Source: Candidatus Jorgensenbacteria bacterium (lineage in GTDB: Bacteria > Patescibacteriota > Minisyncoccia > UBA6257 > GWB1-50-10). Taken from it: 64,000 bases of DNA. Of this stretch, positions 1 to 64,000 are shown one piece after another. Positions within the stretch are counted from its first letter, which is position 1, and each line of letters starts with the position of its first letter. A program made the position numbers and the translations under genes. Location of the stretch: the NCBI GenBank assembly GCA_030648515.1, contig JAUSHK010000001.1, forward strand, positions 9,688 to 73,687, in the 5' to 3' direction. The notes under the pieces were generated by a model that saw only the letters and a list, made by a program, of their open reading frames with translations, was not told where the DNA came from and ran no database searches.

Positions 1-341
1 TGAAATATAATCGAAATTCTTCGGAAATTTCAAGGTAAGACTCCTGTTTTCCAGTGAAGGTTCTCCAATATACTAAGGGCTCTATTCCTTCTTCAGAAAA
101 ACGATAATATTCGGTTATTGGTTTTTTCCTAGCATGATGTGTGCAGAATCCAGGACGCCCTCCATCTATTCGTAGATCCCACCCGTGGTTTTCGAGCACA
201 TCCTTGACTTTGTCATTTGCGATTAATGCGGAAAAGTAAGTACCTCTATCAATGTCTGCAGGTGAATCCAAGAATTCAAAAACAGAAACCCATTCTGTTT
301 TCCCCAATTTATCTTCAATATTCCTTCTCAAATCAACAAAT
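1..341 (-). CDS. Hypothetical protein, 3'-partial (runs off window start); last gene of the HTH operon
   Basis: Own translation of the minus strand from the ATG at 339-341: MDTKDLTFVDLRRNIEDKLGKTEWVSVFEFLDSPADIDRGTYFSALIANDKVKDVLENHGWDLRIDGGRPGFCTHHARKK... It stays open to position 1. It is absent from the ORF track only because no stop falls inside the window. Confidence 0.5.
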
Positions 342-387
342 GTCAGGTCTTTTGTATCCATATGTATCCATAGGTTTTTTGGGAGAA

Positions 388-570
388 TCAAAAATGTAGA
401 CGAGTATCATTATTGGTACTACTTTGATCCTTTTTACTAATTTCGATAAGTAACTTGAAAAAATCAACAAGATTCTGAGCTATCTCGTGGGCCTTTTGTG
501 GAGCAAGCGCAGTGTTATATTCATCCAACATGACCTCTCGGAACTCTTGGATTAGTTCCTTGCTGATCAT
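388..570 (-). CDS. Small helical protein (60 aa), translationally coupled to the upstream HTH gene
   Basis: Its ATG (568-570) overlaps the TAA of the HTH ORF as ATGA. No recognisable domain. Confidence 0.5.
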   Translation of the reverse strand: MISKELIQEFREVMLDEYNTALAPQKAHEIAQNLVDFFKLLIEISKKDQSSTNNDTRLHF

Positions 571-875
571 TAAGCAGACGATATGTCTTGTGGGTCGGTT
601 TGTAAAGCATCAAGCTCCTGGGGTGTGTGGCGCTCTCTCTGCGCACGGAGAGACGCTATAAGGTCAGTAAAAAGGGCTTCTACGGGTACTTCATACAGAA
701 GGGAGAGGCGGATAACACTCACGATATTCGGGAGCGACGTTCCGTTTTCCCAGCGGGAGAGGAGAGCGGTGTCTTTGAGACCCAATTTGGCTGTGACTTC
801 CTTTTGGGAGAGGCCATTCTGCAGCCGGCAGAGCTTCAAGGCATTCGGAATGCTTTTGTATGTTTGGTAGTTCAT
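570..875 (-). CDS. XRE-family helix-turn-helix transcriptional regulator
   Basis: HTH_XRE core LKLCRLQNGLSQKEVTAKLGLKDTALLSRWENGTSLP. The track ORF starts at 1007, but its first 44 codons overlap a terminator hairpin and look non-protein-like. The start at M45 (873-875) is preferred; the start remains uncertain. Confidence 0.7.
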   Translation of the reverse strand: MNYQTYKSIPNALKLCRLQNGLSQKEVTAKLGLKDTALLSRWENGTSLPNIVSVIRLSLLYEVPVEALFTDLIASLRAQRERHTPQELDALQTDPQDISSA

Positions 876-978
876 GGAATCAGGATAGCGTGAGCGGGAG
901 GGAGGGCGTAAGACGGGAACTATTGCCGTTTTTGGCAACCAAAGTTCGGGTCCTATCCCCTTGTAGGCACAGGACAAA

Positions 979-1004
979 CAAAAAAGCCTCATTTTATTGA
1001 GGCT
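979..1004 (-). terminator. Rho-independent terminator after the AbiEii-like gene
   Basis: Minus strand reads GAGCCTCAATAAAATGAGGCTTTTTT. Confidence 0.45.
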
Positions 1005-1496
1005 CATTTGACTATCTAGTCAGCTGGCTAGATGGGATGAGTTTCGAATGACGAACTGGGCAAGTTGCTTTGATGAGCCGGAGAAAAGTTTAGAGGTAAT
1101 GCGGGGTTTGCTCGGTTCATGAGTTTAGGGTAGCAGGAGGAAAATACAGAAGAAAGTATGGGGTTTGTGTTAGAAATGACAAGTCACATTTCAATAGGCT
1201 CATCACTGTAAGCTAAACTTTGAGGACAATAGTGCTACGTCTTTCCCATTATTTCTTTTCTCCAAAGAACATAAAATCTTCTTCTCCGTCTCTGGCGTCC
1301 AATATATTTTCAACTTTTCTCTCGCTCTCGGGATAAGAGATTCTGTGATAACAAGCCTCTTTCTGAATCGTCAAATTTGCGAATATTGGCGCAAATTACT
1401 TCATCAATATCCAGTATCTTACTGTCAATTATGTTCATACATATTTGATTCCTATTCAAAATTGAGAACTATCTTAATCTGCTATGAGATATTATT

Positions 1497-2927
1497 TCAA
1501 TATTTTGTATCCACATAGTATCCGTGCCTGCCTCCGCAAGGATAGCCGTTTTTGTCCTTGTGTTTTCTTATGCTGTTGTTTTGCTTGCTTTTTGTAAATT
1601 TTTTTCCGCAATAACTGCATTGATAAATATATTTCGGCCCAAACGTTGAACGTCTTGGTTTTCTTGTTCCGCGTCGACGCGGGGCAGCAGTTGGCCTATT
1701 TGGGTCAAACAAATATGGATTTTCTGGCTTTTCGCCGGCTTTAGATAGTTCTATCGGAAATTGTGGCGTAAACTTTTCGTCCGTGTTTTGTATTGACTCG
1801 ATTTTCGCTGCCACAAAACATCTGATGCCAGGTCGGTTTTCCCCGCCACTTCTGTTAAATACATAGAAATATTCTTGCTCCGCGCCATCTTTCCTTTGTA
1901 AATATTTTAATGAATACGGCTCGACTATTCTGTCCGAACCTTTGTAGCGGACTTTTAAAAGAGTTTGTTCTCGTCCTGCTTTCATTATTGGCTCTCTCAA
2001 TTCGGGGCTAAAATAGGCAAATTGCGCAAAGCCGTTATCAGGATAAAAGCCGAACAGCACCTCTAAATCAGCAATAAATAAATTTATCGCTTCATCCACA
2101 CCAAACAAAAATTGTTTTGTGCATATAACAGTTTTGGACCAGAACTCCTTAAAATAATCAAACGGCATTTTGCTTAGAATATTTTTCAAAATATGCGGAT
2201 TTCTTCCAAAAATGGTTTTTTTCACAAAAGTTCTGACAACCTCTTCCTTGTTCAATTCACCTCCCAAAAGTTTTATTGAATACGCATAATCAAACAAATC
2301 GGGGGCATGCTGTCTCTGTAAAAGACACTTCAATTTCGTGGCAATAATTTCTTCAAGTTTCATGCATCGAATTTTGCAGGCAACTTTGTCCGCATCCGAA
2401 TATGGATGGATTAGGTCAACAGTTTGAACTGGTAAAAGGACTTTATCAAAACGGGTAATATCCATTGAAATTTTGATTTTAATATGCTCCGAATTTCCAT
2501 AAAAATCTTTAAAATAAATTCGTGCTTCATAAACGCGCAACCCAGGTATTGGAGCTTCGGTAGCCGAAAACTTTTCTTCAATTTTATTTTGTTCTTTTAT
2601 AAAGGAAACGCCAGCTTTTTCCTGAATAAAATCGCATACTTTATTTATTTCATCAAGCAAGACAACTTGGGTTATATCGCCAGGGATTCCAAAATCCAAA
2701 TCGGACGAAAAACGAGTGTTTTTGAAGTATCCCTTGCGCAAAGCATTCCCGCCCTTCAAAAATATGGTGTTTTTTAGACTGCTGGTTGTAAAAATCCCAA
2801 AAATCAACCATCCAAAAACATAATCCCGCTCAACATTTGCTTCGTGGATTTCGAATTCTTTTGCCTTAGTTTTAATTTCATTCTTGGAAATCATGACAGA
2901 ACCTGGTATTTTCCATATTTGAATCAA
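1497..2927 (-). CDS. AbiEii/DUF1814-type nucleotidyltransferase fused to a WYL-like domain and a C-terminal zinc ribbon
   Basis: N-terminal LKGGNALRKGYFKNTRFSSDLDFG matches the AbiEii NTase signature (hLKGGtAL...RfSeDiDf). Around residues 310-390, RIVEPYSLKY...EYFYVF...IRCFVAAKIESIQ fits the WYL-domain pattern. After a basic linker (RRRGTRKPRRS) the C-terminus reads YQCSYCGKKF...H...PCGGRH. Confidence 0.7.
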   Translation of the reverse strand: MIQIWKIPGSVMISKNEIKTKAKEFEIHEANVERDYVFGWLIFGIFTTSSLKNTIFLKGGNALRKGYFKNTRFSSDLDFGIPGDITQVVLLDEINKVCDFIQEKAGVSFIKEQNKIEEKFSATEAPIPGLRVYEARIYFKDFYGNSEHIKIKISMDITRFDKVLLPVQTVDLIHPYSDADKVACKIRCMKLEEIIATKLKCLLQRQHAPDLFDYAYSIKLLGGELNKEEVVRTFVKKTIFGRNPHILKNILSKMPFDYFKEFWSKTVICTKQFLFGVDEAINLFIADLEVLFGFYPDNGFAQFAYFSPELREPIMKAGREQTLLKVRYKGSDRIVEPYSLKYLQRKDGAEQEYFYVFNRSGGENRPGIRCFVAAKIESIQNTDEKFTPQFPIELSKAGEKPENPYLFDPNRPTAAPRRRGTRKPRRSTFGPKYIYQCSYCGKKFTKSKQNNSIRKHKDKNGYPCGGRHGYYVDTKY

Positions 2928-3007
2928 ATACTTTTTTACTACAAAAATTACTAATCAGAGCTAAAAAAGCAATCACAAAATATGGCAGCTGATGTATGAA
3001 TCTAAAT

Positions 3008-3808
3008 TTACATAATAACTGAGGATAATTCCTTTCCTCGTTGGATCAATCTTTTTACGTCTTCCTCTTGAATATTCTCTTTTGGATGGGCGCAGTAATT
3101 TCCAATTTTAAATAGGCTCTCTAATTCAGATTTCTGGATTGCATTTATGACTGTTTCCTGCTCCAATGTATTAAGAATATCACTTACGCCAGGCTTCTTT
3201 TTTGACGGAGGATTGACCCCAATCGTTAAGGAGCGACTATTCACTACGGTTAACAAATGTCTTTCAAGCGCAACACGGGCAATTACCCCGCTTGCTCTAA
3301 TAGCAACTTCAATGAGTGGATAAGATTTCAATATTTCTTCGGCACTGGTGAATTCATCACAAGCAACGTTGAAACTAAGTTGAGTAACAACTTCAAGCTC
3401 TCTTGAACAAACTTCCTCCGCTAAACTTAAAAGTAATGAGCGAGCTCTCTGAAAGTATTCGGAAAAAAGGCCAAAACATTCTTCTCCTTGCACAAACGGT
3501 GGCCACGTAATTTTCTTCCCATAGCAATTAGTTCCAATATTAATATATTGTTGAATATCTGTAAATGATCTCCGACCTTGTTTATCATTTTTGGAACTAT
3601 CATAACAACCATCGAATTCTTCGACGCCGGAAAAGTGCTGTTGGACCAATAATTCTCTTACTCCGCGATACCATCTCTGTCCCTTAACAGATAAATCTGG
3701 CTGAACAATCTCGCCCTTACTTAATCTTTTGGCCAAGCTAAAGACCTCATTTGCTAATTCCTCTAATTCTTGAGCTCTTTTTGTTAATTTTATCAACTTT
3801 GATTTCAT
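3008..3808 (-). CDS. DUF4145-domain protein, co-operonic partner of the AbiEii-like gene
   Basis: C-terminal ~95 aa (AIRASGVIARVALERHLL...SDILNTLEQETVINAIQKSELESLFKIGNYCAHPKENIQEEDVKRLIQRGKELSSVI) follows the DUF4145 pattern R..LE..L...L...I..L...I...L..iGN..AH...i..ed. It lies 80 nt upstream of the AbiEii-like gene on the same strand. The N-terminal half is unrecognised. Confidence 0.55.
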   Translation of the reverse strand: MKSKLIKLTKRAQELEELANEVFSLAKRLSKGEIVQPDLSVKGQRWYRGVRELLVQQHFSGVEEFDGCYDSSKNDKQGRRSFTDIQQYINIGTNCYGKKITWPPFVQGEECFGLFSEYFQRARSLLLSLAEEVCSRELEVVTQLSFNVACDEFTSAEEILKSYPLIEVAIRASGVIARVALERHLLTVVNSRSLTIGVNPPSKKKPGVSDILNTLEQETVINAIQKSELESLFKIGNYCAHPKENIQEEDVKRLIQRGKELSSVIM

Positions 3809-4004
3809 ATAGCCTCGATGACTGATTTTTGCATATTCTTAAATCTTCAAGATTACCTTGATTTTGAGAAAATGTCTCAGACTACTAATGAGTTATAATT
3901 ATGAGGATGCCAAACGCGCAGTGGAGTTCTCATCCACAATTCGTTTGTAAGCATTTAAAACAATATCCATAACCATTCTGTTGGCCAGATGCAGTCTTAA
4001 TATA

Positions 4005-4038
4005 TTGAGGAATTATATTCTTTCTAATTTATTCCTCA
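4005..4038 (-). terminator. Hairpin terminator overlapping the stop of the PHP-ATPase gene
   Basis: TGAGGAAT...ATTCCTCA inverted repeat followed by a T-run on the minus strand. Confidence 0.45.
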
Positions 4039-6920
4039 GGAAAACTGTACTTTTGTTCGCGCTTCTGAAATGCTTCCTTACCACCCTCTAAAATCTCACA
4101 CACATGTTGCCGAATGCCCTTTCGGAACAAAATTGCCGGCTGCTGTGTTGCGCTCAGTTCAAAGGCGTTTTCGAGAGCACCCGAAACGTACTCGAAGTGA
4201 TACTTTTTGTTATCTCTGCCGACCTCTTGCCCAGACTGATTTGCAACGACAGACTCTTCTCCGTCTGCTCCGACAACAAGGTTAGGGTTATGTGTTACAA
4301 TAATAATTTGTCGCTTGAGCTTCTTCTTCTTTAAGAATTCTACTAGATCATCGTAAACAGAACGGTTGTCGAGATCGTCCTCGGGTTGGTCAAGTAGAAT
4401 CGGCCATTCTTCGTTGCTCAAGTTAATGAGTAATTGCAAAAGAACAAGCCCCTTCTTGCCGGGCGACATTTTATCGAGAGAGTCATTTTTGTAAAAAATC
4501 CGGAAATCAAGGTAAAAATAATCATCGAGCAACTTTGTCACAGCATCCTTTGCTTGGCGATTTTTCACTGTGTTAATGGTACCGTCAATCAGTCCATCAA
4601 ACATAGCAGTGATATTTGTTAAATGTTTTGTTGGATCATATCGATATACAAATTCTTCGCCCCATTCCGCCTCAGCGATAACTCGTTTAAGGTCGCGCTT
4701 ACTGAGAAATTCCTTGATTACATTTGAATTAAATGAGTCGTCATTAAAGCCGACATGCACGCCCAAGGTAATATCACCGAACCTGCTTTCAAATGTTTTA
4801 AACTCATTCCGTATTCCTTCATATTTGGCGATGATCTGCTTATAGGAGTCAATTATTGCTTTGGCTTTCTTCTCATGGGAAGTCTTTTTTGCTTTGAGAT
4901 TGTTTCTCTTAATAGCGATCTCATTCAGCTTCTGCTGTTCTTTATTGATGGCGTCGGATTTCTGCCGCAATTCTGATTGCAATTGAACTTTTGCAAGCAA
5001 CGGACCAAGTTCTGCGTTGATTCTTGTTAATTCGAAATTGTGTGTTGTGATTTTTGCATCAACTGCATTAAGCAAATTGGAAATAGCTGATTCCACTGTT
5101 GGCGCAAAGGAATCCAAAGCTTTTAGCTCCGCCTTGAATTTTGCCTTTATGTCTGTGTCATTGAGATAGGTTTCGTATTCACTGGTAATGGACTGTATTC
5201 CGGTGACTTGTTCAAGTATAATTGAGCGCAAATTCCTGACCATCTTTTTATCTTCTTCAAGATGAGAAACTTGAGCATTTATAGTTTTTTCTTTGTCTAC
5301 CAATTCTCCATACTGTATGATCTGTGCATCAGAAAGTCCGGATTTTAATTTTATCTCATCTGCCTGTTTCTGTAGTGTTTGAATGTAATTTTCAATACCT
5401 TTCTCGTCGCCAGTCTGTTTTAGTTCTTCTTCTATCTTTTTAATATCATCCTGATCAGAGAATAGCTCATTAATCGCGGTAGGAATGGACTTCGCCGTTG
5501 TCTTGATTTCTCGAACCGTTTCCTGATATTTCTCGTTAATAGTTAGATCTTGCAGAATTACACTTAAAACGAATTCGTTAAGGGCCTCACGGCTGCGAAT
5601 ATTGGATTCCGATAGTGTATTAAGATACCGTTGAGGAATATAAAGTATTTTCCGTTCTTTTGATTCGCCTTCTGCGGAATCCGTTGGTGCATTCAATAAC
5701 GTGCGTTGACCATCCAGCCAGGTAACTTCAAAATTAAAACCCGGTGAATTGTCGAAGTCGTATTGTACCGGAATTCCGCTGTCCACCATCCGATTTTTTA
5801 CTTCCTGTTTATCAATGGTTTTTGCTATATAGTAAAGCAAAAGCGACTTGCCAGTTGATTTACCACCGATGATGGTCGTGAGATTTTGATTAATTTCAAT
5901 CGGATCACTACCGAATTTTATATCACTACTATTATCTAAAAAACGCACTTTATCAATAATGAAATATGACTTCTTTTCCTCAGGTCTCTGCAACCCAACA
6001 AAAATGCGTTGTTCCGGCTCATAGATGATCTGTTTTAGGCCCTCAAAAGTGGGGTCTGCTTTAATCCACAAATAATTGCCATCCTGATCGCTTCTACCAT
6101 AATCATGCAACGACCTTGCATCAGAACTGATATGGCAACAAAATTTTGCAACCAATGACGTGTTGCTTTTTATGTATTCAGAAATCACTATTGATGATCT
6201 GTGATGTTGAGACTGAAGAAGGTTTATCTTTTGATGATTAAAAATATCAGCCAAGTGAGTTCTATCCATACTCGTTCTTGCCTGAAATAATCCGTTAGTG
6301 CTGTTGCAGTGAGGGTAAATTACTATGCCATTGTTTCTTTTTGCCTCATCGAGAATATCCTTGATGTCTGCGGAAGTGGTGGTAAGCACTCCATTGGTAT
6401 TTGTACGGTTATTAATATTAAATTTCACTAAAAACGCATGGATTCCATCAGAAAAAGTTGATTTTTGATAAAGCTTGTCCGGGAAGAACAAGAGCATGTG
6501 AATCCCTTGGCAGTTTATCTCAACACCGGGGATTACTTTGCATTGCGTCCTTTTGGAGTACTCGATAAAGGTATCAAGCAATTGCTCATCAAAATAGTTG
6601 TGATCCGTGATACCGATGCATTCAAGCCTTGGGTGAAAGACATCCAAATATGCAAAAAGGTTGCGAACGTAATTCTGACAGCGCTCGTTTTTCGCAAGAT
6701 TGGCATCGTTGAAGTACGTTTTTGAATCGTACAAAATGGCATTTGTTTCGCCACCAACTTTGCCAATGAATTGCTGCCATCCAGCGAGATTCACCTCCTT
6801 AATACTTTTGTAGTATTGGTCAAGCGACACATAATCATCGTCCAAGATTGTTTGCACATGCAAGTCCCACTGTCGCCAAACTGATCCTTTTGGATATGGA
6901 AAATTATTCATAAGATTCAA
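4029..6920 (-). CDS. PHP-domain phosphoesterase fused to an SMC/Rad50-like ABC ATPase (PplA/TrlF-like)
   Basis: N-terminal PHP motifs DLHVQT, GITDHN, IPGVEI, HMLLFFP. Then Walker A GGKSTGKS, a coiled coil of several hundred residues, a signature-like SPGKKG, Walker B ILLDQPEDDLD and an H-loop VTHNP. It sits 79 nt downstream of hsdMS on the same strand. Confidence 0.7.
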   Translation of the reverse strand: MNLMNNFPYPKGSVWRQWDLHVQTILDDDYVSLDQYYKSIKEVNLAGWQQFIGKVGGETNAILYDSKTYFNDANLAKNERCQNYVRNLFAYLDVFHPRLECIGITDHNYFDEQLLDTFIEYSKRTQCKVIPGVEINCQGIHMLLFFPDKLYQKSTFSDGIHAFLVKFNINNRTNTNGVLTTTSADIKDILDEAKRNNGIVIYPHCNSTNGLFQARTSMDRTHLADIFNHQKINLLQSQHHRSSIVISEYIKSNTSLVAKFCCHISSDARSLHDYGRSDQDGNYLWIKADPTFEGLKQIIYEPEQRIFVGLQRPEEKKSYFIIDKVRFLDNSSDIKFGSDPIEINQNLTTIIGGKSTGKSLLLYYIAKTIDKQEVKNRMVDSGIPVQYDFDNSPGFNFEVTWLDGQRTLLNAPTDSAEGESKERKILYIPQRYLNTLSESNIRSREALNEFVLSVILQDLTINEKYQETVREIKTTAKSIPTAINELFSDQDDIKKIEEELKQTGDEKGIENYIQTLQKQADEIKLKSGLSDAQIIQYGELVDKEKTINAQVSHLEEDKKMVRNLRSIILEQVTGIQSITSEYETYLNDTDIKAKFKAELKALDSFAPTVESAISNLLNAVDAKITTHNFELTRINAELGPLLAKVQLQSELRQKSDAINKEQQKLNEIAIKRNNLKAKKTSHEKKAKAIIDSYKQIIAKYEGIRNEFKTFESRFGDITLGVHVGFNDDSFNSNVIKEFLSKRDLKRVIAEAEWGEEFVYRYDPTKHLTNITAMFDGLIDGTINTVKNRQAKDAVTKLLDDYFYLDFRIFYKNDSLDKMSPGKKGLVLLQLLINLSNEEWPILLDQPEDDLDNRSVYDDLVEFLKKKKLKRQIIIVTHNPNLVVGADGEESVVANQSGQEVGRDNKKYHFEYVSGALENAFELSATQQPAILFRKGIRQHVCEILEGGKEAFQKREQKYSFPEE

Positions 6921-6999
6921 TTTGTTATCTGCCTAAAAAGTGGTTTTATCAAAAAGTTGTACTTTTTATTTCTTTGATTATCTTGATGAGCCTATTTCC

Positions 7000-9429
7000 T
7001 CATTCGCCCCAAACTTCTGCGATTTTTGATTTAATCTTTTGCTCAGATAATTCAATGATTCTACGATTACCGTCAACGAAATCTTGCTCTTTTTCAATCT
7101 CAGTCAGAATTCTTAATTGTTCGTCAACTGTTGGTTTCGGGATATTAATGTTGATGCAATCATCAATACTAAAAGAAACATTTGATGTGCCATACATGAG
7201 ATTAGTGAAAAGATTGTCTTTTTCTTGAGAAAATAAATAGTAGAAGAATTTAGGAATTACTTGTTTATTTTTTGGCAACATTGCCATCAATATGTTACCA
7301 ACAGCAAACTTCCCCTCTACATAATAGATTCTCTTGAGAGTTGCTTTTCCGTGCCCAGCCGATGAAATCAACGGAATGATAATTGCCTTTTCATCAAACT
7401 GATAAGAATCTGAAGTAGAATAAGATTCTCCAGTGGTAACCAGAGGATATTTACCGGGTTTTGTTTTCTCTATCGGAGTTAGTCCCTTCTCCAATTGGAA
7501 ATAATTTCCCAGCTTCACTTTTTGCCACGTAGGATCAATTTTTATGTAGGGACAGTATTCGGTCAAAACACGCTTTGCGCTTCTAATTAAGTGATAATCA
7601 TGTTTGAAACTCACTTGAACAGACTGCGGAGGTATCGGAATTTCTAGTTTAATTAAATCATTGAAATTTAATGTTTGTCTAACAGCTCCTGCCGCTAACA
7701 AATTGATTTGTTCAAGCCCTTTTCTGCTTTTTAGCAAGTAATAAAGATACTCTGGTACCAATTGGGAGCCATCTTTTATTTTAAAGACCGTGTACATGGG
7801 GCTTACTAAGCCCCGCATCCCATTAGAGTTGATTGCTATGGATCCAACATTTATACGGGCGGGGTTGTAGACAAAATTATTTACATCAACCACCTTATAG
7901 TTATCAAGATTTCTTGAGCTAACTGTTTCATTAAAATAGTCGTCTGAGTTAATTAGTCCCTGCTCATTAGAAACTGAGAAAACAATAGGACTCTCCAGAT
8001 TGTTTTTCTTTTTTACTTCTTCAAGATGTTCAGCAAGAGGTTCCAGTGGAAAGGCAAGATCGCGAGATACGCCAATTTTATATTTATTACCTCTTAAAAT
8101 ATAATCCCCATCGCTTTTAATATCTTCTTTCGTTACACCGAAGACGGAAGCATGATGTGAAAACCAACTTTTAATTTTGGTTGGACTATTTTCTGTTACT
8201 TCCTTATAGGAACATATAGTTTCCAGGACTTTTGGAATGTCGTTTTTCTCTATAACTCTTTTTCTATTCCCACCCTCAAATCCATCAAAGCTTATGTCTG
8301 CAAATAAAATCCAAGGGGATAATTTTGCCAGCTGCTTATCAAAAAAAAGTATGCTTGTTTTAACGTCGGCGTATGGCTTAAAAACTCCAGGATGTAAAGA
8401 TACTACAGCATAAACTATGTCATCTTTAATAAGCATTTTCCTAAGGGCAATATATGCAGCGGAATTCTTATTTGATACTACTCCGTCTGGTACAATTACA
8501 GCACCCTTACCCTTTGAATTAAGATGTTCAGTAATATAATCAACAAATAGTATTTCTGAACGATTTGCCCGTACCATGAAGCGTTTATGCGGACGGATGC
8601 CGCCCTTTGGTGTCATGAATGGAGGATTTGCCATAATGACATCAAAACGCTCATTCCATTTTTCTTCGCTTGTGAGTGTGTCGTATTCGTGAATATTAGG
8701 GCTTGGGAAGCCGTGTAGGTACATATTAACGCGGGACAGCTTTACCATATCCGGCGAAATATCATAACCTGTCAAATTGGTCATCAAGCGCTTTTTCTCG
8801 TCAGGAGAAAGAGGCCGGTCTTTGGTTGCCTTCAAAATATGCTTGTAGGCAGAGACTAAGAATCCGGCCGTGCCGCATGCGGGGTCAAGGATGGTCTCAC
8901 CTTTTTTCGGTTCAACTACCTCAACAATGAAATCAATAATGTGCCGCGGCGTACGGAATTGTCCAGCGTCGCCCTGCGATCCAAGAACCGAAAGCAGATA
9001 TTCAAAAGCGTCTCCTAAATTTTCGCTATGATCATAAGTAAACCCATTGATCTCTTTCAGAAATAGGTTGAGCGTTTCCGGGTCACGGAATGGGAGGAAG
9101 GCATCTTTGAAAATGTCTCTGAAAAGTTGTTGTAGGTGCGGATTTTGAGACATCTTGGTGATTGCCTCACTATAGAGATTGAGCCTATCATGTCCGCCTA
9201 GTTTTGGATCCATTAATTTGTTCCAGGCATATTTCTCATAACCATTCGTAAAAAATTGTGCCTTGCCTCTGGGCAACGACATGGATTCCTTATCCATATC
9301 ATCCATGAATTTGTAAATCAGCGCAGTAGTTATTTGCTCAACCTGTGCCTTTGGATCGGGAATTTTACCAACAAGAATATCCCGCGCTGAATCAATCTTC
9401 TTTTTTATCTCTTGGGTCAACATGGTCAC
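7000..9429 (-). CDS. hsdM: Type I R-M fused HsdM-HsdS subunit (N6-adenine methyltransferase plus two target-recognition domains)
   Basis: The methyltransferase half has GTAGFL (SAM binding) and NPPF. The C-terminal ~400 aa carries two HsdS-like TRDs, each ending in a conserved spacer (LEIPIPPQ...; NINIPKPTVDEQLRIL). Its ATG overlaps the hsdR stop (ATGA). Confidence 0.8.
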   Translation of the reverse strand: MTMLTQEIKKKIDSARDILVGKIPDPKAQVEQITTALIYKFMDDMDKESMSLPRGKAQFFTNGYEKYAWNKLMDPKLGGHDRLNLYSEAITKMSQNPHLQQLFRDIFKDAFLPFRDPETLNLFLKEINGFTYDHSENLGDAFEYLLSVLGSQGDAGQFRTPRHIIDFIVEVVEPKKGETILDPACGTAGFLVSAYKHILKATKDRPLSPDEKKRLMTNLTGYDISPDMVKLSRVNMYLHGFPSPNIHEYDTLTSEEKWNERFDVIMANPPFMTPKGGIRPHKRFMVRANRSEILFVDYITEHLNSKGKGAVIVPDGVVSNKNSAAYIALRKMLIKDDIVYAVVSLHPGVFKPYADVKTSILFFDKQLAKLSPWILFADISFDGFEGGNRKRVIEKNDIPKVLETICSYKEVTENSPTKIKSWFSHHASVFGVTKEDIKSDGDYILRGNKYKIGVSRDLAFPLEPLAEHLEEVKKKNNLESPIVFSVSNEQGLINSDDYFNETVSSRNLDNYKVVDVNNFVYNPARINVGSIAINSNGMRGLVSPMYTVFKIKDGSQLVPEYLYYLLKSRKGLEQINLLAAGAVRQTLNFNDLIKLEIPIPPQSVQVSFKHDYHLIRSAKRVLTEYCPYIKIDPTWQKVKLGNYFQLEKGLTPIEKTKPGKYPLVTTGESYSTSDSYQFDEKAIIIPLISSAGHGKATLKRIYYVEGKFAVGNILMAMLPKNKQVIPKFFYYLFSQEKDNLFTNLMYGTSNVSFSIDDCININIPKPTVDEQLRILTEIEKEQDFVDGNRRIIELSEQKIKSKIAEVWGE

Positions 9430-11939
9430 ATGTACGAGTTAAGTGAAACGTAATCCTTTACGTAATCCGGCACTACCTCAATCCATTTATTGAGTTCTCG
9501 TAAATCAGATAGAGTAAGCTTTGGGTTCGTCGCAAGCCTGGGATATTCTCCTCTCTCAATAATATCGCGTATCTCATTATCGGTTATGTATGCTTTAAGA
9601 TAATTTTTGAGTGGCAAAACATATTTACTCTCAGGTTTATGGATTGCAATAAATTTCTCGAATTCTTCTTCCAAGAGCTCATCTTTAGACTTGAAGCGAA
9701 CAATTCCTCCAAGAATTTTCTCAATAAACTCCCGCAAACTTATACGACGGTCAGATTTTATTGCTTTCCTCAGTTTTTCTAGATTGAAGTAGTCCTCTGG
9801 TTTATCAAATATTTCACCACGAACGTAATCCTCAACAGTCTCCAAATCACCTTCTTCATACTTTTTTTGAATGAACGGATCATTCTTGACCGTTGATTCG
9901 AATTTCTCAAACAGCTTCCTATCAATCTTCATCCCCTCAAACCCAATAGTCTTTTCAGCGAAGGTTTTCAGCGGGTCTGGTTGGAAGACTGAAACTTCAT
10001 TAATGGGCACACCGTCCACGTCACCGCCTCCTGCTCCTGTAATCGCGGGCAATCGGATGATTTCGTCATAGTTGTACTTTTCCTCGAAATACTCACAGTT
10101 CGCGAAAAAGTCAAAAAGCTTGAACTTTTCTTTCTCTACCTTCGCTTCTTGAATGCTATCGGCATTCTTTTCTTTGTGCACGAAGGAATATCTGCGGGTG
10201 CCGCGCCCTTTAATTTGAATAAAATCTGTCGGCGAAAAGATCGGGCGCATCATGCAAAGATTCAGAATATCCTCGCAGTCGTATCCGGTGGTCATCATGC
10301 CTACGGTGACGCATACCCTCGTCTTGCTGGACTGGTACCCCTCCAAGAATCTTGTTTGCCCATTGAGATTGTTATTGGCAAAGCTTACCGTGAACTGCTG
10401 AGCATCCGGGATGTTTGATGTAATCTGTACTGCAAAATCGGAATTGTATTTTCCTGGATACAACAGGTCTACAAACTGGTTTAGAATCTGGGTAATTTTC
10501 GATGCATGTTTTTGACTCACACAAAATACGATGCTCTTGCCGATTTCTCCGGTAATCGGGTCTCGTAAGGCATTTTCGAAAAAGGTTTTGCAAAAAATCT
10601 GGTTGGTTTTATCCGAGAAAAACTTCTTCTCAAAGTCGGTGTAGAAAAAGATTTGCTCTTCTTCTCTGCCTTCTTCTGTTTCTACCATGAGAGCATAGCC
10701 CTTTTCCGAGAGAAGTTCAGTTGTGATCTCTGTTCTTGCGTCGGCCACAATTGGATTAATCAGATAACCGTCTTTTACTCCATCAAGGAGGCTGTAGTGG
10801 AACGTCGGCTCACCAGATTCGCAGCCAAATGTTTTATAGGTATCCAAAAGCTGCCTGCGTTCCCATGCTCTTGGGTCCCTGTCATTGAGTTTCTCAGGAT
10901 CAATGCCTTTCAGGTAATTTTTGGGAGTTGCGGTAAGTCCCAGCTTGAAGCCTACGAAATATTCAAAAACTGCACGACTGTTACCGCCGATAGAGCGGTG
11001 GGATTCATCGGAAATGAGGAGGTCGAAATCTGTTGGAGAGAAAAGATGTTGATACTTGTTATTGAAGGAGAGGCTTTGAACGGTAGAAACAACAATCTCC
11101 GCTTTGCGCCAATCATCACGATTTTCTTTGTAGATAACCGTCGTGTAATCCTCGGCGAGCCATTTTTTGAAATTCTTCCATGCTTGTTGTTCCAGTTCAA
11201 TCCGGTCAACCAGGAATAGAACTCTCTTTGCATTGCCCGTCTTGAGAAATAACTTGATTATGGCGGCTGAAACAAGCGTTTTACCCGTTCCGGTTGCCAT
11301 CTCAAAAAGGTAGCGGTCATGACCCTTGGCCGCCGATTCTTGGAGTGCGTGGATGGCGCGAAGCTGGTAGGGGCGGAGAAACTTCAAACCCTCCGTCTCA
11401 GCGAATTCCTTCCGTTCCGCCTCGCTCGCCCAACGGGGATCATTTTTATATTCCAGCTTCTGCGTGAGGACAATATAATCCTCTTCGATCTTCTCGCCTG
11501 CAAGCCGCTTGTGGTCAGGTTTAAACTGCTCAACATGCACAAGGGAGTCAGGAGTGGGAAAAGTTACAATGACCGCAGGATTGCCGTGTTCCAGATCCCA
11601 AAAGTAATGGAGGTTGCCATTGGAAAGAATGACAAAGCGGACATTTAGGGATTGAGCATAGCGCCGGGCTTGCTCTTTACCATCCAAAGGATTTTTGTCC
11701 TCAGATTTGGCTTCCAATACGGCATACGGAAATCCATTTTTGTCTAAGAGCAAAAAATCAACATACCCATTTTTTGTTTTTTCAAAATCATTTCCAAGGG
11801 CATCGATGTCCTTTTTAGTCAGCTTAACATTGCTTTCCAACGCGACATTCGCCTTGCCGTCTTCATCATCAAAAAACCTCCAGCCGGCTTTCTGGAGAAT
11901 GTTGTTGATTTTTATGCGAGCTCTGGCTTCTTTTTTCAT
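9426..11939 (-). CDS. hsdR: Type I restriction enzyme HsdR (endonuclease/helicase subunit)
   Basis: N-terminal PD-(D/E)xK nuclease (DFLLLD...AVLEAKSED). SF2 helicase motifs MATGTGKT, DESH and GLTATP. Confidence 0.85.
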   Translation of the reverse strand: MKKEARARIKINNILQKAGWRFFDDEDGKANVALESNVKLTKKDIDALGNDFEKTKNGYVDFLLLDKNGFPYAVLEAKSEDKNPLDGKEQARRYAQSLNVRFVILSNGNLHYFWDLEHGNPAVIVTFPTPDSLVHVEQFKPDHKRLAGEKIEEDYIVLTQKLEYKNDPRWASEAERKEFAETEGLKFLRPYQLRAIHALQESAAKGHDRYLFEMATGTGKTLVSAAIIKLFLKTGNAKRVLFLVDRIELEQQAWKNFKKWLAEDYTTVIYKENRDDWRKAEIVVSTVQSLSFNNKYQHLFSPTDFDLLISDESHRSIGGNSRAVFEYFVGFKLGLTATPKNYLKGIDPEKLNDRDPRAWERRQLLDTYKTFGCESGEPTFHYSLLDGVKDGYLINPIVADARTEITTELLSEKGYALMVETEEGREEEQIFFYTDFEKKFFSDKTNQIFCKTFFENALRDPITGEIGKSIVFCVSQKHASKITQILNQFVDLLYPGKYNSDFAVQITSNIPDAQQFTVSFANNNLNGQTRFLEGYQSSKTRVCVTVGMMTTGYDCEDILNLCMMRPIFSPTDFIQIKGRGTRRYSFVHKEKNADSIQEAKVEKEKFKLFDFFANCEYFEEKYNYDEIIRLPAITGAGGGDVDGVPINEVSVFQPDPLKTFAEKTIGFEGMKIDRKLFEKFESTVKNDPFIQKKYEEGDLETVEDYVRGEIFDKPEDYFNLEKLRKAIKSDRRISLREFIEKILGGIVRFKSKDELLEEEFEKFIAIHKPESKYVLPLKNYLKAYITDNEIRDIIERGEYPRLATNPKLTLSDLRELNKWIEVVPDYVKDYVSLNSYM

Positions 11940-12257
11940 AATAATACGGTGTAGCTTTTTGGGTTCAACTATGTCCGGTTAAGACTCTCTTCAAGGTATC
12001 CGTCAAGCTCAAATGTCAGTTTACACCGATAGTCCGCAATTATCAAAACACTTGGCATATCTTGAATTTGAGTGCCATGAACGGCACACGTAGGCAGAAA
12101 GATAATACTCACAAAAAATATAGAAATTGTTTTTGAATGTACGCAATAGAATCCTATAAGTAAAGCAAAAAATAAGGGTTAGACTTTAAAAATCAAGATA
12201 TAAAAATGGAAGCACTAATAATTGGATATCTGAACAATCTATTCGCGATGCACGAAA

Positions 12258-12298
12258 AGAAAAGGGTTGCTGATGTGCTTGCGATCAGCAACCCTTTC
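12258..12298. terminator. Bidirectional hairpin terminator
   Basis: AAAGGGTTGCTGAT...ATCAGCAACCCTTT, a perfect 14-bp stem. Confidence 0.5.
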
Positions 12299-12318
12299 GC
12301 ATGTTTAGGACCTCAACT

Positions 12319-13962
12319 CTAAAGCATGTTGATCAAACGTTTGGCTTCTTGCGTTGCGTTTGCCGCATACGCTTCAAAACTTTGCTGTCGCGCGAGTTTT
12401 CCATTGGAAAGAACGTAGATATCTGTGGCATGGAATTTTTCAAGAAAATACCGGTCGTGCGACACAAGAATGATAGTGCCCTCATAATGCGCAACCGCTT
12501 CTTCAAGAGCTTCAAGTGCCTCAAGATCGAGATGGTTTGTTGGCTCATCCAGCAAGAGCACGTTTGCCGAGAGTGCCGAGAAAAATGCAAACAGAAGCCT
12601 TGCCCTTCCACCTGGCGAGAGTGCGCCGATTTCTTTCTCAATTTCGGATGCCTTGAAACCGTATTTTACAGCCAAAGCATAAGCGTCCTGATTGGAAAGG
12701 CCCGCACGCTTTCTGAGAAAGTCCATTAAGGTTTGCGATCGAGGTAAGTTATCATGTTCCTGCATGAGATTACCCACAACGAGTGAGTTCCCTACTTCAA
12801 CTTGGCCACTGAGGGCTTCCAGTTCACCGTTGATGGCTTTGAGCAACGTTGATTTTCCGGAACCGTTTAATCCGAGGATAACAATCCGGCTACCGTAGGG
12901 AATTGCAAGAGATATCGGCCCAATTTGGAATCCGTCATCGGCATATCCAGCCACTACATCCTTAAGAACAATCTCACGGGACCCTTGAGGTTTTGTTGGT
13001 TGAATTTGGATACGAAACGCATCCCGCTCAATCGGCTTTTCCACAATCTCTATCTGCTCAATGCGCTTCTCGATAGCTTTAGCTACCTTTCCGGATTTTG
13101 ACGACTGGTCACGCTTGAATCCGCGAAGAAACTTGTCGTTGTCTGTCCCTTGGAAATGCGATCCCCGCATGGCAGCCGCCTTCTTATCTCTCACCGTCTC
13201 CGTGAGCCTTTTAATTTCTTCTTGTTGAGCTTCGTACTCTGCTCGTTGCCGTGCGCGTTCTTTTTCTTTTCTCACCAGATAATCGGAATACCTGCCGTTC
13301 GTAATGGTGAGTGTCCGCGTACGCCAGTCAATTTCAAATATTTTCCTTACCACCCGATTAAGAAAAAGCCTGTCGTGCGAAACAACGATACAAGCGGAAT
13401 CGGACTGCATAAGGAAGTCTTCCAGCCAGATGAGTGCGGGCAGATCGAGATTGTTCGTCGGTTCATCGAGAAGCAGAACATCGGGATCAGAAAGCAGTAC
13501 TCCTGCCATGAATACCTTGCTTTTTTGACCTGAGGAAAGGGCATTGATTTGTCCATTGCTTGATGCTCCGTGCAGGCCGAAGCCGGCAAGTGTTGCCTCC
13601 ATGCGGTGATCAAAGGCATAGCCATTCCTGCGTTCATACTCCGCCACCGCTTCCGGCGAATGTTCAAGACGTTCTTCAAGTACCCTGATGCCCGACACGC
13701 GCCGCAGGTATGCGCAAATCGTTTCATTGCTAACAAGACTCGTGTCTTGCGGCATATAGCCGATAACTGCGTTCTTCTTCACCGTAACCGACCCGCCGTC
13801 CGGCTCAACAATCCCCGCTAAAATCTTGAGAAGTGTGGACTTGCCGGCACCGTTATTGCCAACCAAACCCACTTTCTGGCCTTTCTCCAATGAAAAAGAA
13901 ACGTCCTCAAGGACGGTGATCGTGCCATACATTTTATGGATGTGTTCAGCTTTCAGTTCCAT
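12319..13962 (-). CDS. ABC-F family ATPase (two ABC domains, EttA/Uup-like translation factor)
   Basis: Two Walker A motifs (GNNGAGKST, GLNGSGKST), signature motifs and two LLLDEPTN Walker B motifs. The track ORF starts at 14091. An AAGGAGG RBS lies 8 nt upstream of the internal ATG at 13960-13962 (MELKAEH...), which is taken as the true start. Confidence 0.85.
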   Translation of the reverse strand: MELKAEHIHKMYGTITVLEDVSFSLEKGQKVGLVGNNGAGKSTLLKILAGIVEPDGGSVTVKKNAVIGYMPQDTSLVSNETICAYLRRVSGIRVLEERLEHSPEAVAEYERRNGYAFDHRMEATLAGFGLHGASSNGQINALSSGQKSKVFMAGVLLSDPDVLLLDEPTNNLDLPALIWLEDFLMQSDSACIVVSHDRLFLNRVVRKIFEIDWRTRTLTITNGRYSDYLVRKEKERARQRAEYEAQQEEIKRLTETVRDKKAAAMRGSHFQGTDNDKFLRGFKRDQSSKSGKVAKAIEKRIEQIEIVEKPIERDAFRIQIQPTKPQGSREIVLKDVVAGYADDGFQIGPISLAIPYGSRIVILGLNGSGKSTLLKAINGELEALSGQVEVGNSLVVGNLMQEHDNLPRSQTLMDFLRKRAGLSNQDAYALAVKYGFKASEIEKEIGALSPGGRARLLFAFFSALSANVLLLDEPTNHLDLEALEALEEAVAHYEGTIILVSHDRYFLEKFHATDIYVLSNGKLARQQSFEAYAANATQEAKRLINML

Positions 13963-14133
13963 AGATAATTCCTCCTTATTGTATCCCGGATTTCTCATCC
14001 AGGAAACGTTGTTAATGTGCCGTCTCCCGATATCTGAAATACCAGGACCAGTCTCATTTTTACCAATATCCGCCGCCATTGTCAATGGCATAAAAAAGCA
14101 ACCCCCTTCATTCCAAAGAACGAGGGGGGTAGG

Positions 14134-14830
14134 TTACATACCACTTTTGATTGTTGATTTGTAATACTCTGTGAAATGATCTGACGCACAACTGCACTTT
14201 TTTATTTCCTGGGCTGCTGCTGAAAGTTTTTCGAGAAGGTTTACTGTTTTTCCCGTGTTGCTGCGGAATATCTCAAGCACACTCTTCATCGATTCCGGTT
14301 GCATTGAGATTGTGCTTGGCACACCGACGTCGTAATCGGTCACGGTGGCAATAGCTCCGTAACAGATACCAAGCTCACGGGCAAAGTAGCACTCCGGGTA
14401 CTGCGTCATGTTGACGATATCCCCGCCCACATAAGCATACATTTTGCTCTCGGCAATAGTTGAGAACCTTGGGCCTTGAATGACAACTACGGTGCCGTGA
14501 GCTTGGCATGGCATCTTCATCATTCCAAGTTCACGGGCAATTATGCTTCGCACATGTTCGCAGTAGGGCCTTGCCATCGGCAGGTGGATGAGCTGGCGGT
14601 CAATATCAAAACTGTCATCTCTTCCCCATGTGAGATTGATGAATTGGTCCGGAATCACGAATGTACCCGGTTCAATCTCTTTCCGAAGGCTGCCCACAAC
14701 ACACGTTCCGATGACGTGCCGCACTCCAAGCGACTTCAGTGCGGCAAGATTCGCTTTGTATGGCACCTTATGTGGCGGGTGAAGGTGGCAACCGCCGAAT
14801 ACTATATCCGGCAGCTTTCGGAAAACGTGC
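14134..14830 (-). pseudogene. mtnP: 5'-truncated S-methyl-5'-thioadenosine / purine nucleoside phosphorylase gene
   Basis: The product aligns to MTAP/PNP family 2 from about residue 68 of human MTAP onward (HVIGTCVVGSLR...IPDQFI...GPRFST.AES...GGDIVNMT...ELGICY...ATVTDYD). The ~65 N-terminal residues, including the phosphate-binding GxxGGSG loop, are absent. The reading frame dissolves at ~14790-14830, exactly where the recombinase remnant begins. Confidence 0.55.
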
Positions 14831-15936
14831 GAAAGGGACTCAAAGAGAAGCTTGCACAGGGATGGCTCCCCACAAGACCGCCGCTAGGTTATATGACTAT
14901 TGGCGAGAGTGGGCACAAGGTGCACGTCATTGATCCCGTAAAAGCTCCGCTTGTGCGGAAAATGTTTGAATTCTATGCAACGGGTGAGTATTCTCTCAAA
15001 AAACTAATGGACGTGATGTATAAAAACGGATTGCGTGCCCGCAGCGGCAAGATGGTTGTGAAATCAAGAGTGGCAACCCTTTTGAGCGACCCCTTCTATA
15101 TTGGCAAAATTCGGTACAATGGTTCCGTCCACCCCGGATCGCATGAATCGCTCATTTCAAAAGAACTATATGAGAGCGTGCAGCGAAGACTTCTTGGCAA
15201 AGCGATTCCCCGATTCAGAAAACATTTTCCGTTATTCAAATCGTTGATTCGGTGCGCCATTTGCTCTGGTCTGATAACCTGGGAGGTGAAGAAAGGACAT
15301 TGGTACGGGCATTGCAACGGGTACAGGGCTTGTACCGCGCGAAAGTATGTAAGACAGGAATCCATTGAGCAACAACTGATACCCTATTTTGATAAAATTG
15401 TGATTAGAAGCGAACGCTTGGTTAATTGGATTAAGCAGGGATTGAAGGAGAGTCATCATGACCGAATCGCCTATAGCTCGAGTGCGAGGGATGAGCTTGG
15501 CAAACGTTATGAGGCAACGCAGAAGCGATTGGATATGCTCTACGACGACAAACTGGATGGTAAGATATCAGAAGATTTCTACCAAAGGAAATTGGCCCAA
15601 TACACAGCCGAAAAAGAAGAAATCTTGAGTGGGCTCAAACGCCATGACGCTGCCAATACTAGCTATTATGAACTCGGAGCGTGCATCCTTGATCTTGCCT
15701 ATAGAGCAAGAGCCATGTTTACAGACCCAAATCGCGCCACCGTGGATCGTAGGGCGCTACTGAACGTTATTTTTTCGAACCTGACGCTTAAGGACGATAA
15801 ACTCAACGTTTTTTACACCAAAGCGTTCGAAATAGTGTCGGAAGTGGTTCCGCTGTGGAATGAGAAATTCGAACCTTCAGAAACCCGCGCCATTAAAGGG
15901 GAAAATGCAATTTTAGGTACCGCGCGTCCTGTTATG
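14770..15936 (+). pseudogene. Large serine recombinase remnant lacking the N-terminal catalytic domain
   Basis: The ORF 14476-15996 shows serine-recombinase homology only from ~14775, starting within the E-helix (ATAEYYIRQLSENVRKGLKEKLAQGW). It continues through the recombinase domain, a zinc ribbon (CAICSG...CNGYRAC) and a coiled coil. The first ~100 codons of the track ORF are antisense to mtnP and are not coding. The catalytic Ser region is absent. The 3' end reads through into tRNA-Gln. Confidence 0.6.
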
Positions 15937-16008
15937 CTGGGAGACCAGGATTCGAACCTGAATTCACGGCTTCAAAGGCCGCTGTCCTACCATTAGACGA
16001 TCTCCCAA
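15937..16008 (-). tRNA. tRNA-Gln(UUG)
   Basis: Manual fold: U1:A72 acceptor stem (TGGGAGA/TCTCCCA), G73 discriminator, D-stem GTCT/GGAC, anticodon loop CUUUGAA, T-arm TCAGG-TTCGAAT-CCTGG. U1:A72 with G73 matches the E. coli tRNA-Gln identity elements. Confidence 0.8.
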
Positions 16009-16068
16009 TTTTGAGCAATTTTACCACGAAATTTTTATTTTGGCTACTTAAAAGAGTATAATAAACTC

Positions 16069-16209
16069 ATGAGAAATAAAAACTGGTATCTCGGGTTTTT
16101 GGGTTTCTTGGGGTTCTGGGGAATCAGCGCGCTTTTCGCGCAGGACTGGCCCAACGCGGTTTGGATTATCTGGTTTGTCTGGTTTATTTATTTCTTCCGC
16201 CGCAAATAA
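16069..16209 (+). CDS. Small hydrophobic peptide (46 aa, MRNKNWYLGFLGFLGFWGISALFAQDWPNAVWIIWFVWFIYFFRRK)
   Basis: Below the ORF-track cutoff. Followed directly by a hairpin terminator. Speculative. Confidence 0.3.
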   Translation: MRNKNWYLGFLGFLGFWGISALFAQDWPNAVWIIWFVWFIYFFRRK

Positions 16210-16246
16210 AAAAGCCGCACTCGAATTAAATGAGTACGGCTTTTAA
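16209..16246. terminator. Bidirectional terminator between convergent genes
   Basis: AGCCGCACTC...GAGTACGGCT stem flanked by A/T runs. Confidence 0.45.
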
Positions 16247-16260
16247 ATATTTAGCGAGGA

Positions 16261-16956
16261 CTAAGTAGTTCTCTGTTCTCGCGCCCAACCGCGTGAAGGC
16301 AAATAATACATAGTTAAATTTACTCCTATTAATAAAAACGCGAGCGGATTGAATACGGCAAGCGGCCAGTTTCCGATGCAAAGAGCGATTATAAACCACA
16401 CCGCATTTGTTGCCATAAAAGAGACCAGAAACCTTGGCTCAAGCGCGATAGGTTTATCAGCCCTGCCGGAACGTCTTAACTTAACATAGGACCATGTGTC
16501 AAGGGTTTGCTTTACAAGGGTGGCAAGAATCCCTAGAAGGCAAATCATAAGGAAAACTTCCTGCGGTTCTCCGTCTAAAATAAAAAACGCGGGGACCATA
16601 GTAGAAAACGCACCGAGTAAAATCCATTCATTTCTTGTAAATCCCTTGAACTTCAGAAGGCCGGCGAGAATTGGAATATGAACAAATCCGAGTACTCCAT
16701 TAAAAACCATTGCAATACTCCATTTTTCAGCGCCGTAAACCAGAAAAGCGAGAAAATAGAACGTCGCGTAACTGAAAAATGTCACAGATATCGATTCTCC
16801 CGAACGCTCGCGCCAAATTCGCCTACCCTGCATTAAAACACCATACCCCTGAAGAACCGTAAAAATAACAGTTGCAACCGCGCTGATAAACAACTCGTTA
16901 AAACCGAAATTTTGGTACTCCAGTGTTTTCCTAAGAATCTCAAGAAACCATTCCAT
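16261..16956 (-). CDS. Polytopic membrane protein (about 7 TM, function unknown)
   Basis: Hydrophobic segments throughout. No confident family assignment. Confidence 0.5.
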   Translation of the reverse strand: MEWFLEILRKTLEYQNFGFNELFISAVATVIFTVLQGYGVLMQGRRIWRERSGESISVTFFSYATFYFLAFLVYGAEKWSIAMVFNGVLGFVHIPILAGLLKFKGFTRNEWILLGAFSTMVPAFFILDGEPQEVFLMICLLGILATLVKQTLDTWSYVKLRRSGRADKPIALEPRFLVSFMATNAVWFIIALCIGNWPLAVFNPLAFLLIGVNLTMYYLPSRGWAREQRTT

Positions 16957-17056
16957 CTAACACCTCCATCCATATTTAAATGACAAATAACCTAATTTTT
17001 ATCTAATTAGATTATATATCGCTTTTTAAATTATGTCAACTAAAACACCGCAACAA

Positions 17057-17827
17057 CTAAACCACTTCTTCGTCGTCTTTGAGCGTCCTAAGCGCTTCTT
17101 TCACGGTCGTCATAAACTGCGCGGGGAAAATAATCGTGGAGTTCTTTTCCGTGGCAATTTCCGCCATGGTTTGGAGCGTGCGAAGCTGGAGAGCAACTGG
17201 ATGAGTGGCAATAATGTCAGCCGCTTGCCCCAGCTTTTCAGCCGCCTGAAATTCGCCCTGCGCGGCGACAATCTTCGCTCTTCGTTCGCGCTCGGCCTCT
17301 GCCTCCTTTGCCATAGCCCGCTGCATATTATCAGGAAGAGTAACGTCCTTGATTTCAACGGCAGTAACCTGAATACCCCACGGCTCTGTGTGGACATCTA
17401 TCACGTTTTTTATTTTTTCATTAATATCGATTGTCTGCGACAAAAACTGGTCAAGCATAAACTGACCCACGACGTTTCTCACGGTCGTCTGGCTTATCTG
17501 ATTCACTGCATCGTAGACATTTTCAATCGCGACCACGGACTTCTGAGGATCCACAATGTGATAGTACGCAACCGCCGCTATGTCTATTGAAACATTGTCC
17601 TTGGTGATAATTTTTTGCGACGGAATATTCATTGTAATGGTACGAAGCCCGACCCGCACCATTCTCTCAATAATTGGAATAACGTAGATGAGACCAGGCC
17701 CGCGTGCTCCGACGAGGCGTCCGAGGCGGAAAATGACCCCGCGCTGGTATTCCGTCACAACCCGTATCCCGGAAAGCAAAAAGAGAACGATTATGGCGAT
17801 AAAAATATTCATGGCGTTATAGTACAA
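17057..17827 (-). CDS. SPFH/band-7 (stomatin/prohibitin-like) membrane protein
   Basis: N-terminal TM followed by an SPFH domain ([10 protein letters not shown]...[11 protein letters not shown]...) and a C-terminal AEAERE-rich coiled coil. Confidence 0.85.
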
Positions 17828-17970
17828 CTATCATTGGGTTTTAACAATAGGGGCCCTAATCTAGAACACTGCCTGTCAACGCCACTTATTTGCACTGGAA
17901 AAAATAATCAAATAAGCTATACTGACTCCATTCGCCTATTACGGCAAAAAGGTCTATAAATATACCATAT

Positions 17971-18396
17971 ATGAAAAAAATTATCGTCGTCCTTATCGCA
18001 TTTCTCATAGTCGCGTTTGTGTTTGTAACTATGGCAACCCGCGTCGCAACGCAGAACGCGGAAAACGAAGTGCCCACTATCAATGTAAAAGCATCGTCGC
18101 TTGAAACGACGGTGAACGGACAGTTTATCGTGCAACTGGATTCAAACCCGACAACGGGCTTTTCGTGGGGCACTTCATACGACAAAGACGCGCTTGAGCT
18201 TGTCGCATCAACTTTCATTCCCCCGTCTGACACGAAACTCCTCGGTTCGGGAGGTATGGACACCTTTACATTTAAGGCGCTCAAAGCAGGAGAAACAAAA
18301 CTCAAATTCTCCTATCTCCGCGCATGGGAAAGCGTGCAGCCGCAAGAAGTAAAAGAGTACACGGTCAGTGTTAAAGAAGCTTCGGCTAAAAACTAG
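17971..18396 (+). CDS. Secreted chagasin-family (I42) cysteine-peptidase inhibitor
   Basis: Signal peptide plus the chagasin signature NPTTGFSW. Confidence 0.7.
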   Translation: MKKIIVVLIAFLIVAFVFVTMATRVATQNAENEVPTINVKASSLETTVNGQFIVQLDSNPTTGFSWGTSYDKDALELVASTFIPPSDTKLLGSGGMDTFTFKALKAGETKLKFSYLRAWESVQPQEVKEYTVSVKEASAKN

Positions 18397-18425
18397 GTTC
18401 GGTTCTCATTGCCACGGAATTAAAA

Positions 18426-18455
18426 AACAGGGGCCGATAAGCTCCTGTTTTTATG
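18426..18455 (+). terminator. Hairpin terminator after the chagasin-like gene
   Basis: AACAGG...CCTGTTTTTAT. Confidence 0.45.
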
Positions 18456-18473
18456 TTTTTATATTCCATTACC

Positions 18474-18815
18474 CTATCTTTTTGGATTCGTGGATTTAGG
18501 CAGTGTTGCCTTGATAGTAGTGATGAAACCGCCCTCGATTCTTTTCTCTTTGTATTCTCTTACAAGAAAGCTCGACAGCGTCCTATCGGAAATTGTTGAA
18601 GAGTCCAAAAACTCTAAAAGTTTTTTTATCGCGTTTGTTCTCGCAAAATCTCTTGCTTCGCTAATCGTATTCCCTTCTCCGTGCCCAGAAACAACCCAAT
18701 ACTCGACGCCGCTGATATTTTCCAAATTAACACGGGAATAATCCGTGGACATTTTACTTGAAGCACAGCTTGAAATCATCAGCCCAAACAATACAACAAT
18801 AATCAAATTCTTCAT
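18474..18815 (-). CDS. Lipoprotein (lipobox LMISSC), function unknown
   Basis: Signal peptide with cysteine lipobox. Confidence 0.5.
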   Translation of the reverse strand: MKNLIIVVLFGLMISSCASSKMSTDYSRVNLENISGVEYWVVSGHGEGNTISEARDFARTNAIKKLLEFLDSSTISDRTLSSFLVREYKEKRIEGGFITTIKATLPKSTNPKR

Positions 18816-18838
18816 TGCTTACCTCCATCCGATTGTTT

Positions 18839-19039
18839 TTAGGTTTTTACATTTTCCGTAAGATTGCTCTTTTTTGCTAATGCCTCTGTCCTTCCTTTTT
18901 CCATTATCTCACGCGCCATTTGGTTCCGTTCCTCAGGACTTTTCTCAAAACATTCATCACACATTCCGTGCGTGATTCCTTCCTTTTTGGGCTCAGTCTC
19001 GCCTAAATCCTTCTCACAAAATGAACATACCCTTTTCAT
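18839..19039 (-). CDS. Small CxxC...CxxC zinc-ribbon protein
   Basis: CSFCEK ... CDEC. Confidence 0.45.
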   Translation of the reverse strand: MKRVCSFCEKDLGETEPKKEGITHGMCDECFEKSPEERNQMAREIMEKGRTEALAKKSNLTENVKT

Positions 19040-19153
19040 ATTAAACCCCGCGTTTTAAATTTTTAATAAAACTATCAGTTTTAACTGGCGCAAGTATATC
19101 ACATAAAAACACCCCTGTCAATGCAGGAATGCGCGACGGAAAATCCGTAAACA

Positions 19154-20059
19154 CTATGTTTTCAGATACCGCCGGATTGCGATTGAGCTTGAAAGAATAC
19201 CAACAATAATACAAAACAAGAGCTGGTAGAAGAAAAGCAAAACGTACGAATTGCGGAAATACACGGCAAGATCCAGCTCGGGAATAAAGCTGTGCAGGTA
19301 CGGCGAAAGGAAACCAACAATCGGAATAAGAATTACAAAACTGATGACCGCAGAAATAAATCCGTAAAAGCACCCCTCAACGATATACGGCCCCTGAATA
19401 AACTTATTTGACGCACCCACGAGCCGCATGATGCTCAGCTGTTCGCTGTTTGAAAAAATCGCAAGCCGGATGGTATTAAAACTGACCATGACGGCAAGGA
19501 AAGCGAAAAAGATTGTGAGAAGAATACCGGCGCCTTTCAAGGTATCCACGAGCGCGATGAGCCGTTCAATGACCGTCTGATTTTGCGCATAGGTGATTTT
19601 TTCCGTGTTGTCTTTCAAACTTGGATTTTGGAGATAATCCGCTATTGTGCTGTACTCGTGCGGATCTTTCGCTTTAACATTGAGCGACGCAAGGAGCGGA
19701 TTAGAAGTCAGTTCATCAAGCGCCTGCTTAATTGCGTCATCCGTCGCGTGCTTCGCCTTAAAATCCTCAAGCGCCTGCTCGCGCGAGATATATTCAGCGC
19801 TTTTCACTTCATTAAGCCCCTCGAGCGACCGCTTTATACCCAAGATTGTGTCCTCGGGCGTGTTGCTCTTGAAATAAACACTGATATCTATTTTGTCCTG
19901 GATGGACTGAACGGCGCTTTTCCCGACAACGTTAAAAATAATGAGCCCTTCAAAAACGAGCGCGGCTAAAATCATCACAGAAATCGTGGACGCCGAAAGT
20001 AAGCCATTGCGCCAGATTGCCTGCAAGCCGTATTTGATTATTCGCGAAAGTGTGACCAT
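19154..20059 (-). CDS. ftsX: Cell-division ABC transporter permease FtsX
   Basis: FtsX topology, with a periplasmic loop between TM1 and TM2 and a C-terminal TM bundle. Located directly downstream of ftsE. Confidence 0.85.
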   Translation of the reverse strand: MVTLSRIIKYGLQAIWRNGLLSASTISVMILAALVFEGLIIFNVVGKSAVQSIQDKIDISVYFKSNTPEDTILGIKRSLEGLNEVKSAEYISREQALEDFKAKHATDDAIKQALDELTSNPLLASLNVKAKDPHEYSTIADYLQNPSLKDNTEKITYAQNQTVIERLIALVDTLKGAGILLTIFFAFLAVMVSFNTIRLAIFSNSEQLSIMRLVGASNKFIQGPYIVEGCFYGFISAVISFVILIPIVGFLSPYLHSFIPELDLAVYFRNSYVLLFFYQLLFCIIVGILSSSIAIRRYLKT

Positions 20060-20065
20060 GATTAA

Positions 20066-20105
20066 TTTAGTATCTAGTATTTAGTATAAAGTATCTAGTA
20101 TATAT
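20066..20105. repeat. Heptanucleotide tandem repeat (TAGTATN)x5 in the ftsE-ftsX spacer
   Basis: TTAGTATC TAGTATT TAGTATA AAGTATC TAGTATA TATC. Confidence 0.7.
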
Positions 20106-20154
20106 CTTTTCTGTTTTGCATTCATACGTGATACTTTCTACTTGATACATGCTA

Positions 20155-20841
20155 CTACCCAATGAGAAACCTCCCGTGTTCCTCGTCGCGTACAACCTTT
20201 CCGTCTTCAAGCGTGATGACCCGCTGGCCAAGCGTGTTTACAATTTCCTTGTCGTGCGTGGCAAGAAGCACGGTGCTCCCCAACTCGTTGATTTTCATTA
20301 AAATCTTTATAACCTCCCATGTGTTCAGTGGATCCAGGTTTCCGGTCGGCTCGTCGGCAATAATAAGGTCTGGGCGGTTAATCATCGCGCGGGCAATTGC
20401 AACGCGCTGGCGCTCCCCTCCTGAAAGTTCTGTTGGAAAGTTCTTTGCCTTGTCTGTGAGTCCAACCATCTCAAGAACCTGCGGCACAAATTCGTTTATC
20501 TCGCGTTGCGGTCTGCCGGCAACCTCAAGCGCGAATGAAAGATTTTCAAACACCGTTTTCCGCGTGAGAAGACGAAACTCCTGAAAAATGACGCCGATAT
20601 GCCGCCGGTATTCCGGCATGTCGCTCGGCTTCAACTTATTGACTTCGTACGAACCAAAAAAAATCTGCCCCTTGTCGGGCTTGTCTTCGCCAATTAAAAG
20701 TTTCACCACGGTTGACTTACCCGCTCCCGAACGGCCGACAATAGAAACAAACTCGCCGTGCTGGATTTTGAAGCTGACTTTGTCCAAAGCAACCGTCCCG
20801 TGGTGGTTGTACTCCTTGGTTACGTGTTGAAAGATGATCAT
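20155..20841 (-). CDS. ftsE: Cell-division ABC ATPase FtsE
   Basis: GRSGAGKST, LSGGERQRVAIARA, IIADEPTGNLD. Confidence 0.9.
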   Translation of the reverse strand: MIIFQHVTKEYNHHGTVALDKVSFKIQHGEFVSIVGRSGAGKSTVVKLLIGEDKPDKGQIFFGSYEVNKLKPSDMPEYRRHIGVIFQEFRLLTRKTVFENLSFALEVAGRPQREINEFVPQVLEMVGLTDKAKNFPTELSGGERQRVAIARAMINRPDLIIADEPTGNLDPLNTWEVIKILMKINELGSTVLLATHDKEIVNTLGQRVITLEDGKVVRDEEHGRFLIG

Positions 20842-20978
20842 TTCAAAACAAAACTACTCCTTGTGGGAATATATGGATGTATTATAGCACAAAGAGGAAC
20901 GCCTAACAATAAAAAGGGCCCGCAACAAATTATTGCGGGCAAATGTAATAGGGAAAACTAGTAAAGATATTTCTTATA

Positions 20979-21380
20979 TTACCAGTCGATAGTAAAAACA
21001 AGAAAGTGGGTTCCACCGGAAGTTTCACTGGATACATGCCCACGTTCTGAAGTTACACGAAAACCGAGTTCTTCAAGAATTTTGGCCATTGCCGCAAGAA
21101 ATTCTGTTTCATCTAATTTCTCTTCCTTATGAATCTCTGATATAAAAAGAGTTTTATAACAACCGCCCCAATGATGCCAGTTTTTCCTGTAAAATTCTAT
21201 ATACGCATGGTTGAAACCCCGATTAGAATTTTCCTTTATAATCGGCAAAATCTTCTCTTGAACTATCCTTTCAGCTAAAGGTTTCATTTCCGCAATTCGC
21301 TTAGTTGCTTCTTCTCCTTTTTGTTTTTGTATAGCGGCAGTTATGCTTTTTGCTTTGTCGGCATTAAAAATATCGCTCAT
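20979..21380 (-). CDS. Hypothetical protein
   Basis: ORF only. Confidence 0.4.
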   Translation of the reverse strand: MSDIFNADKAKSITAAIQKQKGEEATKRIAEMKPLAERIVQEKILPIIKENSNRGFNHAYIEFYRKNWHHWGGCYKTLFISEIHKEEKLDETEFLAAMAKILEELGFRVTSERGHVSSETSGGTHFLVFTIDW

Positions 21381-21474
21381 GGCTTCTCCTTTATTTATTT
21401 TTAAAAAGAATCAAAAATTATTCTACTAACAAGAGCGTAGCATTAATTCATAAATTTGTCAAAGTATCGTTTTT

Positions 21475-22194
21475 CTAATTCTTGACGCCTATCAATAAAT
21501 CCAAATCCCCTGCTAAAACCTCCTCAACGCGCGAGATCTTCTTGCCGGTAGCGTGTTCTTTTACCTGCTTATACGGGTGTAAAACATACGAGCGAATTTC
21601 GTGCCCCCATTCCGGCTTGACCTTCACGCGCAAATTCTCGAGCGACTGCTCGTGCTTTTCCTGCATTAAAATAATGAGCCTTGCCTTAAGCAGATTCATC
21701 GCCTTATCGCGATTTGACGCCTGTCCACGCTCAGCTTGCGACGCGGCGACGAGCCCCGTCGGGATATGCACAACACGCACGGCGGTTTCAACTTTATTGA
21801 CATTCTGCCCGCCTGGACCGCCAGCGCGATAAAACTCAACTTTAATATCTTTTTCAGGAATCTGCACACGCGACGCTTCAACCGCCGGCAGTTCCGGCAA
21901 GACCTCAACGAGCGCAAACGACGTGTGGCGCAAACCTTTCGAATCAAACGGCGAGATGCGCACAAGTCGGTGCACGCCATATTCTCCCTTGAGCCGCTCA
22001 TACGCGCCGTCTCCTGAGATTTCAAGCGTAACGTCGTTTATAAGGCGTCTCTTCCACCCGCGCTTGTCCGCATAGCGCAAGTACATGTTTAAAAGCATCT
22101 GCGCCCAATCTTTCGCGTCGTCGCCACCGGCGCCAGCCAAAACTGAGATTATTACAATCTTAGAGCTTATTGTCATGTCTTTATTTAGACCCAC
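21475..22194 (-). CDS. prfB: Peptide chain release factor 2 homolog lacking N-terminal domain 1
   Basis: SPF tripeptide (RISPFDSKGLRHTSFA) and GGQ (AGGPGGQNVNKVETAVR). The protein begins at AGAGGDDAKDW, which corresponds to about residue 128 of E. coli RF2. The 158-nt upstream spacer was translated in all three frames. It has no RF domain-1 coding potential and no CUU-UGA frameshift site. Confidence 0.75.
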   Translation of the reverse strand: MGLNKDMTISSKIVIISVLAGAGGDDAKDWAQMLLNMYLRYADKRGWKRRLINDVTLEISGDGAYERLKGEYGVHRLVRISPFDSKGLRHTSFALVEVLPELPAVEASRVQIPEKDIKVEFYRAGGPGGQNVNKVETAVRVVHIPTGLVAASQAERGQASNRDKAMNLLKARLIILMQEKHEQSLENLRVKVKPEWGHEIRSYVLHPYKQVKEHATGKKISRVEEVLAGDLDLLIGVKN

Positions 22195-22352
22195 TTTACC
22201 CCGTTAGAAATAGAACGCGAACTATCACATTACTACCGCAAAAAAACACCGTACGGCTATTGTATCAGGGTAGATATACAAGTTACAAACAGGCGTTCGT
22301 GATTTCTAATTGGGTCTATCAAAAATCCCGACTAATGAAAACCGCCATTTAT

Positions 22353-23153
22353 TTATTCCTTATCAGTAAATACCACGAGCCGCTCAGAATAACTTTTAGA
22401 AACCTTATTCCAAACTCCTTCGCACGTAATGAGATTAAGGTGCGCTTTCCCATCGCTTGAGCTAAACACATCAGAGGCATCTTCATTTTCACCGTACGTC
22501 CGAAGCTCGCGCACTATAAAAGTGACAGTCGCTCCTTTTTCATCTTCAACATACAATTTGTCTCCCTTACGCAATGTATATAAATAATCAAATACCGCCG
22601 GTATGCCATTTTTCCAGCCGAAGTGCCCGACAATGATAGAGTTCCCCTTTTCCCCGGGACGAGGCCCGAGATCAAGCCAGGCAGCGTTACCGGGGTCTTT
22701 CGGCGCCCCAACTGCCCCCTGAGGCGTAATGCCAACATATTCAAGTTTAGAATCAACGTTAATTTTGGGAATCTTGAGACGAACCGGAAGTCCAGAGTTT
22801 GCTTGTTCGCCTTGCTGGAATCCTGATAAAGCGGTTTGGTTAGATGAACTTACTTGTTCCCCAAAAACAATATTCTTGATGGACTCAATCGCCGCACCGT
22901 TAGTCAGGCCTTGCGAGGTCTGATTGCTGGTAGGTAAAACTGGTTTTGCATAAAAACCTCGAACCGGCAAATTAAGATTTGGGAAAAAAATGACTATCAA
23001 AGAGAATGCGAACACCACGGCGCCTAGAGCAACTAATAATAGCCACAGCGAGGCCTTTAACCGAGCATACTTTCCAAAAGATTTGTAACGCAAAGACCCC
23101 GCTTTAGCAGGGCCTTTCGGCCGAGTATATTTATTTGTCCCGTTCATTAACAC
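22353..23153 (-). CDS. Sortase (transpeptidase)
   Basis: N-terminal TM anchor, catalytic His region (IIVGHFGW) and Cys motif NLITCEG. Adjacent to two LPNTG substrates. Confidence 0.75.
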   Translation of the reverse strand: MLMNGTNKYTRPKGPAKAGSLRYKSFGKYARLKASLWLLLVALGAVVFAFSLIVIFFPNLNLPVRGFYAKPVLPTSNQTSQGLTNGAAIESIKNIVFGEQVSSSNQTALSGFQQGEQANSGLPVRLKIPKINVDSKLEYVGITPQGAVGAPKDPGNAAWLDLGPRPGEKGNSIIVGHFGWKNGIPAVFDYLYTLRKGDKLYVEDEKGATVTFIVRELRTYGENEDASDVFSSSDGKAHLNLITCEGVWNKVSKSYSERLVVFTDKE

Positions 23154-24500
23154 TTAAACTGAATTGCGTGTTTTCTTAAAAACTGCGACAAATAAAACTG
23201 AGACGAGTAAAAGAATAACGGCCAGCACGATAACATCAAGTGGGGTACCTTTTTCAACGGGAGATAATCCTGTATTAGGAAGGCTGGGCGCAGACACAAG
23301 GACGGTGGCGAAAGCATAGCCTATTGCGGTAAAACCATTTGCCTCGCCCTCGGCCGTAGCTACATTTCTGGTTGAAACTGGAACATTTGTTTTGCAGGTA
23401 TATGTCCATATTTCTCCTGGATCAAGCAAATTATTACTATTAGCATCACCGCCTGACACGCGGGAAACCGGACCGCATTTATCGTCAGTAACAGTAACAC
23501 CGCTCATCGCAACCACACCCGGGTTCGTTACGGTGTATGTATATGTAACATTACCTCCCCCAAATGAAAACGGGGTAAGACGACTCGGCACTTTTATAAT
23601 GTTAATAAGCGGAGGCGTTAACGGCTCGCCGACAACAACCGTGGCAATCGCAGTAGCGATTGCGACCTGGCGAAACCCGTCATCGCTGTATCCAGTTGCA
23701 ACTGCTGTGTTTGTAGTTGTCTTTGATAGAGTTTTAGTGCAACTGAATTTCCAAATTTCGCCTGGATCAAGCTTGTTATTACTGTTCAAATCACCAGAAA
23801 GCAGAACTATAGGACTGCACGTATCTCCTTTTATTGAAACATCGGTCAATGCTTGCTTGCCCCCAACATTCCAAACCGTGTAGTTGTACGTAACCGGACC
23901 AAATCCTCCGGGCAAAGCAAGCGGCGTAGGAACTTTAAGTATTCCAATTAATGGGGTCCTAATAACAGAACCGCCTCCGCTACCGCCGCTAATAGGATCT
24001 GATGCTACCTCGGGCAAGGGCGGAACATACGTGTTAGTAATTGTACAAGTTTTATCCTGACCCGCAGAAAGTGTTACGCTACCGCCAGAATTACAGCCTC
24101 CGCTCAAGATTCCTGTATACGAGGTTTTGGCATCTTCGCTTACTATATATGTGCCAGCAGAAAGTGAGTATGAGGTTCCAGGATCATCAGTCCCTGCTTG
24201 CGGACTTCCTGAAACTTCAGCTCCTCCTGAGAGCGTCACATGCAAACTAAAGTTGGCCGGAAGCGCTGTGCCACCGCCAGTATTCACCACCGCCTTAATG
24301 ACATGGAGGGTAGCCAAAGTTGAAGCAATGGTAACGGTAGCTGAAACGCCCGAGCTATTTGACGAAACAACTATGCCGGACCCGGCTACCGCATCGGTAG
24401 TTGCAACAAGCCGCGCCGTTAAAGTGTTCCCGCCGACAACGCCTGATCCGAGATTATATGAATACAAAATATTTAATGTAGAATTGGACGCAATTTGCAC
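23154..24500 (-). CDS. LPNTG-anchored surface protein with two DUF11-like repeat domains; no signal peptide at the annotated start
   Basis: C-terminal LPNTG, hydrophobic segment and KKTRNSV tail. Two ~100-aa repeats (VTY.YTV.N.G...SGD.NSNN.LDPGEIW.Y.C). A stop lies 3 codons upstream of the ATG in frame. Confidence 0.65.
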   Translation of the reverse strand: MQIASNSTLNILYSYNLGSGVVGGNTLTARLVATTDAVAGSGIVVSSNSSGVSATVTIASTLATLHVIKAVVNTGGGTALPANFSLHVTLSGGAEVSGSPQAGTDDPGTSYSLSAGTYIVSEDAKTSYTGILSGGCNSGGSVTLSAGQDKTCTITNTYVPPLPEVASDPISGGSGGGSVIRTPLIGILKVPTPLALPGGFGPVTYNYTVWNVGGKQALTDVSIKGDTCSPIVLLSGDLNSNNKLDPGEIWKFSCTKTLSKTTTNTAVATGYSDDGFRQVAIATAIATVVVGEPLTPPLINIIKVPSRLTPFSFGGGNVTYTYTVTNPGVVAMSGVTVTDDKCGPVSRVSGGDANSNNLLDPGEIWTYTCKTNVPVSTRNVATAEGEANGFTAIGYAFATVLVSAPSLPNTGLSPVEKGTPLDVIVLAVILLLVSVLFVAVFKKTRNSV

Positions 24501-24607
24501 CGGGCTTGAAAGTGTAAATACTGTTTTTACATTATCTCCAGTATATGTTGCTGGTGTTTTCTCTAGCAGAATATCCGCTCCATCTATCGCGCCTAAGGTT
24601 CCGTTAT

Positions 24608-25366
24608 CTATGAGAACTTAGTAGCAGAAACCTGAGTGGTATCATTCTCGGTTCCAGCTGGAGTAATCGCGAACGACACAATGGAATCTGATGTAGCCGC
24701 CGCAGCAATCGATAACTGTTTAACAACAACTCCGGTTTCGCTTGCAATTGCTGTTTTTGCGATAGGATCGCTTGCGCCGTCAGTAATGGAGAGCGACGGA
24801 GCAGTATCGCTCGCGGTAAGAGGATCTGTGTTTAATTTAGGAAAGCTTCCGGTATCAACGGCAACAGTGCCCATTAAAATATCAGTGCCTAATGCCATTG
24901 ATAACCTGAAAATCTGTGCGTTTCCAACACTAAGCCCGTCCGCCGTAATCAAAACTGACGCAGACCCGCCAGCCGGAACAACTACATCAGTAATATCGAA
25001 AGCTTGTTTTGTGTTATCTGATGCAAAAGCAGCAGACGCCCCAAGATTTGTATCGCCCTGGTCAACGAATCCGTTATTATTTACATCCTTATAAAAATGC
25101 AATGTAATAACAGTATCGTTTACATCTCCAACAGGCGTCGGAGTTAGTGAAGTGATTGTATCTTGGGCGTCTCCCGTATTTGTGATGTGCAATCTGTATA
25201 CCGACACTCCTTTAAATGTCGTGTACTGCGTTCCAGGGGTTACGTTGGTATTCGTCGCCGTATTAATCGCTGCCGCGTTCGCAACGGCTGGCGCGACAAA
25301 ACCAAACACAACAAGCACAAAGAAAACTGCCAATATAGTTGTTATTGAATTTTTACTGAACTTCAT
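24608..25366 (-). CDS. Secreted protein (signal peptide, no anchor), possibly the 5' half of a split surface-protein gene
   Basis: Start taken at MKFSKNSITTILAVFFVLVVFGFVAPAVANA. The track ORF extends to 25459, but that would overlap the upstream gene. Confidence 0.5.
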   Translation of the reverse strand: MKFSKNSITTILAVFFVLVVFGFVAPAVANAAAINTATNTNVTPGTQYTTFKGVSVYRLHITNTGDAQDTITSLTPTPVGDVNDTVITLHFYKDVNNNGFVDQGDTNLGASAAFASDNTKQAFDITDVVVPAGGSASVLITADGLSVGNAQIFRLSMALGTDILMGTVAVDTGSFPKLNTDPLTASDTAPSLSITDGASDPIAKTAIASETGVVVKQLSIAAAATSDSIVSFAITPAGTENDTTQVSATKFS

Positions 25367-25380
25367 ATATTTCTTGAGAA

Positions 25381-27003
25381 CTAAATTGCCCACTCCTTTC
25401 GAGCAAGGAAGAACGAGAGCAAGCCAACAAGTACCACTATTGGAGCAACAGTACCCCATGGAATATTGTCGTCAGAACCAATTCCTGTATTTGGCAATTT
25501 CGGCGAGGTTACCACAACAACAGCAGTAGAAGAATCGGAAGTGGTTAAGCTATTGGCGCCTCCGGTTGCCGTAGCTGTGCTTATAGTATTTGTCGTTGGA
25601 TTTGTCTGACAGGTATATGTCCACGTCTCCGAAGCATCGAGCATATTATTATTATTGACGTCGCCAGAATGACCAGTAATCGGGCTGCACTTATTATCGG
25701 AAATACTCACATTGCTTAAGGCGGCTGTGCCGGGATTGGTTACCGTGTACGTATAAGTAACTGCTTTGTTGGACGGAAGAACGAACGCGTTCGGCTTTAC
25801 TACAAGATGAATTAATGGGGGCGGTACTGCTGCCGCACCGACGACAACCGTTGCATTTGCGGTATCAATCGCGGTGAGGCTGTTAGCCTGACCAGTCGCG
25901 GTAACGGTGTTTGTGGTGGTTTGCGTGAGTGTTGTTGCGCAGCGGTATTTCCAAGTTTCACTGATATCAAGCTTCGAATCGCCATTAGTGTCGCCCGAAA
26001 CAAAGCTTATAGTTGGACATTTATCATCGGCGAGCACGACATTACTCATTGCGACTGCTCCGACATTCAAAACCGTATAATCATACGTAACTAATCCGGA
26101 TCCGCCCGGCAATGCCAGCGGAGTTGGAATTTTAGTAACATTGATTAATGGCGGGACAAGTGTTGTGGTAGGAGTTGGAGTTGTAGTCGGGGTTGGTGTG
26201 GGAGTCGGGGTTGGAGTCGGAATAGGAGGAACAACCGAACCAACAGGGACTGAAACTGCGCTTGCATCAAGCGTAACCGCGGTCTGCGCAAGCGCTCTGC
26301 CGTTTAATGTTGCGCCGGTATTTAGCGCAATAGCTGTCTGATCTAATATATTTCCATTGAAAACGGCTGTCGTCCCGATTGTTGTTTGTCCAGCAACCTG
26401 CCAGAAAATATTAGCTGCCTGCGCACCGCCAGTCAGATTAACATGGGCTGCGGAACTCACAGTGAGATTTTGCGCTACCTGGAAAATCCAAACATCACTT
26501 GCGCCGCCTGAAAGAGTAACATCGGTTGGTATGGTAACGTTAGTGCTCCACTTATAAAGCCCTGGCGCAAGCGTCATTCCGCCGATATTTCCTGAACCAA
26601 GCTCAGTCGCGGTCGGGTTTGTTCTTCCCGCGGCATCAGTGTAGGCAGTTTGCATGTCGCTTACGGCCGTGGTCATCGTAGTTGGAGTAGGAACCGCGTA
26701 GTCAGCCGCATATACTCTTCCAGTTACTAACGGCGACGTCGAAAACGCGTTTGAGGTATCTATTATCAATCCAAATCCGGTTATTGCACTTGCGGCAATT
26801 GGACTCACCCCGATGTTTCCGGTAATTAAAGTGGTTCCCGTGGTTGAAATCCCCGACTTTGCAAGAATTACAAAACTACCTGCCGACCCGAGATTTACTG
26901 CCGCCGGACCGGCCGCGAACGCGGCGATTGGCGCGAGCGAACCAAGCGCCAAAGAAACCGACAGTATAGTTACTACCAACGAATTCTTATTGAATTTTTT
27001 CAT
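25381..27003 (-). CDS. LPNTG-anchored surface protein: DUF3494 (ice-binding-like) domain, Pro/Thr linker, two DUF11-like repeats
   Basis: The N-terminal ~250 aa matches the DUF3494 pattern (GSAGSFVILAKSGISTTGTTLITGNIGVSP...GGMTLAPGLYKW...VWIFQV...NIFWQV...NGRALAQTAVTL). A PTPTPTPTPTPTTTPTPTTT linker follows, then two repeats as in 23154-24500, then LPNTG and a TM segment. Confidence 0.7.
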   Translation of the reverse strand: MKKFNKNSLVVTILSVSLALGSLAPIAAFAAGPAAVNLGSAGSFVILAKSGISTTGTTLITGNIGVSPIAASAITGFGLIIDTSNAFSTSPLVTGRVYAADYAVPTPTTMTTAVSDMQTAYTDAAGRTNPTATELGSGNIGGMTLAPGLYKWSTNVTIPTDVTLSGGASDVWIFQVAQNLTVSSAAHVNLTGGAQAANIFWQVAGQTTIGTTAVFNGNILDQTAIALNTGATLNGRALAQTAVTLDASAVSVPVGSVVPPIPTPTPTPTPTPTTTPTPTTTLVPPLINVTKIPTPLALPGGSGLVTYDYTVLNVGAVAMSNVVLADDKCPTISFVSGDTNGDSKLDISETWKYRCATTLTQTTTNTVTATGQANSLTAIDTANATVVVGAAAVPPPLIHLVVKPNAFVLPSNKAVTYTYTVTNPGTAALSNVSISDNKCSPITGHSGDVNNNNMLDASETWTYTCQTNPTTNTISTATATGGANSLTTSDSSTAVVVVTSPKLPNTGIGSDDNIPWGTVAPIVVLVGLLSFFLARKEWAI

Positions 27004-27074
27004 ATATATTTTATTTATTATTTAGTTAATGATTTGAGCGAATTGTTCACCAATTCGAACCGAGACAAAACCGA

Positions 27075-27215
27075 TTATTTTCCCCTGATAATCCGAACAA
27101 GAATCACGATAACGGCTATTAAAAGAAGGATGTGAATAAGCCATCCCATAACGGGGAAAATGATGAACCCGATAAGCCATAGTGCTATGAGCACAAGTCC
27201 GATAGTTAAAAGCAT
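27075..27215 (-). CDS. Lmo0937-family small membrane protein (46 aa)
   Basis: MLLTIGLVLIALWLIGFIIFPVMGWLIHILLLIAVIVILVRIIRGK. Below the ORF-track cutoff. Confidence 0.5.
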   Translation of the reverse strand: MLLTIGLVLIALWLIGFIIFPVMGWLIHILLLIAVIVILVRIIRGK

Positions 27216-27370
27216 GCGTGATTAGTTTTGAATGAGATTATATTTCTAAAGTACAGACGACCTTTTATAATTACTTTCATTATAGCACCTTCCACCCCTA
27301 TTACCTAATGGGGATAACTTTCCTGTAAGTACAAGGGAATTCAAAAAAGACTTAATTTATCTATACTTTT

Positions 27371-27446
27371 TGGAGCCACCTCCCGGATTCGAACCGGGGA
27401 CCTTTGCTTTACGAAAGCACTGCTCTACCAGCTGAGCTAAGGTGGC
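27371..27446 (-). tRNA. tRNA-Thr(CGU), CCA encoded
   Basis: Manual fold GCCACCT/AGGTGGC, D-stem GCTC/GAGC, anticodon loop UUCGUAA, T-arm CCCGG-TTCGAAT-CCGGG. Confidence 0.8.
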
Positions 27447-27449
27447 AAA

Positions 27450-27490
27450 CTACCAGCTGACCTGCCTGCGCAGGCAGGGCTAAGGTGGCG
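27450..27490 (-). repeat. Partial duplicate of the tRNA-Thr(CGU) 5' end (22 nt) split by an 18-bp palindrome
   Basis: Minus strand reads GCCACCTTAGC-[CCTGCCTGCGCAGGCAGG]-TCAGCTGGTAG, 3 nt upstream of the intact tRNA whose first 22 nt are GCCACCTTAGCTCAGCTGGTAG. Confidence 0.7.
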
Positions 27491-27526
27491 GATATCAAAA
27501 ACTCTACCACGAAGGGCAGAGTTTTT

Positions 27527-28054
27527 GAAGTAAGTCATAAGCCGGATTCTGTTTATACAATAATTTATCTGGGACCACGATTACTCGCGGACTCGAGCGG
27601 CATTTCCAGTGAGTAGTTAGTAGTTTGTAGTTTGTAGTTGCCTACTCACTACTCACTATTTACTACAAACTAGACACAGCCTTGCACTCAGGTAAGGATT
27701 TAGCCGTTTCATTTCCGCTTTTTTATCCCTATAGCGGAATTAGGCCACCTAGCTTGGGATTGGGCCTCCGCGTAAAGCTTTCGCTACGCGGCGTCACTGC
27801 TCGCACCTCTATCCTTGTCCGGCCTAAACCGCTTTCGCGGTCGGCTTAGGACTTGAGACGACGGGCGTTACCCGCTACCCTTTCCGATACCACTTTTGTA
27901 ACCAAGACACTGGCAAATATGCAACCTCTACTAAAACTAAAATTCGAATTGTCTTTCCATACTCAGTTACAAAAGCGGTACCGGATAAGTGTCCGGACTT
28001 TCCTCTCCTCAGCTCGCTCTGAGCTTGCCGAAGAGCTATTGCTTGACTTACTGG
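27527..28054 (-). ncRNA. rnpB: RNase P RNA (bacterial type A) carrying a heptad-repeat hairpin insertion
   Basis: P1 pairing AGTAAGTCA/TGACTTACT, P4 strands GAGGAAAGTCCGGAC and ACAGAATCCGGCTTA, and other conserved blocks (GGGTAACGCC, AGGTGCGAGCAGTGACGCCGCGTAGCGAAAGC). About 528 nt, longer than the usual 350-400. A terminator hairpin lies at 27495-27526. Confidence 0.8.
27608..27673. repeat. Inverted pair of (TNNGTAG)x4 heptad repeats forming a ~66-nt hairpin inside rnpB
   Basis: TGAGTAG TTAGTAG TTTGTAG TTTGTAG followed by its near-reverse complement CTCACTA CTCACTA TTTACTA CAAACTA. Confidence 0.75.
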
Positions 28055-28093
28055 ATATAGTGTAGCACAACACGCAGAAAAAAGCAATACCTG

Positions 28094-28531
28094 TTAAAGA
28101 AGCGTATCAAGCGCGCGGTTTACCAAACTGTCCGCTGTGGTGTTATGCTCGCGCGGCACGTGCGAAAACGAGACGTTTTTGAAATCCTGCTTTAAATTCC
28201 AGATTTCTATAAAAAATGGCTTCAGTTCCTCATCTTTTAATTTGTATGTTCCATTGAGCTGGCGCACGACAAACTCACTGTCGGATTTTATTTCAATTTC
28301 TACTTCATTTGCTTTATCCCCTCCTAAAAGCAGCTTTGCCTTTTTGAGCGCAAAAATAACCGCTTTGTATTCCGCAACATTATTTGTTGTTCTCCCGATT
28401 GTCTCGGAATAGTGCTTCGCTTTAAACCCCATCGCGGGATTTTCATTAATAACAACGCCGATTCCCGCAGGGCCCGGATTGCCACGCGCGCCGCCGTCTG
28501 TGTAAATAGTTAGCTTATTATTCTCTTCCAT
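28094..28531 (-). CDS. rnhA: Ribonuclease HI
   Basis: TDGGARGNPGPAGIG ... AEYKAV ... SHVPREHN..AD. Confidence 0.85.
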   Translation of the reverse strand: MEENNKLTIYTDGGARGNPGPAGIGVVINENPAMGFKAKHYSETIGRTTNNVAEYKAVIFALKKAKLLLGGDKANEVEIEIKSDSEFVVRQLNGTYKLKDEELKPFFIEIWNLKQDFKNVSFSHVPREHNTTADSLVNRALDTLL

Positions 28532-29349
28532 GGGAATTTACCTATTGCCTTAATAGTAAACCCCGCGGCATTCTTATGTCCACCGCCTTCGCCATACTTT
28601 TGCGCAAGCTTTGCTACGTCAAAATTTCCAATAGAGCGCAAAGAAACGCGTATATCTCCATTTGTTTCGTACCATATGATTCCAAATTTGAACTGTTTCG
28701 CTATCTCGTGCCCAATGCCGGACGCAAGACTTTTAGATGGGCTGTTTGCCGCAAGCGTCTTTTTTCCGTGGAAAAGAACTAGTTCAGCTTTTCTGACCGC
28801 GTCCCGCACAAGTTTCTCCTGGTATTTGAGAACAATGACTCCCTGCTCTGCACTTTTCTTTATGCCGCCGCGCGTCTCAAGTGTGTCCGCCAACTTACTC
28901 CAAATTTTAAAATCGTATTCATAAGCACTTAGAAACGCCTGTACCTCATTCGTATTTGGAAGCTCGTGCCGCCATAAATCATTATCCTCAATATACGCGA
29001 GTAGGCGCGGAAGCTTTTTTTGAGGAAAGAAATATTTCCACGCAAGCACCGCACCTGAATGATTTAAATCAAAAACGTGTTCCGGAGAGCTTTTCACGTC
29101 ATCCTCGGAACTCCCGTGGTGGTCTATTACAACAACTCGATTTTTGTCCCTCGCGAGTTTTCTCATAATCTCCACGGAATAGCTGTTGTCTAAAACATAA
29201 ATCTCCCTGCTCTGGAGCTTTGTTTTCGGTAAAACGCGCGGAGGAACTGCGATGTATTCCGCCTTATTCCCGAACTTTTTCCATGCAACCCACGCCGCCC
29301 CGAACCCGTCGGGACAGTCCATATGGTATAAAACAACGATTTTTTTCAT
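28510..29349 (-). CDS. DHH-family phosphoesterase (NrnA-like oligoribonuclease / pAp phosphatase)
   Basis: DHH motif VVIDHHGS, DHHA1-like C-terminus with GGGH. Confidence 0.7.
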   Translation of the reverse strand: MKKIVVLYHMDCPDGFGAAWVAWKKFGNKAEYIAVPPRVLPKTKLQSREIYVLDNSYSVEIMRKLARDKNRVVVIDHHGSSEDDVKSSPEHVFDLNHSGAVLAWKYFFPQKKLPRLLAYIEDNDLWRHELPNTNEVQAFLSAYEYDFKIWSKLADTLETRGGIKKSAEQGVIVLKYQEKLVRDAVRKAELVLFHGKKTLAANSPSKSLASGIGHEIAKQFKFGIIWYETNGDIRVSLRSIGNFDVAKLAQKYGEGGGHKNAAGFTIKAIGKFPWKRIIS

Positions 29350-29351
29350 TT

Positions 29352-30479
29352 TTATTTCAGCGCCTCCACGCCTGGCAATTTTTTACCCGACAAAAACTCA
29401 AGCATTGCGCCGCCGCCGGTGGAAAGAAACAAATTAGTTGGTAGTTCGTAGTGAGTAGTGAGTAGTTTAAGAGAAGCGAGTGTATCACCGCCGCCGACAA
29501 CTGTGTGGGCTTTTTTATTAGCAAGAACGGCTTTCCAAACTGCCTGCGTCCCCTCTTCGAATCCCTTTTTCTCAAACATTCCCATCGGCCCGCTCCAGAT
29601 AATTGTTTTCGCGCCTCGAATAATTTTCACATATTCTTTTGTAGTTTCGGGCCCGATGTCTAAAACTTTCGTCCCTTTCATTTCTACGTCCGTCGGTAAA
29701 ATAACATCCGGAGAAAACGCGTATTTTTTCACTTCATCAAGCGAGTTGTAATCCACAAGCGAATCCCCCATTGGAACTCCTTCCGCCGCAAGCATCGTGT
29801 TTGCCGGCCCTCCACCCAAAAGAAACTTATCAGTGCGCCCCCAAAAGTTTTTGATGACACCGAGCTTATCTGAAATTTTCGCCCCTCCAATAATTACTAC
29901 AAACGGCTTTACGCGTCGTTTCATAATTTTCCCGAGTTCAACTAGCTCTTTATTGAGATGTGGCCCCGCAAATGACGGCAGAAATCGCGTGACACCGGAA
30001 AGCGACGCGTGCGCTCTATGTGAAACGCCGAACGCCTCATTTACATAAAAATCCCCTATGCTGGCAAGCTCTTTCGCGAACTCTTTATCGTTATTTTCTT
30101 CCCCTGACGAATACCTGAGGTTTTCAATAAGAAATAGGCGCGCGGGCGCGCTGCGGACTTCTTTTTTGATATTTTTAAAATTATGTTCAGAGGAAAAGCG
30201 TATCGGCTCCATGAGTTCCTGCGAAAGAAACTTCGACATACTGTGAAATGAGTATTTCTTGTCTCCAAAAAACGCCGGCCGCCCCAGGTGTCCTATGAGA
30301 ACTACGCGCACGCCATTACTTAGTAAAAGTCGGACGGTTTCCATTACCGCTTGAAGCCGCAACGAATTTTTCCGTTCCCTGTCGGGAACATCCAAATCCG
30401 CCCGCAACAAACAAACTTTCCCTTTGTATTGTTTCAAAACCTTCGGAGTCAAAATACGCATGGACTTATAATACAGCAT
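29352..30479 (-). CDS. pgk: Phosphoglycerate kinase
   Basis: Full-length PGK homology. The C-terminal STGGGAMLEFLSGKKLPGVEAL is preceded by a heptad-repeat-encoded KLLTTHYELPTN. Confidence 0.9.
   Translation of the reverse strand: MLYYKSMRILTPKVLKQYKGKVCLLRADLDVPDRERKNSLRLQAVMETVRLLLSNGVRVVLIGHLGRPAFFGDKKYSFHSMSKFLSQELMEPIRFSSEHNFKNIKKEVRSAPARLFLIENLRYSSGEENNDKEFAKELASIGDFYVNEAFGVSHRAHASLSGVTRFLPSFAGPHLNKELVELGKIMKRRVKPFVVIIGGAKISDKLGVIKNFWGRTDKFLLGGGPANTMLAAEGVPMGDSLVDYNSLDEVKKYAFSPDVILPTDVEMKGTKVLDIGPETTKEYVKIIRGAKTIIWSGPMGMFEKKGFEEGTQAVWKAVLANKKAHTVVGGGDTLASLKLLTTHYELPTNLFLSTGGGAMLEFLSGKKLPGVEALK
29434..29467. repeat. (TNNGTAG)x4 heptad repeat inside the pgk 3' coding region
   Basis: TTGGTAG TTCGTAG TGAGTAG TGAGTAG. 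The antisense strand encodes KLLTTHYELPTN. Confidence 0.7.
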
Positions 30480-30541
30480 TCATTCGTAAAACAAAAAACC
30501 GCCTCGGTATTTTCACACGTTGGCGGCACAACACTGATCAA

Positions 30542-30808
30542 TTATTTACGAACGACTAAAATAATATCAAGAAGGGCATTAAGGTCTTCGCGTCCACATC
30601 TATCGTCCACAACAATCGAAACTGTATAAATCAGTCTTTTAATACTAAGGCCATGATAGTGGTTATAATCAACTTTGTGATGTCCAAATCCAAGGTTTTC
30701 TGGTTTCACCTTAACCAATGCGAAGTTTTCCCGGTTTTTCTTATCAATAACAAACTTTTGAATATTTGAGAACTGTTCGGGATCAATTCCTCCAATTTTA
30801 ATAAGCAT
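30542..30808 (-). CDS. Hypothetical small protein
   Basis: ORF only. Confidence 0.35.
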   Translation of the reverse strand: MLIKIGGIDPEQFSNIQKFVIDKKNRENFALVKVKPENLGFGHHKVDYNHYHGLSIKRLIYTVSIVVDDRCGREDLNALLDIILVVRK

Positions 30809-30907
30809 AAAACACCTCCTATGAAATTATGAAAGTTTAGAAAACCGTTTCTTAATTGCTAGTATAAAGAATATCGCAAACACACTATTTTGTCAACTAT
30901 AAATCAC

Positions 30908-30928
30908 TAAGCCCCTCGCGGGGCTTAG
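30908..30928 (-). terminator. rRNA operon terminator
   Basis: AAGCCCCGCGAGGGGCTTA hairpin immediately downstream of the 5S gene. Confidence 0.55.
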
Positions 30929-30943
30929 TTCATTACTAGCAGT

Positions 30944-31064
30944 GAGCTCCTGGCAAAGCTTACTTTCCCTGCCGCCGAAGCGGCCAGTATCATCAGCATT
31001 GAGCGCTTTTACTTCCGAGTTCGGAATGGATCGGGTAGGGCACGCTCAACTAAATCACCAGGAA
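30944..31064 (-). rRNA. rrf: 5S rRNA
   Basis: CCATTCCGAACTCGGAAGT...GATGATACTGG...GGGAAAG...GCCAGGAGC, with helix I pairing CCTGG/CCAGG. Confidence 0.75.
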
Positions 31065-31149
31065 ATCACTGACAGCAATGCTGTCTGTGAATCGAAGCTA
31101 GCTAGTAGTATAACAAAAGCGATTACGTATATGTGCGCCACGTTCATTC

Positions 31150-34670
<3,521 letters not shown>

Positions 34671-34749
34671 TCAACGGAGACGCATAATTGTAATCGCTTT
34701 TATTATTTCTACTTATACACTAGCTTCGATTTTTAAAGTACGCGAACGA

Positions 34750-34772
34750 AAAATCCGCCTTGAGGCGGATCC
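34750..34772 (-). terminator. Terminator after pcm
   Basis: ATCCGCCTCAAGGCGGAT followed by a T-run. Confidence 0.45.
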
Positions 34773-34901
34773 GTACAGCGGAAAAACCCGCAGCGCGATC
34801 AACCTCTATAATGTTGTTTCTGCGTATTCTTCATTTCGCAAGGGCAATTGTAATCCCCCTCATTTCCACTGTCAAGCGTCGCTATATGGGTTATCCACAC
34901 C

Positions 34902-35654
34902 CTATGCAAACACCGTTTTTGAAAACGTGAAGCCAAAATAGCTTGATTTCTTAAATGAATTTTTCCCAGTCTTATCAAGCACAAGAATGCTCTGCCCAAA
35001 CGGCGTCACAAGCCGCCCGCCAACCTTCAAATTATCCTTCCATTTTGGAGGTATGACGTTCGGACAAATAGTTGAGATGATTTTATCGTACGGCGCCTCT
35101 TTGTTATATCCAAAGACGCCGTCGCGGCGGATTACCGCAACGACACCGCCCCTCATAAAACCATACTGCTCTATATTCTTCACCGCTTGTTCGCATATAA
35201 GTTTATTCCTCTCTATTGAAATGACGCGTCCGCGCGGAACAATGGCACTAGAAATAAAAACGTCGCCGTCGTTCGGCGATTCGTGTTCTGCATTGGGCAC
35301 TATCGAATCTTTGTTGTCTGCGTTCGCCATATTCGCAAAGTTGCTTACGAGGCACGCAATTACGGCCGTCTGCCATCCTGATCCAGTACCGACTTCAAGA
35401 ACTTTTTCATCCGGCTTCGGCGCAAGAAGCTCAACCATCTGCGCGGTCGTTGATGGATGAAACATCATTTCGCCGGATTCAAGCGTGAGCGCGACATCCT
35501 GATATATTTCTCCCTCGGAAAATCTGCCGCCGGTAAACTTCGCGCGGTCAATCGCGCTGAACGCCCGCTGAATTTCCGGCGTCACGATATATCCCTCATT
35601 AATGAGATACCGGATAAGTGGGTTCATATGTCGCCTTGCCTTATTCTTGCACAT
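34902..35654 (-). CDS. pcm: Protein-L-isoaspartate O-methyltransferase (with a ~35-aa insertion)
   Basis: SAM-binding LEVGTGSGWQTA and the family C-terminal pattern PYDKII...GGRLV.P.G. Probable start at MNPLIRYL. Confidence 0.7.
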   Translation of the reverse strand: MCKNKARRHMNPLIRYLINEGYIVTPEIQRAFSAIDRAKFTGGRFSEGEIYQDVALTLESGEMMFHPSTTAQMVELLAPKPDEKVLEVGTGSGWQTAVIACLVSNFANMANADNKDSIVPNAEHESPNDGDVFISSAIVPRGRVISIERNKLICEQAVKNIEQYGFMRGGVVAVIRRDGVFGYNKEAPYDKIISTICPNVIPPKWKDNLKVGGRLVTPFGQSILVLDKTGKNSFKKSSYFGFTFSKTVFA

Positions 35655-35794
35655 CGCAATAAAAAAACAAAGCCCGATTCATGTAGCTATGGGAATTAAT
35701 CAGTAAAATGATTAATTGGGTCCATTGCTAACAATATAATATGAATCGGGCTTGTGGGATTGGGAACATCCTGACATAAATACCCTCCTTGCTC

Positions 35795-36100
35795 TTACTC
35801 GTTAAACTCCTTTGACGAAAAGACTGGATTTCCTTCCGCATCGCGGCCGCCACCAATAACGAACAAGTTTTCTTTAGTTATCGTTATTTCGGTGTCTTTT
35901 TTGCCATTATCAACATCCATTGTAACGACGACCGACTCTTCGTCTGGATTGCGTTCGTTGTGGGTAATATTTATTTTTTTGATGTTCCCACTGAAATTGC
36001 GGGCCGGAGTTGAGTTTTTTAAAACGCAGAGCATTGGCAAGGCGTACTTTTTCTTTATTAGTTCCCATTGAGCTATACAAATAGACCAATCCATCTCCAT
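35795..36100 (-). CDS. Hypothetical protein
   Basis: ORF only. Confidence 0.35.
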   Translation of the reverse strand: MEMDWSICIAQWELIKKKYALPMLCVLKNSTPARNFSGNIKKINITHNERNPDEESVVVTMDVDNGKKDTEITITKENLFVIGGGRDAEGNPVFSSKEFNE

Positions 36101-36181
36101 AACCTACCTCCTTTCTTTTTAATGAACAGTAAAATATCACCTATATCGTACCGTATTTTGTATCAAAGTCAACATAATGCT

Positions 36182-37147
36182 CTAATCGCGCAAAGCTGAA
36201 GAAACCAAAATAGCAAGAAGTTTAGGAAATTGAATTCCGGAAGCAAGCGCGGCTTTCGGCAATAAACTTTCTTCCGTAAGTCCCGGAATTGTGTTTATTT
36301 CTAAAACATAGACCTCGCCATGTTTATCAATAATCATATCTGTTCTAGAAAACCCCCGCGCGCCGATAAAACGATGCGCTCCGAGCGCTGCTTGCTGAAC
36401 AGCCCTTGTAAGATGCTGAGGCAACCGCGCTGGAGTAATTTCTTCCGCCGCGCCCGGCTCATATTTAGAGTTGTAATCAAAGAAATGACTTGCGATGGGA
36501 ATTATCTCTGTAGGCAAAAGTGGAAATGCACTTTCTGTCCATCCGTGGTCAAGTACGCCACAGGTAAATTCTCTACCTGGAATAAAACGTTGTACAAGCG
36601 CTTCTCGCGTAAACGTGAATGCGTGGTCAAGCGCGTCTTTAAGTTCGTCTGCTGTTTTTACAATTCTGACGCCTAGACTGGAACCCTGATTGTTCGGCTT
36701 CACAACGCACGGAGAAGAAATATAATTGAACGCCGCGCGCAGGATTTTTAATTTTTCATCCCCTTCCCATGTCAGCTTCGGGATAAGAAACGTGTGCGGT
36801 ACGGAAAATCCGGCGCGGCGGAAAAGCTGGCCGGATAAAAATTTATTCATCGCGAGCGCGCTAACCGCGGCGCCCGAACCTGTATATGGAATTTTGTGGT
36901 CATCAAGCATTGATTGCACGGTGCCGTCTTCGCCGTACGTTCCGTGCATTGCCACAAACGCAACATCGCTTTTGTTTTTGAGTTCCGCGCATGGCAAAAC
37001 CCATTCCCCCGTTTTTGAAATTGTGACTGAGAAAGGTTCATACCGCGCCGCATCAAGGCCGCTAAGAACTTTGCCGCCGCTTTTGAGCGAAACCTCATGC
37101 TCTGACGATGGTCCACCCATAAGCACCGCGACTTTGAGCCTTTTCAT
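36182..37147 (-). CDS. ddl: D-alanine--D-alanine ligase
   Basis: ATP-grasp Ddl signatures (KVAVLMGGPSSEHEVSL, HGTYGEDGTVQ, SSLGV, EINTIPGLT). Confidence 0.85.
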   Translation of the reverse strand: MKRLKVAVLMGGPSSEHEVSLKSGGKVLSGLDAARYEPFSVTISKTGEWVLPCAELKNKSDVAFVAMHGTYGEDGTVQSMLDDHKIPYTGSGAAVSALAMNKFLSGQLFRRAGFSVPHTFLIPKLTWEGDEKLKILRAAFNYISSPCVVKPNNQGSSLGVRIVKTADELKDALDHAFTFTREALVQRFIPGREFTCGVLDHGWTESAFPLLPTEIIPIASHFFDYNSKYEPGAAEEITPARLPQHLTRAVQQAALGAHRFIGARGFSRTDMIIDKHGEVYVLEINTIPGLTEESLLPKAALASGIQFPKLLAILVSSALRD

Positions 37148-37228
37148 ACTAAAATCCTAACAGATTACATAGCTTACGAAAAGAAGCGGGCTTGCCCGCC
37201 GTAGTTCCGATGCCTATCGGGACGAAGG

Positions 37229-37299
37229 CGGGGGCACAAGGAATCGAACCCTGGTCTCTTCTTTTGGAGAGAAGCGGTCTACCACTGACCTATGCCCCC
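37229..37299 (-). tRNA. tRNA-Trp(CCA)
   Basis: Manual fold GGGGGCA/TGCCCCC, anticodon loop CUCCAAA, T-arm AGGGTTCGATTCC. Confidence 0.75.
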
Positions 37300-37420
37300 T
37301 AAAACAATTGCTCCGCAATTGTTTGGGCGACCCAATTCACTTTCAGTGAATCTAGGGTTTAGCCCACTAAATATTAATATAAAACAAAATCCCCCGACTT
37401 GAAAGTCCGAGGATTTTTAC

Positions 37421-37591
37421 TTATTTCTTTCCTTCCTTGTGAAGCGTGTGCTTCCTGCACCAGTCACAGAACTTTTTATACTCGATTTTCCGCTCAACGG
37501 TTTTTCTGTTCTTATGTAAAGTATAATTCACGTGCTTGCACACGGAACACTTCAGACGTATTAGATTTTCATTGAATTTTCCTTGGGACAT
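37421..37591 (-). CDS. rpmG: 50S ribosomal protein L33 (56 aa, below the ORF-track cutoff)
   Basis: MSQGKFNENLIRLKCSVCKHVNYTLHKNRKTVERKIEYKKFCDWCRKHTLHKEGKK, with the Cys4 L33 pattern. Confidence 0.75.
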   Translation of the reverse strand: MSQGKFNENLIRLKCSVCKHVNYTLHKNRKTVERKIEYKKFCDWCRKHTLHKEGKK

Positions 37592-37682
37592 AAATGATTA
37601 ACAGTTTTTAGTTCCTTGGTTAGACAGTGTACTTGCTTTCCGTCCCCGCGTCAAATTATTAAACCAATAAACAAAATTCGTG

Positions 37683-37755
37683 AGCCGATGGTCGGATTTG
37701 AACCGACGACCTACTCCTTACCATGGAGTTGCTCTACCAACTGAGCTACATCGGC
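37683..37755 (-). tRNA. tRNA-Thr(GGU)
   Basis: GCCGATG/CATCGGC acceptor stem, anticodon loop AUGGUAA. Confidence 0.75.
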
Positions 37756-37756
37756 G

Positions 37757-37828
37757 AGCCACCTCTCGGATTTGAACCGAGGACCTTCACTTTACAAAAG
37801 TGTTGCTCTACCGCTGAGCTAAGGTGGC
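37757..37828 (-). tRNA. tRNA-Thr(UGU), 1 nt from the preceding tRNA
   Basis: GCCACCT/AGGTGGC acceptor stem, anticodon loop UUUGUAA. Confidence 0.75.
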
Positions 37829-37918
37829 ACAATACTAAACTATCCTTCAACAAACGCTGAATCAGAATAAAACAGTTGATCCTCATTCACATCGCCATGC
37901 GAAGCGTTGCGAGCGCGG

Positions 37919-37957
37919 TACCGCTGACCTGCCTGCGCAGGCAGGGCTAAGGTGGCG
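37919..37957 (-). repeat. Second partial tRNA 5'-end duplicate split by the same 18-bp palindrome
   Basis: Minus strand reads GCCACCTTAGC-[CCTGCCTGCGCAGGCAGG]-TCAGCGGTA. The GCGGTA D-loop matches the adjacent tRNA-Thr(UGU), not the CGU copy. It lies ~90 nt 5' of that tRNA. Confidence 0.7.
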
Positions 37958-38012
37958 TATCTCATAAAACTATCAAACTAAACCTTAAAAATCAAAAAGG
38001 GCCGGCACTGCA

Positions 38013-38234
38013 TTATGGCCGACCCTTATTACGGAAAAATTTCAAGTACGCCCACCCTTCAACAAGTAGTCCAATAGTGAACAAAACTGCCCAAAAAATC
38101 GGCGGGTTATTATTTCTAATTTGTGGAGGAATAAAATTCGCGCATTGGGAAATCACAAAAACCGAAATCCATAAAACAGTTGTGAAAACAACGGAAAGAA
38201 TAAACACCCTTCTTGATGTCATCATCCACCCCAC
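38013..38234 (-). CDS. Small membrane protein (2 TM)
   Basis: ORF with two hydrophobic helices. Confidence 0.4.
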   Translation of the reverse strand: MGWMMTSRRVFILSVVFTTVLWISVFVISQCANFIPPQIRNNNPPIFWAVLFTIGLLVEGWAYLKFFRNKGRP

Positions 38235-38268
38235 TTTTTATTAGGTTAAATTTTTTAATGAGCTACTG

Positions 38269-38352
38269 TGCGCAGGGGAGGATTTGAACCTCCGTAGCCC
38301 GAAGGCGCCAGATTTACAGTCTGGTGCAATTGACCGCTCTGCCACCTGCGCC
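38269..38352 (-). tRNA. tRNA-Tyr(GUA) with long variable arm
   Basis: GCGCAGG/CCTGCGC acceptor stem, anticodon loop CUGUAAA, variable arm CGCCTTCGGGCTAC. The T-arm is slightly irregular (either an 8-nt loop or one mismatch). Confidence 0.7.
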
Positions 38353-38459
38353 GTCACTAACGGACGACAAATAAAATAATAACTTGATATACGGACATAG
38401 TCAAAGTTAGTAATTTTTCAAAAAAACAAAATCCCCCATTAGTGTGGGGGCTGCGCGTA

Positions 38460-38789
38460 TTAAACGCTTTGATCCTTCTTTTCCTCTTCAACCTCGGCCT
38501 GAAATGGCGATTCTTTTCCAATGCTTTCTTTCTTCATCTCATTCAACTTTTTACCAACAACATTGTCAAGCTTTAAAATAACAACCCGAGTCCTTCGCAA
38601 GAACTTATGAAAAACCGCTGCGATAAACTCGTCAACTTTTTCAAGCCGCCCGACAAGGCCGTGAAACGATAACCGCGACGTAACACGTTCGACTTCCGCG
38701 TCATTAATGCGCGGGAGAATCTGAATTAAAACATAGAGCACTGCGGCAAGCGCCACCATCGCAATAAGCTCTGTAATAAATGTAGCCAT
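38460..38789 (-). CDS. Membrane-anchored hypothetical protein
   Basis: N-terminal TM, helical remainder. Confidence 0.4.
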   Translation of the reverse strand: MATFITELIAMVALAAVLYVLIQILPRINDAEVERVTSRLSFHGLVGRLEKVDEFIAAVFHKFLRRTRVVILKLDNVVGKKLNEMKKESIGKESPFQAEVEEEKKDQSV

Positions 38790-38852
38790 AAACGCAAATA
38801 AAATCCTTTCCTCCGGAGAGGGCGGCTTTATAATATCATAAATCGGCCGGAA

Positions 38853-39293
38853 CTACAGCTCGTAGCGGGCAAAGCGCTCAACACGGATATTCTCCCCTGT
38901 TTTTGCAACAACTTGTTTTATAACATCCTCAACCGTTTTTGACTCGTCTTTTACAAATGGCTGGGCAAGCAACGCTTTAACATCCTCTGGATTCATCGCC
39001 GCGATATGCATCACAAGCTCATGCGCAAGCTCCTGAAACGGGTCCGAGCGGACGACGAAATCAGTTTCGCACCGAAGCTCCAAAAGCACGCCGACGCGAT
39101 TGTTATGAATATATGAACGCAAAAGCCCAGCACCAGTTGAACGGTCTTGCTTCTTTAGAGCCTTCGTAAGGCCGCGCTCCTCAATGAGCTTTACCGCCGC
39201 ATCAAAATCACCGTTCGTATCCTTAAGCGCCTTTGAGCATTCCATCACGCCTGCTCCCGTTGCTTCGCGGAGTTTTTTTACATTATCGCTCAT
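38853..39293 (-). CDS. tsf: Elongation factor Ts (short form)
   Basis: UBA-like N-terminus [16 protein letters not shown], then the EF-Ts core [11 protein letters not shown]. Confidence 0.85.
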
Positions 39294-39313
39294 AAGCCAG
39301 AAATTGATTTTTG

Positions 39314-40072
39314 TTAGTTTATAAATTTATGAGAATCCGCCTCTGCGTCGTGCTTTGTTGAAACGCCAACTGAATCCGCCTGCAACGCGGGCAAATTCTT
39401 TATCTCCCCTTTTATTTTACCAAATACCCACTCTATGCTCTCGCGTCCGCGATCGTTTGCGAAAATCGGATACTCAATAGTATTCGGATCATCATTGGTA
39501 TCCATAATCGCAACGACAGGAATACCAAGCTTCCGCGCCTCGCGGACCGCCGTCATATGCACCTCAGGGTCAACTACAAAAAGCGCGTTAGGTAAACGTG
39601 TGAGCGGAAGAAGACCGTCGAATGACCGCGATGCCGCCGAGACCGCTTTGCTCAGCTCAAGCCGTTCCTTTTTAGTGTACTTCGCAAGTTCATCAGCCCG
39701 CTTTCCGCGCATCTCTTCGTACTGCTTCATCCGGTTTGAAATAACGCTGAAATTCGTAAGCGTGCCGCCGAGCCACCGATGCGTAACATACGGGTATGAA
39801 AATCCCCTCGCAAATTGCTCAACAACTGACTGCGCGGGAGACGTCGTGCCGGCAAACAAAATTATTCCGCCTTTGCCAACAACCTCTTTCAAAAATTCAA
39901 TCGCGGCATTTAAGCTTGAATATGTCGCCGTCGGGTCAAGAAGCTCAATTTCGTTTCGGTTCGCGCCGATAAACTGCTTCATGCGCGGGTGCGTCTTTGA
40001 TTTCTTGTGGCCGAAAATAACGCCCGCCTGGGCCATTTCGCTTACCATGCTGTTATTAGCTTCCATTTCCAT
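39314..40072 (-). CDS. rpsB: 30S ribosomal protein S2
   Basis: [24 protein letters not shown]. Confidence 0.9.
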
Positions 40073-40132
40073 AGAAAAGTAGTCTCAAGTATATATGCAG
40101 AGCGCTGATTTAGTCAAATCTGCATTGGCTTC

Positions 40133-40819
40133 TTATCTGCCGCCGTTGTGCCTATTCCTCCACTCCGCGATTTTCTTGTGATTGCCCAAGAGCAAGACAT
40201 CTGGAACTTTCCACGCTTTTCCTCCTTTGCCAGTCTTAAAAACATCCGGTTTTGTATAGACGGGGTATGATCCTTGTATTTCTTCAAGCGATTCTTGCTT
40301 CCCTAAAACGCCCGGCGCATGGCGCGCGACGGCATCAACGACAACCATCGCCGGCAGTTCGCCTCCCGACAATACAAAATCCCCTATTGAAATTTCTTCG
40401 TCGGCGATATGTTCTGCAACACGCTCATCAACGCCTTCGTACCTGCCGCAAATCAAAATTATATTGTCATACTTCGCGAGCCGACGGGCAGCCGCACTGT
40501 CAAATTTTTTTCCGCGTGTGGAAAACAAAATCACGCGCGTTTTCGCTTTTTTGCCAAGGAGCTTTTTTATGGATTCAATGGCGCGAAAAATCGGCTCAAC
40601 TCTCAAAACCATTCCGTGTCCCCCGCCGTACGGAGAATCATCAAGCGTTCTCCGCCATCCGCCAGCCGGCGGAGCAAGCTTCTTCTTCTCCGCAAAATCG
40701 CCTAGCGCGTAGGCCGCTATTCGTATGGCCTTTTTCGCTTGTGCCTTGCCTAAAATTGACGCGTCAAAATATGAGCGGAAAGCGTCCGGGAAAATCGAAA
40801 GTATATGAAACGTAACCAT
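40133..40819 (-). CDS. trmD: tRNA (guanine37-N1)-methyltransferase TrmD
   Basis: SPOUT-fold TrmD motifs (LSIFPDAF, SPYGGGHGMVL, ICGRYEGVDERV, GDFVLSGGELPA). Start taken at MVTFHILSIFP rather than the track start at 40873. Confidence 0.85.
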   Translation of the reverse strand: MVTFHILSIFPDAFRSYFDASILGKAQAKKAIRIAAYALGDFAEKKKLAPPAGGWRRTLDDSPYGGGHGMVLRVEPIFRAIESIKKLLGKKAKTRVILFSTRGKKFDSAAARRLAKYDNIILICGRYEGVDERVAEHIADEEISIGDFVLSGGELPAMVVVDAVARHAPGVLGKQESLEEIQGSYPVYTKPDVFKTGKGGKAWKVPDVLLLGNHKKIAEWRNRHNGGR

Positions 40820-40882
40820 ACTATTTACTCTAAACAAAACCGCCCCAAGAAACAAACTGGGGCGGCTTTGCAAAATGTAAAA

Positions 40883-41182
40883 TTAGAATTCCGGTTGCGG
40901 GCGTCCGGCTCCGCGAGGACCGCGGGTTGACCCCTCCGGTTCCTCAATTTTAAGATTTATCCGCGCGTTATTCTTAACGCCGACAATTCTGAGAAGCGTT
41001 CGGATTGCCATTGCTGTCGAACCTTGCCGGCCGACAACTTGTCCCATATCTTGCGGGTTTACCTTCAAGGTAAGAAGTACTCCCATTTCATCAACCTTCC
41101 GCTCAACATTTACTTCGTCCGGATGGTCGACAATGGACTTTACAAGATACTCTAGAAATTCCTGGTCTGGGCTCATTGCCAT
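40883..41182 (-). CDS. KH-domain RNA-binding protein (YlqC/UPF0109-like)
   Basis: KH GxxG (VVGRQGSTAMAIRTL). Located between rpsP and trmD as in the conserved rpsP-KH-rimM-trmD cluster. Confidence 0.7.
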   Translation of the reverse strand: MAMSPDQEFLEYLVKSIVDHPDEVNVERKVDEMGVLLTLKVNPQDMGQVVGRQGSTAMAIRTLLRIVGVKNNARINLKIEEPEGSTRGPRGAGRPQPEF

Positions 41183-41200
41183 ATCAATCTTTGAGCAGTA

Positions 41201-41557
41201 CTACGACTGCGGTTGCTCGACCTTTGCCTCTGGCTGCGCCGTTTGTTTGACCGCTACAGTTTCGGCAGGAGCGGATGCGTCTGACTTTGCTTTTGATTTT
41301 GAGTGGACTGCGATTTTCTTTCCCCTTACGATTCCCGTCCTCACAAGGACGTTCCAAACCGTGTCGGTCGGCTTTGCGCCAACCTTGAGCCAATATGAAA
41401 CGCGCTCACGCTTAAGCTCGGTTGTGTCTGTGTGAGGATTTAACCAACCCAAATCCTCCCGCACCGTGCTCTGGAGCTTTGACCGCTTCTCGGCAACAAC
41501 AAGCCGGAACGACCCCTGGCGCTTCTTTCCTATCCGTTGAAGTTTGATGGCTAACAT
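41201..41557 (-). CDS. rpsP: 30S ribosomal protein S16
   Basis: MLAIKLQRIGKKRQGSFRLVVAEKRSK. Confidence 0.85.
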   Translation of the reverse strand: MLAIKLQRIGKKRQGSFRLVVAEKRSKLQSTVREDLGWLNPHTDTTELKRERVSYWLKVGAKPTDTVWNVLVRTGIVRGKKIAVHSKSKAKSDASAPAETVAVKQTAQPEAKVEQPQS

Positions 41558-41594
41558 AATTGGGTTTCAGTTTACAGGCCCGGAGTGCTATCTG

Positions 41595-43751
41595 TCAACT
41601 TAGTTTCAGTGACAGCACTTTTGATATGCCGTCCTCGCCCATGGTAATTCCATAAAGTATATCCGCAACTTCCATGGTGGACCGATTATGAGTAATGATT
41701 ATAAACTGCGTTTTTTGCGAAAATGATTTAACAAGTTCGGAAAACCTCCGCGCGTTATCTTCATCAAGCGCCGCGTCAATCTCGTCAAGCACGAGAAACG
41801 GCGGAGGGCTTACAGCGATTAATGAAAATAACGCCGCGAGTGATACTAAGCTTTTTTCACCGCCCGAGAGCATATCTAAATTCGTTATCTTTCGGCGCGG
41901 CAAATTCAAATCAATCTCAACACCGGCAGTAAGGTCGGCATCTGGCGCATCAATAACTGGCATCACCTCGTCATTTTCATTTAAAACAGGAGCTGGCTCC
42001 TTTTTTACGAGAGCTAGTTTTGCTTTTCCGCCGCCGAACATTAATTGGAAGTAATTATTAAATTCTTTATTAATTGTGTGGAACGCGGACTTGAATTCAT
42101 CGTGGATTTTTTCTTCAAGTTCGCGGATTACGCCGGTTAAATCTTTTGTTGCTTTTTCAAGATCCGAAAGCTCCGCAGTGAGAAATTCATGCCGCTTTTC
42201 GGTTTCGTCCGCTTCTTTCACCATTCCATCATCTATCTCGCCTATCGCGGCAAGCTCGCCGCGCAAACGCAACATTCTTCGCTCGGCATCGGCAACATCG
42301 ATTTCACCCGCGGATTTCGGCAGTTCTTCAAGCGCGGAAACCGGTTTACCTAACGCCCGCCAATCCCGCTCAACATCCCCAATCTTAAGCTGCGCCTTTT
42401 CAAGCTCAAATTGAAAATTTCTCGCCTTTTCTTCAAGCTTACGAAGCGACTCCCGCTCCTTTTCAAGCGCCTCAAAACGCGAGCGCAACTCTGCGTGCAT
42501 TGTGCGCTGGGACGTTAGTATCGCGTCTTCTTCTGCGCGAAGAGCAATGATTTCCTTATCTACGATGTGGAGCGCCGCTTTGAGTTTTTTAATTTCATTT
42601 TCACTGTCATCGCTTTTTGTTTCAATCTCGCTCGCGGGATTGAGTAAAAACTTTATTTTCTTTGCCCACGCGTGCAGCTTCTCTTTTACTTCCGCAAAAT
42701 CCTGCGCGCGAAGCGCGGCATCAATTTCACCTGAAAGCTCGGAGATAAAACTGCGATATGCCTCGGGTGGTTGCTGTGCCGTGTGCGATGCGCGCGCGGT
42801 GATTTCCGCCTGCGCCTCAAGGCGAATAAGTTTCTTTTCCGTATCAGCGCGCTCTTCAAATAGTTTCGTAAGCCCTTCACGGAGTAACGTAACGCGTTTC
42901 GCGTCAAATGCTTTTGCATCTTCTTCTTTCGCGTGCTTTTCGAGCGCGGCAACTTGTTCGTGTTTTCCGCGAAGCTCAGCGTCAAGCGCGTGAAGCGGCT
43001 TTTCAAGTTCATGAAGCTCCGAGCGAAGCGCGTGATACCGGAACCCGAAATAATTTGTCTCAAGCGCTTTGAGCTCATCCGCAATTTCCGAACGCTTGTT
43101 CCATCTGTGTTTCTGTTTTAAAAGAAGCCGCAGATGCGGAGCGATTTCTTCAATGAGCGCGCGAACCTTGTCCATGTTTGCACTGCTTGCCTCAAGCCGC
43201 CGCTCCGCCTGATTTTTCTTGATGCGATATTCGCGCAAGCCCAAAACCTCTTCAATCATTTCGCGCCGCTCCGTTGATGAGCTCTTCACGAACATATCGC
43301 TCTGTCCCTGCCCAATCATGGTGAGTCCCCTCGCGCCGAGTCGCGCGCGGGCAAGCATCGGAACCAAATCTTTAAGTTTTATTTCTGAATCGTGGAGATA
43401 AAATTCCGAAACTCCGGAACGGTCAATTTTCCGCGAAAGCTCGACTTCGGGCGCGTCAATCGGAAACGTGCCATTGCGGTTATCAAAATGTAGTGCAACG
43501 CGCGCCAAACTCACCGCCGCGCGCTTTGTCGTGCCGCCAAAAATAAGATTGCCTAGTGTATCGCCGCGGAGTTGTTTTGCTTCACGCTCGCCCAAAACCC
43601 ACCGCAAGGCGTCTATTAAATTTGATTTTCCTGAACCGTTCGGCCCAACGATGGCGACAACGCGCTCAGGAAATTCAAGGACTGTTTTTAAAGCGAACGA
43701 CTTGAATCCTTGAAGTTCTAGTCGCCGTAAAAAATTACTTGCCATTGCCAT
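41595..43751 (-). CDS. smc: SMC-family chromosome-segregation ATPase, unusually short (718 aa)
   Basis: N-terminal LQGFKSF...IVGPNGSGKSNLIDALRWVLGE. C-terminal LSGGEKSLVSLAALFS...FLVLDEIDAALDEDN...FIIITH. The coiled coil is only ~450 residues. Confidence 0.7.
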   Translation of the reverse strand: MAMASNFLRRLELQGFKSFALKTVLEFPERVVAIVGPNGSGKSNLIDALRWVLGEREAKQLRGDTLGNLIFGGTTKRAAVSLARVALHFDNRNGTFPIDAPEVELSRKIDRSGVSEFYLHDSEIKLKDLVPMLARARLGARGLTMIGQGQSDMFVKSSSTERREMIEEVLGLREYRIKKNQAERRLEASSANMDKVRALIEEIAPHLRLLLKQKHRWNKRSEIADELKALETNYFGFRYHALRSELHELEKPLHALDAELRGKHEQVAALEKHAKEEDAKAFDAKRVTLLREGLTKLFEERADTEKKLIRLEAQAEITARASHTAQQPPEAYRSFISELSGEIDAALRAQDFAEVKEKLHAWAKKIKFLLNPASEIETKSDDSENEIKKLKAALHIVDKEIIALRAEEDAILTSQRTMHAELRSRFEALEKERESLRKLEEKARNFQFELEKAQLKIGDVERDWRALGKPVSALEELPKSAGEIDVADAERRMLRLRGELAAIGEIDDGMVKEADETEKRHEFLTAELSDLEKATKDLTGVIRELEEKIHDEFKSAFHTINKEFNNYFQLMFGGGKAKLALVKKEPAPVLNENDEVMPVIDAPDADLTAGVEIDLNLPRRKITNLDMLSGGEKSLVSLAALFSLIAVSPPPFLVLDEIDAALDEDNARRFSELVKSFSQKTQFIIITHNRSTMEVADILYGITMGEDGISKVLSLKLS

Positions 43752-44442
43752 TACTATATCCCAATTGCGAAAGCGCTGCCTCAGCCGCGCGGGATTCGGC
43801 TTCCTGTTTGAATGACCCTATCCCCTCACCCGCGAGTTTGCTATCAAGATATACTCCGACCAAAAATTGTTTTTCGTGATCGGGCCCTTCTTCTTTAAGC
43901 ACGCGATATACCGGCGTAACTTTCATTTTTTCCTGCGCGATTTCCTGAAGAACGCTCTTCGGGTCGCGATAGAGTTCCTTGCTCATTACTTCATCAAGGT
44001 GCGAAAGTACGATATCTGTAATCGCCCGCTTCGTAACGCCGATACCCTGGTCAAGATATATGGCTCCAATAACCGCTTCCATGGCATTCGCCAAAATAAC
44101 ATCGCGCGCTTTCTTCGTGTCGTTTGCCTCGCCACGCGAAAGGTATAGGAATTTTTCAAGCCCGATATCCCGCGCAATGCGCGAAAGCATAAGGTAATTT
44201 ACAAGCGCCGCGCGGATACTCGTAAGCTTTCCCTCGTCATCTTTTGGAAATTTCGCGTACAAAAATTCCGTGGTAATAAGCTCGAGCACGGCATCGCCCA
44301 AAAACTCAAGCCGTTCGTTATGAGGCGACGACCACGACGGGTTTTCATTAAGGTACGATCGGTGCGTAAGCGCTTCTTTTAAAATCTGCCGATCGCGAAA
44401 TTTTGTACCGAGTATTTTCTCGAGTTCTTCAAGTTGTGCCAT
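43735..44442 (-). CDS. rnc: Ribonuclease III
   Basis: NERLEFLGDAVLEL, plus a C-terminal dsRBD. Confidence 0.9.
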   Translation of the reverse strand: MAQLEELEKILGTKFRDRQILKEALTHRSYLNENPSWSSPHNERLEFLGDAVLELITTEFLYAKFPKDDEGKLTSIRAALVNYLMLSRIARDIGLEKFLYLSRGEANDTKKARDVILANAMEAVIGAIYLDQGIGVTKRAITDIVLSHLDEVMSKELYRDPKSVLQEIAQEKMKVTPVYRVLKEEGPDHEKQFLVGVYLDSKLAGEGIGSFKQEAESRAAEAALSQLGYSNGNGK

Positions 44443-44454
44443 AAAAAATAAATA

Positions 44455-44901
44455 TTACTTCGCGGTGCCCGCTGTTTCTTCTGGTTTCACCATCTCGGCA
44501 TAGACAGTTCCTAGAACGCCATTGATAAACTTCGGCGAATTTGCGCCGCCATAGCTTTTCGCAATCTCAATCGCCTCGTTGATGGCGACCTTCGGCGGAA
44601 CTTCCTCCTTATCGGCATAGAGTAGCTCATAGAGCCCGATGCGGAGCACGTTTCTATCAATAATGGCTATCTGGTCAACGGGCCACTCAGGTGCCGCTTT
44701 TTCAATAATCGCGTCAATTTCTTTTCCATGCTCCACAACTCCTTTTACGATGCGCCACACAAAGTCCGGCTCGTCTATTCCTGGGCCGAACTCTTGTAAA
44801 TTGCGTTCAACAACCGCGGTTAAATCCATCTGGCGCTTATAAAAATCCCATTCGTAGAGGGATTGGAGAACTATTGTTCGAGCGAGGTGCCGTGTCGCCA
44901 T
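44455..44901 (-). CDS. nusB: Transcription antitermination factor NusB
   Basis: [17 protein letters not shown]... Confidence 0.8.
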
Positions 44902-44907
44902 TGATTT

Positions 44908-45090
44908 CTATGATGATGTTCGCGCAACTTTCTTCGGCATCTTAACGTACACTCCGCATTGCGGACATGCGCGGTGTGAAAAAACAGGGCCCTTGCATGC
45001 CGGACAAACCGAAAGTGCCTTCGGTTTCATGGCGAGCTGCGAGCGCCTGCGGCCTACTTTTGATGTTGCGTGATGACTAGCGCGTCCCAT
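44908..45090 (-). CDS. rpmF: 50S ribosomal protein L32
   Basis: KVGRRRSQ...CPACKGPVFSHRACPQCGVY. Confidence 0.8.
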   Translation of the reverse strand: MGRASHHATSKVGRRRSQLAMKPKALSVCPACKGPVFSHRACPQCGVYVKMPKKVARTSS

Positions 45091-45093
45091 AAG

Positions 45094-45744
45094 TTACATA
45101 GTACCGAACTTCCTAATGAAGGTCAATCGGTGAATATCCGAGGGGCCGTATTTCACAAGCGCCGCGATGTGCGCCCGCGTCCCATACCCTTTATGAATAT
45201 GAAAATTATACCGCGGATACTTTTTGTGCAGACGCGCCATTCGCTTATCCCGCGTCACTTTCGCGACAATTGAGGCAAGTGAAATAGCTGGGATTTTCTC
45301 GTCGCCCTTGATGATAGTTTGTAGTTTGTAGTTGGTAGTGAGTAGTTTTGGAAACTTATTAACATAAAGTCCTCCATCTAAGAAAACTCTAGTTCCCGAA
45401 ATGGAGATTTTATGTTTTGTAATGAGTTTTTTAAACGCGCGGGTTGCCGCAAGATTCGCCGCTTGTGTGATGTTTATTTTATCAATAACTCTCGGCGAAA
45501 CACTCGCTATTGCGTATGGTATTTTCTTTTCTTTCACCCATTGAAACCACGTCTCTCTTTGCTCTGGTGATAGTTTCTTTGAATCTCTTAGGCGTATAAC
45601 ACCTTTTTTCTTTTTCTGAATACTAGGTACTTTATACTTTATACTTGATACTCGTCTCGGCAATGCAACAGCCGCGACGGTTACTGGCCCCGCAAGCGGC
45701 CCGCGCCCGACTTCATCAATGCCGATGATCCAATGCCTTGCCAT
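45094..45744 (-). CDS. rnhB: Ribonuclease HII, with two repeat-encoded in-frame insertions
   Basis: GIDEVGRGPLAGPV, DSKKLS, KGD...ASIVAKVTRD. Extra segments VSSIKYKVPSIQKKKKGV and KLLTTNYKLQT are encoded by heptad repeats. Confidence 0.85.
   Translation of the reverse strand: MARHWIIGIDEVGRGPLAGPVTVAAVALPRRVSSIKYKVPSIQKKKKGVIRLRDSKKLSPEQRETWFQWVKEKKIPYAIASVSPRVIDKINITQAANLAATRAFKKLITKHKISISGTRVFLDGGLYVNKFPKLLTTNYKLQTIIKGDEKIPAISLASIVAKVTRDKRMARLHKKYPRYNFHIHKGYGTRAHIAALVKYGPSDIHRLTFIRKFGTM
45318..45345. repeat. (TNNGTAG)x4 heptad repeat inside rnhB
   Basis: TTTGTAG TTTGTAG TTGGTAG TGAGTAG. Encodes KLLTTNYKLQ on the coding strand. Confidence 0.7.
45619..45652. repeat. (TACTTTA)-type heptad repeat inside rnhB
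   Basis: AATACTAGG TACTTTA TACTTTA TACTTGA TACT. Encodes part of the extra VSSIKYKVPSIQ segment. Confidence 0.65.
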
Positions 45745-45784
45745 TAATGTTGATTATACGGCTTAAATTTAAAAACAAAAAACT

Positions 45785-45812
45785 AAGCCCTTATGCAATT
45801 GCATAAGGGCTT
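45785..45812. terminator. Perfect palindromic hairpin terminator
   Basis: AAGCCCTTATGCAATTGCATAAGGGCTT. Confidence 0.55.
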
Positions 45813-45829
45813 ATAATTTTCGAGAATTT

Positions 45830-46351
45830 TCAAAAACCTTTAAGACGGCGACTCTCAAGCATTTTCAAGAGTGCATCGAGACGATCCAACATAATCTCCG
45901 GAATTGGACTTGGATAAGTCATGAATTTTCTGAAGGGCTGTATATAGGCACACAGTGAATCCCGCTGCGCCTTAAGCAAATCAGCCTGGCCGTCTTTCAT
46001 TGCGCTCGCTATCCCACGAAGTAATCGCAAAACAACCCGCTCATTTACTTTTCCGGCCGCGATAGTCGAATCAAGTAATGAGCAAACCACTGAGTCCGGA
46101 AACCAGAATGTCGCGTGCATGGTGTACTTCCCGGATGAAGCGTACTTCTTAGACGAATCCGCTGGCACAGCCGCGTCCAATACATAGATACTGTTGCCAT
46201 TAGTATCAAGAACAATATCCCATCTCTCTATAAGAGAAATAGTATCAATGCCCCGATTCCAAGAGTAGCGCTCATCAACCTGGTTTTCTTTGTAACCACA
46301 ACTCAAACTCAGTGCAACAAAGAGCAGAAAACAAGCCATTCTTTTTTCCAT
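45830..46351 (-). CDS. Lipoprotein, function unknown
   Basis: Signal peptide with lipobox LSLSCG. Confidence 0.5.
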   Translation of the reverse strand: MEKRMACFLLFVALSLSCGYKENQVDERYSWNRGIDTISLIERWDIVLDTNGNSIYVLDAAVPADSSKKYASSGKYTMHATFWFPDSVVCSLLDSTIAAGKVNERVVLRLLRGIASAMKDGQADLLKAQRDSLCAYIQPFRKFMTYPSPIPEIMLDRLDALLKMLESRRLKGF

Positions 46352-46462
46352 CCAAATACTCCTTCTTTTAAATGTTTTTATTATCCAACTACTATTTTAC
46401 AAATAATCTAAAAGCATCCTACACCAAACACAGAGATTTGTCAAGTCACTTTTATTCACCTC

Positions 46463-46499
46463 AAAAATAAAAAGCTCTCGCTGTTATGAACGAGAGCTC
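46463..46499 (-). terminator. Rho-independent terminator after the 73-aa gene
   Basis: GAGCTCTCGTTCATAACAGCGAGAGCTTTTTATTTTT on the minus strand. Confidence 0.6.
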
Positions 46500-46532
46500 G
46501 CACATTTTGTGCAAATTAATGGAGATTAAGAG

Positions 46533-46754
46533 TTAGATAACCTTGTTCCCTTTGTAACGCGTCACCGGCGGCCGAATGTTCTGACTCACTTTCGTTATTC
46601 CACCCCAAGGATTCTTTTTTGACTTCTTCATGCGCCCAACACCAGTTGCAAACTTAATAAAAGCGCTGAAATTACTTTGTGACGTTCCAGCAAAAATCTG
46701 ACTGTCACCTACGCCAGAAAGGTTCCCAAGAAAACGAGATATTCCTAATCCCAT
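46533..46754 (-). CDS. Gly-rich, basic small protein (73 aa) with strong expression signals
   Basis: Consensus sigma-70 promoter, AAGAGGAAAGGAG RBS and a strong terminator. No homology recognised. Confidence 0.55.
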   Translation of the reverse strand: MGLGISRFLGNLSGVGDSQIFAGTSQSNFSAFIKFATGVGRMKKSKKNPWGGITKVSQNIRPPVTRYKGNKVI

Positions 46755-46811
46755 ATAACACTCCTTTCCTCTTATTAATTAATGGCTGAAAAATGAATTT
46801 CTGCTTCCAAA

Positions 46812-46840
46812 AGTATAACTTGTACAAACACATCGGTCAA
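46812..46840 (-). promoter_or_regulatory. Sigma-70-type promoter (TTGACC, 17 nt spacer, TATACT)
   Basis: Minus strand reads catTCTTGACCgatgtgtttgtacaagtTATACTttt, ~55 nt upstream of the 73-aa ORF. Confidence 0.5.
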
Positions 46841-46851
46841 GAATGTTTACT

Positions 46852-46900
46852 CACAACCCGCGCCCGACTTCGTCAATGCCGATAATCCATTTTCTCATCT
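46852..46900 (-). pseudogene. Duplicated 5' fragment of rnhB (first 14 codons, then a stop)
   Basis: ATGAGAAAATGGATTATCGGCATTGACGAAGTCGGGCGCGGGTTGTGA encodes MRKWIIGIDEVGRGL*. About 80% DNA identity to the true rnhB start at 45700-45744. Confidence 0.6.
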
Positions 46901-46993
46901 TCTGTATTCTACTAAAAACTCTGCTTAGTGTAATGTAGTTTAAAAAATAAAACTGCCATGGGGATATGTTTCCCATGGCAGCCTATAAAATTT

Positions 46994-47719
46994 TCACTTA
47001 CAGATTTTTTGCGCAAGTTTTTGAAGAAGCTTGCGCATTGAGTCCGGAGGATTATCAAAAATTTCCTTCGTCACCCATTTAGGAATTTCTGTATCCAATA
47101 TCGCCGGCCGGACAATTTTTACCATCCGCGCCTCAATTAATTTTCGCAACTTGGAACCGGAATATGTACTTTTCCGACGCCTTACGAGCTCGGCATAGTC
47201 AGTGATTGACGGTAGCTGTTCGCGACTGAGTTTCATCATCCGCAATCCAATCTGTTTTGCCAGTATGAAACCATTGGAGTTGAGATGCGAGTCTTTCCAA
47301 CGCCTTGCGAGTTCGGCGTAGTCGGTGCACTGGGCATTAAGTTCTATCATCCGTAACCCGATCTGCTTTTCCAGTTTGGAACCTGGGCGTGAATTTTCCA
47401 GACGCCACGCAAGCTTTCTGTAATCAGCGCACTGGGCATTGAGCTCCATCATCCGTACCTCGATTGACTTTCGAAGTTGGGAATGAGTGGGTAAGTTTAA
47501 CTTACGCGCCATGAGCTCTCCATAGTCAGCGCATTGGGTATTGAGCTCAATCATCCGTACCTCGATTAATTTTCGCAGTTTGGAACTGGGATATAAACTT
47601 TTTCGATGTCTTGCGAGCTCGTCATAGTCAATCATCTCGCTAATTTCGTCTTCTTGAAAGGGAAGGTCCTTGCCTAAAAAATTGGCTGCGGCGCGTTTAA
47701 GACTTTTACTTATCTGCAT
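46994..47719 (-). CDS. Tandem-repeat protein (five ~36-aa repeats of unknown family)
   Basis: Repeat unit DY.EL.RR.K.S..GSKL.K.I..RM.ELNAQC. The repeats are also visible at DNA level across 47160-47640. Confidence 0.5.
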   Translation of the reverse strand: MQISKSLKRAAANFLGKDLPFQEDEISEMIDYDELARHRKSLYPSSKLRKLIEVRMIELNTQCADYGELMARKLNLPTHSQLRKSIEVRMMELNAQCADYRKLAWRLENSRPGSKLEKQIGLRMIELNAQCTDYAELARRWKDSHLNSNGFILAKQIGLRMMKLSREQLPSITDYAELVRRRKSTYSGSKLRKLIEARMVKIVRPAILDTEIPKWVTKEIFDNPPDSMRKLLQKLAQKICK

Positions 47720-47891
47720 TTTCCATACTCCTTTTGTTTAGATTGCGTACAATCTGAATTAAATAAAACTAGGTGCATAATAGCACGCGACTATGTTTAT
47801 GTCAAATATCTACAACATCGAAATTGACTCATAGAAAAAACTTTGAGAATGAACTACAATGCTGACTGAAATAACCAATTACTAATTTCTA

Positions 47892-50800
47892 ATGCCAAAT
47901 GAAATGCCTCTCCCTACGGGAGATGTCCAGAAGGGACATAAATTCATCCACCTCCATGTCCACTCTCACTATTCCCTACTTGATGGGCTGGCAAAAATTG
48001 ATGACATTATAAAGCGCGCAAAAGAACTTGAGATGGACGCGGTTGCCTTAACTGACCACGGCAACTTATATGGCGCGATTGAATTTTATAAAAAAGCGAG
48101 AAAAGCAAAAATAAAACCGATAATCGGAGTTGAGGCGTACATCGCGCCGAACGGCCGTCTCCAGAAACGCGCCGGGGTTGACGATGAGCGCTACCACCTG
48201 ACGCTTCTCGTAAAAAACCAGGCAGGGTGGAAAAACTTAATAAAATTAGTAACGATCGCAAACTTGGAGGGCTTTTACTACAAACCGCGAATAGACAAAG
48301 AACTTCTCGCGGAATACCACGATGGGCTCATCTGCCTCTCTGGATGCTTTGGAAGCGAATTTCAGCGGTTTCTTACCTCGCGGCGTTATGGCGACGCCGA
48401 AGCGCTCGCCTCGTGGTACAAATCAATCTTTGGCGATGATTTTTATATTGAACTCCAACAACATACAAAAAACACGCACGAGGCCGCCATGGCGATTTCA
48501 AAAAAATTAGACATTCCCGTTGTGGCAACACAGGACGTGCACTACGCGTCGCGCGATGACAAGATGGCGCATGAAATTCTTCTCGCCGTCCAAACCGGGG
48601 GAAAACTGGACGATGCCGACCGGCTTACGCTTAAAAATTATGACCTTTCTCTTCTTTCCGCTGACGAAATGATGGAAATTTTCAAAGACATTCCGGAAGC
48701 TGTGGAAAATTCCATAAAAATAGCTGAAAAATGCAATCTTGAGATAGAGCTCGGAAAAACAAAGATTCCAAAATTTATCCTGCCGGACGGAGAAATAAAT
48801 CCGTTTGAATATCTAAAAAAACTCGTCTACGAACGCCTGCCGACGCGGTACCCCGATGCATCAAGCACAGTTGACGACCGCGTAAAGCTGGAACTTTCTG
48901 TTGTTGAAAAAACAGGATTTGCCGATTACTTCCTGATTGTGCAGGACTTTGTGAACTGGGCGAAAATGCATGGCATCGTGGTAGGCCCCGGCCGCGGCTC
49001 TGCCGCCGGCAGTATTATTTCCTATATTCTACGCATTACGAATATTGACCCACTAAAATACGATTTGCTTTTTGAAAGATTTTTAAATCCCGACCGCATC
49101 CAGGTTCCTGATATTGACTTGGACTTTACGGACATTCGGCGCGACGAGGTTGTTTCATACGTGCGCGACAGGTACGGCGCGGACCGCGTCGCGCAAATAA
49201 TTACATTCGGAACTATGGCGGCAAAAGCGGCAATCCGCGACGCCGGCCGCGCCCTCGGAATGTCCTACGCATTCTGCGACACAATCGCGAAACTTATTCC
49301 CTTTAACCCGACGCAAGGCATGAAAGAGGGCTGGCTTGACCAATGTCTTAACGAAGTAAAAGAACTCAAAGATATTTATGACAAAGATCCGGAAGCAAAA
49401 AGATTGATAAATTCAGCGAAAAAACTTGAAGGCGTTGCGCGGCACGCGTCAGTCCACGCGTGCGGCGTTGTGATATCGCCTGAACCGCTTACGAATTTCC
49501 TCCCGCTTCAAAAAGCTCCGCAGGGCGAGGACGCCGTCATCACGCAGTTTGAAATGCACAGCGTTGAAGACCTGGGGCTTTTGAAAATGGACTTTCTGGG
49601 ACTCAAAAACCTGACGATTATTGAAAAAACATTGCGGCTTGTGCGCGACCTCCGCGGGGAAGAAATAAATCTTGAAACGATTCCGCTTGATGATAAGGCC
49701 GTTTTTAAACTCGTCTCGGACGGCAACACGACCGGCGTCTTTCAGTTGGAATCTTCTGGCATGCGCCGCTATCTCAAGGATTTGAAGCCAAGCGAGCTTG
49801 AGGACATGATTGCTATGATTTCTCTCTACCGCCCGGGACCTATGGACCTTATCCCGAGCTACATCGCGCGGAAGTTCAAGCGCGAGCCGGTTACCTATCT
49901 CCATCCGAAACTTGAACCGATTTTAAAGAATACCTATGGCGTCGGCATTTATCAGGAACAGATGATGCGCATCGCGCGCGACCTTGCCGGCTTCACGCTC
50001 GCTGAAGCGGACACGCTCCGTAAAGCCATCGGAAAGAAAATTAAAGAACTGCTTGCGGAACAGCAGGTAAAGCTCATCGACGGCATGATAAAGAACAGCA
50101 TTGACCCGCGCACCGCAAAAGCGATTTGGGAACTTTTCCCGCCGTTTGCCCGCTACGGCTTCAATCGCTCGCACGCCGCATGCTACGCGATGATAAGCTA
50201 CGAAACCGCGTATCTCAAAGCGCATTATACTGTTGAATTTATGACGAGCTTGCTGAACGTTTCCGGCACGGAAATAGAAAGAATTAATTTCTTAATTCAT
50301 GAAACAAAGCATATGGGCATTCAGGTGCTTCCGCCTGACGTGAATCAAAGCTCGCAGGATTTCACGCCTGATGGGAAAAATATCAGGTTTGGATTACTCG
50401 CCATTAAAAATCTTGGCGCGAATATCGTGAACATCATTATCGAAGAGCGCGGAAAAGGCGGGCCGTTCTCCGACTTATCAAGTTTCTTAAATCGGGTTCA
50501 GCACCGCGACCTTAATAAAAAATCGCTTGAGGCGCTCATTAAATCAGGCGCGTTTGATTCGCTTGGCGCCGAGCGCGGACAGATGCTCGCAAATATTGAT
50601 GAACTTATTCACTTCAATCAAAACGCCCGCAGGCTTTCTTCGTCAAACCAATCAAGTTTATTCGGCGGCATGGCGACATTCGCAAGCGTGCGATTGAAAC
50701 CATCGGCGCCGGTCGCTAAAAGCACAATGCTCGTGTGGGAAAAAGAACTTTTGGGCATTTACGTGTCCGAGCATCCAATGGACGCATTTAAAGCGAGCAT

Positions 50801-51107
50801 GAAGGGGAAAACGCGCACAATAAAAGATGTGTTGGCATTTCCTAAAAATGGCGAGGAAAGAAGTCCAAAAGTAAAAATCGCGGGCGTCATATCGGGAGTC
50901 CAGAAAATTCTCACGAAGAAAGGCCAGCCGATGTTGTTTGTGACGCTTGAAGACAGGGACTCATCAATTGAGATGCTCGTCTTTTCTGAATTACTGACGC
51001 AAAAAACAGAGATGTTTTATGAGCACAACACCGTCGCCGCCCGAGGATATATGTCATTCAAAAACGGCGAGCCGAAGTTCATCTGCGACGATATTGAGAG
51101 GCTATGA
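47892..51107 (+). CDS. dnaE: DNA polymerase III alpha subunit (compact form, 1071 aa; TGA stop)
   Basis: N-terminal PHP (HLHVHSHYSLLDG), polymerase core and a C-terminal OB fold. Ends ...DDIERL-TGA. Confidence 0.9.
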   Translation: MPNEMPLPTGDVQKGHKFIHLHVHSHYSLLDGLAKIDDIIKRAKELEMDAVALTDHGNLYGAIEFYKKARKAKIKPIIGVEAYIAPNGRLQKRAGVDDERYHLTLLVKNQAGWKNLIKLVTIANLEGFYYKPRIDKELLAEYHDGLICLSGCFGSEFQRFLTSRRYGDAEALASWYKSIFGDDFYIELQQHTKNTHEAAMAISKKLDIPVVATQDVHYASRDDKMAHEILLAVQTGGKLDDADRLTLKNYDLSLLSADEMMEIFKDIPEAVENSIKIAEKCNLEIELGKTKIPKFILPDGEINPFEYLKKLVYERLPTRYPDASSTVDDRVKLELSVVEKTGFADYFLIVQDFVNWAKMHGIVVGPGRGSAAGSIISYILRITNIDPLKYDLLFERFLNPDRIQVPDIDLDFTDIRRDEVVSYVRDRYGADRVAQIITFGTMAAKAAIRDAGRALGMSYAFCDTIAKLIPFNPTQGMKEGWLDQCLNEVKELKDIYDKDPEAKRLINSAKKLEGVARHASVHACGVVISPEPLTNFLPLQKAPQGEDAVITQFEMHSVEDLGLLKMDFLGLKNLTIIEKTLRLVRDLRGEEINLETIPLDDKAVFKLVSDGNTTGVFQLESSGMRRYLKDLKPSELEDMIAMISLYRPGPMDLIPSYIARKFKREPVTYLHPKLEPILKNTYGVGIYQEQMMRIARDLAGFTLAEADTLRKAIGKKIKELLAEQQVKLIDGMIKNSIDPRTAKAIWELFPPFARYGFNRSHAACYAMISYETAYLKAHYTVEFMTSLLNVSGTEIERINFLIHETKHMGIQVLPPDVNQSSQDFTPDGKNIRFGLLAIKNLGANIVNIIIEERGKGGPFSDLSSFLNRVQHRDLNKKSLEALIKSGAFDSLGAERGQMLANIDELIHFNQNARRLSSSNQSSLFGGMATFASVRLKPSAPVAKSTMLVWEKELLGIYVSEHPMDAFKASMKGKTRTIKDVLAFPKNGEERSPKVKIAGVISGVQKILTKKGQPMLFVTLEDRDSSIEMLVFSELLTQKTEMFYEHNTVAARGYMSFKNGEPKFICDDIERL

Positions 51108-51143
51108 TTGCGCAGTCTGTAAGCTTTATCTATAATCAAGCCA

Positions 51144-52880
51144 ATGCAAAATACTGACAATTTCCGCCATTCGCTCTCGCATCTTCTCGCCGCCGCGGTC
51201 TTAAAAAAGTTCCCGAAAGCGAAATTCGGCATCGGGCCGGTTATTGAAAACGGCTTCTACTATGACTTTGAGCTCCCCCGCCCGTTAACGCAGGAAGATT
51301 TAAACGAACTTGAGAAAGCAGTGCGCGAACTTATAAAGCTCAACCTGTTGTTCTCGCGGGAGGAAATCTCCATCGCCGAAGCAAAAAAACTGTTTAAAGA
51401 TCAGCCATTTAAATTGGAACTTATCGAAGAACTGTCAAAAACAGAAAAAACTGTTTCCATCTACAAAACTGCCGACGTATTCACTGACCTCTGCAAGGGC
51501 GGGCATGTCGAAAATACAAGCGAGATAAACCCCGACGGATTCAAGCTGGATAAGACCGCGGGCGCATATTGGCGCGGAGATGAAAAAAATCCAATGCTTA
51601 CGCGCATCTATGGGCTGGCATTTGCTACAAAGAAAGAACTAGACGAATATGTGGCGCGCGAAGAAGAAGCAAAGAAACGCGACCACAAGAAGCTTGGGCC
51701 AGAATTAGATCTTTTCACATTTTCAGAACTTGTAGGAAGCGGTCTGCCGCTCTGGACACCGAAGGGAACGGTGCTCCGGAATATTCTAGATAACTTCGTC
51801 TGGGAACTCCGCAAAAAGGCGGGATACGTTCAGGTTGATATTCCCCATCTCACGAAAAAAGACTTATATGAAAAAAGCGGCCACTGGGAAAAATTCAAAG
51901 ATGAGCTGTTTAAAATAACGACTCGCGAAGGCCACATCTTTGCGTTAAAACCGATGAACTGCCCGCACCACACGCAAATTTATGCGAGAAAACCCCACAG
52001 CTATCGCGAACTTCCTCAACGCTACGCGACAACGACAAAAGTGTACCGCGACGAGCAAACCGGCGAACTCTCGGGCCTCTCCCGCGTCCGCGCCATCACG
52101 CAGGACGATGCGCACGTTTTCTGCAGAAAATCGCAGATTCGCGAAGAGATGGAAAAGATATGGGATATTATTGAGATATTTTATAAAGCGGTCGGATTTA
52201 CACTTTCAATCCGTTTGTCTCTACGAGATCCTAAACAACCAAAAAAATATCTCGGTTCCGCGAAAACGTGGGATGAATCCGAAAACGAATTGCGCGCGCT
52301 TGTTGCAAAGCGAAAAGTAAAAGCCGAGGAAGCAATCGGCGAAGCAGCATTCTACGGCCCGAAGATTGATTTTATAGGAAAGGATTCGCTGGGCCGCGAG
52401 TGGCAAGTTGCCACAATTCAGCTTGATATGAATATGCCGGAAAATTTTGATCTCACGTGCACAAACGAGGAAGGAAAACCGGAGCGCGTCGTAATGATTC
52501 ACGCCGCCATAATGGGCTCAATTGAGCGCTACCTCGCGATTATCATTGAACACTTCGCCGGAGCATTCCCATTGTGGCTCGCGCCAGTACAAGTTGCGGT
52601 ACTGCCGGTTAGCGACAAACACGTGCCGTACGCAAAAACAGTTATGAAAACTCTTGAAGAGCACGGCATCCGCACAGAATTGCCGGAAGCAAATGAGACG
52701 CTCGGCAAACGCATCAGAGCGGCTGAACTTATGAAGGTGCCGCTTATTGTAGTTGTCGGCGACAAAGAAGCCGGTGATAAATCGGTAAACGTCCGCGAAC
52801 GCGGCATTAAAGAAACGCAGACTATTCCGCTTACTAAGTTTGTAGAAGAAACCGCAAAGCGCGCCGCGGAAAGGAAATAG
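51144..52880 (+). CDS. thrS: Threonyl-tRNA synthetase (no N-terminal TGS domain)
   Basis: HxxxH editing motif (RHSLSHLLAAAV), RDHKKLG, class II core (KPMNCPHH) and an anticodon-binding domain. Confidence 0.85.
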   Translation: MQNTDNFRHSLSHLLAAAVLKKFPKAKFGIGPVIENGFYYDFELPRPLTQEDLNELEKAVRELIKLNLLFSREEISIAEAKKLFKDQPFKLELIEELSKTEKTVSIYKTADVFTDLCKGGHVENTSEINPDGFKLDKTAGAYWRGDEKNPMLTRIYGLAFATKKELDEYVAREEEAKKRDHKKLGPELDLFTFSELVGSGLPLWTPKGTVLRNILDNFVWELRKKAGYVQVDIPHLTKKDLYEKSGHWEKFKDELFKITTREGHIFALKPMNCPHHTQIYARKPHSYRELPQRYATTTKVYRDEQTGELSGLSRVRAITQDDAHVFCRKSQIREEMEKIWDIIEIFYKAVGFTLSIRLSLRDPKQPKKYLGSAKTWDESENELRALVAKRKVKAEEAIGEAAFYGPKIDFIGKDSLGREWQVATIQLDMNMPENFDLTCTNEEGKPERVVMIHAAIMGSIERYLAIIIEHFAGAFPLWLAPVQVAVLPVSDKHVPYAKTVMKTLEEHGIRTELPEANETLGKRIRAAELMKVPLIVVVGDKEAGDKSVNVRERGIKETQTIPLTKFVEETAKRAAERK

Positions 52881-53020
52881 AAAATAAATCCCCGCGCCAT
52901 ATACTCAACTTTTAAGAATCCTCGTAGAGGATTGGGTATTAGTGTGGGAATAAAAAAGCCCCAGTGTCTAGTATATATAATACGGACACCGAGGCTTAAA
53001 ATAGTTGGCCGAGCGGAGAA

Positions 53021-53470
53021 CTACATAGCAGTTATCTGCTGGTTGCAAAAAGTTGATATAATTACCTTTCCACTCCTTCTGCTTATGATAACCTTGGTTT
53101 CTCGCCTATTTTTTGATACTACCATAGCAAGATGTTTCCGACGTCCGTCTTTTTTCAAAACAACAATGTTCGGTTTCCAGGATTTCGGCATTTTGCATGA
53201 GGTTATTTTGCCACCTAAAACTTCCAAAGGAACAGATTTCTGATCAGTATCTTCTCGAGGAATTTCCTCAGCAGAAAGATTGGTTTTGAAATAGGGATTA
53301 TTAACCACCGGGTCAGTTAAAATTTCCGGTAATGGAATTTCCAAATCGATACCATCTACAATCCAATCATTTCCTTGTTTAGGGAGGGTTTTCCAATTCT
53401 TTATGAAATACACAATCCCAATTACCAAACCAACACTAAGAACAAACGTAATAATTAGCCAGCCTTCCAT
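53021..53470 (-). CDS. Membrane-anchored hypothetical protein
   Basis: N-terminal TM. Confidence 0.4.
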   Translation of the reverse strand: MEGWLIITFVLSVGLVIGIVYFIKNWKTLPKQGNDWIVDGIDLEIPLPEILTDPVVNNPYFKTNLSAEEIPREDTDQKSVPLEVLGGKITSCKMPKSWKPNIVVLKKDGRRKHLAMVVSKNRRETKVIISRRSGKVIISTFCNQQITAM

Positions 53471-53549
53471 AATAAACCTCCTTTGTTATTTTGTACTCTA
53501 AGATTAAATTGTTTATAATTCTGTTTACAGAATATCATAAACGAACAAA

Positions 53550-54647
53550 ATGTCAATCCCAACAAAAACCCGTAAACTAATTGTCGTCCTGGGCCCCACA
53601 GCGAGCGGGAAAAGCGACTTGGCGGTTGAAATCGCAAAACACCTGCCTCCTGCATGCGCAGGCATGGCGCAGGCAGGCCTTAACGGCGAGATTATTTCCG
53701 CCGACTCTCGCCAAGTTTACCGCGGAATGGACATTGGAACTGGCAAGGTCCTACGAGATCATCGCACTCATACTAGATACGAGATACTTGATACTAAATA
53801 CTTGTACCGCGGCATTCCCCATCATCTTCTAGACGTCGCGAGTCCAAAACGAACATTCACTGTCGCGCAATACCAAAAACTTGCACGAAAAGCGCTTGAG
53901 GATATTTGGAAGCGTGGTAAGCTCCCGATTATCTGCGGAGGAACGGGGTTTTATATTCAATCAGTCGTTGACGGGCTCGTTCTGCCGGAAGTAGGACCAA
54001 ATCCCCTGCTTCGTAAAAAACTCGCGAAGAAAACAACGGATGAACTTTTTAGAATGCTTAAGAAAAAAGACCCGGCACGCGCAAGAACCGTTGATTCAAA
54101 AAATCGCGTCCGGCTAATCCGTGCCATTGAAATAGCGGAGACACTCGGAAAAGTTCCGAAGCTCAAAACCACACCCGTAGAAGCCGACATGCTCATAGTA
54201 GGAATAAATCCGGATAAAAATCTTCGTCCGGCAAATGATGTAAAAATGGATACCATTTTCCCAAAAAGTTCCAATCCTGAAGGTGGTATGACATGTCATA
54301 CCACCTCCGCATCAATAATTTATAAAACAGAAAATGCGCCCAAACTCCGGAAACGTATCTTGAAGCGGCTCCTGAAACGCATTGATGAAGGAATGATTGA
54401 GGAAATTGTACGCCTTCATAAAAACGGCGTCTCATGGAAAAAGCTTGAATCATTCGGGCTTGAATACCGCTACGGCGCGCTCCTGCTCCAAAATAAAATA
54501 TCGCGCGGTGAATTCATAAAACAGCTTACACACGCCATCAACCAGTACGCCAAGCGCCAAATGACATGGTTTAAACGCGATAAGCGGATACATTGGATTA
54601 AAAACGAGAAAGAAGCGCTCCGACTTACAAAACAATTTGTAAAATAG
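53550..54647 (+). CDS. miaA: tRNA dimethylallyltransferase MiaA, with a palindrome-encoded in-frame insertion
   Basis: P-loop GPTASGKS, then ISADSRQVYRGMDIGTGK. The 11-aa insert PPACAGMAQAG lies between the P-loop helix and ISADS. Confidence 0.85.
   Translation: MSIPTKTRKLIVVLGPTASGKSDLAVEIAKHLPPACAGMAQAGLNGEIISADSRQVYRGMDIGTGKVLRDHRTHTRYEILDTKYLYRGIPHHLLDVASPKRTFTVAQYQKLARKALEDIWKRGKLPIICGGTGFYIQSVVDGLVLPEVGPNPLLRKKLAKKTTDELFRMLKKKDPARARTVDSKNRVRLIRAIEIAETLGKVPKLKTTPVEADMLIVGINPDKNLRPANDVKMDTIFPKSSNPEGGMTCHTTSASIIYKTENAPKLRKRILKRLLKRIDEGMIEEIVRLHKNGVSWKKLESFGLEYRYGALLLQNKISRGEFIKQLTHAINQYAKRQMTWFKRDKRIHWIKNEKEALRLTKQFVK
53643..53678. repeat. Extended variant of the GC-rich palindrome inside the miaA coding sequence
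   Basis: CCTGCC-TCCTGCATGCGCAGGCATGG-CGCAGGCAGG, about 36 nt in frame. GC content is far above the local background. Confidence 0.65.
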
Positions 54648-54649
54648 AA

Positions 54650-54684
54650 AACTCCTGCAGAAAATTTTTCTGCAGGAGTTTTTA
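54650..54684. terminator. Bidirectional perfect hairpin terminator
   Basis: AACTCCTGCAGAAAATTTTTCTGCAGGAGTT. Confidence 0.6.
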
Positions 54685-54690
54685 AATAGC

Positions 54691-56442
54691 TCAGAATGCG
54701 AAACTGAATTCCGCTGTCGCGTTTTTCCAGTTAAAATAATTTAATTTCAGAAACAAACCCCGAGAAGCGGCAAATCTCAGCCCGGCAATATTCCGGAACT
54801 TTCCCTGGATTTTTTCCCTGGCGCCAAAAATATAGAGCCCGGAAACTGGGCTTATGCCTCCCTCAAAGTACCACGATGTAGGATTGTCCACGGCATTGAA
54901 TTCGTGTACAAGCACTGGGTGCGCTTCAAATAGCGAGTAGGTATAGTCAGTAATAAGGCCGATTTTCCGAACACCTTTCTGTACAAAACCAACTACATTC
55001 CCCTTGAGTGCAGAAGTGCCGTACTGAATTCTTCCGATGTATCCTTTTCCGATGTACGCAAGAGAAGACAAAAATAGGCCACTCCGCACTTCGCCTTCTA
55101 TCCCGCTACCATAAAGCGGAATAAGTGCTGCGAGCGGCGTTCCGCCTATTGCAGCATGGCTGTGCGGCGACTGGTTTTTATTTGCAAACAGCCAGTTCGT
55201 TGGCATAGATCCCGCACGCATCGTCACCCCGAAAAAATCCCAGGATATTTGAGCGCAACGGAGAAACTGTTTTTTCCAATCATGCTCAATTTTCCAACGA
55301 ACACTGTCCACTAAGCCGGCCACTGAGACAATTGCATTAGTAAGAACATATTCTCCGCGCTCTTCCGAAAAATTTCCACGAATTTCACCATGAATGCCCA
55401 CATTGCTTAACTGCAACGCCGGCGGCGGATCGCTTTTTGGAAGAGAGACGACTGATCTTGAAGAATCAACAAGCACTGTGTCCCTTTTTGATTTTTTTTC
55501 ACTCGCTTTCGTAACCGAACAAAATGGCAATGATAGGAATGTAAGAAGTAGGGCGCATACAAATGCAAATGTCCCACGCTCAATTGTCCTATCAACTTTT
55601 GCAAGTGATTCCATCGCAACCAAACGCGCTTTCGCTATTTCACCCGTTGAAAGACGGTGGTACCAGCATCCAGGATAAAGCTTAAGACATACTTCCTGCA
55701 CTTTATCTTCAAAATAATCGCGCTCTCCGAATGTAAAGATTGAGAACGGACTTAAGAATCCAGCTACAACTGTTTTCCACCAACCGTACACTAATTGAGC
55801 CTTCAGGCTCCTTCTGTAGAGATACAGATTGCCGATGAGTATAAGTAGACCAAATGGGAAAAAATATAGGTACATTCGGCCTGCCCATTTTCCTAATCTT
55901 AAGAAACTTTCCGGCTTTATCTCTATTGGGACTCCGCCAAATGCAATATTATTAACTGCCCGATTTGCATCGATAAAAACCCCTGAGCGCATGAACTCAG
56001 AACGGGTGTCGATATTTTTTCCATACAGCCGCGTATGAAACGCCATTGCTTTTTGGAATTCCACATCATTGTGTTCAGCCCACGCAAAAAGCCTATCGCG
56101 AGTTTGATTAATCAAGTACTGGCATGTTCCGGCTTCATGGCTACAACCTACTTCCTCAAACTTCATCCTTAGTATGATTGCAAGCGATGTGGCGCTTACA
56201 AATTCATCAGGAGAAAAAACTTTCTTGCCATCAAACCACCTTGAAAGAGAATCAAGTTGTAGACGCAATACAGGAAGTTCTGAGGTTATCCTCGCATATT
56301 CCATTCCCACAACTTTGCTTCTTTCTAACACAAATCTGATAAATGGCGATAAAAGAAACAGCGATGCAAAAACTATGGACACCGCGGTTCTCCATCTCTT
56401 TAAGGAGATTTCCCTTCGTGAACATTCTTGATTATCCATCAC
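54691..56442 (-). CDS. Large membrane protein of unknown function (583 aa)
   Basis: Several TM segments and a beta-rich C-terminal region. No family recognised. Confidence 0.45.
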   Translation of the reverse strand: MMDNQECSRREISLKRWRTAVSIVFASLFLLSPFIRFVLERSKVVGMEYARITSELPVLRLQLDSLSRWFDGKKVFSPDEFVSATSLAIILRMKFEEVGCSHEAGTCQYLINQTRDRLFAWAEHNDVEFQKAMAFHTRLYGKNIDTRSEFMRSGVFIDANRAVNNIAFGGVPIEIKPESFLRLGKWAGRMYLYFFPFGLLILIGNLYLYRRSLKAQLVYGWWKTVVAGFLSPFSIFTFGERDYFEDKVQEVCLKLYPGCWYHRLSTGEIAKARLVAMESLAKVDRTIERGTFAFVCALLLTFLSLPFCSVTKASEKKSKRDTVLVDSSRSVVSLPKSDPPPALQLSNVGIHGEIRGNFSEERGEYVLTNAIVSVAGLVDSVRWKIEHDWKKQFLRCAQISWDFFGVTMRAGSMPTNWLFANKNQSPHSHAAIGGTPLAALIPLYGSGIEGEVRSGLFLSSLAYIGKGYIGRIQYGTSALKGNVVGFVQKGVRKIGLITDYTYSLFEAHPVLVHEFNAVDNPTSWYFEGGISPVSGLYIFGAREKIQGKFRNIAGLRFAASRGLFLKLNYFNWKNATAEFSFAF

Positions 56443-56520
56443 ATACCTCCATTTTTAGTTTTATTAAATTGTTTAGTTTCTGCCTAAATAATAGCAAGAA
56501 ATTACTACAATGTCAATGGA

Positions 56521-57954
56521 CTAAGAAAGCTCCTTTTTGAGTAATTCCTGCAGTTTTGCCGGGTCCGCCTGCCCTTTGGTTTTTGCCATTCCCTGGCCTA
56601 TCAAAAACTGGAGCGCGTTCCCCTTTCCTTTTTTATAATCCTCAACAACTTTCGGATTTTTCTCTATGATATCCAAAACTATTTCTTTAAGTTTTTTCTC
56701 GTCGCTGATTATCGCGACGCCGGAATCCTTCATGAGTTCCTCGGGGTCAATGCCTGTTTCAAACATTTTGGGAAGCATATCCTTTGCGAGCCGGCTTGAA
56801 AGTTTTCCCTGTGCAATAAACGCAACGAGCCGCGCGAGATGCGGCGGCAAAATTTTTACATCGGAAATGCTAATGCTTTTTTCTTTAATAATCCCCTGCA
56901 AGTCGCTCGTGAGATAGTTGTAGAGCGTTTGCGTATCTGCCTTTGGCTCATACTCTTTTAGTTCTGAAACCGCCTGTTCAAAATAATCCGCGAACGGTTT
57001 ATCCGTTATAAGCACTTCGGCGTCCTCGCGCGAAATACCGTAACTTGAAACAAGACGCGATCGCTTTTCTTCTGGAAGCTCGGGCACCGATTCCTTTAAC
57101 GCAGGTAAATCAAGTTCTGATAAATCCATCTCCGGCAAATCCGGCTCTGGGAAATATCGGTAATCGTGCGCGGACTCTTTGCTTCGCTGACTCTTTGTAA
57201 CACCGTTCTTATCGTCCCACCCGCGCGTTTCTTGGATAACTTTCCCGCCGCTCTCAAGCAACGCTTCCTGCCGCTCAAGCTCGTGTTTAATCGCATCATG
57301 AACCGCGCGGAATGAGTTCAAGTTTTTCACCTCAACTTTCGTCCCAAGTTCTCCGCTTTTCTTGCTGACTGATATGTTTGCCTCAACGCGCATTTGTCCC
57401 TTTTCCATATCGGCATCGGAAATTCTGAGATAGCGGAGGATGAGCTGAAGTTCTTTTGCAAATGCAGTCGCCTCCTCCGCATTCTTTATATCCGGCTCCG
57501 TCACAAGTTCCATAAGCGGCACACCCGCGCGGTTATAATCAACAAGCGTATCTCCGTTTACGTGTGCGAGCCTCGCAGTATCTTCCTCCAAGTGAACGCG
57601 CGTAATGCGGACATCTTTTAACATTCCCCCGGAAACAAGCGGAGCTTCATATTGCGAGATCTGATATCCTTTTGGCAAATCCGGATAAAAATAACTTTTA
57701 CGGTCAAAGTGGGACCGTTCGGCAATTTTCCCGTGGAGTGCGTAGCCAAGGCGAATTACGGACTCTATCGCCGCGCGGTTAGCGACGGGGAGTGCTCCTG
57801 GGTGCGCAAGGCAAATCGGGCAGACGTTTACATTCGGCCCCGTCTCTTCCGTCGCGTTCTTGCATTGGCAAAACATTTTCGTGTTTGTACGAAGCTCTAC
57901 GTGAATTTCAAGGCCTATTGTAGGAATATACATAGATTTAAAATACTCTACCAA
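56521..57954 (-). CDS. gatB: Asp/Glu-tRNA amidotransferase subunit B
   Basis: IGLEIHVEL...FCQC, typical GatB. Confidence 0.9.
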   Translation of the reverse strand: MVEYFKSMYIPTIGLEIHVELRTNTKMFCQCKNATEETGPNVNVCPICLAHPGALPVANRAAIESVIRLGYALHGKIAERSHFDRKSYFYPDLPKGYQISQYEAPLVSGGMLKDVRITRVHLEEDTARLAHVNGDTLVDYNRAGVPLMELVTEPDIKNAEEATAFAKELQLILRYLRISDADMEKGQMRVEANISVSKKSGELGTKVEVKNLNSFRAVHDAIKHELERQEALLESGGKVIQETRGWDDKNGVTKSQRSKESAHDYRYFPEPDLPEMDLSELDLPALKESVPELPEEKRSRLVSSYGISREDAEVLITDKPFADYFEQAVSELKEYEPKADTQTLYNYLTSDLQGIIKEKSISISDVKILPPHLARLVAFIAQGKLSSRLAKDMLPKMFETGIDPEELMKDSGVAIISDEKKLKEIVLDIIEKNPKVVEDYKKGKGNALQFLIGQGMAKTKGQADPAKLQELLKKELS

Positions 57955-58004
57955 AAAAACAGGCCCTTGATAAGAGGGCTTGTTTTGTTAAAAACTGTAT
58001 TGCA

Positions 58005-58430
58005 TTAGCCAACCACCTCAATTCCCAAGCTCTTTGCGCTTCCCTCAACAATTTTCATCGCTGCCTCAATATCTTCCGTATTCAGGTCTGGAAGCTTGCG
58101 CTCAGCGATTGCACGAACATCTGCACGCGTTACTTTCCCAACCTTGGTTTTTTGCGCCTCGAGAGAACCCTTCTCAATCCCAGCGGCCTTTTTAAGAAGC
58201 GCGGCAACAGGTGGAGTCTTTAGTTTGAACGCAAAGCTCCTGTCTTGGTATACGGTGATTTCAGCTGGAATAATGTCGCCGACCATCGTTTTCGTTGCTT
58301 CATTAAACTGCTGGCAGAACTGCTGGATGTTTACACCGTGCTGGCCAAGCGCTGGACCAATCGGCGGCGTCGGCGTAGCAGCTCCGGCGGGAATCTGCAG
58401 TTTAAGCATTGCTTTAATAGGTTTTGCCAT
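58005..58430 (-). CDS. rplK: 50S ribosomal protein L11
   Basis: [14 protein letters not shown]. Confidence 0.9.
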
Positions 58431-58432
58431 AG

Positions 58433-58996
58433 TTAAATTTTTTGTACTTGAAGCGAATCAAGCTCAAGGAGTGTATCGCGACCGAAGATAGGAATCAAGA
58501 CCTTCACTTTTCCGTGCTCCTCATCCACCTCCGCAACCTTCCCCTCCTGATCCTTGAATGGGCCGTCGGTAATTTTCACAAGATCATTCGCGCTGACATC
58601 AACTTTAAACTTTGCCTCGCCTCCGCCCGCCTTCGCTAAGATTTCTTTTACTTCGGCGTCAAGAAGCGGCGTCGGCGTCGTGGTATCCGACCCGACAAAT
58701 CCGGTTACGCGCGGCGTATTACGCACCACCGACCACGAATCGTGGTCCAAAATCATTTCAACCATCACATAGCCAGGGTAAAGCTTTTCTTCAACAGTGT
58801 ACCGCTTTCCGCCCTTCACTTTGATTTTTGTCTCCTTAGGAACAATGACGTTGAAAATCTTATCGGTCATCATGAGCGACTCAACGCGCTGTTTTAAATA
58901 GCGCGCAACCGCCTCCTCATAACCAGAGTACGTATGGACAGCGTACCACTTCCTATCCTTAGACCCTTCTATATTTGGCTTATATGACGTTGCCAT
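58433..58996 (-). CDS. nusG: Transcription termination/antitermination factor NusG
   Basis: NGN plus KOW domains ([11 protein letters not shown] ... FKDQEGKV). Confidence 0.85.
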
Positions 58997-59002
58997 AATA
59001 AT

Positions 59003-59191
59003 TTAGTAAGGCATGATCACGCGCTCGAGAGTCTTTAAAAATCCGAAGTCTAAAACGCCTAAAAAGATGCCGAGCGCGAATGAAAAAACGATGATAAAAA
59101 TCGTAAACCGCACCGTGTCTTCGCGGCTTGGCCAACTGACTTTCTTTAATTCTGCCCTTGATTCCTCAAGAAATGTCTGTATGCGTCCCAT
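59003..59191 (-). CDS. secE: Preprotein translocase subunit SecE
   Basis: FLEESRAELKKVSWPSREDT followed by a TM helix. Start taken at M14. Confidence 0.7.
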   Translation of the reverse strand: MGRIQTFLEESRAELKKVSWPSREDTVRFTIFIIVFSFALGIFLGVLDFGFLKTLERVIMPY

Positions 59192-59355
59192 AGATAATTC
59201 AAAAATACCACATGACACGGGACAAATCAACTCAAGCCGGGCGTTTTATGTTTCTGTAGTTAACCGCTACAAGCCTGCCTTCCCACAAAACTTCCCAGTA
59301 AAGAAAAAGTGCCTGGACACAAATGTGTATCCAGGCACTCCCGCAAAAAGGAATT

Positions 59356-59844
59356 TCACCACAGATTTTCAGAACGCTCCAGGTCATTGGCCGCTTCTAC
59401 ACTAAAGTATATTGTACCTCCGTGGTACACCCGACCATTGTAAGAGCGAAGTCCGATGCTAAAAGGCGAGAACTCAACCGGAAATACCCCGGCAGTTCGT
59501 ACTCCTTGATGAGTATACGCTACGACAAAGTATACATTTCCGATACTTGGAACAACCCCTGCGGATTTTTTCCCAAAAATAGCATACCCAGCCGCCTTAA
59601 GCTGTTCAACAAATTTTTCACCAACGGCGTAGAAAACCCCACCACTGTCAGGCGTATAAGCTTTGACGTCAGCCACTCCATCAACGAAATACAGTGTATC
59701 TCCATGCCCAAAACCCACTATCGGGGTTACGATGAATTTTCCGCCAGCATCGACGAACACATCAAAATCGGCGCGGGCAGCCGGAACAAAAAATACCATC
59801 ACAAACAACGCAATAAAAAATGCGAAAAGGGACAAAGCTTTCAT
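59356..59844 (-). CDS. Secreted hypothetical protein
   Basis: Signal peptide MKALSLFAFFIALFVMVFFVPAARA. Start taken at the internal Met. Confidence 0.45.
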   Translation of the reverse strand: MKALSLFAFFIALFVMVFFVPAARADFDVFVDAGGKFIVTPIVGFGHGDTLYFVDGVADVKAYTPDSGGVFYAVGEKFVEQLKAAGYAIFGKKSAGVVPSIGNVYFVVAYTHQGVRTAGVFPVEFSPFSIGLRSYNGRVYHGGTIYFSVEAANDLERSENLW

Positions 59845-59992
59845 TGAAAATCTCCTTTTTAATAGTGAAATGTTAAAGAAATAATACGGGTTTCTTACTA
59901 TGCTAATAGTAGCATACAAGGAACGTATCCGTCAATACCTTAACTCTATCAAGTTTTTGGCAGAACAACGGCTTCTTTCTAATACCCAGTAC

Positions 59993-61909
59993 CTAGATAT
60001 CTAAATTCTTCACTGCTACCGCATGCGCCTGGATGAAATTCTTGCGCGATTCAACCACCTCGCCCATCAGGATATCAAACATCTTATCGGCCTCCTCGGC
60101 ATCTGCCACCGTTACCCGTTTTAGCATGCGCCGCGCCGGGTCCATGGTGGTTTCCCACAACTGCTCTGGGTTCATCTCGCCTAAGCCTTTGTACCGCTGA
60201 ATTGTCCCCTCGCCCTTGAACCCCCGAACGGCCTCATCGCGTTCTTTTTCGGAATACGCGTACTTCGCCTCTTTGCCGCGCTGGACGCGGTAGAGTGGCG
60301 GCTGAGCAATGCAAAGATGGCCCTTCTCAATCACGAGCGGAAAATAGCGGTAGAAAAGCGTGAGAAGCAGGGTGCGTATGTGCGCGCCGTCAACATCAGC
60401 ATCGGTCATGATAATAATTTTGTGGTACCGAAGCTTTGTAATATCAAATTGCTCCGAGATTGCAGTACCAAGCGCAATCACAAGCGATCGGATTTCATTA
60501 TTCGCAAGCATCTTATCAACATGCGCCTTTTCAACATTTAAAATTTTTCCCTTGAGCGGAAGGACTGCCTGAATGCGCCGGTCGCGCCCCTGCTTGCATG
60601 AACCGCCTGCGGAATCTCCCTCGACGATAAATAATTCCGATTCTTCCGGTTTACGCGAGCTGCAGTCAGCGAGCTTCCCTGGAAGCGTAAGTCCTTCAAG
60701 CGCGCCCTTGCGGAGCACGGTGTCTTTTGCTGCTTTCGCTGCCTTGCGCGCTTTTGCCGCCAAGAGGTTTTTCTCTAAAATTTTACGGGCATCATTGCCA
60801 TACCGTTCAAGATATTCTTTCAAGGCATCCGAAACTGCCGTATCAACCGCAGTCCGTGCTTCAGGGTTTCCAAGCCGCGCTTTCGTCTGTCCCTCAAATT
60901 GCGGCTCGCGAATCTTTACTGAAATCGCGGCAACCAGTCCTTCGCGCATATCCTCTCCTGTGAGATTTTCTTCCGACTCCTTAATATATTTTTCCTTGCG
61001 CGCGTAATCATTGAGCGTTCGCGTAAGCGCCGTTCTGAATCCGGTGAGATGCATCCCGCCATCCGAAGTGTAAATGTTATTCGCAAAGCTCATCTCCTTG
61101 CTTTCAACGTCGTCCGTGTAAATAAATGCCGCTTCTATATCAACGCCTTCCGCGTTCACGTGGCAATAAAACGGGTGGTCGTGTAAAACTGTCGTGCGTT
61201 CGCCGACAAGATATTGAATGAATGAATGAAGCCCGCCTTCAAAATAAAAACCGTAGTAAGATGGTTCGTCGCCGCGCTTATCAACCATTTCAATCCTGAC
61301 GCCTTTTGTGAGAAACGCCTGTTGGCGGAGATGGTCTAAAATCCGCTTTGTGTCAAACTCAATTTTTTGGAAAATCGTCGCGTCCGGCTTAAATGTGATT
61401 ATGGTACCGGTGCGATCTGACTTCCCGGTTTTCTTTACGTTGTATTGCGGCTTGCCCTGCTTATATTCCTGCGTGAAAGCGCCGCCGTCGCGATGCACTT
61501 CCGCCTTCATCCACGTGGAGAGCGCGTTTACAACCGAGACGCCGACGCCGTGAAGGCCGCCGGAAACCTTATACGACTCGCCACCAAATTTACCGCCAGC
61601 GTGAAGCGTGCAGAGCGCCGTTTCAAGCGCGGACTTTTTTGTCTTTGGATGGATATCAACCGGAATGCCGCGACCGTCGTCGGTCACCGTTACCATATCG
61701 TCTTTCAAAAGTTCGACGGTGATATTTTTTGCGTAGCCAGACATCGCCTCGTCAATGGAGTTATCAACAATTTCCCAGATAAGGTGATGGAGGCCGTCTA
61801 CGCCGGTTGAACCGATGTACATACCGGGCCGTTTCCGGACCGGCTCCAAACCCTCTAAAACATATATATCTTTTGCGCTATAGGAAGAATCGCTTTTCTT
61901 AGGAACCAT
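59993..61909 (-). CDS. gyrB: DNA gyrase subunit B
   Basis: GHKL ATPase, TOPRIM (EGDSAGGS) and the QPPLY motif. Confidence 0.9.
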   Translation of the reverse strand: MVPKKSDSSYSAKDIYVLEGLEPVRKRPGMYIGSTGVDGLHHLIWEIVDNSIDEAMSGYAKNITVELLKDDMVTVTDDGRGIPVDIHPKTKKSALETALCTLHAGGKFGGESYKVSGGLHGVGVSVVNALSTWMKAEVHRDGGAFTQEYKQGKPQYNVKKTGKSDRTGTIITFKPDATIFQKIEFDTKRILDHLRQQAFLTKGVRIEMVDKRGDEPSYYGFYFEGGLHSFIQYLVGERTTVLHDHPFYCHVNAEGVDIEAAFIYTDDVESKEMSFANNIYTSDGGMHLTGFRTALTRTLNDYARKEKYIKESEENLTGEDMREGLVAAISVKIREPQFEGQTKARLGNPEARTAVDTAVSDALKEYLERYGNDARKILEKNLLAAKARKAAKAAKDTVLRKGALEGLTLPGKLADCSSRKPEESELFIVEGDSAGGSCKQGRDRRIQAVLPLKGKILNVEKAHVDKMLANNEIRSLVIALGTAISEQFDITKLRYHKIIIMTDADVDGAHIRTLLLTLFYRYFPLVIEKGHLCIAQPPLYRVQRGKEAKYAYSEKERDEAVRGFKGEGTIQRYKGLGEMNPEQLWETTMDPARRMLKRVTVADAEEADKMFDILMGEVVESRKNFIQAHAVAVKNLDI

Positions 61910-62014
61910 AAATAAAAAATTGCCCTTTTGCTATACCAAAAGTGTAGCATAAAACCGCCCCGAAAACAAGCGAAGTCGCGCCTATTTTTTACTTGTATTT
62001 CCTACCCTTTTTCG

Positions 62015-62668
62015 CTATAAAATCTTGCGTCTTTTAAGTATTCGGTATGTAATAAAAAGCACGATAATCACAGCGATACCTGTAAGAATCCAGCCGCCAA
62101 CGACGGAAAATTCGTCCGAATACGTTGCATATGTCTCACCAAGCGACCATCCTAAAAGACCAAGTAAAAGCGCGCGCAACATAGTACCCAAAAGCGTCGC
62201 CGTAAAAAACGGGCGTATGGGATAACGGATTACGCCGAATGCGATTGAGATGATGGTGTGCGGAAGAATGGGAAGTACGCGCGTTCCAAAAAGGAGAAGC
62301 TCGTCCCAAAATGTTTTTGTAAACCGTTTCTGCACTTTTTCAATGTCACTCCATGAAACACCGATCCATTTTCCCCACCGCAGAATAGCCGGCTCGCCGC
62401 CGAAATACGCAAGCATGTAGGTAAGCATAAGTCCGATAGTGAGCCCGAGGCCGCCGGGAATCATAATTTTAAAAACGGAATCAAGTAGCACGTGGTCAAA
62501 CGACACTCCGATAGGAATCAGAAAAAAACCGGCCGCAAGAAGAATGAACGACGATGGTACGGGTGAGATGGTTTCTTCAAAAAGCGAAACAAAAAACACG
62601 CCCCATGCTCCATACTCAATAATGAGCGGACTGATGCGTAAAATAAAATCGTGGATGATGCTGTCCAT
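62015..62668 (-). CDS. DedA/VTT-family membrane protein
   Basis: DedA family pattern. Confidence 0.65.
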   Translation of the reverse strand: MDSIIHDFILRISPLIIEYGAWGVFFVSLFEETISPVPSSFILLAAGFFLIPIGVSFDHVLLDSVFKIMIPGGLGLTIGLMLTYMLAYFGGEPAILRWGKWIGVSWSDIEKVQKRFTKTFWDELLLFGTRVLPILPHTIISIAFGVIRYPIRPFFTATLLGTMLRALLLGLLGWSLGETYATYSDEFSVVGGWILTGIAVIIVLFITYRILKRRKIL

Positions 62669-62741
62669 TACTGCTAAGTTTAGTTGATATAAAAAATCTC
62701 GTAAAGAAAGATGCCGGACTCACATAATGAATACCGGCATG

Positions 62742-63032
62742 TTACTTGGTAAACCAGTCCTCGGGGAGGGCGACGTCCTCACCATCTTTAGTAAATATAA
62801 TGGAACAGCTGTTGTAAGTGGTCTTTTTAATACCCCAGACGACGAACGGCCCACGACCATATCTTTCAATATGTCTTTTTTGGACGTCGGCTGCGTCCAA
62901 AGTTGTCGGCCCAGGTCCAAATTTTCCATGAATAGTCTCTGGGTCCTTAAACCACACCTCCTGCAATGGCTGGACGCACCCTCCTTCAACATAAGCGAAG
63001 TCTGCCCATATAGTACTTCCGTTACCGTTCAC
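62742..63032 (-). CDS. Hypothetical protein (96 aa)
   Basis: The most protein-like of three overlapping ORFs here. Confidence 0.3.
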   Translation of the reverse strand: MNGNGSTIWADFAYVEGGCVQPLQEVWFKDPETIHGKFGPGPTTLDAADVQKRHIERYGRGPFVVWGIKKTTYNSCSIIFTKDGEDVALPEDWFTK

Positions 63033-63244
63033 GTGCCCCCCTTTATTTAATATAAAAATAACTGACTTTCTAAAAACAAAATAGCACTGCTAGTGTTATT
63101 TGTCAAATTATATTTTGAAACTTAACTTCATAACCCTAGATTAGAGCCAAATAATCTCCGAACTTAATAACTGGCGTAGCTTTGGAAAAATCTTAGAAAA
63201 TACTACCGCTTCTATTCATTACCAATAAGGTGTGGATAGACTAA

Positions 63245-63958
63245 TTATAACTGCCTCCCTTTCATTAAAAGAAATTGGGCAAATTTTTCAATTTCATTTA
63301 TCTCCTGCCCTTTAACCATTGTAAGAAATTTTCCTAATTCACTTTTGCGTACAAAATCCACACAAAAACTTTGGTTACTCAGTCGACTTGTAACAGCGCT
63401 ACGATATGAATAATTGAGATGAAAAACGATATTTTCAGTAAGTGGCGCTGAATCTAACTTCGAAAAGTCATTGTTTGTAATTTCATATAATCCTGGGACG
63501 CCATCGTATACAACAATTGGATAAAATATCCCTTTTTCATTGCGACTTTCTTTAAAGAAAGCGAGTGACTTCACTGCGCCAGTTAAAGACTTAAATACCT
63601 CGTCATTTTCTTTGCTATCATAAAGTTTTCCAACTGTAGAAGCGCATACATAGTGATGTTTCTCTGCGAACCCAGAATCTCTAAGAATGTTCGCAGAAAA
63701 CCCATTAGTGATAATCGCAGATCTACTCTCTTTTTCTTGATTATCATACATTCTAAACGCAACTCCCTCCTTAAAATACTTGCATTCTATAAAGAGAAAA
63801 ATTTTAAAGTTTGTTTGTCCACGCCCAGGAACCCCGACGGGACAATCTCTTGAAGCAACAATGTCTATTTCCCTTGGTTTGTCAGATATATCATCGTGGT
63901 AATATGTGCTAAGTTCTACGTTCCAACCAAGACTTTTAAGCAACAAAACAACCTCCAT
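63245..63958 (-). CDS. Predicted PD-(D/E)xK nuclease-fold protein
   Basis: REIDIVASRD ... FLFIECKY gives a D...(D/E)xK arrangement. Confidence 0.4.
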   Translation of the reverse strand: MEVVLLLKSLGWNVELSTYYHDDISDKPREIDIVASRDCPVGVPGRGQTNFKIFLFIECKYFKEGVAFRMYDNQEKESRSAIITNGFSANILRDSGFAEKHHYVCASTVGKLYDSKENDEVFKSLTGAVKSLAFFKESRNEKGIFYPIVVYDGVPGLYEITNNDFSKLDSAPLTENIVFHLNYSYRSAVTSRLSNQSFCVDFVRKSELGKFLTMVKGQEINEIEKFAQFLLMKGRQL

Positions 63959-64000
63959 ATGTAGGTTGTTACCACTCTTAAGAACCAGATTTTTTAGTTT

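Follow-up and report, generated by a model that had tools for sequence, protein, structure and literature searches.

A gene on the minus strand of the 64,000-nt stretch of DNA analysed here (the window) encodes a nucleotidyltransferase (NTase) of the AbiEii/DUF1814 toxin family, extended at its C-terminus by a WYL domain and a predicted zinc-binding unit. This protein is probably a self-contained, single-polypeptide member of the toxin family, belonging to a large, strongly conserved and horizontally spread clade that lacks AbiEi, with the neighbouring DUF4145 gene being a separate entity. The sole new element is this highly conserved, cross-phylum AbiEii-WYL-zinc finger clade without an antitoxin gene, which we define as proteins showing at least 37% identity to the NTase of the window (the solo clade).

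The NTase coding sequence is complete and spans positions 1497 to 2894 on the minus strand (465 codons plus stop), as delineated by the open reading frame, the family alignment and blastn homology. An earlier note on this DNA had placed the start at a TTG codon (position 2927), yielding a 476-residue protein. We reassigned it to the ATG at 2894 because all homologs start at the matching Met and nucleotide homology begins at this very position. The resulting 465 residues are identical to an NCBI protein from a Candidatus Jorgensenbacteria MAG. Residues 1-296 (2007-2894) comprise the catalytic core and a helical domain of the DUF1814/AbiEii/MenT type. The AbiEii assignment made in the note was confirmed by a Pfam profile search (PF08843, E=8e-24, residues 41-238) and by the PADLOC AbiEii model PDLC02304 (3.8e-48). 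Structure comparison reveals the MenT/AbiEii fold, the nearest structural relatives being bona fide toxins.

All elements of the active site are present: the GG motif, the DxD motif, a third Asp, the K...R motif and the phospho-acceptor Ser of the R-x-S loop. In an alignment of 46 NTase sequences, residues G48, G49, R61, S63, D65, D67, D145, K187 and R194 are invariant, and mean identity in the catalytic core of the family is 0.80. The active-site loop RFSSDLD (R61 to D67, positions 2694-2714), which includes the catalytic DxD and S63, aligns with RFSTDLDF of MenT4. As judged from sequence, S63 is equivalent to the auto-phosphorylated S78 of MenT3. The roles of R76 and S78 in MenT3 have been described (PMC11375011), and auto-phosphorylation of S78 and T65 neutralises MenT3 and AbiEii, respectively (PMC11375011; bioRxiv 10.64898/2026.01.19.700257). 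MenT toxins modify the acceptor stems of tRNAs (PMC7450476, PMC10435456).

The C-terminal extension of about 170 residues, also pointed out in the note, is real and conserved over its whole length in the family alignment. Its first part (residues 297-380, positions 1755-2006) folds as a helix followed by a five-strand Sm/SH3-like barrel and contains the sequence RIVEPYSLKY ... EYFYVF ... IRCFVAAKIESI. Searching the window NTase with the Pfam WYL profile (PF13280) gave no match at E<=1. The reading of this region as a WYL domain nonetheless held up on several counts. The C-terminal fragment matches a WYL model of PADLOC (4.3e-4) and, within the PADLOC AbiEii model PDLC02317, positions 315-392 (8.4e-8); homologs of the region retrieved by phmmer exceed the Pfam WYL gathering score (24-42 bits, maximum 41.7); and the barrel superposes on solved WYL domains. 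Of the WYL signature residues, R322, E325, Y327 and Y342 never vary among the 46 aligned sequences, and R358 is found in at least 90% of them.

The WYL region is followed by a basic, Pro/Arg-rich linker (residues 381-420, positions 1635-1754) that is predicted to be disordered (pLDDT below 50 at residues 393-415) and is R/K-rich and variable in length across the family alignment. The chain ends with a predicted zinc-binding unit (residues 421-465, positions 1500-1634), modelled as a small beta unit with pLDDT of 82-91. Profile matches in this segment are sub-threshold (zf-C2H2, E=0.07) or otherwise weak (Zn-ribbon); the zinc finger proposed in the note is borne out, as a C2HC-type (CCHC) site, by residues C426, C429, H445 and C453, which are invariant in the 46 sequences and form a C-x2-C-x15-H-x7-C arrangement (positions 1536-1619). 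The C-terminal module is represented by 462 clusters at 50% identity. No true free-standing WYL-zinc finger protein could be established. Most short matches are collinear fragments of the full-length family; one is a split or frameshifted ORF right behind the AbiEii gene of an AbiEi operon, another sits at a contig edge.

All-versus-all clustering of ORFs within 3 kb of the NTase at 71 loci identified no conserved neighbour. The most recurrent genes encode XRE-type HTH proteins (17 of the 71 loci, with no fixed side or strand), along with serine recombinases (10) and integrases (5). ORFs upstream of the NTase homologs differ from locus to locus, and those that are tightly spaced share no relationship with one another either; their candidacy as hidden antitoxins was rejected, as Pfam identifies them as Vut_1, M48 peptidase, RelA_SpoT, transglutaminase or nothing. 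Searches by phmmer and jackhmmer with two AbiEi queries, from which very divergent versions could escape, detected no AbiEi in the 71 loci or anywhere in the window. Relatives from cultured organisms, in Sinorhizobium and Sphingomonas, are likewise solo. Members of the clade occur mostly in CPR/Patescibacteria and also in many other phyla, in a patchy pattern suggestive of horizontal transfer. Amino-acid identity across phyla is about 70%; conservation this strong is unusual in a toxin or defence gene and could hint at a role outside defence.

The NTase gene lies in a defence island, as the note had recognized. The island includes a gene for a TrlF-family protein with PHP and AAA-like ATPase domains, related to Ppl (4029-6920, minus strand; NCBIfam NF045780 at 6e-142, above cut-off; PADLOC Ppl at 5e-19), itself another candidate single-gene defence system, and type I restriction-modification genes (7000-11939, minus strand) for an HsdM-HsdS fusion (7000-9429; Pfam N6_Mtase at 2.8e-53 and Methylase_S) and HsdR (9426-11939; ResIII and HSDR_N). 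GC content is 0.376-0.395 in the NTase, DUF4145, TrlF and HsdMS genes versus 0.46 in the remainder of the window. The XRE gene of the window, 489 nt away and with a GC content of 0.51 against 0.38 in the island, was left out of the NTase unit. A tRNA search found no tRNA adjoining the NTase or the DUF4145 gene.

Altogether, the antitoxin-less state of the solo clade suggests self-regulation. By analogy with MenT and AbiEii, the NTase would add nucleotides to tRNA 3' ends and thereby halt translation. Its activity might be held back as long as no ligand of the nucleic-acid type occupies the WYL domain. Solved WYL domains sense ssDNA (those of DriD, CapW and PafBC bind it; PMC10853764, PMC11662680, PMC11804915); in the NTase, the basic linker and the zinc finger probably assist. 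The retained serine S63 offers a plausible off-switch. We tentatively envisage, as one possible scenario, that proteins of the AbiEi-less clade act as one-protein, ligand-gated toxins or immune sensors, in which the WYL domain, aided by linker and CCHC finger, post-translationally switches a MenT-like tRNA NTase, perhaps through cis-controlled auto-phosphorylation of S63. Since AbiEi-bearing relatives have the same WYL-zinc module, it does not just take the place of the antitoxin.

Alternatively, the solo NTase might not be an autonomous toxin or defence protein at all: it could owe its neutralisation to a protein of the AbiEi/MenA type, or to a host kinase or phosphatase, acting in trans from a gene elsewhere, or it could serve a non-toxic function such as WYL-regulated modification or repair of RNA or tRNA 3' ends. 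This would account for the very high conservation across phyla (68-88% identity among the best 120 clusters formed at 90% identity, all full-length, in addition to the high mean identity of the core) and for the many homologs adjoining housekeeping genes (ribosomal protein S20, PMSR, transporters, racemase). It would also fit with the lack of NTase homologs on phage or viral contigs (none in a phage genome collection or in IMG/VR, nor any homolog of the DUF4145 protein), and with the finding that AbiE of S. agalactiae does not protect E. coli against phage (bioRxiv 10.64898/2026.01.19.700257). We nevertheless regard such an orphan or domesticated enzyme as unlikely, given that every toxin-type catalytic residue is kept, that the closest structures are those of genuine toxins, and that the gene, besides its patchy spread and low-GC island setting, often resides among defence and mobility genes (PLDc_2, DUF4238, Hypoth_Ymh, TrlF-like ATPases, recombinases). 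The absence of an AbiEi-like ORF throughout the 64 kb, in the two-query search, points in the same direction.

The gene upstream of the NTase (3008-3808, also on the minus strand, in agreement with the note) encodes a 266-residue helical protein. It is not AbiEi: as the note had anticipated, its C-terminus is a DUF4145 domain (PF13643, 24.6 bits with the cut-off at 23.1, E=2.6e-5; residues 166-255, about 3041-3313). DUF4145 is a family of HEPN domains (PMC3710099) and the catalytic domain of RAZR, a single-gene defence protein (PMC13017515). A PDB sequence search with the profile of this protein returned chance-level matches only, and it took a fold search to link its four-helix HEPN fold to the HepT toxins 5yep, 7ae2 and 8xdj. 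PADLOC has no match for it. Residues R178, E182, R183 and H184 are the same in all of the 50 DUF4145-protein sequences compared; the segment RVALERH (R178-x5-H184, positions 3257-3277) is a candidate HEPN Rx4-6H RNase motif, in line with the definition of this motif and the R146/H154 precedent in RAZR (PMC13017515, PMC3710099). The 165 N-terminal residues are modelled as helices and contain no Cys cluster. With its HEPN fold and invariant R-x5-H, the protein has the appearance of an effector of the RNase type, not of an antitoxin, and we consider its gene a separate one and a candidate single-gene effector.

The note had proposed that the DUF4145 protein replaces AbiEi in a new two-gene system. 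In this arrangement the NTase might nucleotidylylate the HEPN RNase and so neutralise it, in the manner of MntA and HepT, or the HEPN protein might stand in for AbiEi as antitoxin. The two genes are on the same strand, 113 nt apart, and have nearly equal GC contents (0.378 and 0.376); no terminator was detected between them, in a scan whose promoter and terminator counts were no different from those of shuffled sequence, so that co-transcription is possible. HEPN-NTase pairing is a familiar theme (PMC3710099), the fold of the DUF4145 protein matches HepT toxins, and another HEPN-family gene (Hypoth_Ymh) is the upstream ORF at two other NTase loci. Against this, an HMM built from 50 homologs of the DUF4145 protein found no DUF4145 protein at any of the 71 NTase loci, and an NTase HMM found no NTase at any of 80 DUF4145-protein loci, 38 of which had room for one. 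Blastn homology between the window and 60 other NTase loci is confined to the coding sequence (2894 to about 1497), and neither family has a conserved neighbour (for the DUF4145 protein, clustering found none, TrlF included). Moreover, the NTase is of the DUF1814 type rather than the minimal MNT type with which HepT pairs, and the genes do not overlap, unlike real AbiEi-AbiEii pairs (8 nt). That the two genes make up a dedicated toxin-antitoxin or Abi module is therefore highly improbable. Tested across genomes, the AbiEii-WYL fusion stood and its pairing with DUF4145 fell; the DUF4145 gene is an unrelated neighbour, adjacent because both genes sit in the low-GC defence island. Here, adjacency in one genome was no evidence of a system: the apparent partnership vanishes in cross-genome comparison.

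If the solo clade is autonomous, toxins of the DUF1814/MenT type could be controlled by a fused WYL sensor without a separate antitoxin, and the clade would open a direct way to learn which signals WYL domains detect when attached to effectors rather than repressors. The clade is large and common among CPR bacteria, about whose defence systems little is known. Software that follows the literature in requiring an AbiEi plus AbiEii pair for AbiE would probably overlook it.

Comparison with characterised systems sets the window apart on several points. As in the HepT-MntA type VII toxin-antitoxin system, a HEPN-fold protein lies beside an NTase of the polymerase-beta superfamily; here, however, the NTase is of the DUF1814 type instead of a minimal MNT, the two genes stand in the opposite order and they do not co-occur across genomes. 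The DUF4145 protein resembles RAZR/PD-T7-4, a zinc finger plus DUF4145 HEPN RNase (PMC13017515), in standing alone and in ending with a DUF4145/HEPN domain whose Arg...His motif is invariant, and differs from it in carrying the helical 165 residues in place of the N-terminal Cys4 zinc finger. With AbiE/MenAT (type IV, now type VII; DUF1814 toxin and COG5340 antitoxin) the NTase shares the R-x-S loop and its auto-phosphorylation Ser. In AbiE, the gene for the cognate AbiEi, a protein with a wHTH and an antitoxin domain, lies directly upstream, usually overlapping; in the window that place is taken by the DUF4145/HEPN gene, and the AbiEi/MenA gene is absent here as in all 71 related loci. Characterised AbiEii and MenT1-4 lack the roughly 170 additional residues that form the WYL domain, linker and zinc finger. 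The fusion of NTase and WYL domain had already been recorded by Makarova et al. in 2014 as "WYL + AbiGII-like nucleotidyltransferase (DUF1814)" (PMC4012209) and is covered by PDLC02317. AbiEi-paired proteins of this kind (PDLC02317; Rhizobium sp. CB3090 WP_283060974, Thiodictyon WP_100922825) are homologous to the window NTase over their full length (26% identity) and have the identical NTase-WYL-linker-CxxC...H...C design, zinc motif included, ending in GY.VDT.Y. They are encoded in overlapping AbiEi-AbiEii operons (8-nt overlap), whereas the window clade is solo and its WYL domain, unlike theirs, has diverged below the Pfam WYL model. Finally, DriD, PafBC, CapW and BrxR (wHTH-WYL-WCX) are transcription factors with a wHTH, while the NTase has no HTH and its WYL domain is attached to an enzymatic effector; if the gated, one-protein reading is true, it is this effector, not a transcription factor, that the WYL domain controls.

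Both minus-strand ORFs of the earlier note are present in the window, a 476-aa AbiEii/DUF1814 nucleotidyltransferase (NTase) read from a TTG (1497..2927) and a 266-aa protein encoded upstream (3008..3808). The NTase start, however, had to be moved. The Met equivalent to ATG 2894 is the start in 45 of 45 aligned homologues, and nucleotide homology to other NTase loci begins at the same point; from these comparisons the true product is the 465-aa protein encoded by 1497..2894, to which the residue numbers given here refer. Proteins identical to the 465-aa and 266-aa products are recorded together on a single contig (123,922 bp) of a Candidatus Jorgensenbacteria MAG.

The two genes, 113 nt apart, had been proposed to form a system in which a DUF4145 protein stands in for AbiEi. 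GTDB genomes, one per species, were scanned and yielded 71 NTase loci, from Patescibacteria, Bdellovibrionales, Omnitrophota, Planctomycetes, Bacteroidetes, Proteobacteria, Actinobacteria and one Methanosarcinales MAG; an HMM of the partner found no DUF4145 partner in any of them. Likewise, no NTase-family ORF occurred in 80 partner-family loci from a metagenome scan, including 38 with at least 1.5 kb of downstream sequence. Clustering of neighbouring ORFs revealed no conserved neighbour for either gene. ORFs lying 5' of NTase homologues fall into dozens of families with no relation to one another, such as PLD-like, DUF4238, Hypoth_Ymh and methylase proteins, transporters and ribosomal protein S20, AbiEi not being found among them, and in blastn comparisons of the window with other NTase loci only 2894..~1497 aligns. 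The NTase and the DUF4145 protein are not a pair, and their adjacency is ordinary defence-island clustering.

The surrounding block (window 1-12000) has a GC content of 0.40 versus 0.46 elsewhere in the window, with the NTase, DUF4145, TrlF and HsdMS genes at 0.376-0.395 and an XRE gene (570-1007) at 0.51. These values suggest an island gained by horizontal transfer, with its left boundary between 1007 and 1497. Other members of the block are a PHP-ATPase resembling TrlF/Ppl and a type I R-M system. The former (4029-6920, minus strand; NCBIfam NF045780, 6e-142) is an AAA-like ATPase of the TrlF family, 963 aa long and PHP-like in its N-terminal region; it is related to anti-phage Ppl and lies between the R-M genes and the HEPN-type DUF4145 gene; PHP-ATPases similar to TrlF also occur near NTase homologues in loci L013 and L037. 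The latter comprises an 809-aa polypeptide in which the methyltransferase is fused to two specificity (HsdS) domains (7000-9429, minus strand) and HsdR (9426-11939, minus strand), the two genes overlapping by 4 nt. Further along, a plus-strand ORF (14476-15996) contains the Pfam Recombinase domain seen in large serine recombinases; its 3' end overlaps an oppositely oriented tRNA-Gln gene (15936-16007, minus strand), possibly the site of an integration or the boundary of an island. At the other end, a 60-aa ORF (388-570, minus strand) shares 37-45% identity at its N-terminus with the first residues of ORFs near NTase homologues in loci L007, L009 and L010.

The DUF4145 assignment itself held, PF13643 scoring 24.6 bits, slightly over the 23.1 cut-off. 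The AF2 model is all-helical and confident (pLDDT 93.4). Residues R171, R178, E182, R183, H184, C239 and H241 are invariant among 50 homologues, and the RVALERH stretch is consistent with the Rx4-6H motif of HEPN proteins, a superfamily that includes DUF4145 (PMC3710099). In RAZR/PD-T7-4, a defence protein encoded by a single gene, DUF4145 serves as the catalytic RNase domain (PMC13017515). On account of this score, model, motif and precedent, the protein appears to be an independent effector, not an antitoxin. It is not RAZR, whose N-terminal zinc finger it lacks, and it has no PADLOC match.

As for the NTase, the earlier reading of its domains (AbiEii, WYL and zinc finger) proved correct in every part. 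PF08843 (8e-24) and PADLOC AbiEii models (best 3.8e-48) match the protein, and its catalytic residues are invariant. An AlphaFold2 model built from a 46-sequence alignment (mean pLDDT 78.9) predicts an NTase core and helical domain (residues 1-283), followed by a single helix (297-309) and a beta unit of five strands (311-374); beyond these come a basic linker modelled as disordered (393-415) and, at residues 421-464, a second, small beta unit. The Pfam WYL model gives no direct match. The C-terminal fragment matches a WYL model of PADLOC at 4.3e-4 and, at 8.4e-8, positions 315-392 of the 396 in PADLOC AbiEii model PDLC02317; phmmer, run with it against all 1.84 billion representatives, gave 462 matches, and eight of ten divergent ones scanned passed the Pfam WYL gathering score (22.5-41.7 bits). 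Together these results support WYL homology. The putative zinc site (C426, C429, H445 and C453, in CSYCGKKF…H…C) is invariant in the alignment, the unit giving only sub-threshold matches to C2H2 and ribbon profiles.

No antitoxin gene was found at any genomic locus examined of the window's clade (37-88% identity to the query; hereafter the solo clade), nor beside full-length relatives (~40% identity) that cultured Sinorhizobium and Sphingomonas carry on plasmids. On the Sinorhizobium mexicanum plasmid pEmeITTGR7a (locus L152), the gene 15 nt downstream of the solo NTase-WYL-Zn gene (5410-6156) encodes a hypothetical protein of 248 aa that matches DUF3800 weakly; among the genes that follow, one encodes another protein with a nucleotidyltransferase domain. 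By homology with MenT toxins and AbiEii (PMC7450476, PMC10435456; bioRxiv 10.64898/2026.01.19.700257), the NTase would most likely transfer nucleotides to tRNA 3' ends and so block translation. Since solved WYL domains bind ssDNA (PMC10853764, PMC11662680, PMC11804915), the fused WYL, linker and finger could supply nucleic-acid sensing or substrate binding. They cannot simply be a replacement antitoxin, because AbiEi-paired relatives have the same module. The NTase loop R61-F-S63-S-D65-L-D67 aligns with 'RFSTDLDF' of MenT4 and has the Arg-x-Ser spacing of R76/S78 in MenT3, a toxin neutralised by auto-phosphorylation of S78 (PMC11375011). Possibilities for the harmlessness of the solo clade are auto-inhibition in cis, auto-phosphorylation of S63, factors acting in trans, or no toxicity at all. 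A non-defence role is kept alive as a rival by the frequency of housekeeping genes beside NTase homologues and by sequence conservation: loci L001-L058, from very distant phyla and including an archaeal MAG (L007), share 65-81% nucleotide and 62-88% protein identity with window 1497-2894 and no flanking homology, a level of conservation that is unusually high for a gene of toxin or defence type. The solo clade would gain in interest if it proved to be a WYL-gated toxin made of one protein.

While the domains had been read correctly, neither the partnership nor the claim of an undescribed architecture is supported. A fusion of WYL with an 'AbiGII-like nucleotidyltransferase (DUF1814)' had already appeared in the 2014 listing of Makarova et al. 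(PMC4012209). PDLC02317 in effect describes an NTase-WYL fusion, and a Rhizobium plasmid protein matches this model end to end (1.5e-198). The Rhizobium protein and one from Thiodictyon are 26% identical to the window's NTase over the full length and share its CxxC…H…C tail; unlike it, they have a Pfam-detectable WYL domain and sit in canonical AbiEi-AbiEii operons, with overlapping genes in Rhizobium and genes 9 nt apart in Thiodictyon. In locus L156 (1518-3426), an AbiEi_4 gene is followed by a 225-aa AbiEii and an overlapping 141-aa WYL and zinc-finger ORF, a split or frameshifted version of the fusion which shows that the C-terminal module can exist as a separate polypeptide. What distinguishes the window's clade, within a known AbiEii-WYL fusion, is the absence of an antitoxin gene; given the 2014 listing, PDLC02317, the AbiEi-paired relatives and the split form, the NTase-WYL-Zn architecture is old and already filed under AbiE.

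Follow-up and report, generated by a model that had tools for sequence, protein, structure and literature searches.

A gene that directly follows a type I restriction-modification (R-M) locus in Candidatus Jorgensenbacteria raises the question of what its product is and whether it works together with restriction. Within the window, that is the whole stretch of 64,000 nucleotides that was analysed, it occupies positions 4029–6920 of the minus strand, on which all features given below are located. The reading frame encodes 963 amino acids from a TTG at 6920 or 960 from an in-frame ATG at 6911, with the stop codon at 4029–4031, and the 960-residue product is 100% identical to a deposited protein from a Candidatus Jorgensenbacteria MAG (P0001). 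The NCBIfam equivalog model NF045780, 'TrlF family AAA-like ATPase', whose cutoff is 350 bits, scored the product at 475.3 bits, residues 11–958 aligning with positions 1–943 of the 944-position profile. Both features that define this family, an N-terminal PHP domain and a C-terminal ABC ATPase split by a coiled coil, are present. Judged by its sequence, the product is a full-length TrlF-family member and hence a kind of protein that already has a name. An initial annotation had described PHP, Walker A, coiled coil and ABC lid within 963 residues; this architecture holds, all motifs quoted in support could be located in the translation (WDLHVQT, GITDHN, PGVEI, GIHMLL, GGKSTGKS, MSPGKKG, ILLDQPEDDLD and VTHNP), and the label 'TrlF-like' is confirmed by the above-threshold, end-to-end match to NF045780.

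The same annotation had likened the protein to Ppl. This kinship is real, as the TrlF family is a sister of this single-gene anti-phage protein, but it is distant: the NCBIfam Ppl model (NF042955) has a cutoff of 1000 and reached 99.1 bits, with its best stretch at residues 812–954, and the PADLOC model PDLC02208 gave a partial match of 65.8 bits with its best stretch at residues 784–954, PADLOC including no TrlF model. For the Spaf_1101 family model (NF045781), with a cutoff of 475, the score was 158 bits. Since the scores remain under both family cutoffs, membership of Ppl or Spaf_1101 was rejected. What is shared with Ppl is the two-domain logic of PHP plus ATPase, the best-matching stretch being C-terminal only. 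Ppl acts as a single gene, is described as uncharacterised and is countered by a phage Ro60-like protein (PMC11482910); such an autonomous mode is likely common to both. A search of the literature on TrlF, Spaf_1101 and the mechanism of Ppl, and on PHP, ABC ATPase and anti-phage terms, returned no mechanistic study, and Spaf_1101 appears there merely as a locus tag bordering a conjugative transposon. The eponymous TrlF of Photorhabdus laumondii, encoded in the temperature restriction locus trlR-trlF-trlG, shares the PHP and ABC ATPase architecture; it is annotated as 'histidinol phosphatase', and no phenotype has been mapped to trlF (PMC7554251). The window differs in that the operon partners TrlG (AlbA_2 + HATPase_c_4) and TrlR are absent, the neighbours being hsdMS, hsdR and genes for DUF4145 and AbiEii proteins, in that a type I R-M system takes the partner's place, and in that the protein has eroded PHP ligands and an extra insertion of ~70 residues. 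As tblastn with three TrlG-like proteins (L078, L083, L087) found no match in the whole window and TrlR is likewise missing, a TRL operon was rejected.

The R-M locus consists of hsdR (9426–11939), encoding an EcoAI-like restriction subunit (ResIII, HSDR_N_2, Helicase_C; PADLOC REase_I; 242 bits on NF046051, under cutoff), and, overlapping it by 4 nt downstream, hsdMS (7000–9429), an hsdM-hsdS fusion encoding a type I methylase with two target-recognition domains (N6_Mtase, 181.7 bits; Methylase_S, two stretches; PADLOC MTase_I, 308 bits, plus Specificity_I). The trlF-like gene follows on the same strand after a spacer of 79 nt (6921–6999), exactly as first annotated, or of 88 nt if counted to the ATG. 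It thereby has the placement, on the same strand and within or directly after the hsd genes, by which accessory genes of type I R-M systems are recognised; operons of all four R-M types carry such co-expressed genes (PMC3632139; PMC12707154). Inspection of the spacer revealed no stable hairpin (z = 0.28) and no promoter-like site, the nearest one lying at 7076–7047 within hsdMS and total sites not exceeding chance. Strand, distance and the lack of a terminator-like hairpin in the gap make co-transcription with hsdR-hsdMS plausible. The terminator previously placed after the gene was not recovered: a consensus scan of the minus strand from 3809 to 4028 was empty, terminator and promoter scans both performing at chance level, and the only structure obtained by folding was a weak hairpin that spans the stop codon (4005–4038; 8 bp with 3 G-C pairs, a 17-nt loop and no U-tract), which is probably the element that had been taken for it. 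The spacer of 79–88 nt is much longer than the 2–14 nt seen with relatives, and a promoter of its own could fit there. Downstream, at a distance of 220 nt, the island continues with a DUF4145 protein gene (3008–3808; PF13643, 24.6 bits) and a gene for an AbiEii-type nucleotidyltransferase (1497–2927; PF08843, 85 bits; PADLOC AbiEii, 162.7 bits) with a long C-terminal extension, whose last 206 residues matched no family. The GC content of the AbiEii, DUF4145, TrlF and hsdMS genes is 0.375–0.395 versus 0.459 in the rest of the window.

Is this juxtaposition peculiar to the window? In 18 out of 28 related loci scanned, which given near-duplicates amount to about a dozen independent juxtapositions, the gene immediately upstream is an R-M gene, usually at a gap of 2–14 nt. 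This recurrent position of a restriction or modification gene directly upstream of TrlF-family genes is the new observation of this study. According to Pfam scans of the relatives' neighbours, the upstream genes encode HsdS, HsdR, type ISP, CfrBI, HinP1I, Dcm, N6/N4 methylase, ResIII and GmrSD+HNH proteins, that is type I, ISP, II, III-like and IV enzymes, and an additional locus (L001) has MvaI/BcnI upstream. R-M families are much commoner upstream than downstream, where TrlG-like genes account for only 4 of 108 scanned ORFs. In a survey of 65 loci, the nearest upstream ORF was on the same strand and within 60 nt in 28 of the 62 loci having one, and in two loci (L013 and L014) the order is hsdM-hsdS-trlF-hsdR, with the gene inserted between hsdS and hsdR. 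The window's own HsdM, HsdS, HsdR, DUF4145 and AbiEii proteins found just 0–7 matches among the relatives' neighbours (phmmer and one hmmsearch iteration), indicating that its particular R-M partner is not conserved. Thus, the link to type I R-M drawn in the initial annotation is strengthened by comparative genomics but is too narrow: since relatives stand behind many R-M types, the association is with restriction generally and not with this type I system. Copies without an adjacent R-M gene occur as well, and as the protein is found alone in other contexts, it is probably autonomous and not a subunit of an R-M enzyme. The gene placed behind R-M genes here and in many unrelated bacteria most likely encodes an accessory defence nuclease and not a new kind of system.

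The family is large and mobile. It comprises 7,972 clusters at 50% identity and is represented on 764 plasmids, most of them conjugative, the name TrlF being applied by PGAP on hundreds of plasmids. Copies 73–77% identical occur in MAGs whose labels name several different phyla. On a Klebsiella plasmid, the gene lies between a pair annotated as 'ATP-binding protein' and 'UvrD-helicase domain-containing protein', which we read as Gabija-like, and an Abi gene. It could be argued that the gene is a promoterless autonomous cassette which enters the 3' ends of well-expressed defence-island operons without any cooperation with restriction, so that its link to restriction genes would reflect clustering in islands and shared transcription. 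This scenario fits the diversity of the upstream genes that lie 2–14 nt away or overlap, some of them unrelated to R-M (Hypoth_Ymh, DUF5655, DUF4391, an SbcC-like ATPase, Peptidase_M23, DUF2779), as well as the wholly different neighbourhoods of relatives with 72–77% identity and the stand-alone copies on plasmids. However, finding an R-M gene upstream in 18 of 28 loci is, in our judgement, much more than chance neighbourhood within a defence island would produce, the polarity is consistent, with R-M genes upstream and rarely downstream, and hsdS and hsdR flank some of the copies. We therefore consider mere hitch-hiking unlikely, although it deserves to be kept in mind.

PDB sequence searches with the whole protein and with an N-terminal profile were only marginal (an Smc head at E 0.038 and RNase AM at E 1.3), so that comparison of folds was needed. 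Pfam SMC_N stayed at 26 bits, under its cutoff of 40. Residues are numbered from the ATG. The head has the complete SMC/Rad50/SbcC motif set, split by an antiparallel coiled coil: Walker A, GGKSTGKS (5844–5867; residues 349–356), which is invariant in alignment A1 and kept in 109/113 close homologs; the Q-loop region, YIPQRY (5625–5642), with the invariant Q427; a variant ABC signature, MSPGKKG (4449–4469; residues 815–821); Walker B plus D-loop, ILLDQPEDDLD (4368–4400; residues 838–848); and the H-loop, VTHNP (4284–4298; residues 872–876). The long coiled coil announced by the initial annotation is reproduced by AlphaFold2 as helices at residues 456–705 (4797–5546), ~250 residues or ~125 per arm, with a four-residue turn at the apex (582–586) and no hinge domain. 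This stretch holds no cysteine and consequently no zinc hook. In Foldseek searches, the head matched MukB, JetC, Smc, Rad50 and LmuB (E 4e-8 to 1e-3) and the coiled coil those of SMC, MukB and JetC; Rad50 and Mre11-Rad50 structures were among the matches. The C-terminal ~84 residues (4032–4283) are nearly invariant in the family, with numerous invariant columns between residues 877 and 957, and are not confidently modelled by AlphaFold2 (pLDDT 24–42); the best stretches of both Ppl models extend into most of them. The Walker B motif lacks a catalytic Glu directly after its Asp: it reads D841-Q842 (DQPE), which is the case in 131/137 family representatives, and Q842 aligns with the Gln of VLDQVEAALD in 5h66, a B. 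subtilis Smc head sequence of the E1118Q hydrolysis mutant. Because of this Gln, the ATPase may be a slow switch and not an SbcC-like motor, and it may even be left nearly inert.

Several known systems combine such ATPases with nucleases. With SbcCD/Mre11-Rad50, the protein shares an ABC head whose halves are separated by an antiparallel coiled coil, in combination with a metal-dependent nuclease, here a predicted one, but it is a single chain with a much shorter coiled coil, lacks the CxxC zinc hook, has Gln for the catalytic Glu and PHP for the calcineurin-like nuclease, and occurs in a mobile defence context. No calcineurin-like (Mre11/SbcD) domain was detected in the protein or its neighbours, and to say, as was done earlier, that PHP takes the place of the SbcD nuclease is to draw an analogy. 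Lamassu (SMC-like sensor LmuB + effector LmuA) and Wadjet (JetC + JetD) likewise couple SMC-like defence ATPases to nuclease effectors, LmuB and JetC being among the best structural matches; here, in contrast, the effector is a PHP domain in cis, a hinge is missing and there is no kleisin-like or LmuC, JetA or JetB gene nearby. OLD, Gabija GajA and PARIS AriA have in common with the protein weak AAA_21 and AriA (PADLOC) matches, located in the C-terminal lobe, and the xPE context of Walker B, yet they are AAA_21/AAA_15-type ABC ATPases with Toprim nucleases, whereas the protein has a long coiled coil, PHP, and DQPE for DEPE. The anticodon nucleases PrrC and RloC likewise unite an ABC ATPase and a nuclease in one chain and have a genetic link to restriction systems. 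In the protein, the domain order is reversed, with the nuclease N-terminal, PHP stands in place of a HEPN RNase and a zinc hook is lacking, and TrlF relatives are linked to all R-M types and not to type Ic alone.

The protein could also guard restriction in the manner of PrrC or PARIS, staying silent until phage anti-restriction disables the R-M enzyme and then degrading host and phage nucleic acid in an abortive infection. The gene order in L013 and L014 resembles the placement of prrC inside the type Ic R-M locus EcoprrI. The prrC gene is embedded within that locus (PMC12707154), the coiled coil of RloC is Rad50-like (PMC3458546), PrrC, RloC and AriA all combine an ABC ATPase with a nuclease (PMC2610378, PMC3458546, PMC12707154), the C-terminal lobe has its weak match to AriA, and the Photorhabdus TRL locus halts growth under stress (PMC7554251). 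Nevertheless, that phenotype was mapped to trlG (PMC7554251), which is absent from the window, many copies stand without a neighbouring R-M gene, and the partner enzymes, of types I, II, III-like and IV, have no structural relationship to one another, making it unlikely that a specific silencing contact as between PrrC and EcoprrI applies generally. We regard such a guardian function as rather improbable.

The N-terminal domain (5997–6884; residues ~10–305) adopts the distorted TIM-like barrel of the PHP phosphoesterase superfamily (PF02811). Of the PHP domain in the initial annotation, the fold stands, with six of eight canonical ligands; the Pfam score (16.6 bits, E 0.01) is under the cutoff of 26.4, which canonical TrlF members exceed, and Q20 and R266 replace two histidines. 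The ligands are provided by motif I, WDLHVQT (6849–6869; residues 15–21), with HxQ (H18, Q20) for the canonical HxH, motif II, GITDHN (6597–6614; residues 100–105; D103, H104), which aligns with ITDH of V. cholerae RNase AM, motifs III–IV, PGVEI and GIHMLL (6489–6530; residues 128–132 and 136–141; E131, H138), motif V, YPHCNS (6300–6317; H201), and motif VI, SSDARS (6111–6128), with DxR (D264, R266) for DxH. The pattern is H-Q-H-E-H-H-D-R, and the complete set (HxH, H, E, H, H, DxH) is absent. Between motifs I and II, a helical insertion of ~70 residues (6633–6848; residues 22–93) is predicted by AlphaFold2 with pLDDT >90 for helices 34–92 and recurs in just 9/137 family representatives. The substrate could be RNA, given that the fold comparison retrieved RNase AM and that Ppl is countered by a phage Ro60-like protein (PMC11482910).

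As two ligands are lost in the protein and three in its closest relatives, catalysis by the PHP domain is uncertain. The domain may be non-catalytic, like its counterpart in E. coli Pol III alpha, and serve structure or binding instead. The protein would then act only as an ATP-locked DNA clamp or sensor that might, for instance, keep foreign DNA from being replicated or repaired or call in another nuclease. Apart from the HxQ and DxR losses, with QxQ in motif I of the nearest clade, and the sub-threshold Pfam score, the natural Walker B Gln, suggestive of long-lived ATP engagement, and a PDDEXK nuclease gene that overlaps the 3' end in L006 would agree with this. Across the family, however, ligand loss is a mosaic. 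The first motif I histidine is kept in 109/137 representatives and the second in 119/137, the position of R266 is H in 118/137 and R in 16, and all eight ligands are retained in 17/137. E131 and D264 are the sole invariant ligands (137/137 each), and H104, H138 and H201 are retained in the clade of the protein, which suggests that the metal site is still under selection. We therefore regard a non-catalytic PHP domain as rather improbable. Finally, a housekeeping role as single-chain substitute for SbcCD/Mre11-Rad50 in a reduced CPR genome, to which the Rad50 and Mre11-Rad50 structural matches and the small-genome Patescibacterium host might point, is highly improbable and was rejected in view of the patchy cross-phylum distribution at 73–77% identity, plasmid carriage, the low-GC island, variable neighbours dominated by restriction genes, and the missing zinc hook.

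Taken together, we favour, with some confidence, a mobile, self-contained defence-type TrlF protein that adds a second layer after restriction. That is, the gene would most likely be read through from the hsdR-hsdMS operon in the low-GC same-strand array, and its product would dimerise through ATP-engaged heads. Given Gln in place of the catalytic Glu, ATP would be held long, making the protein a switch or clamp and not a motor. The protein would recognise DNA, with free ends or foreign DNA, restriction fragments for example, as the most plausible targets, and the PHP domain would then be brought to bear as a metal-dependent nuclease, providing a second layer of degradation or arrest.

The protein is thus an ordinary member of a very large family that NCBI already names and that is frequent on conjugative plasmids of clinical origin. 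The polar, near-zero-gap and repeated placement behind restriction genes of every type makes its function more amenable to testing, and so do the family-wide Walker B Gln and the mosaic ligand loss that leaves E131 and D264 alone invariant. These features suggest concrete mutants as well as the hypothesis, for TrlF and Ppl alike, of a cooperation with restriction via DNA ends. In model bacteria, processing of such ends is supplied by RecBCD or SbcCD. Going further, and speculatively, TrlF proteins might be a generic portable 'post-restriction' module, in which a naturally hydrolysis-impaired, SMC-like clamp with DQ Walker B engages the ends left by type I–IV enzymes and a remodelled PHP domain destroys or caps them. 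If true, the family would provide RecBCD/SbcCD-like end-processing in cis, which would explain its 3' position in many unrelated restriction operons.

The TrlF-family gene occupies 4029..6920 of the minus strand and encodes 963 amino acids when read from its TTG codon, while an alternative in-frame ATG at 6911 gives rise to a 960-aa product that is 100% identical to P0001, a hypothetical protein deposited from a Candidatus Jorgensenbacteria MAG, which places the window in a Patescibacteria (CPR) genome. As homologs begin at the equivalent methionine, residues are numbered from this ATG. The protein scored 475.3 bits against the NCBIfam model NF045780, 'TrlF family AAA-like ATPase' (cutoff 350), in an end-to-end alignment of residues 11-958 with positions 1-943 of the 944-position profile. 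Membership in two related families, which are represented by NCBIfam equivalog models as is NF045780, was ruled out (Spaf_1101: 158 bits, cutoff 475; Ppl: 99 bits, cutoff 1000). The PADLOC Ppl model yielded 65.8 bits, with its top-scoring stretch in the C-terminal lobe. The initial annotation was essentially right in naming TrlF-like proteins and Ppl, the former being matched over the full length and the latter by a related model far below cutoff. Pfam by itself is uninformative here (SMC_N, 26 bits at a cutoff of 40; AAA_21, 20 bits; PHP on the isolated N-terminus, 16.6 bits, E 0.01). The gene is a further member of a known, named family.

The motifs from which a fusion of a PHP domain with an SMC/Rad50-like ATPase had been proposed are all found in the protein, and both folds were recovered when a predicted structure, based on a 24-sequence alignment (mean pLDDT 73.5; 88-96 for residues 10-200), was compared with the PDB using Foldseek. 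One group of matches comprised the heads and coiled coils of MukB, JetC, Smc, Rad50 and LmuB (E 4e-8 to 1e-3), the other the PHP phosphoesterases 3o0f, 3e0f and V. cholerae RNase AM 9etk (E about 6e-3 to 1e-2). In the predicted structure the coiled coil spans residues 456-705, reverses at a simple turn (582-586) and includes no hinge domain; it contains no cysteine and therefore lacks a zinc hook. PHP motifs I and II are separated by a confidently modelled helical insertion of ~70 residues (window 6633-6848), found in only 9/137 family representatives. The final ~84 residues (window 4032-4283), into which the stretches matched by the Ppl models extend, are nearly invariant family-wide, yet their AlphaFold pLDDT is 24-42; they may represent an interaction or regulatory element that folds only with a partner or upon dimerization.

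Upstream, on the same strand, lie a type I hsdR gene (9426..11939) and an hsdM-hsdS fusion (7000..9429), which overlap by 4 nt. HsdM and HsdS are joined in a single chain of 809 aa that carries two target-recognition domains; HsdR is EcoAI-like, rather short at 837 aa, and scores under the family cutoff. The 79-nt gap between hsdMS and the TrlF gene was borne out (88 nt if counted to the ATG). Folding of this spacer disclosed no significant structure (z = 0.28), and a promoter scan found no promoter-like site inside it, such sites occurring at chance frequency across the surrounding region. Co-transcription of hsdMS and the TrlF gene is plausible. The terminator previously assigned behind the gene could not be reproduced: a consensus scan of the minus strand at 3809-4028 returned none, and folding gave only a hairpin whose stem of 8 bp includes three G-C pairs and whose loop measures 17 nt; it overlaps the stop codon and has no U-tract. 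Further downstream on this strand follow genes for a DUF4145 protein (3008-3808) and an AbiEii-type nucleotidyltransferase (1497-2927), for which an adjoining AbiEi antitoxin was not evident and which ends in 206 residues that bear a Cys-rich motif and have no Pfam match; an HTH protein is encoded at 570-1007. Elsewhere, an N-terminally truncated purine/MTA phosphorylase ORF (14134-14766, minus strand) is overlapped by an ORF (14476-15996, plus strand) that carries a 'Recombinase' domain only, lacks the resolvase catalytic domain and extends into tRNA-Gln (15936-16007, minus strand). The region 14134-16007 resembles a scar left by a serine-recombinase element beside a tRNA gene.

The neighbourhood of relatives was examined in 80 loci from GTDB genomes by ORF calling and Pfam scanning. 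The 116 proteins encoded by the two ORFs closest upstream were rich in restriction-modification (R-M) domains, i.e. ResIII (10), N6_Mtase, N6_N4_Mtase and Methylase_S (5 each), DNA_methylase and Eco57I (4 each), GmrSD_N and HNH (3 each), and EcoRI_methylase, BpuJI_N, RE_CfrBI, Type_ISP_C and T1RH-like_C (2 each); the Pfam scan of the two nearest downstream ORFs revealed no R-M enrichment. When genes were scanned singly, a clear restriction or modification gene was present immediately upstream in 18/28 loci, comprising type I (HsdS in L013, L014 and L064; HsdR in L050, L053 and L085), type ISP (L068), type III-like (ResIII in L025 and L028), type II (CfrBI in L018 and L024, HinP1I in L041, methylases in L019, L060 and L065) and type IV systems (GmrSD plus HNH in L015, L021 and L033). 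Locus L001, additional to this set, has MvaI/BcnI. As some loci are near-duplicates, we count about a dozen independent juxtapositions. In a 65-locus survey, the nearest upstream ORF was on the same strand and within 60 nt in 28 of the 62 loci having one, close ORFs often being 2-14 nt away or overlapping. Other TrlF copies are alone in mobile elements or beside other defence genes. Such placement might reflect transcriptional hitch-hiking only, without any cooperation, which appears unlikely to us. The order hsdM-hsdS-trlF-hsdR occurs in L013 (5173-13778) and L014 (5214-13756), where trlF takes what is presumably the place of prrC in the EcoprrI locus. A guardian of the PrrC or PARIS kind, set off by anti-restriction, is a slightly weaker candidate still: because the upstream partners are unrelated enzymes, a generic signal, e.g. 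DNA ends from any restriction enzyme, is to be preferred over a specific protein contact. L006, from a Daviesbacteria MAG, has another set of partners: a gene for a PDDEXK_1 nuclease (10834-11589) shares 8 nt with the 3' end of the TrlF-like gene, and an AAA_11/AAA_12 helicase of 1,532 aa is encoded upstream; this nuclease might act in trans.

Both modules deviate from their prototypes. The Walker B motif reads LLDQPEDDLD (window 4368-4400), and Q842 aligns with a Gln of the B. subtilis Smc head in PDB 5h66, which we take to be the engineered, hydrolysis-deficient E1118Q mutant. Across the family, 131 of 137 diverse representatives, one per 50%-identity cluster, carry DQPE; in these a natural Gln occupies the catalytic-Glu position, the change also carried by engineered SMC 'EQ' hydrolysis mutants. 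This points to slow hydrolysis, with heads that stay engaged on ATP for long, which can only be presumed since a Glu two residues past Q842 might stand in for the catalytic residue. At the eight canonical PHP ligand positions, which run HxH, H, E, H, H, DxH, the protein has H18-Q20-H104-E131-H138-H201-D264-R266. Among the representatives, 17 keep all eight (HHHEHHDH), about 80 have the reduced set HHYEN.DH, and 8 form the clade nearest to the query (QQHEHHDR); only E131 and D264 are invariant (137/137). In the 120 closest homologs, motif I is mostly QxQ or QxH, and motif VI mostly DxR. In PHP enzymes, metal site one consists of the residues equivalent to E131, H138 and H201, the second of HxH plus Asp, and the third of the TDH His plus the DxH His. 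Judged by these residues, the first site is probably retained and the other two are weakened; the domain may work as an enzyme with one or two metals or else be non-catalytic. A protein acting as a clamp only, with an inactive PHP domain, is about as improbable as the guardian. The substrate may also be RNA, for which speak the occurrence of RNase AM among the structural neighbours and the finding that Ppl is countered by a phage Ro60-like protein (PMC11482910).

The name TrlF derives from the trlR-trlF-trlG 'temperature restriction locus' of Photorhabdus, in which all growth phenotypes were traced to trlG (AlbA_2 plus HATPase_c_4) and none to trlF (PMC7554251). In contrast to that locus, the window is devoid of TrlG, and TrlG-like proteins were encoded by 4/108 scanned downstream ORFs of relatives. 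A family profile searched against 1.84 billion cluster representatives matched 7,972 clusters at E <= 1e-3 and 2,309 at E <= 1e-30. Copies 73-77% identical to the query come from MAGs assigned to Patescibacteria and, in loci L008, L009, L012, L014 and L017, to WWE3, Gammaproteobacteria, Deltaproteobacteria and Bdellovibrionales, reflecting either very recent horizontal transfer across phyla or the mis-binning of CPR contigs. By tblastn against PLSDB, the family resides on 764 plasmids, 530 of them conjugative, mainly of Klebsiella and Escherichia and under the PGAP name 'TrlF family AAA-like ATPase'. On Klebsiella pneumoniae pKP29105-2 (NZ_CP091063.1; locus L088), the gene is flanked on one side by an 'ATP-binding protein' and 'UvrD-helicase domain-containing protein' pair, which we read as Gabija-like, and on the other by an Abi gene, with ccdAB near; this arrangement is on a clinical, IncFII-type plasmid. 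The AbiEii/DUF4145/TrlF/hsdMS array has a GC content of 0.375-0.395 as compared to 0.459 for the remaining window. Cross-phylum copies, plasmid carriage and the low-GC array do not fit a housekeeping repair enzyme, which is highly improbable.

Taken together, TrlF-type proteins are mobile, autonomous-looking two-module proteins encoded preferentially at the 3' end of restriction operons. We favour, with some reserve, a defence-type ATPase-nuclease that is expressed with restriction and complements it. ATP would dimerize the heads, as in all SMC/Rad50-type ATPases, and hydrolysis would be slow, to judge from the Walker B Gln. Heads and coiled coil would recognize DNA, most plausibly free ends or foreign DNA, upon which the PHP domain would attack nucleolytically; this specific end-processing mechanism is rather doubtful. 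The recurrent restriction linkage, the natural Walker B Gln and the mosaic loss of PHP ligands are modestly new points, which concern the TrlF family and not the locus of the window in particular. We found no paper describing TrlF-type genes as accessories of R-M operons; co-expressed accessory genes in R-M operons of all types are an established idea (PMC3632139; PMC12707154), and TrlF-type genes seem to belong among them.

Follow-up and report, generated by a model that had tools for sequence, protein, structure and literature searches.

How do two genes that have both lost their 5' ends come to stand head to head beside an intact tRNA gene? The initial annotation of this locus saw a 5'-truncated mtnP (MTAP/PNP) gene and a 5'-truncated large serine recombinase (LSR) gene abutting within ~50 nt next to tRNA-Gln, and attributed both losses to a single deletion at one boundary of a defence island. 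Here, we consider the joint, the ends of the island, and the intact relatives of both genes. The window, i.e., the whole 64-kb stretch of DNA analyzed, carries the features collected in Table 1.

Table 1. Features of the locus, in window coordinates; att sites are predictions.
Feature	Position	Strand	Remarks
Intrinsic-terminator hairpin, GAGCCTCA-ATAAAA-TGAGGCTT plus T-run	984..1005	-	directly left of attL, 17 nt from the core
attL core, GCTGG	1023..1027	none	exact point at which the match to the uninterrupted LSR gene of L003 starts again
Orphaned LSR 3' end (P' arm), LARWDEFRMTNWASCFDEPEKSLEVMRGLLGS plus stop	1024..1122	+	P0001 residues 513-542, E=3e-7
AbiEii	1497-2927	-	low-GC defence cargo
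DUF4145	3008-3808	-	low-GC defence cargo
TrlF-family AAA-like ATPase	4029-6920	-	low-GC defence cargo
Type I RM methylase/specificity fusion	7000-9429	-	low-GC defence cargo
HsdR-like helicase	9426-11939	-	low-GC defence cargo (whole block 1497..11939)
ABC-F, ribosomal-protection type, intact, 547 aa	12319..13962	-	last gene of the relatives' cassette
mtnP/MTAP 3' fragment	14134..14778	-	residues ~76-289 of relatives; without the N-terminal GGSG phosphate-binding region
Junction microhomology, ATGTGGCGG	14770..14778	none	common to both homology blocks; proposed deletion joint
LSR 3' fragment	14770..15935	+	~residues 122-516 of P0001: helix E end, recombinase domain, zinc ribbon, C-terminal region
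attR core, GCTGG	15936..15940	none	last bases of tRNA-Gln; B' arm with T-loop TTCGAA 10 nt from the core
tRNA-Gln(UUG), intact	15936..16007	-	antisense read-through by the LSR ORF
Putative attB, island removed, ...TCTAGTCAGCTGGGAGACCAGG...			
Putative attP, island ends joined, ...CCTGTTATGCTGGCTAGATGG...			

Two genes joined at a nine-nucleotide sequence

On the plus strand, full-length LSR homologues align with the window copy from residue ~122 (MWRVKVATAEYY); codons 1-121, i.e., the entire catalytic domain, are missing, and the remaining frame is open throughout. The fragment is 76% identical in amino acids to P0001 (545 aa) over the best BLASTP alignment, contains PF07508 (E=2e-14, over the cut-off) and a PF13408 zinc ribbon that scores below its 25.3-bit cut-off (19.6 bits, E=0.0012) yet is correctly placed, and aligns to the NCBIfam XisF/Ccr models from model position ~109-141 on. 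Full-length homologues of the P0001 kind have the domain set Resolvase, Recombinase, and zinc ribbon. Nearly all of the 120 full-length homologues listed have PF00239, the N-terminal resolvase domain that supplies the catalytic serine (the exception, P0005, lies on a 1.3-kb contig); no match to this domain was obtained in the window LSR, in the rest of the window, or in the 3.1 kb to the left. A weak resolvase-like match at 34.5-34.9 kb is spurious, lying inside the 23S rRNA gene. We take the window LSR to be a gene fragment and not a functional member of its family.

On the minus strand, mtnP misses ~75 codons at its 5' end. Full-length relatives (289-292 aa), which have the GGSG motif, align from residue 73-76, the Pfam PNP_UDP_1 match starts at profile position 52, and the matches to the NCBIfam MTAP models begin no earlier than position 54-57, all of them scoring below the curated cut-offs (194.6 bits vs. 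274.85 for TIGR01694; 207.6 vs. 306 for NF005876). The gene is, to judge from these matches, a homologous fragment and not a full MTAP member. The N-terminal halves of mtnP and LSR were not found within the window or in the 3.1 kb to the left. Both 5' truncations and the loss of the serine catalytic domain are thus as initially annotated, and that domain does not reappear elsewhere in frame in this region.

The two fragments are directly joined. Positions 12323-14778 form a block of DNA homology to the mtnP locus L234 (the closest intact locus, 75% nt), positions 14770-15940 a block of homology to the intact LSR gene of L003, and the two share exactly the 9 nt of ATGTGGCGG; the adjacency first proposed stands, whereas the spacing gives way to an overlap. 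This sequence codes for MWR on the plus strand and PPH on the minus strand. At the joint position, LSR homologues have TTC-ATGTGGCGG-GTG, and the reverse complement of mtnP homologues has CTT-(A/G)TGTGGCGG-AAT. With the genes diverging as observed, the copies are direct repeats, which is the arrangement that a simple deletion needs. The alignments establish that mtnP and LSR are joined at a 9-nt sequence carried in direct orientation by both parental gene families.

A chimeric assembly, with its false join at 14.77 kb or in the tRNA region, has to be weighed, as the source is a MAG and Logan contigs break within the tRNA-Gln gene at ~15980-15990. It is very improbable: the independent Logan assembly of run SRR13727527 has a 6603-bp contig with 100% identity across the joint, i.e., two assemblies are alike over 6.6 kb, an overlap of 9 nt is too short to create a path in a de Bruijn graph with k>=31, the P arm runs 50 nt into the tRNA in a single contig, and the arrangement of the window, with tRNA-Gln beside ftsXE and an LSR that runs into the tRNA gene, recurs in L093, where the LSR is intact. 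That the serine recombinase itself made the joint, by aberrant site-specific recombination at a pseudo-site, is barely credible. A recombinase gene is involved, and use of pseudo-attB sites is known for LSRs (PMC5937489), but the joint falls within the codons for helix E, at a distance of 1.17 kb from the att core, and resembles neither the GCTGG core nor the CTAGATGG arm nor the TTCGAA motif. An integration split of the SSV kind was also considered for the joint and rejected, the missing halves being absent and the true LSR split lying at the 3' end of the gene.

It is conceivable, though improbable, that the remnants were kept for a function: an LSR reduced to its DNA-binding domains could bind the att site or block integration, and/or the other remnant could act as a short protein of the MTAP kind. 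An in-frame ATG stands at 14770 in the LSR fragment, ~390 codons run on without stop or frameshift at the above identity to P0001, and NCBI annotates the 210-aa MTAP fragment as a protein; against this, the MTAP is without its phosphate-binding N-terminus, no promoter or RBS evidence was found for the remnants, a recent deletion explains the intact frames equally well, and recurrent truncated forms were not seen. Several homologues of 203-210 aa had suggested a recurrent mtnP truncation; P0194 (on L002), the only one with its DNA read, is an intact gene with a mis-called start. Please note that retained function would account for the intact state of the remnants, however the joint arose.

Ends of the island at tRNA-Gln

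As the initial annotation had it, the LSR ORF continues antisense through the 3' half of tRNA-Gln (GDQDSNLNSRLQRPLSYH), to a stop at 15996; it reads into the tRNA gene because attP would lie inside its own 3' coding end. The displaced end is found ~14.7-14.9 kb from the gene body, where the last 32 LSR codons lie orphaned at 1024-1119 behind the same GCTGG core, and L003 backbone homology extends to 1185. Core, tail, and the P arm at 15935 reassemble the uninterrupted L003 gene. The predicted attL and attR bracket an island of 14.9 kb. The recombinase can indeed be regarded as the integration module of this island, with attR at one boundary of the defence genes; the other boundary is the orphaned tail and not the direct repeat of the tRNA-Gln 3' end that had been expected. 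No such repeat beyond chance was detected in the window (blastn-short, repeat search), only the 5-nt core being common, and Infernal found no tRNA fragment at E<=1 in 1-17000. The direct repeat goes no further than the core because the integrase is a serine recombinase.

At the orphan tail, 15 nt separate the TTCGAA motif from the core; this distance is seen in five P' arms, and a distance of 10 nt in three B' arms. The attP of L003 is an imperfect inverted repeat centred on TG. In LSR systems, the distal (ZD) half-site motif lies 5 bp nearer the centre in attB than in attP (PMC3783163). With a minimal core and a 5-bp ZD shift, the att geometry of the tRNA-Gln island appears to be of the LSR type.

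In the functional sense, the locus is a tRNA island, as its low-GC cargo lies between two matching junctions, of which the one near the integrase is in the tRNA 3' end; it falls outside the Islander definition, which pairs an intact tDNA with a displaced tDNA fragment. There are two orphan LSR tails, the second of them 2.4 kb to the left of attL, and only one truncated LSR. The island is composite.

On the left flank, a terminator search found one site (0.4 expected), and this hairpin sits where the tRNA-Gln terminator would be once the island is removed. Two left arms are candidates for the native tRNA-Gln flank, i.e., 1007-1022, or 3878-3900 of L092.

The recombinase family and comparable elements

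The same layout is seen in L233, where an intact LSR reads into tRNA-Asn with its tail 11 kb upstream and the island cargo includes copper resistance. In 47 of the 120 best LSR homologues the C-terminal end is a tRNA-antisense peptide. On viral contigs, LSR relatives are all at <=43% identity and none has the mtnP cassette described below; several lie at contig ends or beside tRNA-Gln, tRNA-Ala, or tRNA-Asp. Comparison of these loci demonstrates that the predicted attP of the family falls within the ~30 final codons of the recombinase gene itself, so that integration leaves the gene body at attR and an orphan tail at attL. We offer a wider picture with little confidence, namely, a widespread, mostly Patescibacteria/CPR LSR family that targets tRNA 3' ends (Gln, Asn, probably others) and has its native tail (W-D/N-D/E-F-R-T...) swapped for a tRNA-antisense peptide; the swap could be a switch (full-length protein integrates, tail-less when integrated), orphan tails would record past integrations, and the window remnant might still bind attR.

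Targeting of tRNA genes has been considered exclusive to tyrosine integrases (PMC4383910), and the present locus provides clean sequence-level att sites for a tRNA-using LSR family. A search for orphan LSR tails would make it easy to tell where islands end in CPR genomes, and the family is a source of candidate attP/attB pairs whose target, the tRNA T-loop, is universally conserved.

Among known systems, phiC31, Bxb1, A118/LI, TP901-1, SPbeta, and SCCmec Ccr share with the window family the domain set of its full-length homologues and short att sites with few bases in common; the imperfect inverted repeat round a central dinucleotide and the distal half-site motif 5 bp nearer the centre in attB are also alike (PMC3783163). 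Unlike these classical LSR elements, the window family targets the 3' end of a tRNA gene and has attP inside its own coding sequence, and the window copy differs further in that the catalytic domain is wholly missing. In the myxophage Mx8 (IntP/IntX), as for the window LSR, only the C-terminal end is exchanged, with the catalytic body intact at attR. In archaeal viruses and plasmids, the "suicidal" tyrosine integrases of the SSV type have their att site within the integrase ORF, so that integration splits or alters the gene (PMC7253208), and they likewise target tRNA genes. The enzymes of SSV-type elements and Mx8 belong to the tyrosine recombinases, which are unrelated and use long identical att cores, in contrast to the serine recombinase and 5-nt core of the window; the window protein thus stands outside the SSV type, which has the tyrosine recombinase fold, and only the principle of an att site in the own ORF is common. 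The tRNA islands of the Islander/TIGER kind, with tyrosine integrases, resemble the window island in an integrase gene that lies beside the tRNA 3' end and points towards it, a preserved tRNA, defence or resistance cargo, and island arrays at one tRNA; the far end of the window island, however, is marked by an integrase gene fragment, without a displaced tRNA fragment or long direct repeat.

The mtnP cassette and the origin of the joint

Intact mtnP genes were found in relatives (e.g., L234), as anticipated at the outset, belonging to an accessory cassette and not to a lone housekeeping neighbour. The cassette comprises four genes, for a Cys-rich 63-aa protein, a radical-SAM/SPASM peptide maturase, mtnP, and a ribosome-protection ABC-F. 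The same four occur in L002, L007, L008, L009, and L012 with differing flanks, which makes the cassette look like accessory cargo, of the sort that islands of this family bear (e.g., the copper resistance of L233); L234, whose contig is cut inside the radical-SAM gene, has radical-SAM, mtnP, and ABC-F in an order that agrees. In the window, only the ABC-F is intact. It scores 425.3 bits with NF000355 (cut-off 380) over residues 1-513, as a full-length member does, and 334 against a cut-off of 800 with the producer-type NF000171, and it has its own promoter-like site (14056-14085) and Shine-Dalgarno sequence. The relatives' maturase has many weak matches to RiPP maturase families, all below curated cut-offs (best TIGR04136, 106.7 bits vs. 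400), and the 63-aa ORF has no family match and a conserved CGxxGCCPTVE motif. We consider the maturase probably RiPP-type and the ABC-F resistance-type; MTAP in the cassette could plausibly scavenge 5'-deoxyadenosine. At this level, i.e., in its genes alone, the relatives' cassette resembles antibiotic/RiPP clusters with ABC-F self-resistance (TlrC/CarA/OleB/SrmB type) and orphan immunity genes.

The cassette was not found beside an LSR in any relative examined, so that it is placed among the island cargo only by its position between attL and attR. A GTDB scan with the ABC-F, for an empty site or closer relatives, returned matches of <=71% identity only, with no LSR or RM nearby. A metagenome scan with the Band-7 neighbour gave loci that are not syntenic with tRNA-Gln; only L122 and L161 have dnaX and then tRNA-Gln. 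On viral contigs, the cassette gave distant radical-SAM matches only. As a weak check for a maturase from the same assembly, no MDO855... accession occurs among the 10 NCBI-sourced matches checked (120 listed), most matches being without any accession.

We favour, as the probable account, one slippage-type deletion of ~3 kb between divergent neighbours, which would have killed both cassette and integrase and left a dead integration module at the tRNA-proximal end of an LSR island at the tRNA-Gln 3' end. In the ancestral island the cassette would have stood immediately 5' of the LSR gene, in divergent orientation, and a RecA-independent deletion between the two ATGTGGCGG copies would have taken out mtnP codons 1-~75 and LSR codons 1-121, along with the maturase, the small ORF, and the LSR promoter/upstream ORF; since mtnP belongs to a four-gene cassette, the radical-SAM gene and the small Cys-rich ORF must have gone with it. 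Thereafter, the island would have been unable to excise by itself, fixed in place because it is without an integrase. The phosphorylase and the presumed peptide-maturation pathway would have been lost, leaving intact the ABC-F, which has its own promoter, and the defence genes. The deletion looks recent because both remnants keep open frames, and a small immobilising event of this kind is most likely ordinary genome decay. Short-homology deletions between direct repeats (slipped mispairing, RecA-independent) occur in bacteria. The window joint resembles them in its 8-9 nt direct repeats, the single copy kept, the lack of filler DNA, and a reconstructed span of a few kb; unlike in documented cases, its parental arrangement is reconstructed and not observed.

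Two orphan tails with one truncated LSR imply at least one other loss event, and a multi-step origin of the joint is therefore possible, with a distinctly smaller chance. A chromosomal mtnP-ABC-F fragment would have moved into the island and replaced the LSR 5' region, through two illegitimate joints (mtnP/LSR at 14770; HsdR/ABC-F near 11940-12260) or through nested integrations followed by several deletions. This would agree with the complex history of the island, with the non-island-looking contexts of the cassette in all relatives found, and with GC and GC3 of ABC-F and mtnP, which are like those of the host chromosome and unlike those of the low-GC defence cargo. It requires at least two additional breakpoints, however, and the 9-nt direct repeats favour a short-range deletion; all single-inversion models worked through fail, as they set the tail at 1024 against the LSR body in orientation, whereas in the window the two point the same way. 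The mtnP-ABC-F fragment is single-copy (Logan contigs run unbranched through both of its ends), so that copy-in by template switching would also need the original to be lost. The single deletion of the initial annotation, with its 9-nt direct-repeat microhomology, is thus the best and most economical explanation, and, as the island is composite, not a proven one.

Composition was tried as a discriminator and is uninformative, ABC-F, mtnP, and LSR all being host-like. A tandem duplication of a chromosomal cassette gives the right joint; it was rejected, as it needs two more deletions and conflicts with the tRNA-Gln/ftsXE linkage.

Under the single deletion, the organism would have lost MTAP and a probable peptide-maturation pathway and kept the linked ABC-F as the only survivor of the cassette, which is the pattern expected of an orphan immunity gene.

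The junction of two truncated genes

The initial annotation had flagged a junction of two 5'-truncated genes, and both truncations are borne out. The 210-aa product of the mtnP ORF (MDO8556856.1, on a 123,922-bp contig of a Candidatus Jorgensenbacteria MAG) matches the PNP_UDP_1 and MTAP equivalog models from model position ~52–57 onwards only, with all MTAP/PNP model scores below the curated cut-offs; alignment with relatives of 289–292 aa starts at their residue 73–76, and in the in-frame sequence upstream (…GGCHLHPPHKVPYKANL) similarity is gone before PPHK. A domain profile search of the large serine recombinase (LSR) ORF found no Resolvase domain; it gave a Recombinase match and, weakly, a zinc ribbon, and the ORF aligns with full-length LSRs (512–563 aa) from about residue 122, MWRVKVATAEYY. 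The recombinase 3' end running into the opposite-strand tRNA-Gln was likewise correctly described, the tRNA overlapping the end of the ORF.

The junction itself is real: two independent DNA alignments meet there, one to the closest intact mtnP–ABC-F locus (L234, 75% nt) and one to the closest intact LSR locus (L003, 77% nt), and a second assembly is identical across it. The two blocks share nine bases, ATGTGGCGG, found as TTC-ATGTGGCGG-GTG in LSR homologues and, reverse-complemented, as CTT-(A/G)TGTGGCGG-AAT in mtnP homologues; because the two genes lie on opposite strands (mtnP minus, LSR plus), the 9-nt copies are direct repeats. A single copy is left at the joint and filler DNA is absent, the hallmark of a deletion at short homology between two divergent genes. 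That the joint is an assembly artefact is very improbable: a de Bruijn graph artefact cannot arise from a 9-nt overlap, and the independent Logan assembly of run SRR13727527 has the same joint, on a contig identical to window positions 9388–15990. The best reading of the joint is the scar of a microhomology-mediated deletion, which disabled both the phosphorylase gene and the island integrase; as a phenomenon, this is ordinary decay.

Features of the island and of the rest of the window (window coordinates unless stated)
Feature	Position	Strand	Remark
Second attL-type junction	L092 3750-3900 = about -1416 to -1290	+	2.4 kb left of first
536-aa ORF, 60-aa ORF, XRE-type HTH gene	388-874; L092 2100-3710		between the two tails, operon-like
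attL core	1023-1027		GCTGG
Orphan LSR tail	1027-1116	+	last ~30 LSR residues
attL–attR interval	1023-15940		14.9 kb
Defence cargo	1497-11939	-	all genes on this strand
ABC-F, NCBI call	12319-14091		590 aa
Homology to L234	12323-14778
mtnP fragment	14134-14766	-
Homology to L003	14770-15940
LSR ORF	end 15996	+
attR core	15936-15940		GCTGG
tRNA-Gln(UUG)	15936-16007	-	overlaps end of LSR ORF
Release factor gene	21475-22194		239 aa
5S rRNA	30948-31062
23S rRNA gene	31157-34658		3502 nt
Group I intron	31452-31670		inside 23S rRNA gene

Integration at tRNA-Gln

The last residues of full-length LSR homologues match a detached stretch 13.7 kb leftward of the LSR fragment, and homology to the L003 DNA ends at 15940 and restarts at 1023, with GCTGG (5 bases) common to both places.

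Arms of the attachment sites
Site	Left arm and core	Right arm
attP (L003)	…GCGCGTCCTATATT-GCTGG	CTAGATGGGACGACTTTCGAA…
attR (window)	…GCGCGTCCTGTTAT-GCTGG	GAGACCAGGATTCGAAC… (tRNA)
attL (window)	…TTTGACTATCTAGTCA-GCTGG	CTAGATGGGATGAGTTTCGAA…

The dyad symmetry of attP is best when centred on the TG within the core. In each of the five P' arms seen, TTCGAA is 15 nt away from the core, and in each of the three B' arms seen, the T-loop motif of the tRNA (TTCGAA/CTCGAA) is 10 nt away. In LSR attB sites the zinc-ribbon-domain motif is shifted 5 bp inward relative to attP (PMC3783163), and the 15-nt versus 10-nt spacing here is the same 5-bp inward shift. Dyad centre and spacings all fit LSR att sites. 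The match of the arms and this LSR-type geometry together mark this as a genuine LSR integration at the very 3' end of tRNA-Gln; its attP sits within the recombinase's own reading frame. Integration swaps the native LSR tail for an antisense-tRNA peptide, GDQDSNLNSRLQRPLSYH. A leftward-directed terminator hairpin stands 17 nt left of the attL core, the position expected for the tRNA-Gln terminator in the empty site.

The layout recurs. Among the 120 best homologues, 47 LSRs end in the …DSN… antisense-tRNA read-through peptide, 42 terminate at the core, and ~24 have the native tail, W-D/N-D/E-F-R-T. An intact LSR on L233 runs into tRNA-Asn and has its tail 11 kb upstream in the same orientation, i.e., the complete split-gene layout, with copper-resistance genes and a TIR protein as the cargo between; another (L093) runs into tRNA-Gln beside ftsX/ftsE, neighbours that the tRNA-Gln of the window also has; and distant relatives on viral contigs lie at contig ends or beside tRNA-Gln, tRNA-Ala, or tRNA-Asp. 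A tRNA 3'-end target and an intragenic attP are both unusual for LSRs. C-terminal exchange upon integration is known for Mx8 IntP. SSV-type tyrosine integrases are known to have their att site within their own ORF (PMC7253208). The word "tRNA" is absent from the text of a large survey of LSRs and their att sites (PMC10083194). The SSV-type and Mx8 enzymes are unrelated to LSRs. The window enzyme belongs to the LSR family, and its att geometry is in keeping with LSR rules. We consider a tRNA-targeting, self-splitting LSR family with tail relics a modestly novel variant that merits systematic survey.

The composite island and the origin of the joint

The island carries genes for a 476-aa AbiEii-domain protein, a DUF4145 protein, a TrlF-family AAA-like ATPase (475 bits, cut-off 350), a type I RM methylase/specificity fusion, and an HsdR-like helicase, followed by ABC-F and the mtnP and LSR fragments. 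GC is 0.375–0.395 in the low-GC part from AbiEii to the methylase and 0.436 in HsdR, and averages 0.46 in the 35 ORFs right of the tRNA.

A Logan contig (L092), 100% identical to window 1–2460, reaches 3.1 kb further left. At window coordinate -1416 it holds another GCTGG + CTAAATGGGACGAGTTTAGAA… site, oriented like attL and followed by an intact 41-codon LSR tail, LAKWDEFRMTNWSNCFEDPETAMKQIRQLLDLSIQDSRNVV. Between the two tails, the 536-aa ORF has no family match; the HTH gene has homologues on the LSR contigs L003 (65% aa) and L004 and matches the end of L003 at 79.5% DNA identity, and the 60-aa ORF weakly resembles (E=1e-7) a small ORF just upstream of the L003 LSR. Past the second tail come a 216-aa ORF and dnaX. 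The island is composite: a single attR and a single truncated LSR go with two attL-type junctions. One or more recombinase genes have thus been lost completely, and more than one decay event has occurred. On two other CPR metagenome contigs (L122 6593–8471, L161 18437–19436), tRNA-Gln(UUG) comes directly after dnaX and is oriented the same way; in the window genome, dnaX lies ~3.3 kb left of the island array, convergent with tRNA-Gln.

In several CPR genomes (L002, L007, L008, L009/L010, L012), mtnP occupies third place in a conserved set of four genes. The first encodes a 63-aa protein that carries a CGxxGCCPTVE motif, and the second a radical-SAM/SPASM enzyme that matches RiPP peptide maturases best, always below cut-off; mtnP (MTAP) is followed by an ABC-F above the curated cut-off of the ribosomal-protection family. 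The L234 contig is cut within the maturase gene, leaving the last three visible. Flanking genes differ in each locus. The cassette looks like an accessory, probably peptide-modifying set with a self-protection gene, possibly a RiPP-like cluster with self-resistance, in which MTAP may clear 5'-deoxyadenosine. In the window, ABC-F is the sole intact cassette gene, with a promoter-like site of its own (TTGACA, 18 nt, AAAAAT); a hairpin follows the mtnP stop. The maturase and small ORF are absent from the window and the 3.1 kb to its left, and none of the 10 NCBI-sourced maturase homologues checked bears an accession of this assembly. The NCBI record starts ABC-F at 14091; going by relatives and by the Logan gene call, the protein begins at 13962 and has 547 aa. 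The longer call is probably over-extended, because the promoter-like site and the Shine-Dalgarno sequence fall within its extra 43 codons.

Deletion, inversion, duplication, and circle-reinsertion models were worked through for the joint. Single-inversion models were rejected, as they would leave the orphan tail facing the wrong way. Most economically, the cassette was cargo of the island, divergent from the LSR gene and just upstream of it, and a single deletion of about 3 kb, from one 9-nt repeat to the other, would have taken the 5' end of mtnP, the maturase and small-ORF genes, the region upstream of the LSR, and LSR codons 1–121. An ordinary chromosomal cassette should not fall between attL and attR. 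In support of the single deletion, the cassette is accessory in nature, sister islands carry resistance-type cargo, the repeats are direct, and the ABC-F/mtnP fragment is single-copy. Short-homology deletions depend on proximity, which also counts in its favor. Against it, cassette and LSR occur together in no relative found, among cassette relatives or in viral contigs searched for both, and the composition of ABC-F and mtnP is host-like. A multi-step rearrangement starting from a normal island and a distant chromosomal cassette requires, in any model, two or more additional illegitimate joints, although the composite island does attest more than one decay event at the locus. Because of those events, we hold the single deletion to be only somewhat probable and keep the multi-step origin as a rather unlikely alternative.

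Other features of the window

A 16S rRNA gene was not found in the window; the group I intron within the 23S rRNA gene scores 51.1 bits, with a cut-off of 50. At only 239 aa, the called release factor gene (PCRF and RF-1 domains) is short, its PCRF match beginning at profile position 99, and the N-terminal part may lie in another frame, by analogy with the programmed frameshift of prfB.

Follow-up and report, generated by a model that had tools for sequence, protein, structure and literature searches.

An 18-bp palindrome that splits tRNA 5' fragments in Patescibacteria and other bacteria: a candidate ultra-short insertion element

The locus considered here raises the question of how a short GC-rich palindrome came to interrupt a truncated copy of a tRNA gene next to the intact gene, and whether such a palindrome is mobile. 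The window, that is, the whole stretch of 64,000 nucleotides of Candidatus Jorgensenbacteria DNA that was analysed, has a G+C content of 45% and holds two exact copies of the 18-mer CCTGCCTGCGCAGGCAGG (PAL), compared to no matches in 100 shuffles. Read on the minus strand, copy 1 is arranged as GCCACCTTAGC, PAL, TCAGCTGGTAG, TTT and tRNA-Thr(CGT), and copy 2 as GCCACCTTAGC, PAL, TCAGCGGTA, 90 nt and tRNA-Thr(TGT) (Table 1). An earlier note on this DNA had claimed that both palindromes are perfect and that each splits, after nt 11, a duplicate of the first 20 to 22 nt of the adjacent tRNA-Thr gene, and both statements were borne out by sequence identity. The claim that the duplications arose locally and independently, on the same strand as the tRNA, was also upheld, as the right-hand pieces match the D-loop of their own neighbor (CTGG versus CGG). 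In the relatives L160 and L201, tRNA-Thr(CGT) is identical at 75 of 76 positions and has neither an upstream fragment nor PAL, and the same holds for tRNA-Thr(TGT) in L182 (73 of 73 positions identical), L158, L181, and L161. Because each copy matches its own tRNA and the sites of the relatives are empty, the two window copies are deduced to be local and of separate origins.

Table 1. Positions of the PAL copies, the tRNA fragments that they split and associated features, in the window (positions without a locus label) and in other loci
Feature	Position	Strand	Remarks
PAL copy 1, perfect 18-bp palindrome	27461-27478		Exact match
PAL copy 2, perfect 18-bp palindrome	37928-37945		Exact match
Pseudo-fragment, nt 1-11 of tRNA-Thr(CGT), GCCACCTTAGC	27479-27489	-	Sequence identity
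Pseudo-fragment, nt 12-22 of tRNA-Thr(CGT), TCAGCTGGTAG	27450-27460	-	Sequence identity
Spacer TTT, copy-1 fragment to tRNA-Thr(CGT)	27447-27449	-	3 nt
Intact tRNA-Thr(CGT)	27371-27446	-	
Pseudo-fragment, nt 1-11 of tRNA-Thr(TGT)	37946-37956	-	Sequence identity
Pseudo-fragment, nt 12-20 of tRNA-Thr(TGT), TCAGCGGTA	37919-37927	-	Sequence identity
Spacer, copy-2 fragment to intact tRNA-Thr(TGT)	37829-37918	-	90 nt
18-mer AACGCTTCGCATGGCGAT in copy-2 spacer	37891-37908		10 nt from fragment
Intact tRNA-Thr(TGT)	37756-37828	-	
RNase P RNA (class A) gene	27523-28054	-	Rfam 74 bits, under gathering score 100
Two adjacent large ORFs with common internal 66-nt repeats	23154-27003	-	
5S rRNA	30948-31062		
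23S rRNA gene	31157-34658	-	Spans 3.5 kb versus 2.9-kb model
Group I intron in 23S rRNA gene	31452-31670		
miaA, host of insert	53550-54647	+	365 aa, PF01715, ORF intact
In-frame insert in miaA, encodes LPPACAGMAQAG	53642-53677	+	36 nt
Outer PAL of miaA insert	53642-53648 and 53667-53677		
Inner 18-mer of miaA insert	53649-53666		
Second in-frame insertion in miaA	54206-54322	+	117 nt
Perfect 26-bp palindrome AGGTGGTATGACATGTCATACCACCT in second miaA insertion	54281-54306		
One-mismatch TCCGCCAGCTGGCGGA copy	40658-40673		In frame (APPAGGW) in ORF 40133-40873
Heptamer-type repeats, two families (TACTTGATACT-like, GTAGTTT-like)	53771-53795, 20125-20149, 45628-45652; also 27593-27640, 29435-29468, 45315-45348		
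Perfect 30-bp AT-rich palindrome TAAGCCCTTATGCAATTGCATAAGGGCTTA	45784-45813		Between two minus-strand ORFs
tRNA-Gln fragment	L027, L110, L037, L042, L038		Split after nt 10
tRNA-Thr-like fragment, two cases	L094		Split after nt 9
tRNA fragment	L120		Split after nt 12
tRNA-Glu fragment	L036		Split after nt 12 by 36-nt composite
Recurring 36-nt composite, PAL-like outer stem, 18-mer AATGCTTCGCATAGCGAT at exact centre	L036 3404-3439; L045 7641-7676	L045 -	
Endonuclease-type ORFs beside tRNAs	L027 1772-2014; L110 510-707; L037 ~3620-3940; L038 6967-7173; L009 6667-6903		
TCCGCCAGCTGGCGGA loci	L121 1133; L122 3337/10258/13924; L066, L082, L097, L105, L107, L112		
IS200-like Y1 transposase genes	L029 3672-4301; L031 1495-2184		Also L067, L164
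Diversity-generating retroelement	L121 1950-3360		Reverse transcriptase and bAvd

The surroundings of the window copies were also inspected. The 3' end of the RNase P RNA gene lies 33 nt upstream of the copy-1 pseudo-fragment, and the rnpB-tRNA-Thr synteny is retained in L160. This RNase P RNA was missed by the gathering-threshold Rfam scan and contains large insertions, including a long hairpin of GTAGTTT-type heptamer repeats (~27593-27680). Of the two ORFs with 66-nt repeats, the one that encodes an ice-binding-like domain (PF11999) is located immediately downstream of tRNA-Thr(CGT). The window also holds 23S and 5S rRNA genes, the former with a group I intron, while no 16S rRNA match was reported in it. 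Promoter and terminator scans near both window PAL copies gave nothing above shuffles. The spacer of copy 2 contains AACGCTTCGCATGGCGAT, an 18-mer to which we return below.

Further copies beyond the window proved to be spread phylum-wide, with exact PAL matches in at least 120 loci in a scan of species-representative genomes (one per species). The 120 matches listed comprise 71 from labelled Patescibacteria, in at least 20 named lineages (including WWE3, Microgenomates, Paceibacterota, Saccharibacteria, and Kaiser-, Nomura-, Woese-, Gottesman-, and Uhrbacteria), 16 from Bacteroidota or Ignavibacteriota, 10 from low-GC 'Gammaproteobacteria' MAGs, 8 unclassified, and 15 from other lineages, the last mostly in high-GC genomes where chance matches are plausible. 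Most PAL loci are low in GC, and the 18-mer is not expected there by chance. Copy numbers are lower bounds and taxon shares are samples, among the matches listed. Contigs of up to 840 kb hold at least one to three exact copies, and in one contig of 598 kb the three copies are dispersed at ~41, 151, and 344 kb. On this sampling, PAL is widespread in Patescibacteria and is also present in some other, mostly low-GC, bacteria. An assembly artefact is an unlikely source of PAL because the same 18-mer was found in assemblies of many projects and assemblers, in two strain-named (not MAG) loci (L055, Litoribacter ruber KCTC 22899, and L057, Rosettibacter primus 4148-Me), and at the orthologous miaA codon of an independent Logan contig (L121), and because its reading frame in ORFs is strongly nonrandom. 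A viral source was rejected, there being 25 viral contigs only, mostly high-GC and with no multi-copy master element. Among the papers searched, none contained the 18-mer, and keyword searches gave analogues only.

The arrangement at the window tRNAs recurs. About 12 PAL sites in 10 genomes, namely, the two in the window and those entered by locus in Table 1, split a tRNA 5' fragment (Thr, Gln, or Glu) at nt 9 to 12, and these ~12 cases are the basis of the tRNA statistics. Whether the split follows nt 9, 10, 11, or 12, it always lies in the 5' strand of the D stem. Usually the fragment has the sequence of the intact tRNA located 3 to 385 nt downstream, the duplicated part being the 5' 16 to 25 nt, and some fragments include ~8 nt of upstream flank. 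In L036, the 36-nt composite is a PAL with one mismatch whose exact centre holds the 18-mer ATCGCTATGCGAAGCATT, and this case was found without selection for PAL at the site, as any split fragment was sought near 137 tRNAs. Next to 135 tRNAs, no tRNA 5' pseudo-fragment without a split was found. Thus, ~9% of PAL sites (among the matches listed) are in the D stem of a truncated 5' tRNA copy next to the intact gene, a sequence class that is otherwise essentially absent, and this implies either very strong targeting or joint insertion and partial duplication. From the absence of unsplit fragments in this modest sample, we infer that insertion and duplication are coupled. As empty-site controls, 39 intact tRNA-Thr loci were obtained with the metagenome pattern GCCACCTTAGC-N(0-30)-TCAGC, whose matches were mostly due to chance, with no gap-18 case among the matches listed. 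Other structured RNAs were sought by Rfam at 19 loci with noncoding PAL, where only tRNAs and one group II intron were found, none overlapping PAL.

These data bear on two proposals of the earlier note. The link to tRNA 5' halves holds as a recurrent phenomenon, with ~10 further cases in 8 other genomes, but not as recognition of a defined sequence, since there is no sequence-defined target and the split point varies. The view of the tRNA duplication as a target duplication is not supported in that form, as what is found is a partial 5' gene copy 3 to ~385 nt from the intact gene, sometimes with an ORF between. The note had also offered an alternative, in which selection would maintain the hairpin and pseudo-acceptor as a 5' leader of the neighboring tRNAs or as a signal for their processing. 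Such a role could explain why several lineages have the arrangement upstream of tRNAs, without exception on the sense strand, and the copy-1 fragment, with a spacer of only 3 nt, would be co-transcribed with its tRNA. However, there is no conserved position or spacing, the spacer ranging from 3 to ~385 nt and sometimes holding an ORF, and in L038 the split copy is downstream of the intact tRNA. The arrangement is also absent from the relatives with 75/76- and 73/73-identical tRNAs, and the same 18-mer is mostly found in ORFs. In the predicted minimum-energy fold of the tRNA leader, the pseudo-acceptor pairs with the true tRNA 3' end, competing with the true 5' end, and this would hinder maturation. 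The leader role was consequently deemed highly improbable and is largely refuted.

The character of PAL as an insert was deduced from its flanks, its reading frame, and its empty sites. The flanks are nonhomologous between loci, except in a few genomes where PAL lies inside a larger local repeat, and the flanks show no signal other than a bias toward a purine at -1 and toward a pyrimidine at +1 (R-PAL-Y). No flanking direct repeat above chance was found at PAL sites, and ~90% of the copies (among the matches listed) are at unrelated coding or intergenic sites with no such repeat. Nor did a search for separated PAL half-sites flanking a larger element, as in a transposon footprint, find any. 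A canonical target-site duplication at the palindrome is contradicted by these flanks and by miaA, where filled and empty sites differ by exactly 18 nt. Compared to orthologous empty sites, PAL aligns as a discrete 18-bp block without target-site duplication, and the same alignments have PAL sites turning over between close relatives; the window sites are empty in the relatives named above for the tRNA genes and in L122 for miaA. Units were also seen nested in one another: in the window miaA the inner copy follows nt 7 of the outer one, and in L036 and L045 the exact centre of PAL holds an insert of 18 nt.

All six frames of PAL are free of stop codons, and stop-free spans of at least 600 nt hold 54 of the ~127 PAL sites. 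For the 54 copies in ORFs of at least 600 nt in genomes of <55% G+C, the frame encoding LPAQAG was used by 42, followed by PACAGR (10) and CLRRQ (2). This bias indicates that the copies are translated and that selection filters them. The idea that PAL enters where the target already forms a hairpin was not supported, as the folding energy of 109 reconstructed empty sites was no different from that of 2180 controls (p = 0.33). The empty sites have neither a general hairpin nor a sequence target that could account for the tRNA tropism. Two further associations were rejected: a period-7 score for heptamer or low-complexity sequence at 2 of 109 sites versus 0.4% of controls (not significant) and flanks lacking one base (9.2% versus 6.7% of controls; p = 0.33).

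Some tRNA cases include a gene that could be relevant to their origin. Between the fragment and the intact tRNA lies a GIY-YIG ORF in L027 (a pseudogene in L110) or an HNH-like ORF in L037, and an ORF of this type lies beside the tRNA in L038. Separately, small GIY-YIG genes and an HNH-like ORF were noted directly beside tRNA-Gln or tRNA-Ser genes in several Patescibacteria. PAL could accordingly be a repair scar, in which a fixed filler closes breaks or nicks, made for example by GIY-YIG or HNH endonucleases in tRNA genes. This filler would have been added as one and the same 9-nt tail to both 3' ends, which would then pair through the central CG, or captured as a blunt hairpin oligonucleotide, and the local tRNA duplications would result from templated fill-in. 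That PAL is a perfect palindrome of two 9-mers without target duplication is consistent with this proposal, as are the endonuclease ORFs, the 18-nt insert units (including the one exactly at the PAL centre in L036 and L045), and the short local duplications that accompany PAL in the tRNA copies. A scar of this kind is nevertheless judged unlikely. Most tRNA cases, including both in the window, are without an endonuclease gene or remnant; six-frame translation of the window tRNA-Tyr to tRNA-Thr spacer revealed no such remnant, and the window spacers of 3 and 90 nt between fragment and tRNA hold no ORF remnant. Most PAL copies are clean inserts in ordinary genes with no break-repair collateral, no source of such a filler is known or was found, and identity across phyla would still require a common template or enzyme.

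The most detailed view of an insertion site was obtained from miaA, whose product in the window is 100% identical to a protein assigned to Candidatus Jorgensenbacteria. The earlier note had described an extended palindrome variant in this gene, and the insert is real, but it spans 53642-53677 rather than 53643-53678 and adds 12 codons (LPPACAGMAQAG) relative to the closest orthologues rather than 11 residues. It consists of an outer PAL, CCTGCCT and GCGCAGGCAGG, broken after nt 7 by the inner 18-mer CCTGCATGCGCAGGCATG, which has two mismatches to PAL. The close orthologues L122 and L125 lack the insert, as comparison of miaA genes showed. In L121 (protein P0003), a single perfect PAL occupies the same codon as the double copy of the window (..AAGCG-PAL-ATATAAC), and L122 (P0002) and L125 (P0004) are exactly 18 nt shorter than L121 at this site, with no target duplication. 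The closest MiaA homologues, P0001 to P0004, are 71 to 78% identical over shared columns and form a near trichotomy. In other homologues, different inserts occupy the same MiaA loop, and the site is therefore permissive. L122 is a close, syntenic relative of the window, and a base-level alignment of ~17 kb between the two contains few indels of at least 9 nt. Hairpin blocks account for several of them, namely, in the window miaA, the PAL block of 36 nt and a palindromic insert of 117 nt and, in L122, blocks with TCCGCCAGCTGGCGGA. The 117-nt insertion is in frame, is absent from all MiaA homologues listed, and, with its 26-bp palindrome, looks like a larger RPE-like palindromic insert. In L121, the miaA with PAL is directly followed by a diversity-generating retroelement, for which no connection with PAL was apparent.

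The PAL of the window miaA and that of the L121 miaA are identical at 18 of 18 positions, in genes that are 74% identical and in which only 60% of the codons at conserved residues are the same. This is deduced to reflect separate insertions into a permissive loop, selection acting on the sequence, or homogenisation, and the identity at the shared site fits selection or repeated insertion as well as recent mobility. It therefore bears on a second alternative, in which PAL is the selected binding site of a dimeric DNA-binding protein (compare parS, NBS, and matS) or an RNA hairpin signal. A perfect palindrome present in few copies per genome would suit a binding site, as would its identity in very divergent lineages and, despite near-saturated synonymous divergence, at the shared miaA site. 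Against this, close relatives do not keep PAL sites, the three copies in the 598-kb contig are dispersed, and there are nested copies, copies in dead tRNA fragments, and copies in several phyla. Extra 18-nt blocks in housekeeping ORFs, with a frame bias indicating filtering at the protein level, are likewise difficult to reconcile with a binding site, and this alternative is considered decidedly unlikely.

PAL is accompanied by other short palindromes. Another widespread palindrome rich in GC, TCCGCCAGCTGGCGGA, behaves like PAL: it is read in frame as PPAGG or PPTGG in the MiaA of three lineages (P0002, P0003, and P0005), at three different positions, and it also adjoins PAL in Bacteroidota loci. 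The 18-mer AACGCTTCGCATGGCGAT of the copy-2 spacer is 16/18 identical to the 18-mer nested in the PAL-like elements of L036 and L045, and the 36-nt composite together with this window relative suggests further families of 18-nt units. Repeats of another type were noted as well. Degenerate heptamers of two families (TACTTGATACT-like and GTAGTTT-like) are found repeatedly in genes, miaA among them (peptide HTRYEILDTKY), as well as in rnpB, and tracts of other heptamers are common in Patescibacteria loci. A long AT-rich palindrome, TAAGCCCTTATGCAATTGCATAAGGGCTTA, is also present in the window (Table 1).

Taken together, the data are best explained by PAL being an ultra-short, non-autonomous, palindromic insertion element, apparently selfish and with a tropism for the tRNA D stem, and we assign this reading a probability of roughly 0.55. 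The unit would be 18 bp long, perhaps 20 with the purine/pyrimidine flank. Mobility is deduced from presence and absence between relatives, and the low copy number, few per genome as a lower bound and unlike that of classical proliferating repeats, speaks against it. As an insertion element, PAL would fold on itself into a single-stranded hairpin and, in this form, move or be copied into DNA that is transiently single-stranded, either through a trans-acting activity encoded away from the PAL copies or through template switching to another copy. A preferred entry point may be the 5' end of tRNA genes, which are heavily transcribed, close to the promoter. A hit in a single-copy tRNA would presumably be lethal, and only events with a partial 5' duplication and an intact downstream gene would therefore be seen. 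The partial duplication probably occurred in the same repair event as the insertion, or was tightly coupled to it, because unsplit fragments were not found.

Candidates for the mobilising activity were sought next to PAL. When the 297 ORFs lying within 450 nt of PAL were compared all against all by BLAST, pairs were the only groups obtained, and there was thus no recurrent gene family. The IS200-like Y1 transposase genes found near PAL (Table 1) were rejected as mobilisers, as their cognate palindromes differ from PAL and they are not enriched near it; in L029 and L031, the Y1_Tnp gene is flanked on both sides by its own palindromes (GAGCGATATCCGATATC type and CTTAGAGGTGACACCTCTAAG), a REP/RAYT-like arrangement in Patescibacteria that is unrelated to PAL. 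A broader proposal can be made in which PAL and sister 18-nt units such as TCCGCCAGCTGGCGGA are fixed hairpins pasted by a trans activity common to Patescibacteria and other phyla, without target duplication, with a hotspot in the tRNA D stem and with a coupled, templated duplication that rescues the gene. This proposal is put forward tentatively and is regarded as rather doubtful.

If PAL truly propagates as an 18-bp unit, the minimum size of mobile or self-propagating DNA would be lowered, and this in the Candidate Phyla Radiation, whose genomes are streamlined and are thought to be poor in repetitive DNA. Propagation of PAL would explain why Patescibacteria proteins contain a puzzling class of short inserts that are GC-rich, such as LPAQAG and PPAGG, and inserts of this type have consequences for annotation, for alignments, and for the prediction of structures. 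That tRNA 5' pseudo-copies are repeatedly split in the D stem suggests that tRNA genes are vulnerable in a specific way or that a specific repair pathway acts on them, and the identity of PAL across phyla could serve as a marker for gene flow or for a common enzyme. Were the hairpin-pasting proposal true, no mobile DNA unit smaller than PAL would be known, and protein loops and tRNA loci of ultra-small bacteria would have a new source of evolutionary change.

The earlier note had likened PAL to a mobile mini-palindrome of the REP/MITE type. This likeness was retained insofar as PAL is dispersed and differs in presence between relatives, and it failed the tests of REP and MITE membership that were run. 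REPs are extragenic and imperfect, carry a GTAG or CGTC tag, are species-specific, number tens to hundreds of copies, and flank a RAYT gene. PAL resembles them as a short GC-rich palindrome dispersed in bacterial genomes. However, PAL is not confined to extragenic sequence (the stop-free spans cited above, and the miaA copy inside a conserved gene), no conserved tetranucleotide such as GTAG or CGTC was found at its flanks, and at the loci examined no RAYT (Y1_Tnp) gene is flanked by PAL itself. The copy number of at least one to three per contig and the identity across phyla also differ from the high-copy, species-specific REPs. Compared to MITEs, which have terminal inverted repeats enclosing an internal region, a target-site duplication, and a related autonomous IS, PAL has no internal region, being two abutted 9-mers, no direct repeat above chance, and no half-site pairs. 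Compared to IS200/IS605-derived palindrome-associated elements (PATEs), whose left and right subterminal hairpins are distinct and which insert 3' of a fixed tetra- or pentanucleotide, it is a single symmetric 18-nt hairpin with no conserved nucleotides 5' of the insertion point.

Closer functional likenesses were found elsewhere. Rickettsia palindromic elements (RPEs) are ~100 to 150 bp long, form several sequence families in one genus only, and are palindromic selfish DNA found in frame in housekeeping genes, where they are translated, and also in RNA genes. PAL is like the RPEs (Ogata et al. 2000) in being in frame and translated, in occurring also in RNA-gene sequence, in being tolerated in surface loops, and in its presence or absence between relatives. 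The in-frame palindromic insertion absent from orthologues was indeed observed for PAL at the miaA sites and in the frame statistics, the resemblance being functional only. It is unlike them in being an 18-bp perfect palindrome that is identical across many classes and more than one phylum, and PAL was not assigned to the RPEs because both the length (18 versus ~100 to 150 bp) and the host differ. The cyanobacterial small dispersed repeats (SDRs) SDR4-6 are 21 to 27 nt long, largely intergenic, lineage-restricted, and of higher copy number, and to our knowledge no tRNA D-stem association or frame-filtered coding copies have been reported for SDRs. PAL is comparable to these repeats (Elhai et al. 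2008) in being shorter than 30 nt, hairpin-forming, and dispersed, with evidence of recent insertion and nesting and no encoded enzyme.

Outside bacteria, mitochondrial GC clusters and double-hairpin and repetitive hairpin-forming elements are described from yeast, Allomyces, and sponges (PMC2800124, PMC8811140). Like PAL, the GC clusters are GC-rich hairpins that invade AT-richer compact genomes, including in-frame and rRNA or tRNA positions. Unlike PAL, the mitochondrial elements are organellar and usually 30 to 60 nt or longer, some have short target duplications, and there is no sequence relationship. The tRNA cases of PAL are similar to tRNA-targeting integrative elements and homing endonuclease cassettes in that a displaced partial tRNA copy lies beside the intact gene. 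Classical integrases displace the 3' part of the tRNA, and the elements carry the integrase. With PAL, the duplication covers the 5' 16 to 25 nt, an ORF is missing from most cases, and PAL splits the leftover copy every time; no integrase was found between the PAL-split fragment and the tRNA, where the GIY-YIG or HNH-like ORFs of L027, L110, and L037 lie instead. PAL is set apart from the known analogues by its size of 18 bp, its identity across classes and phyla, and its association with the tRNA D stem.
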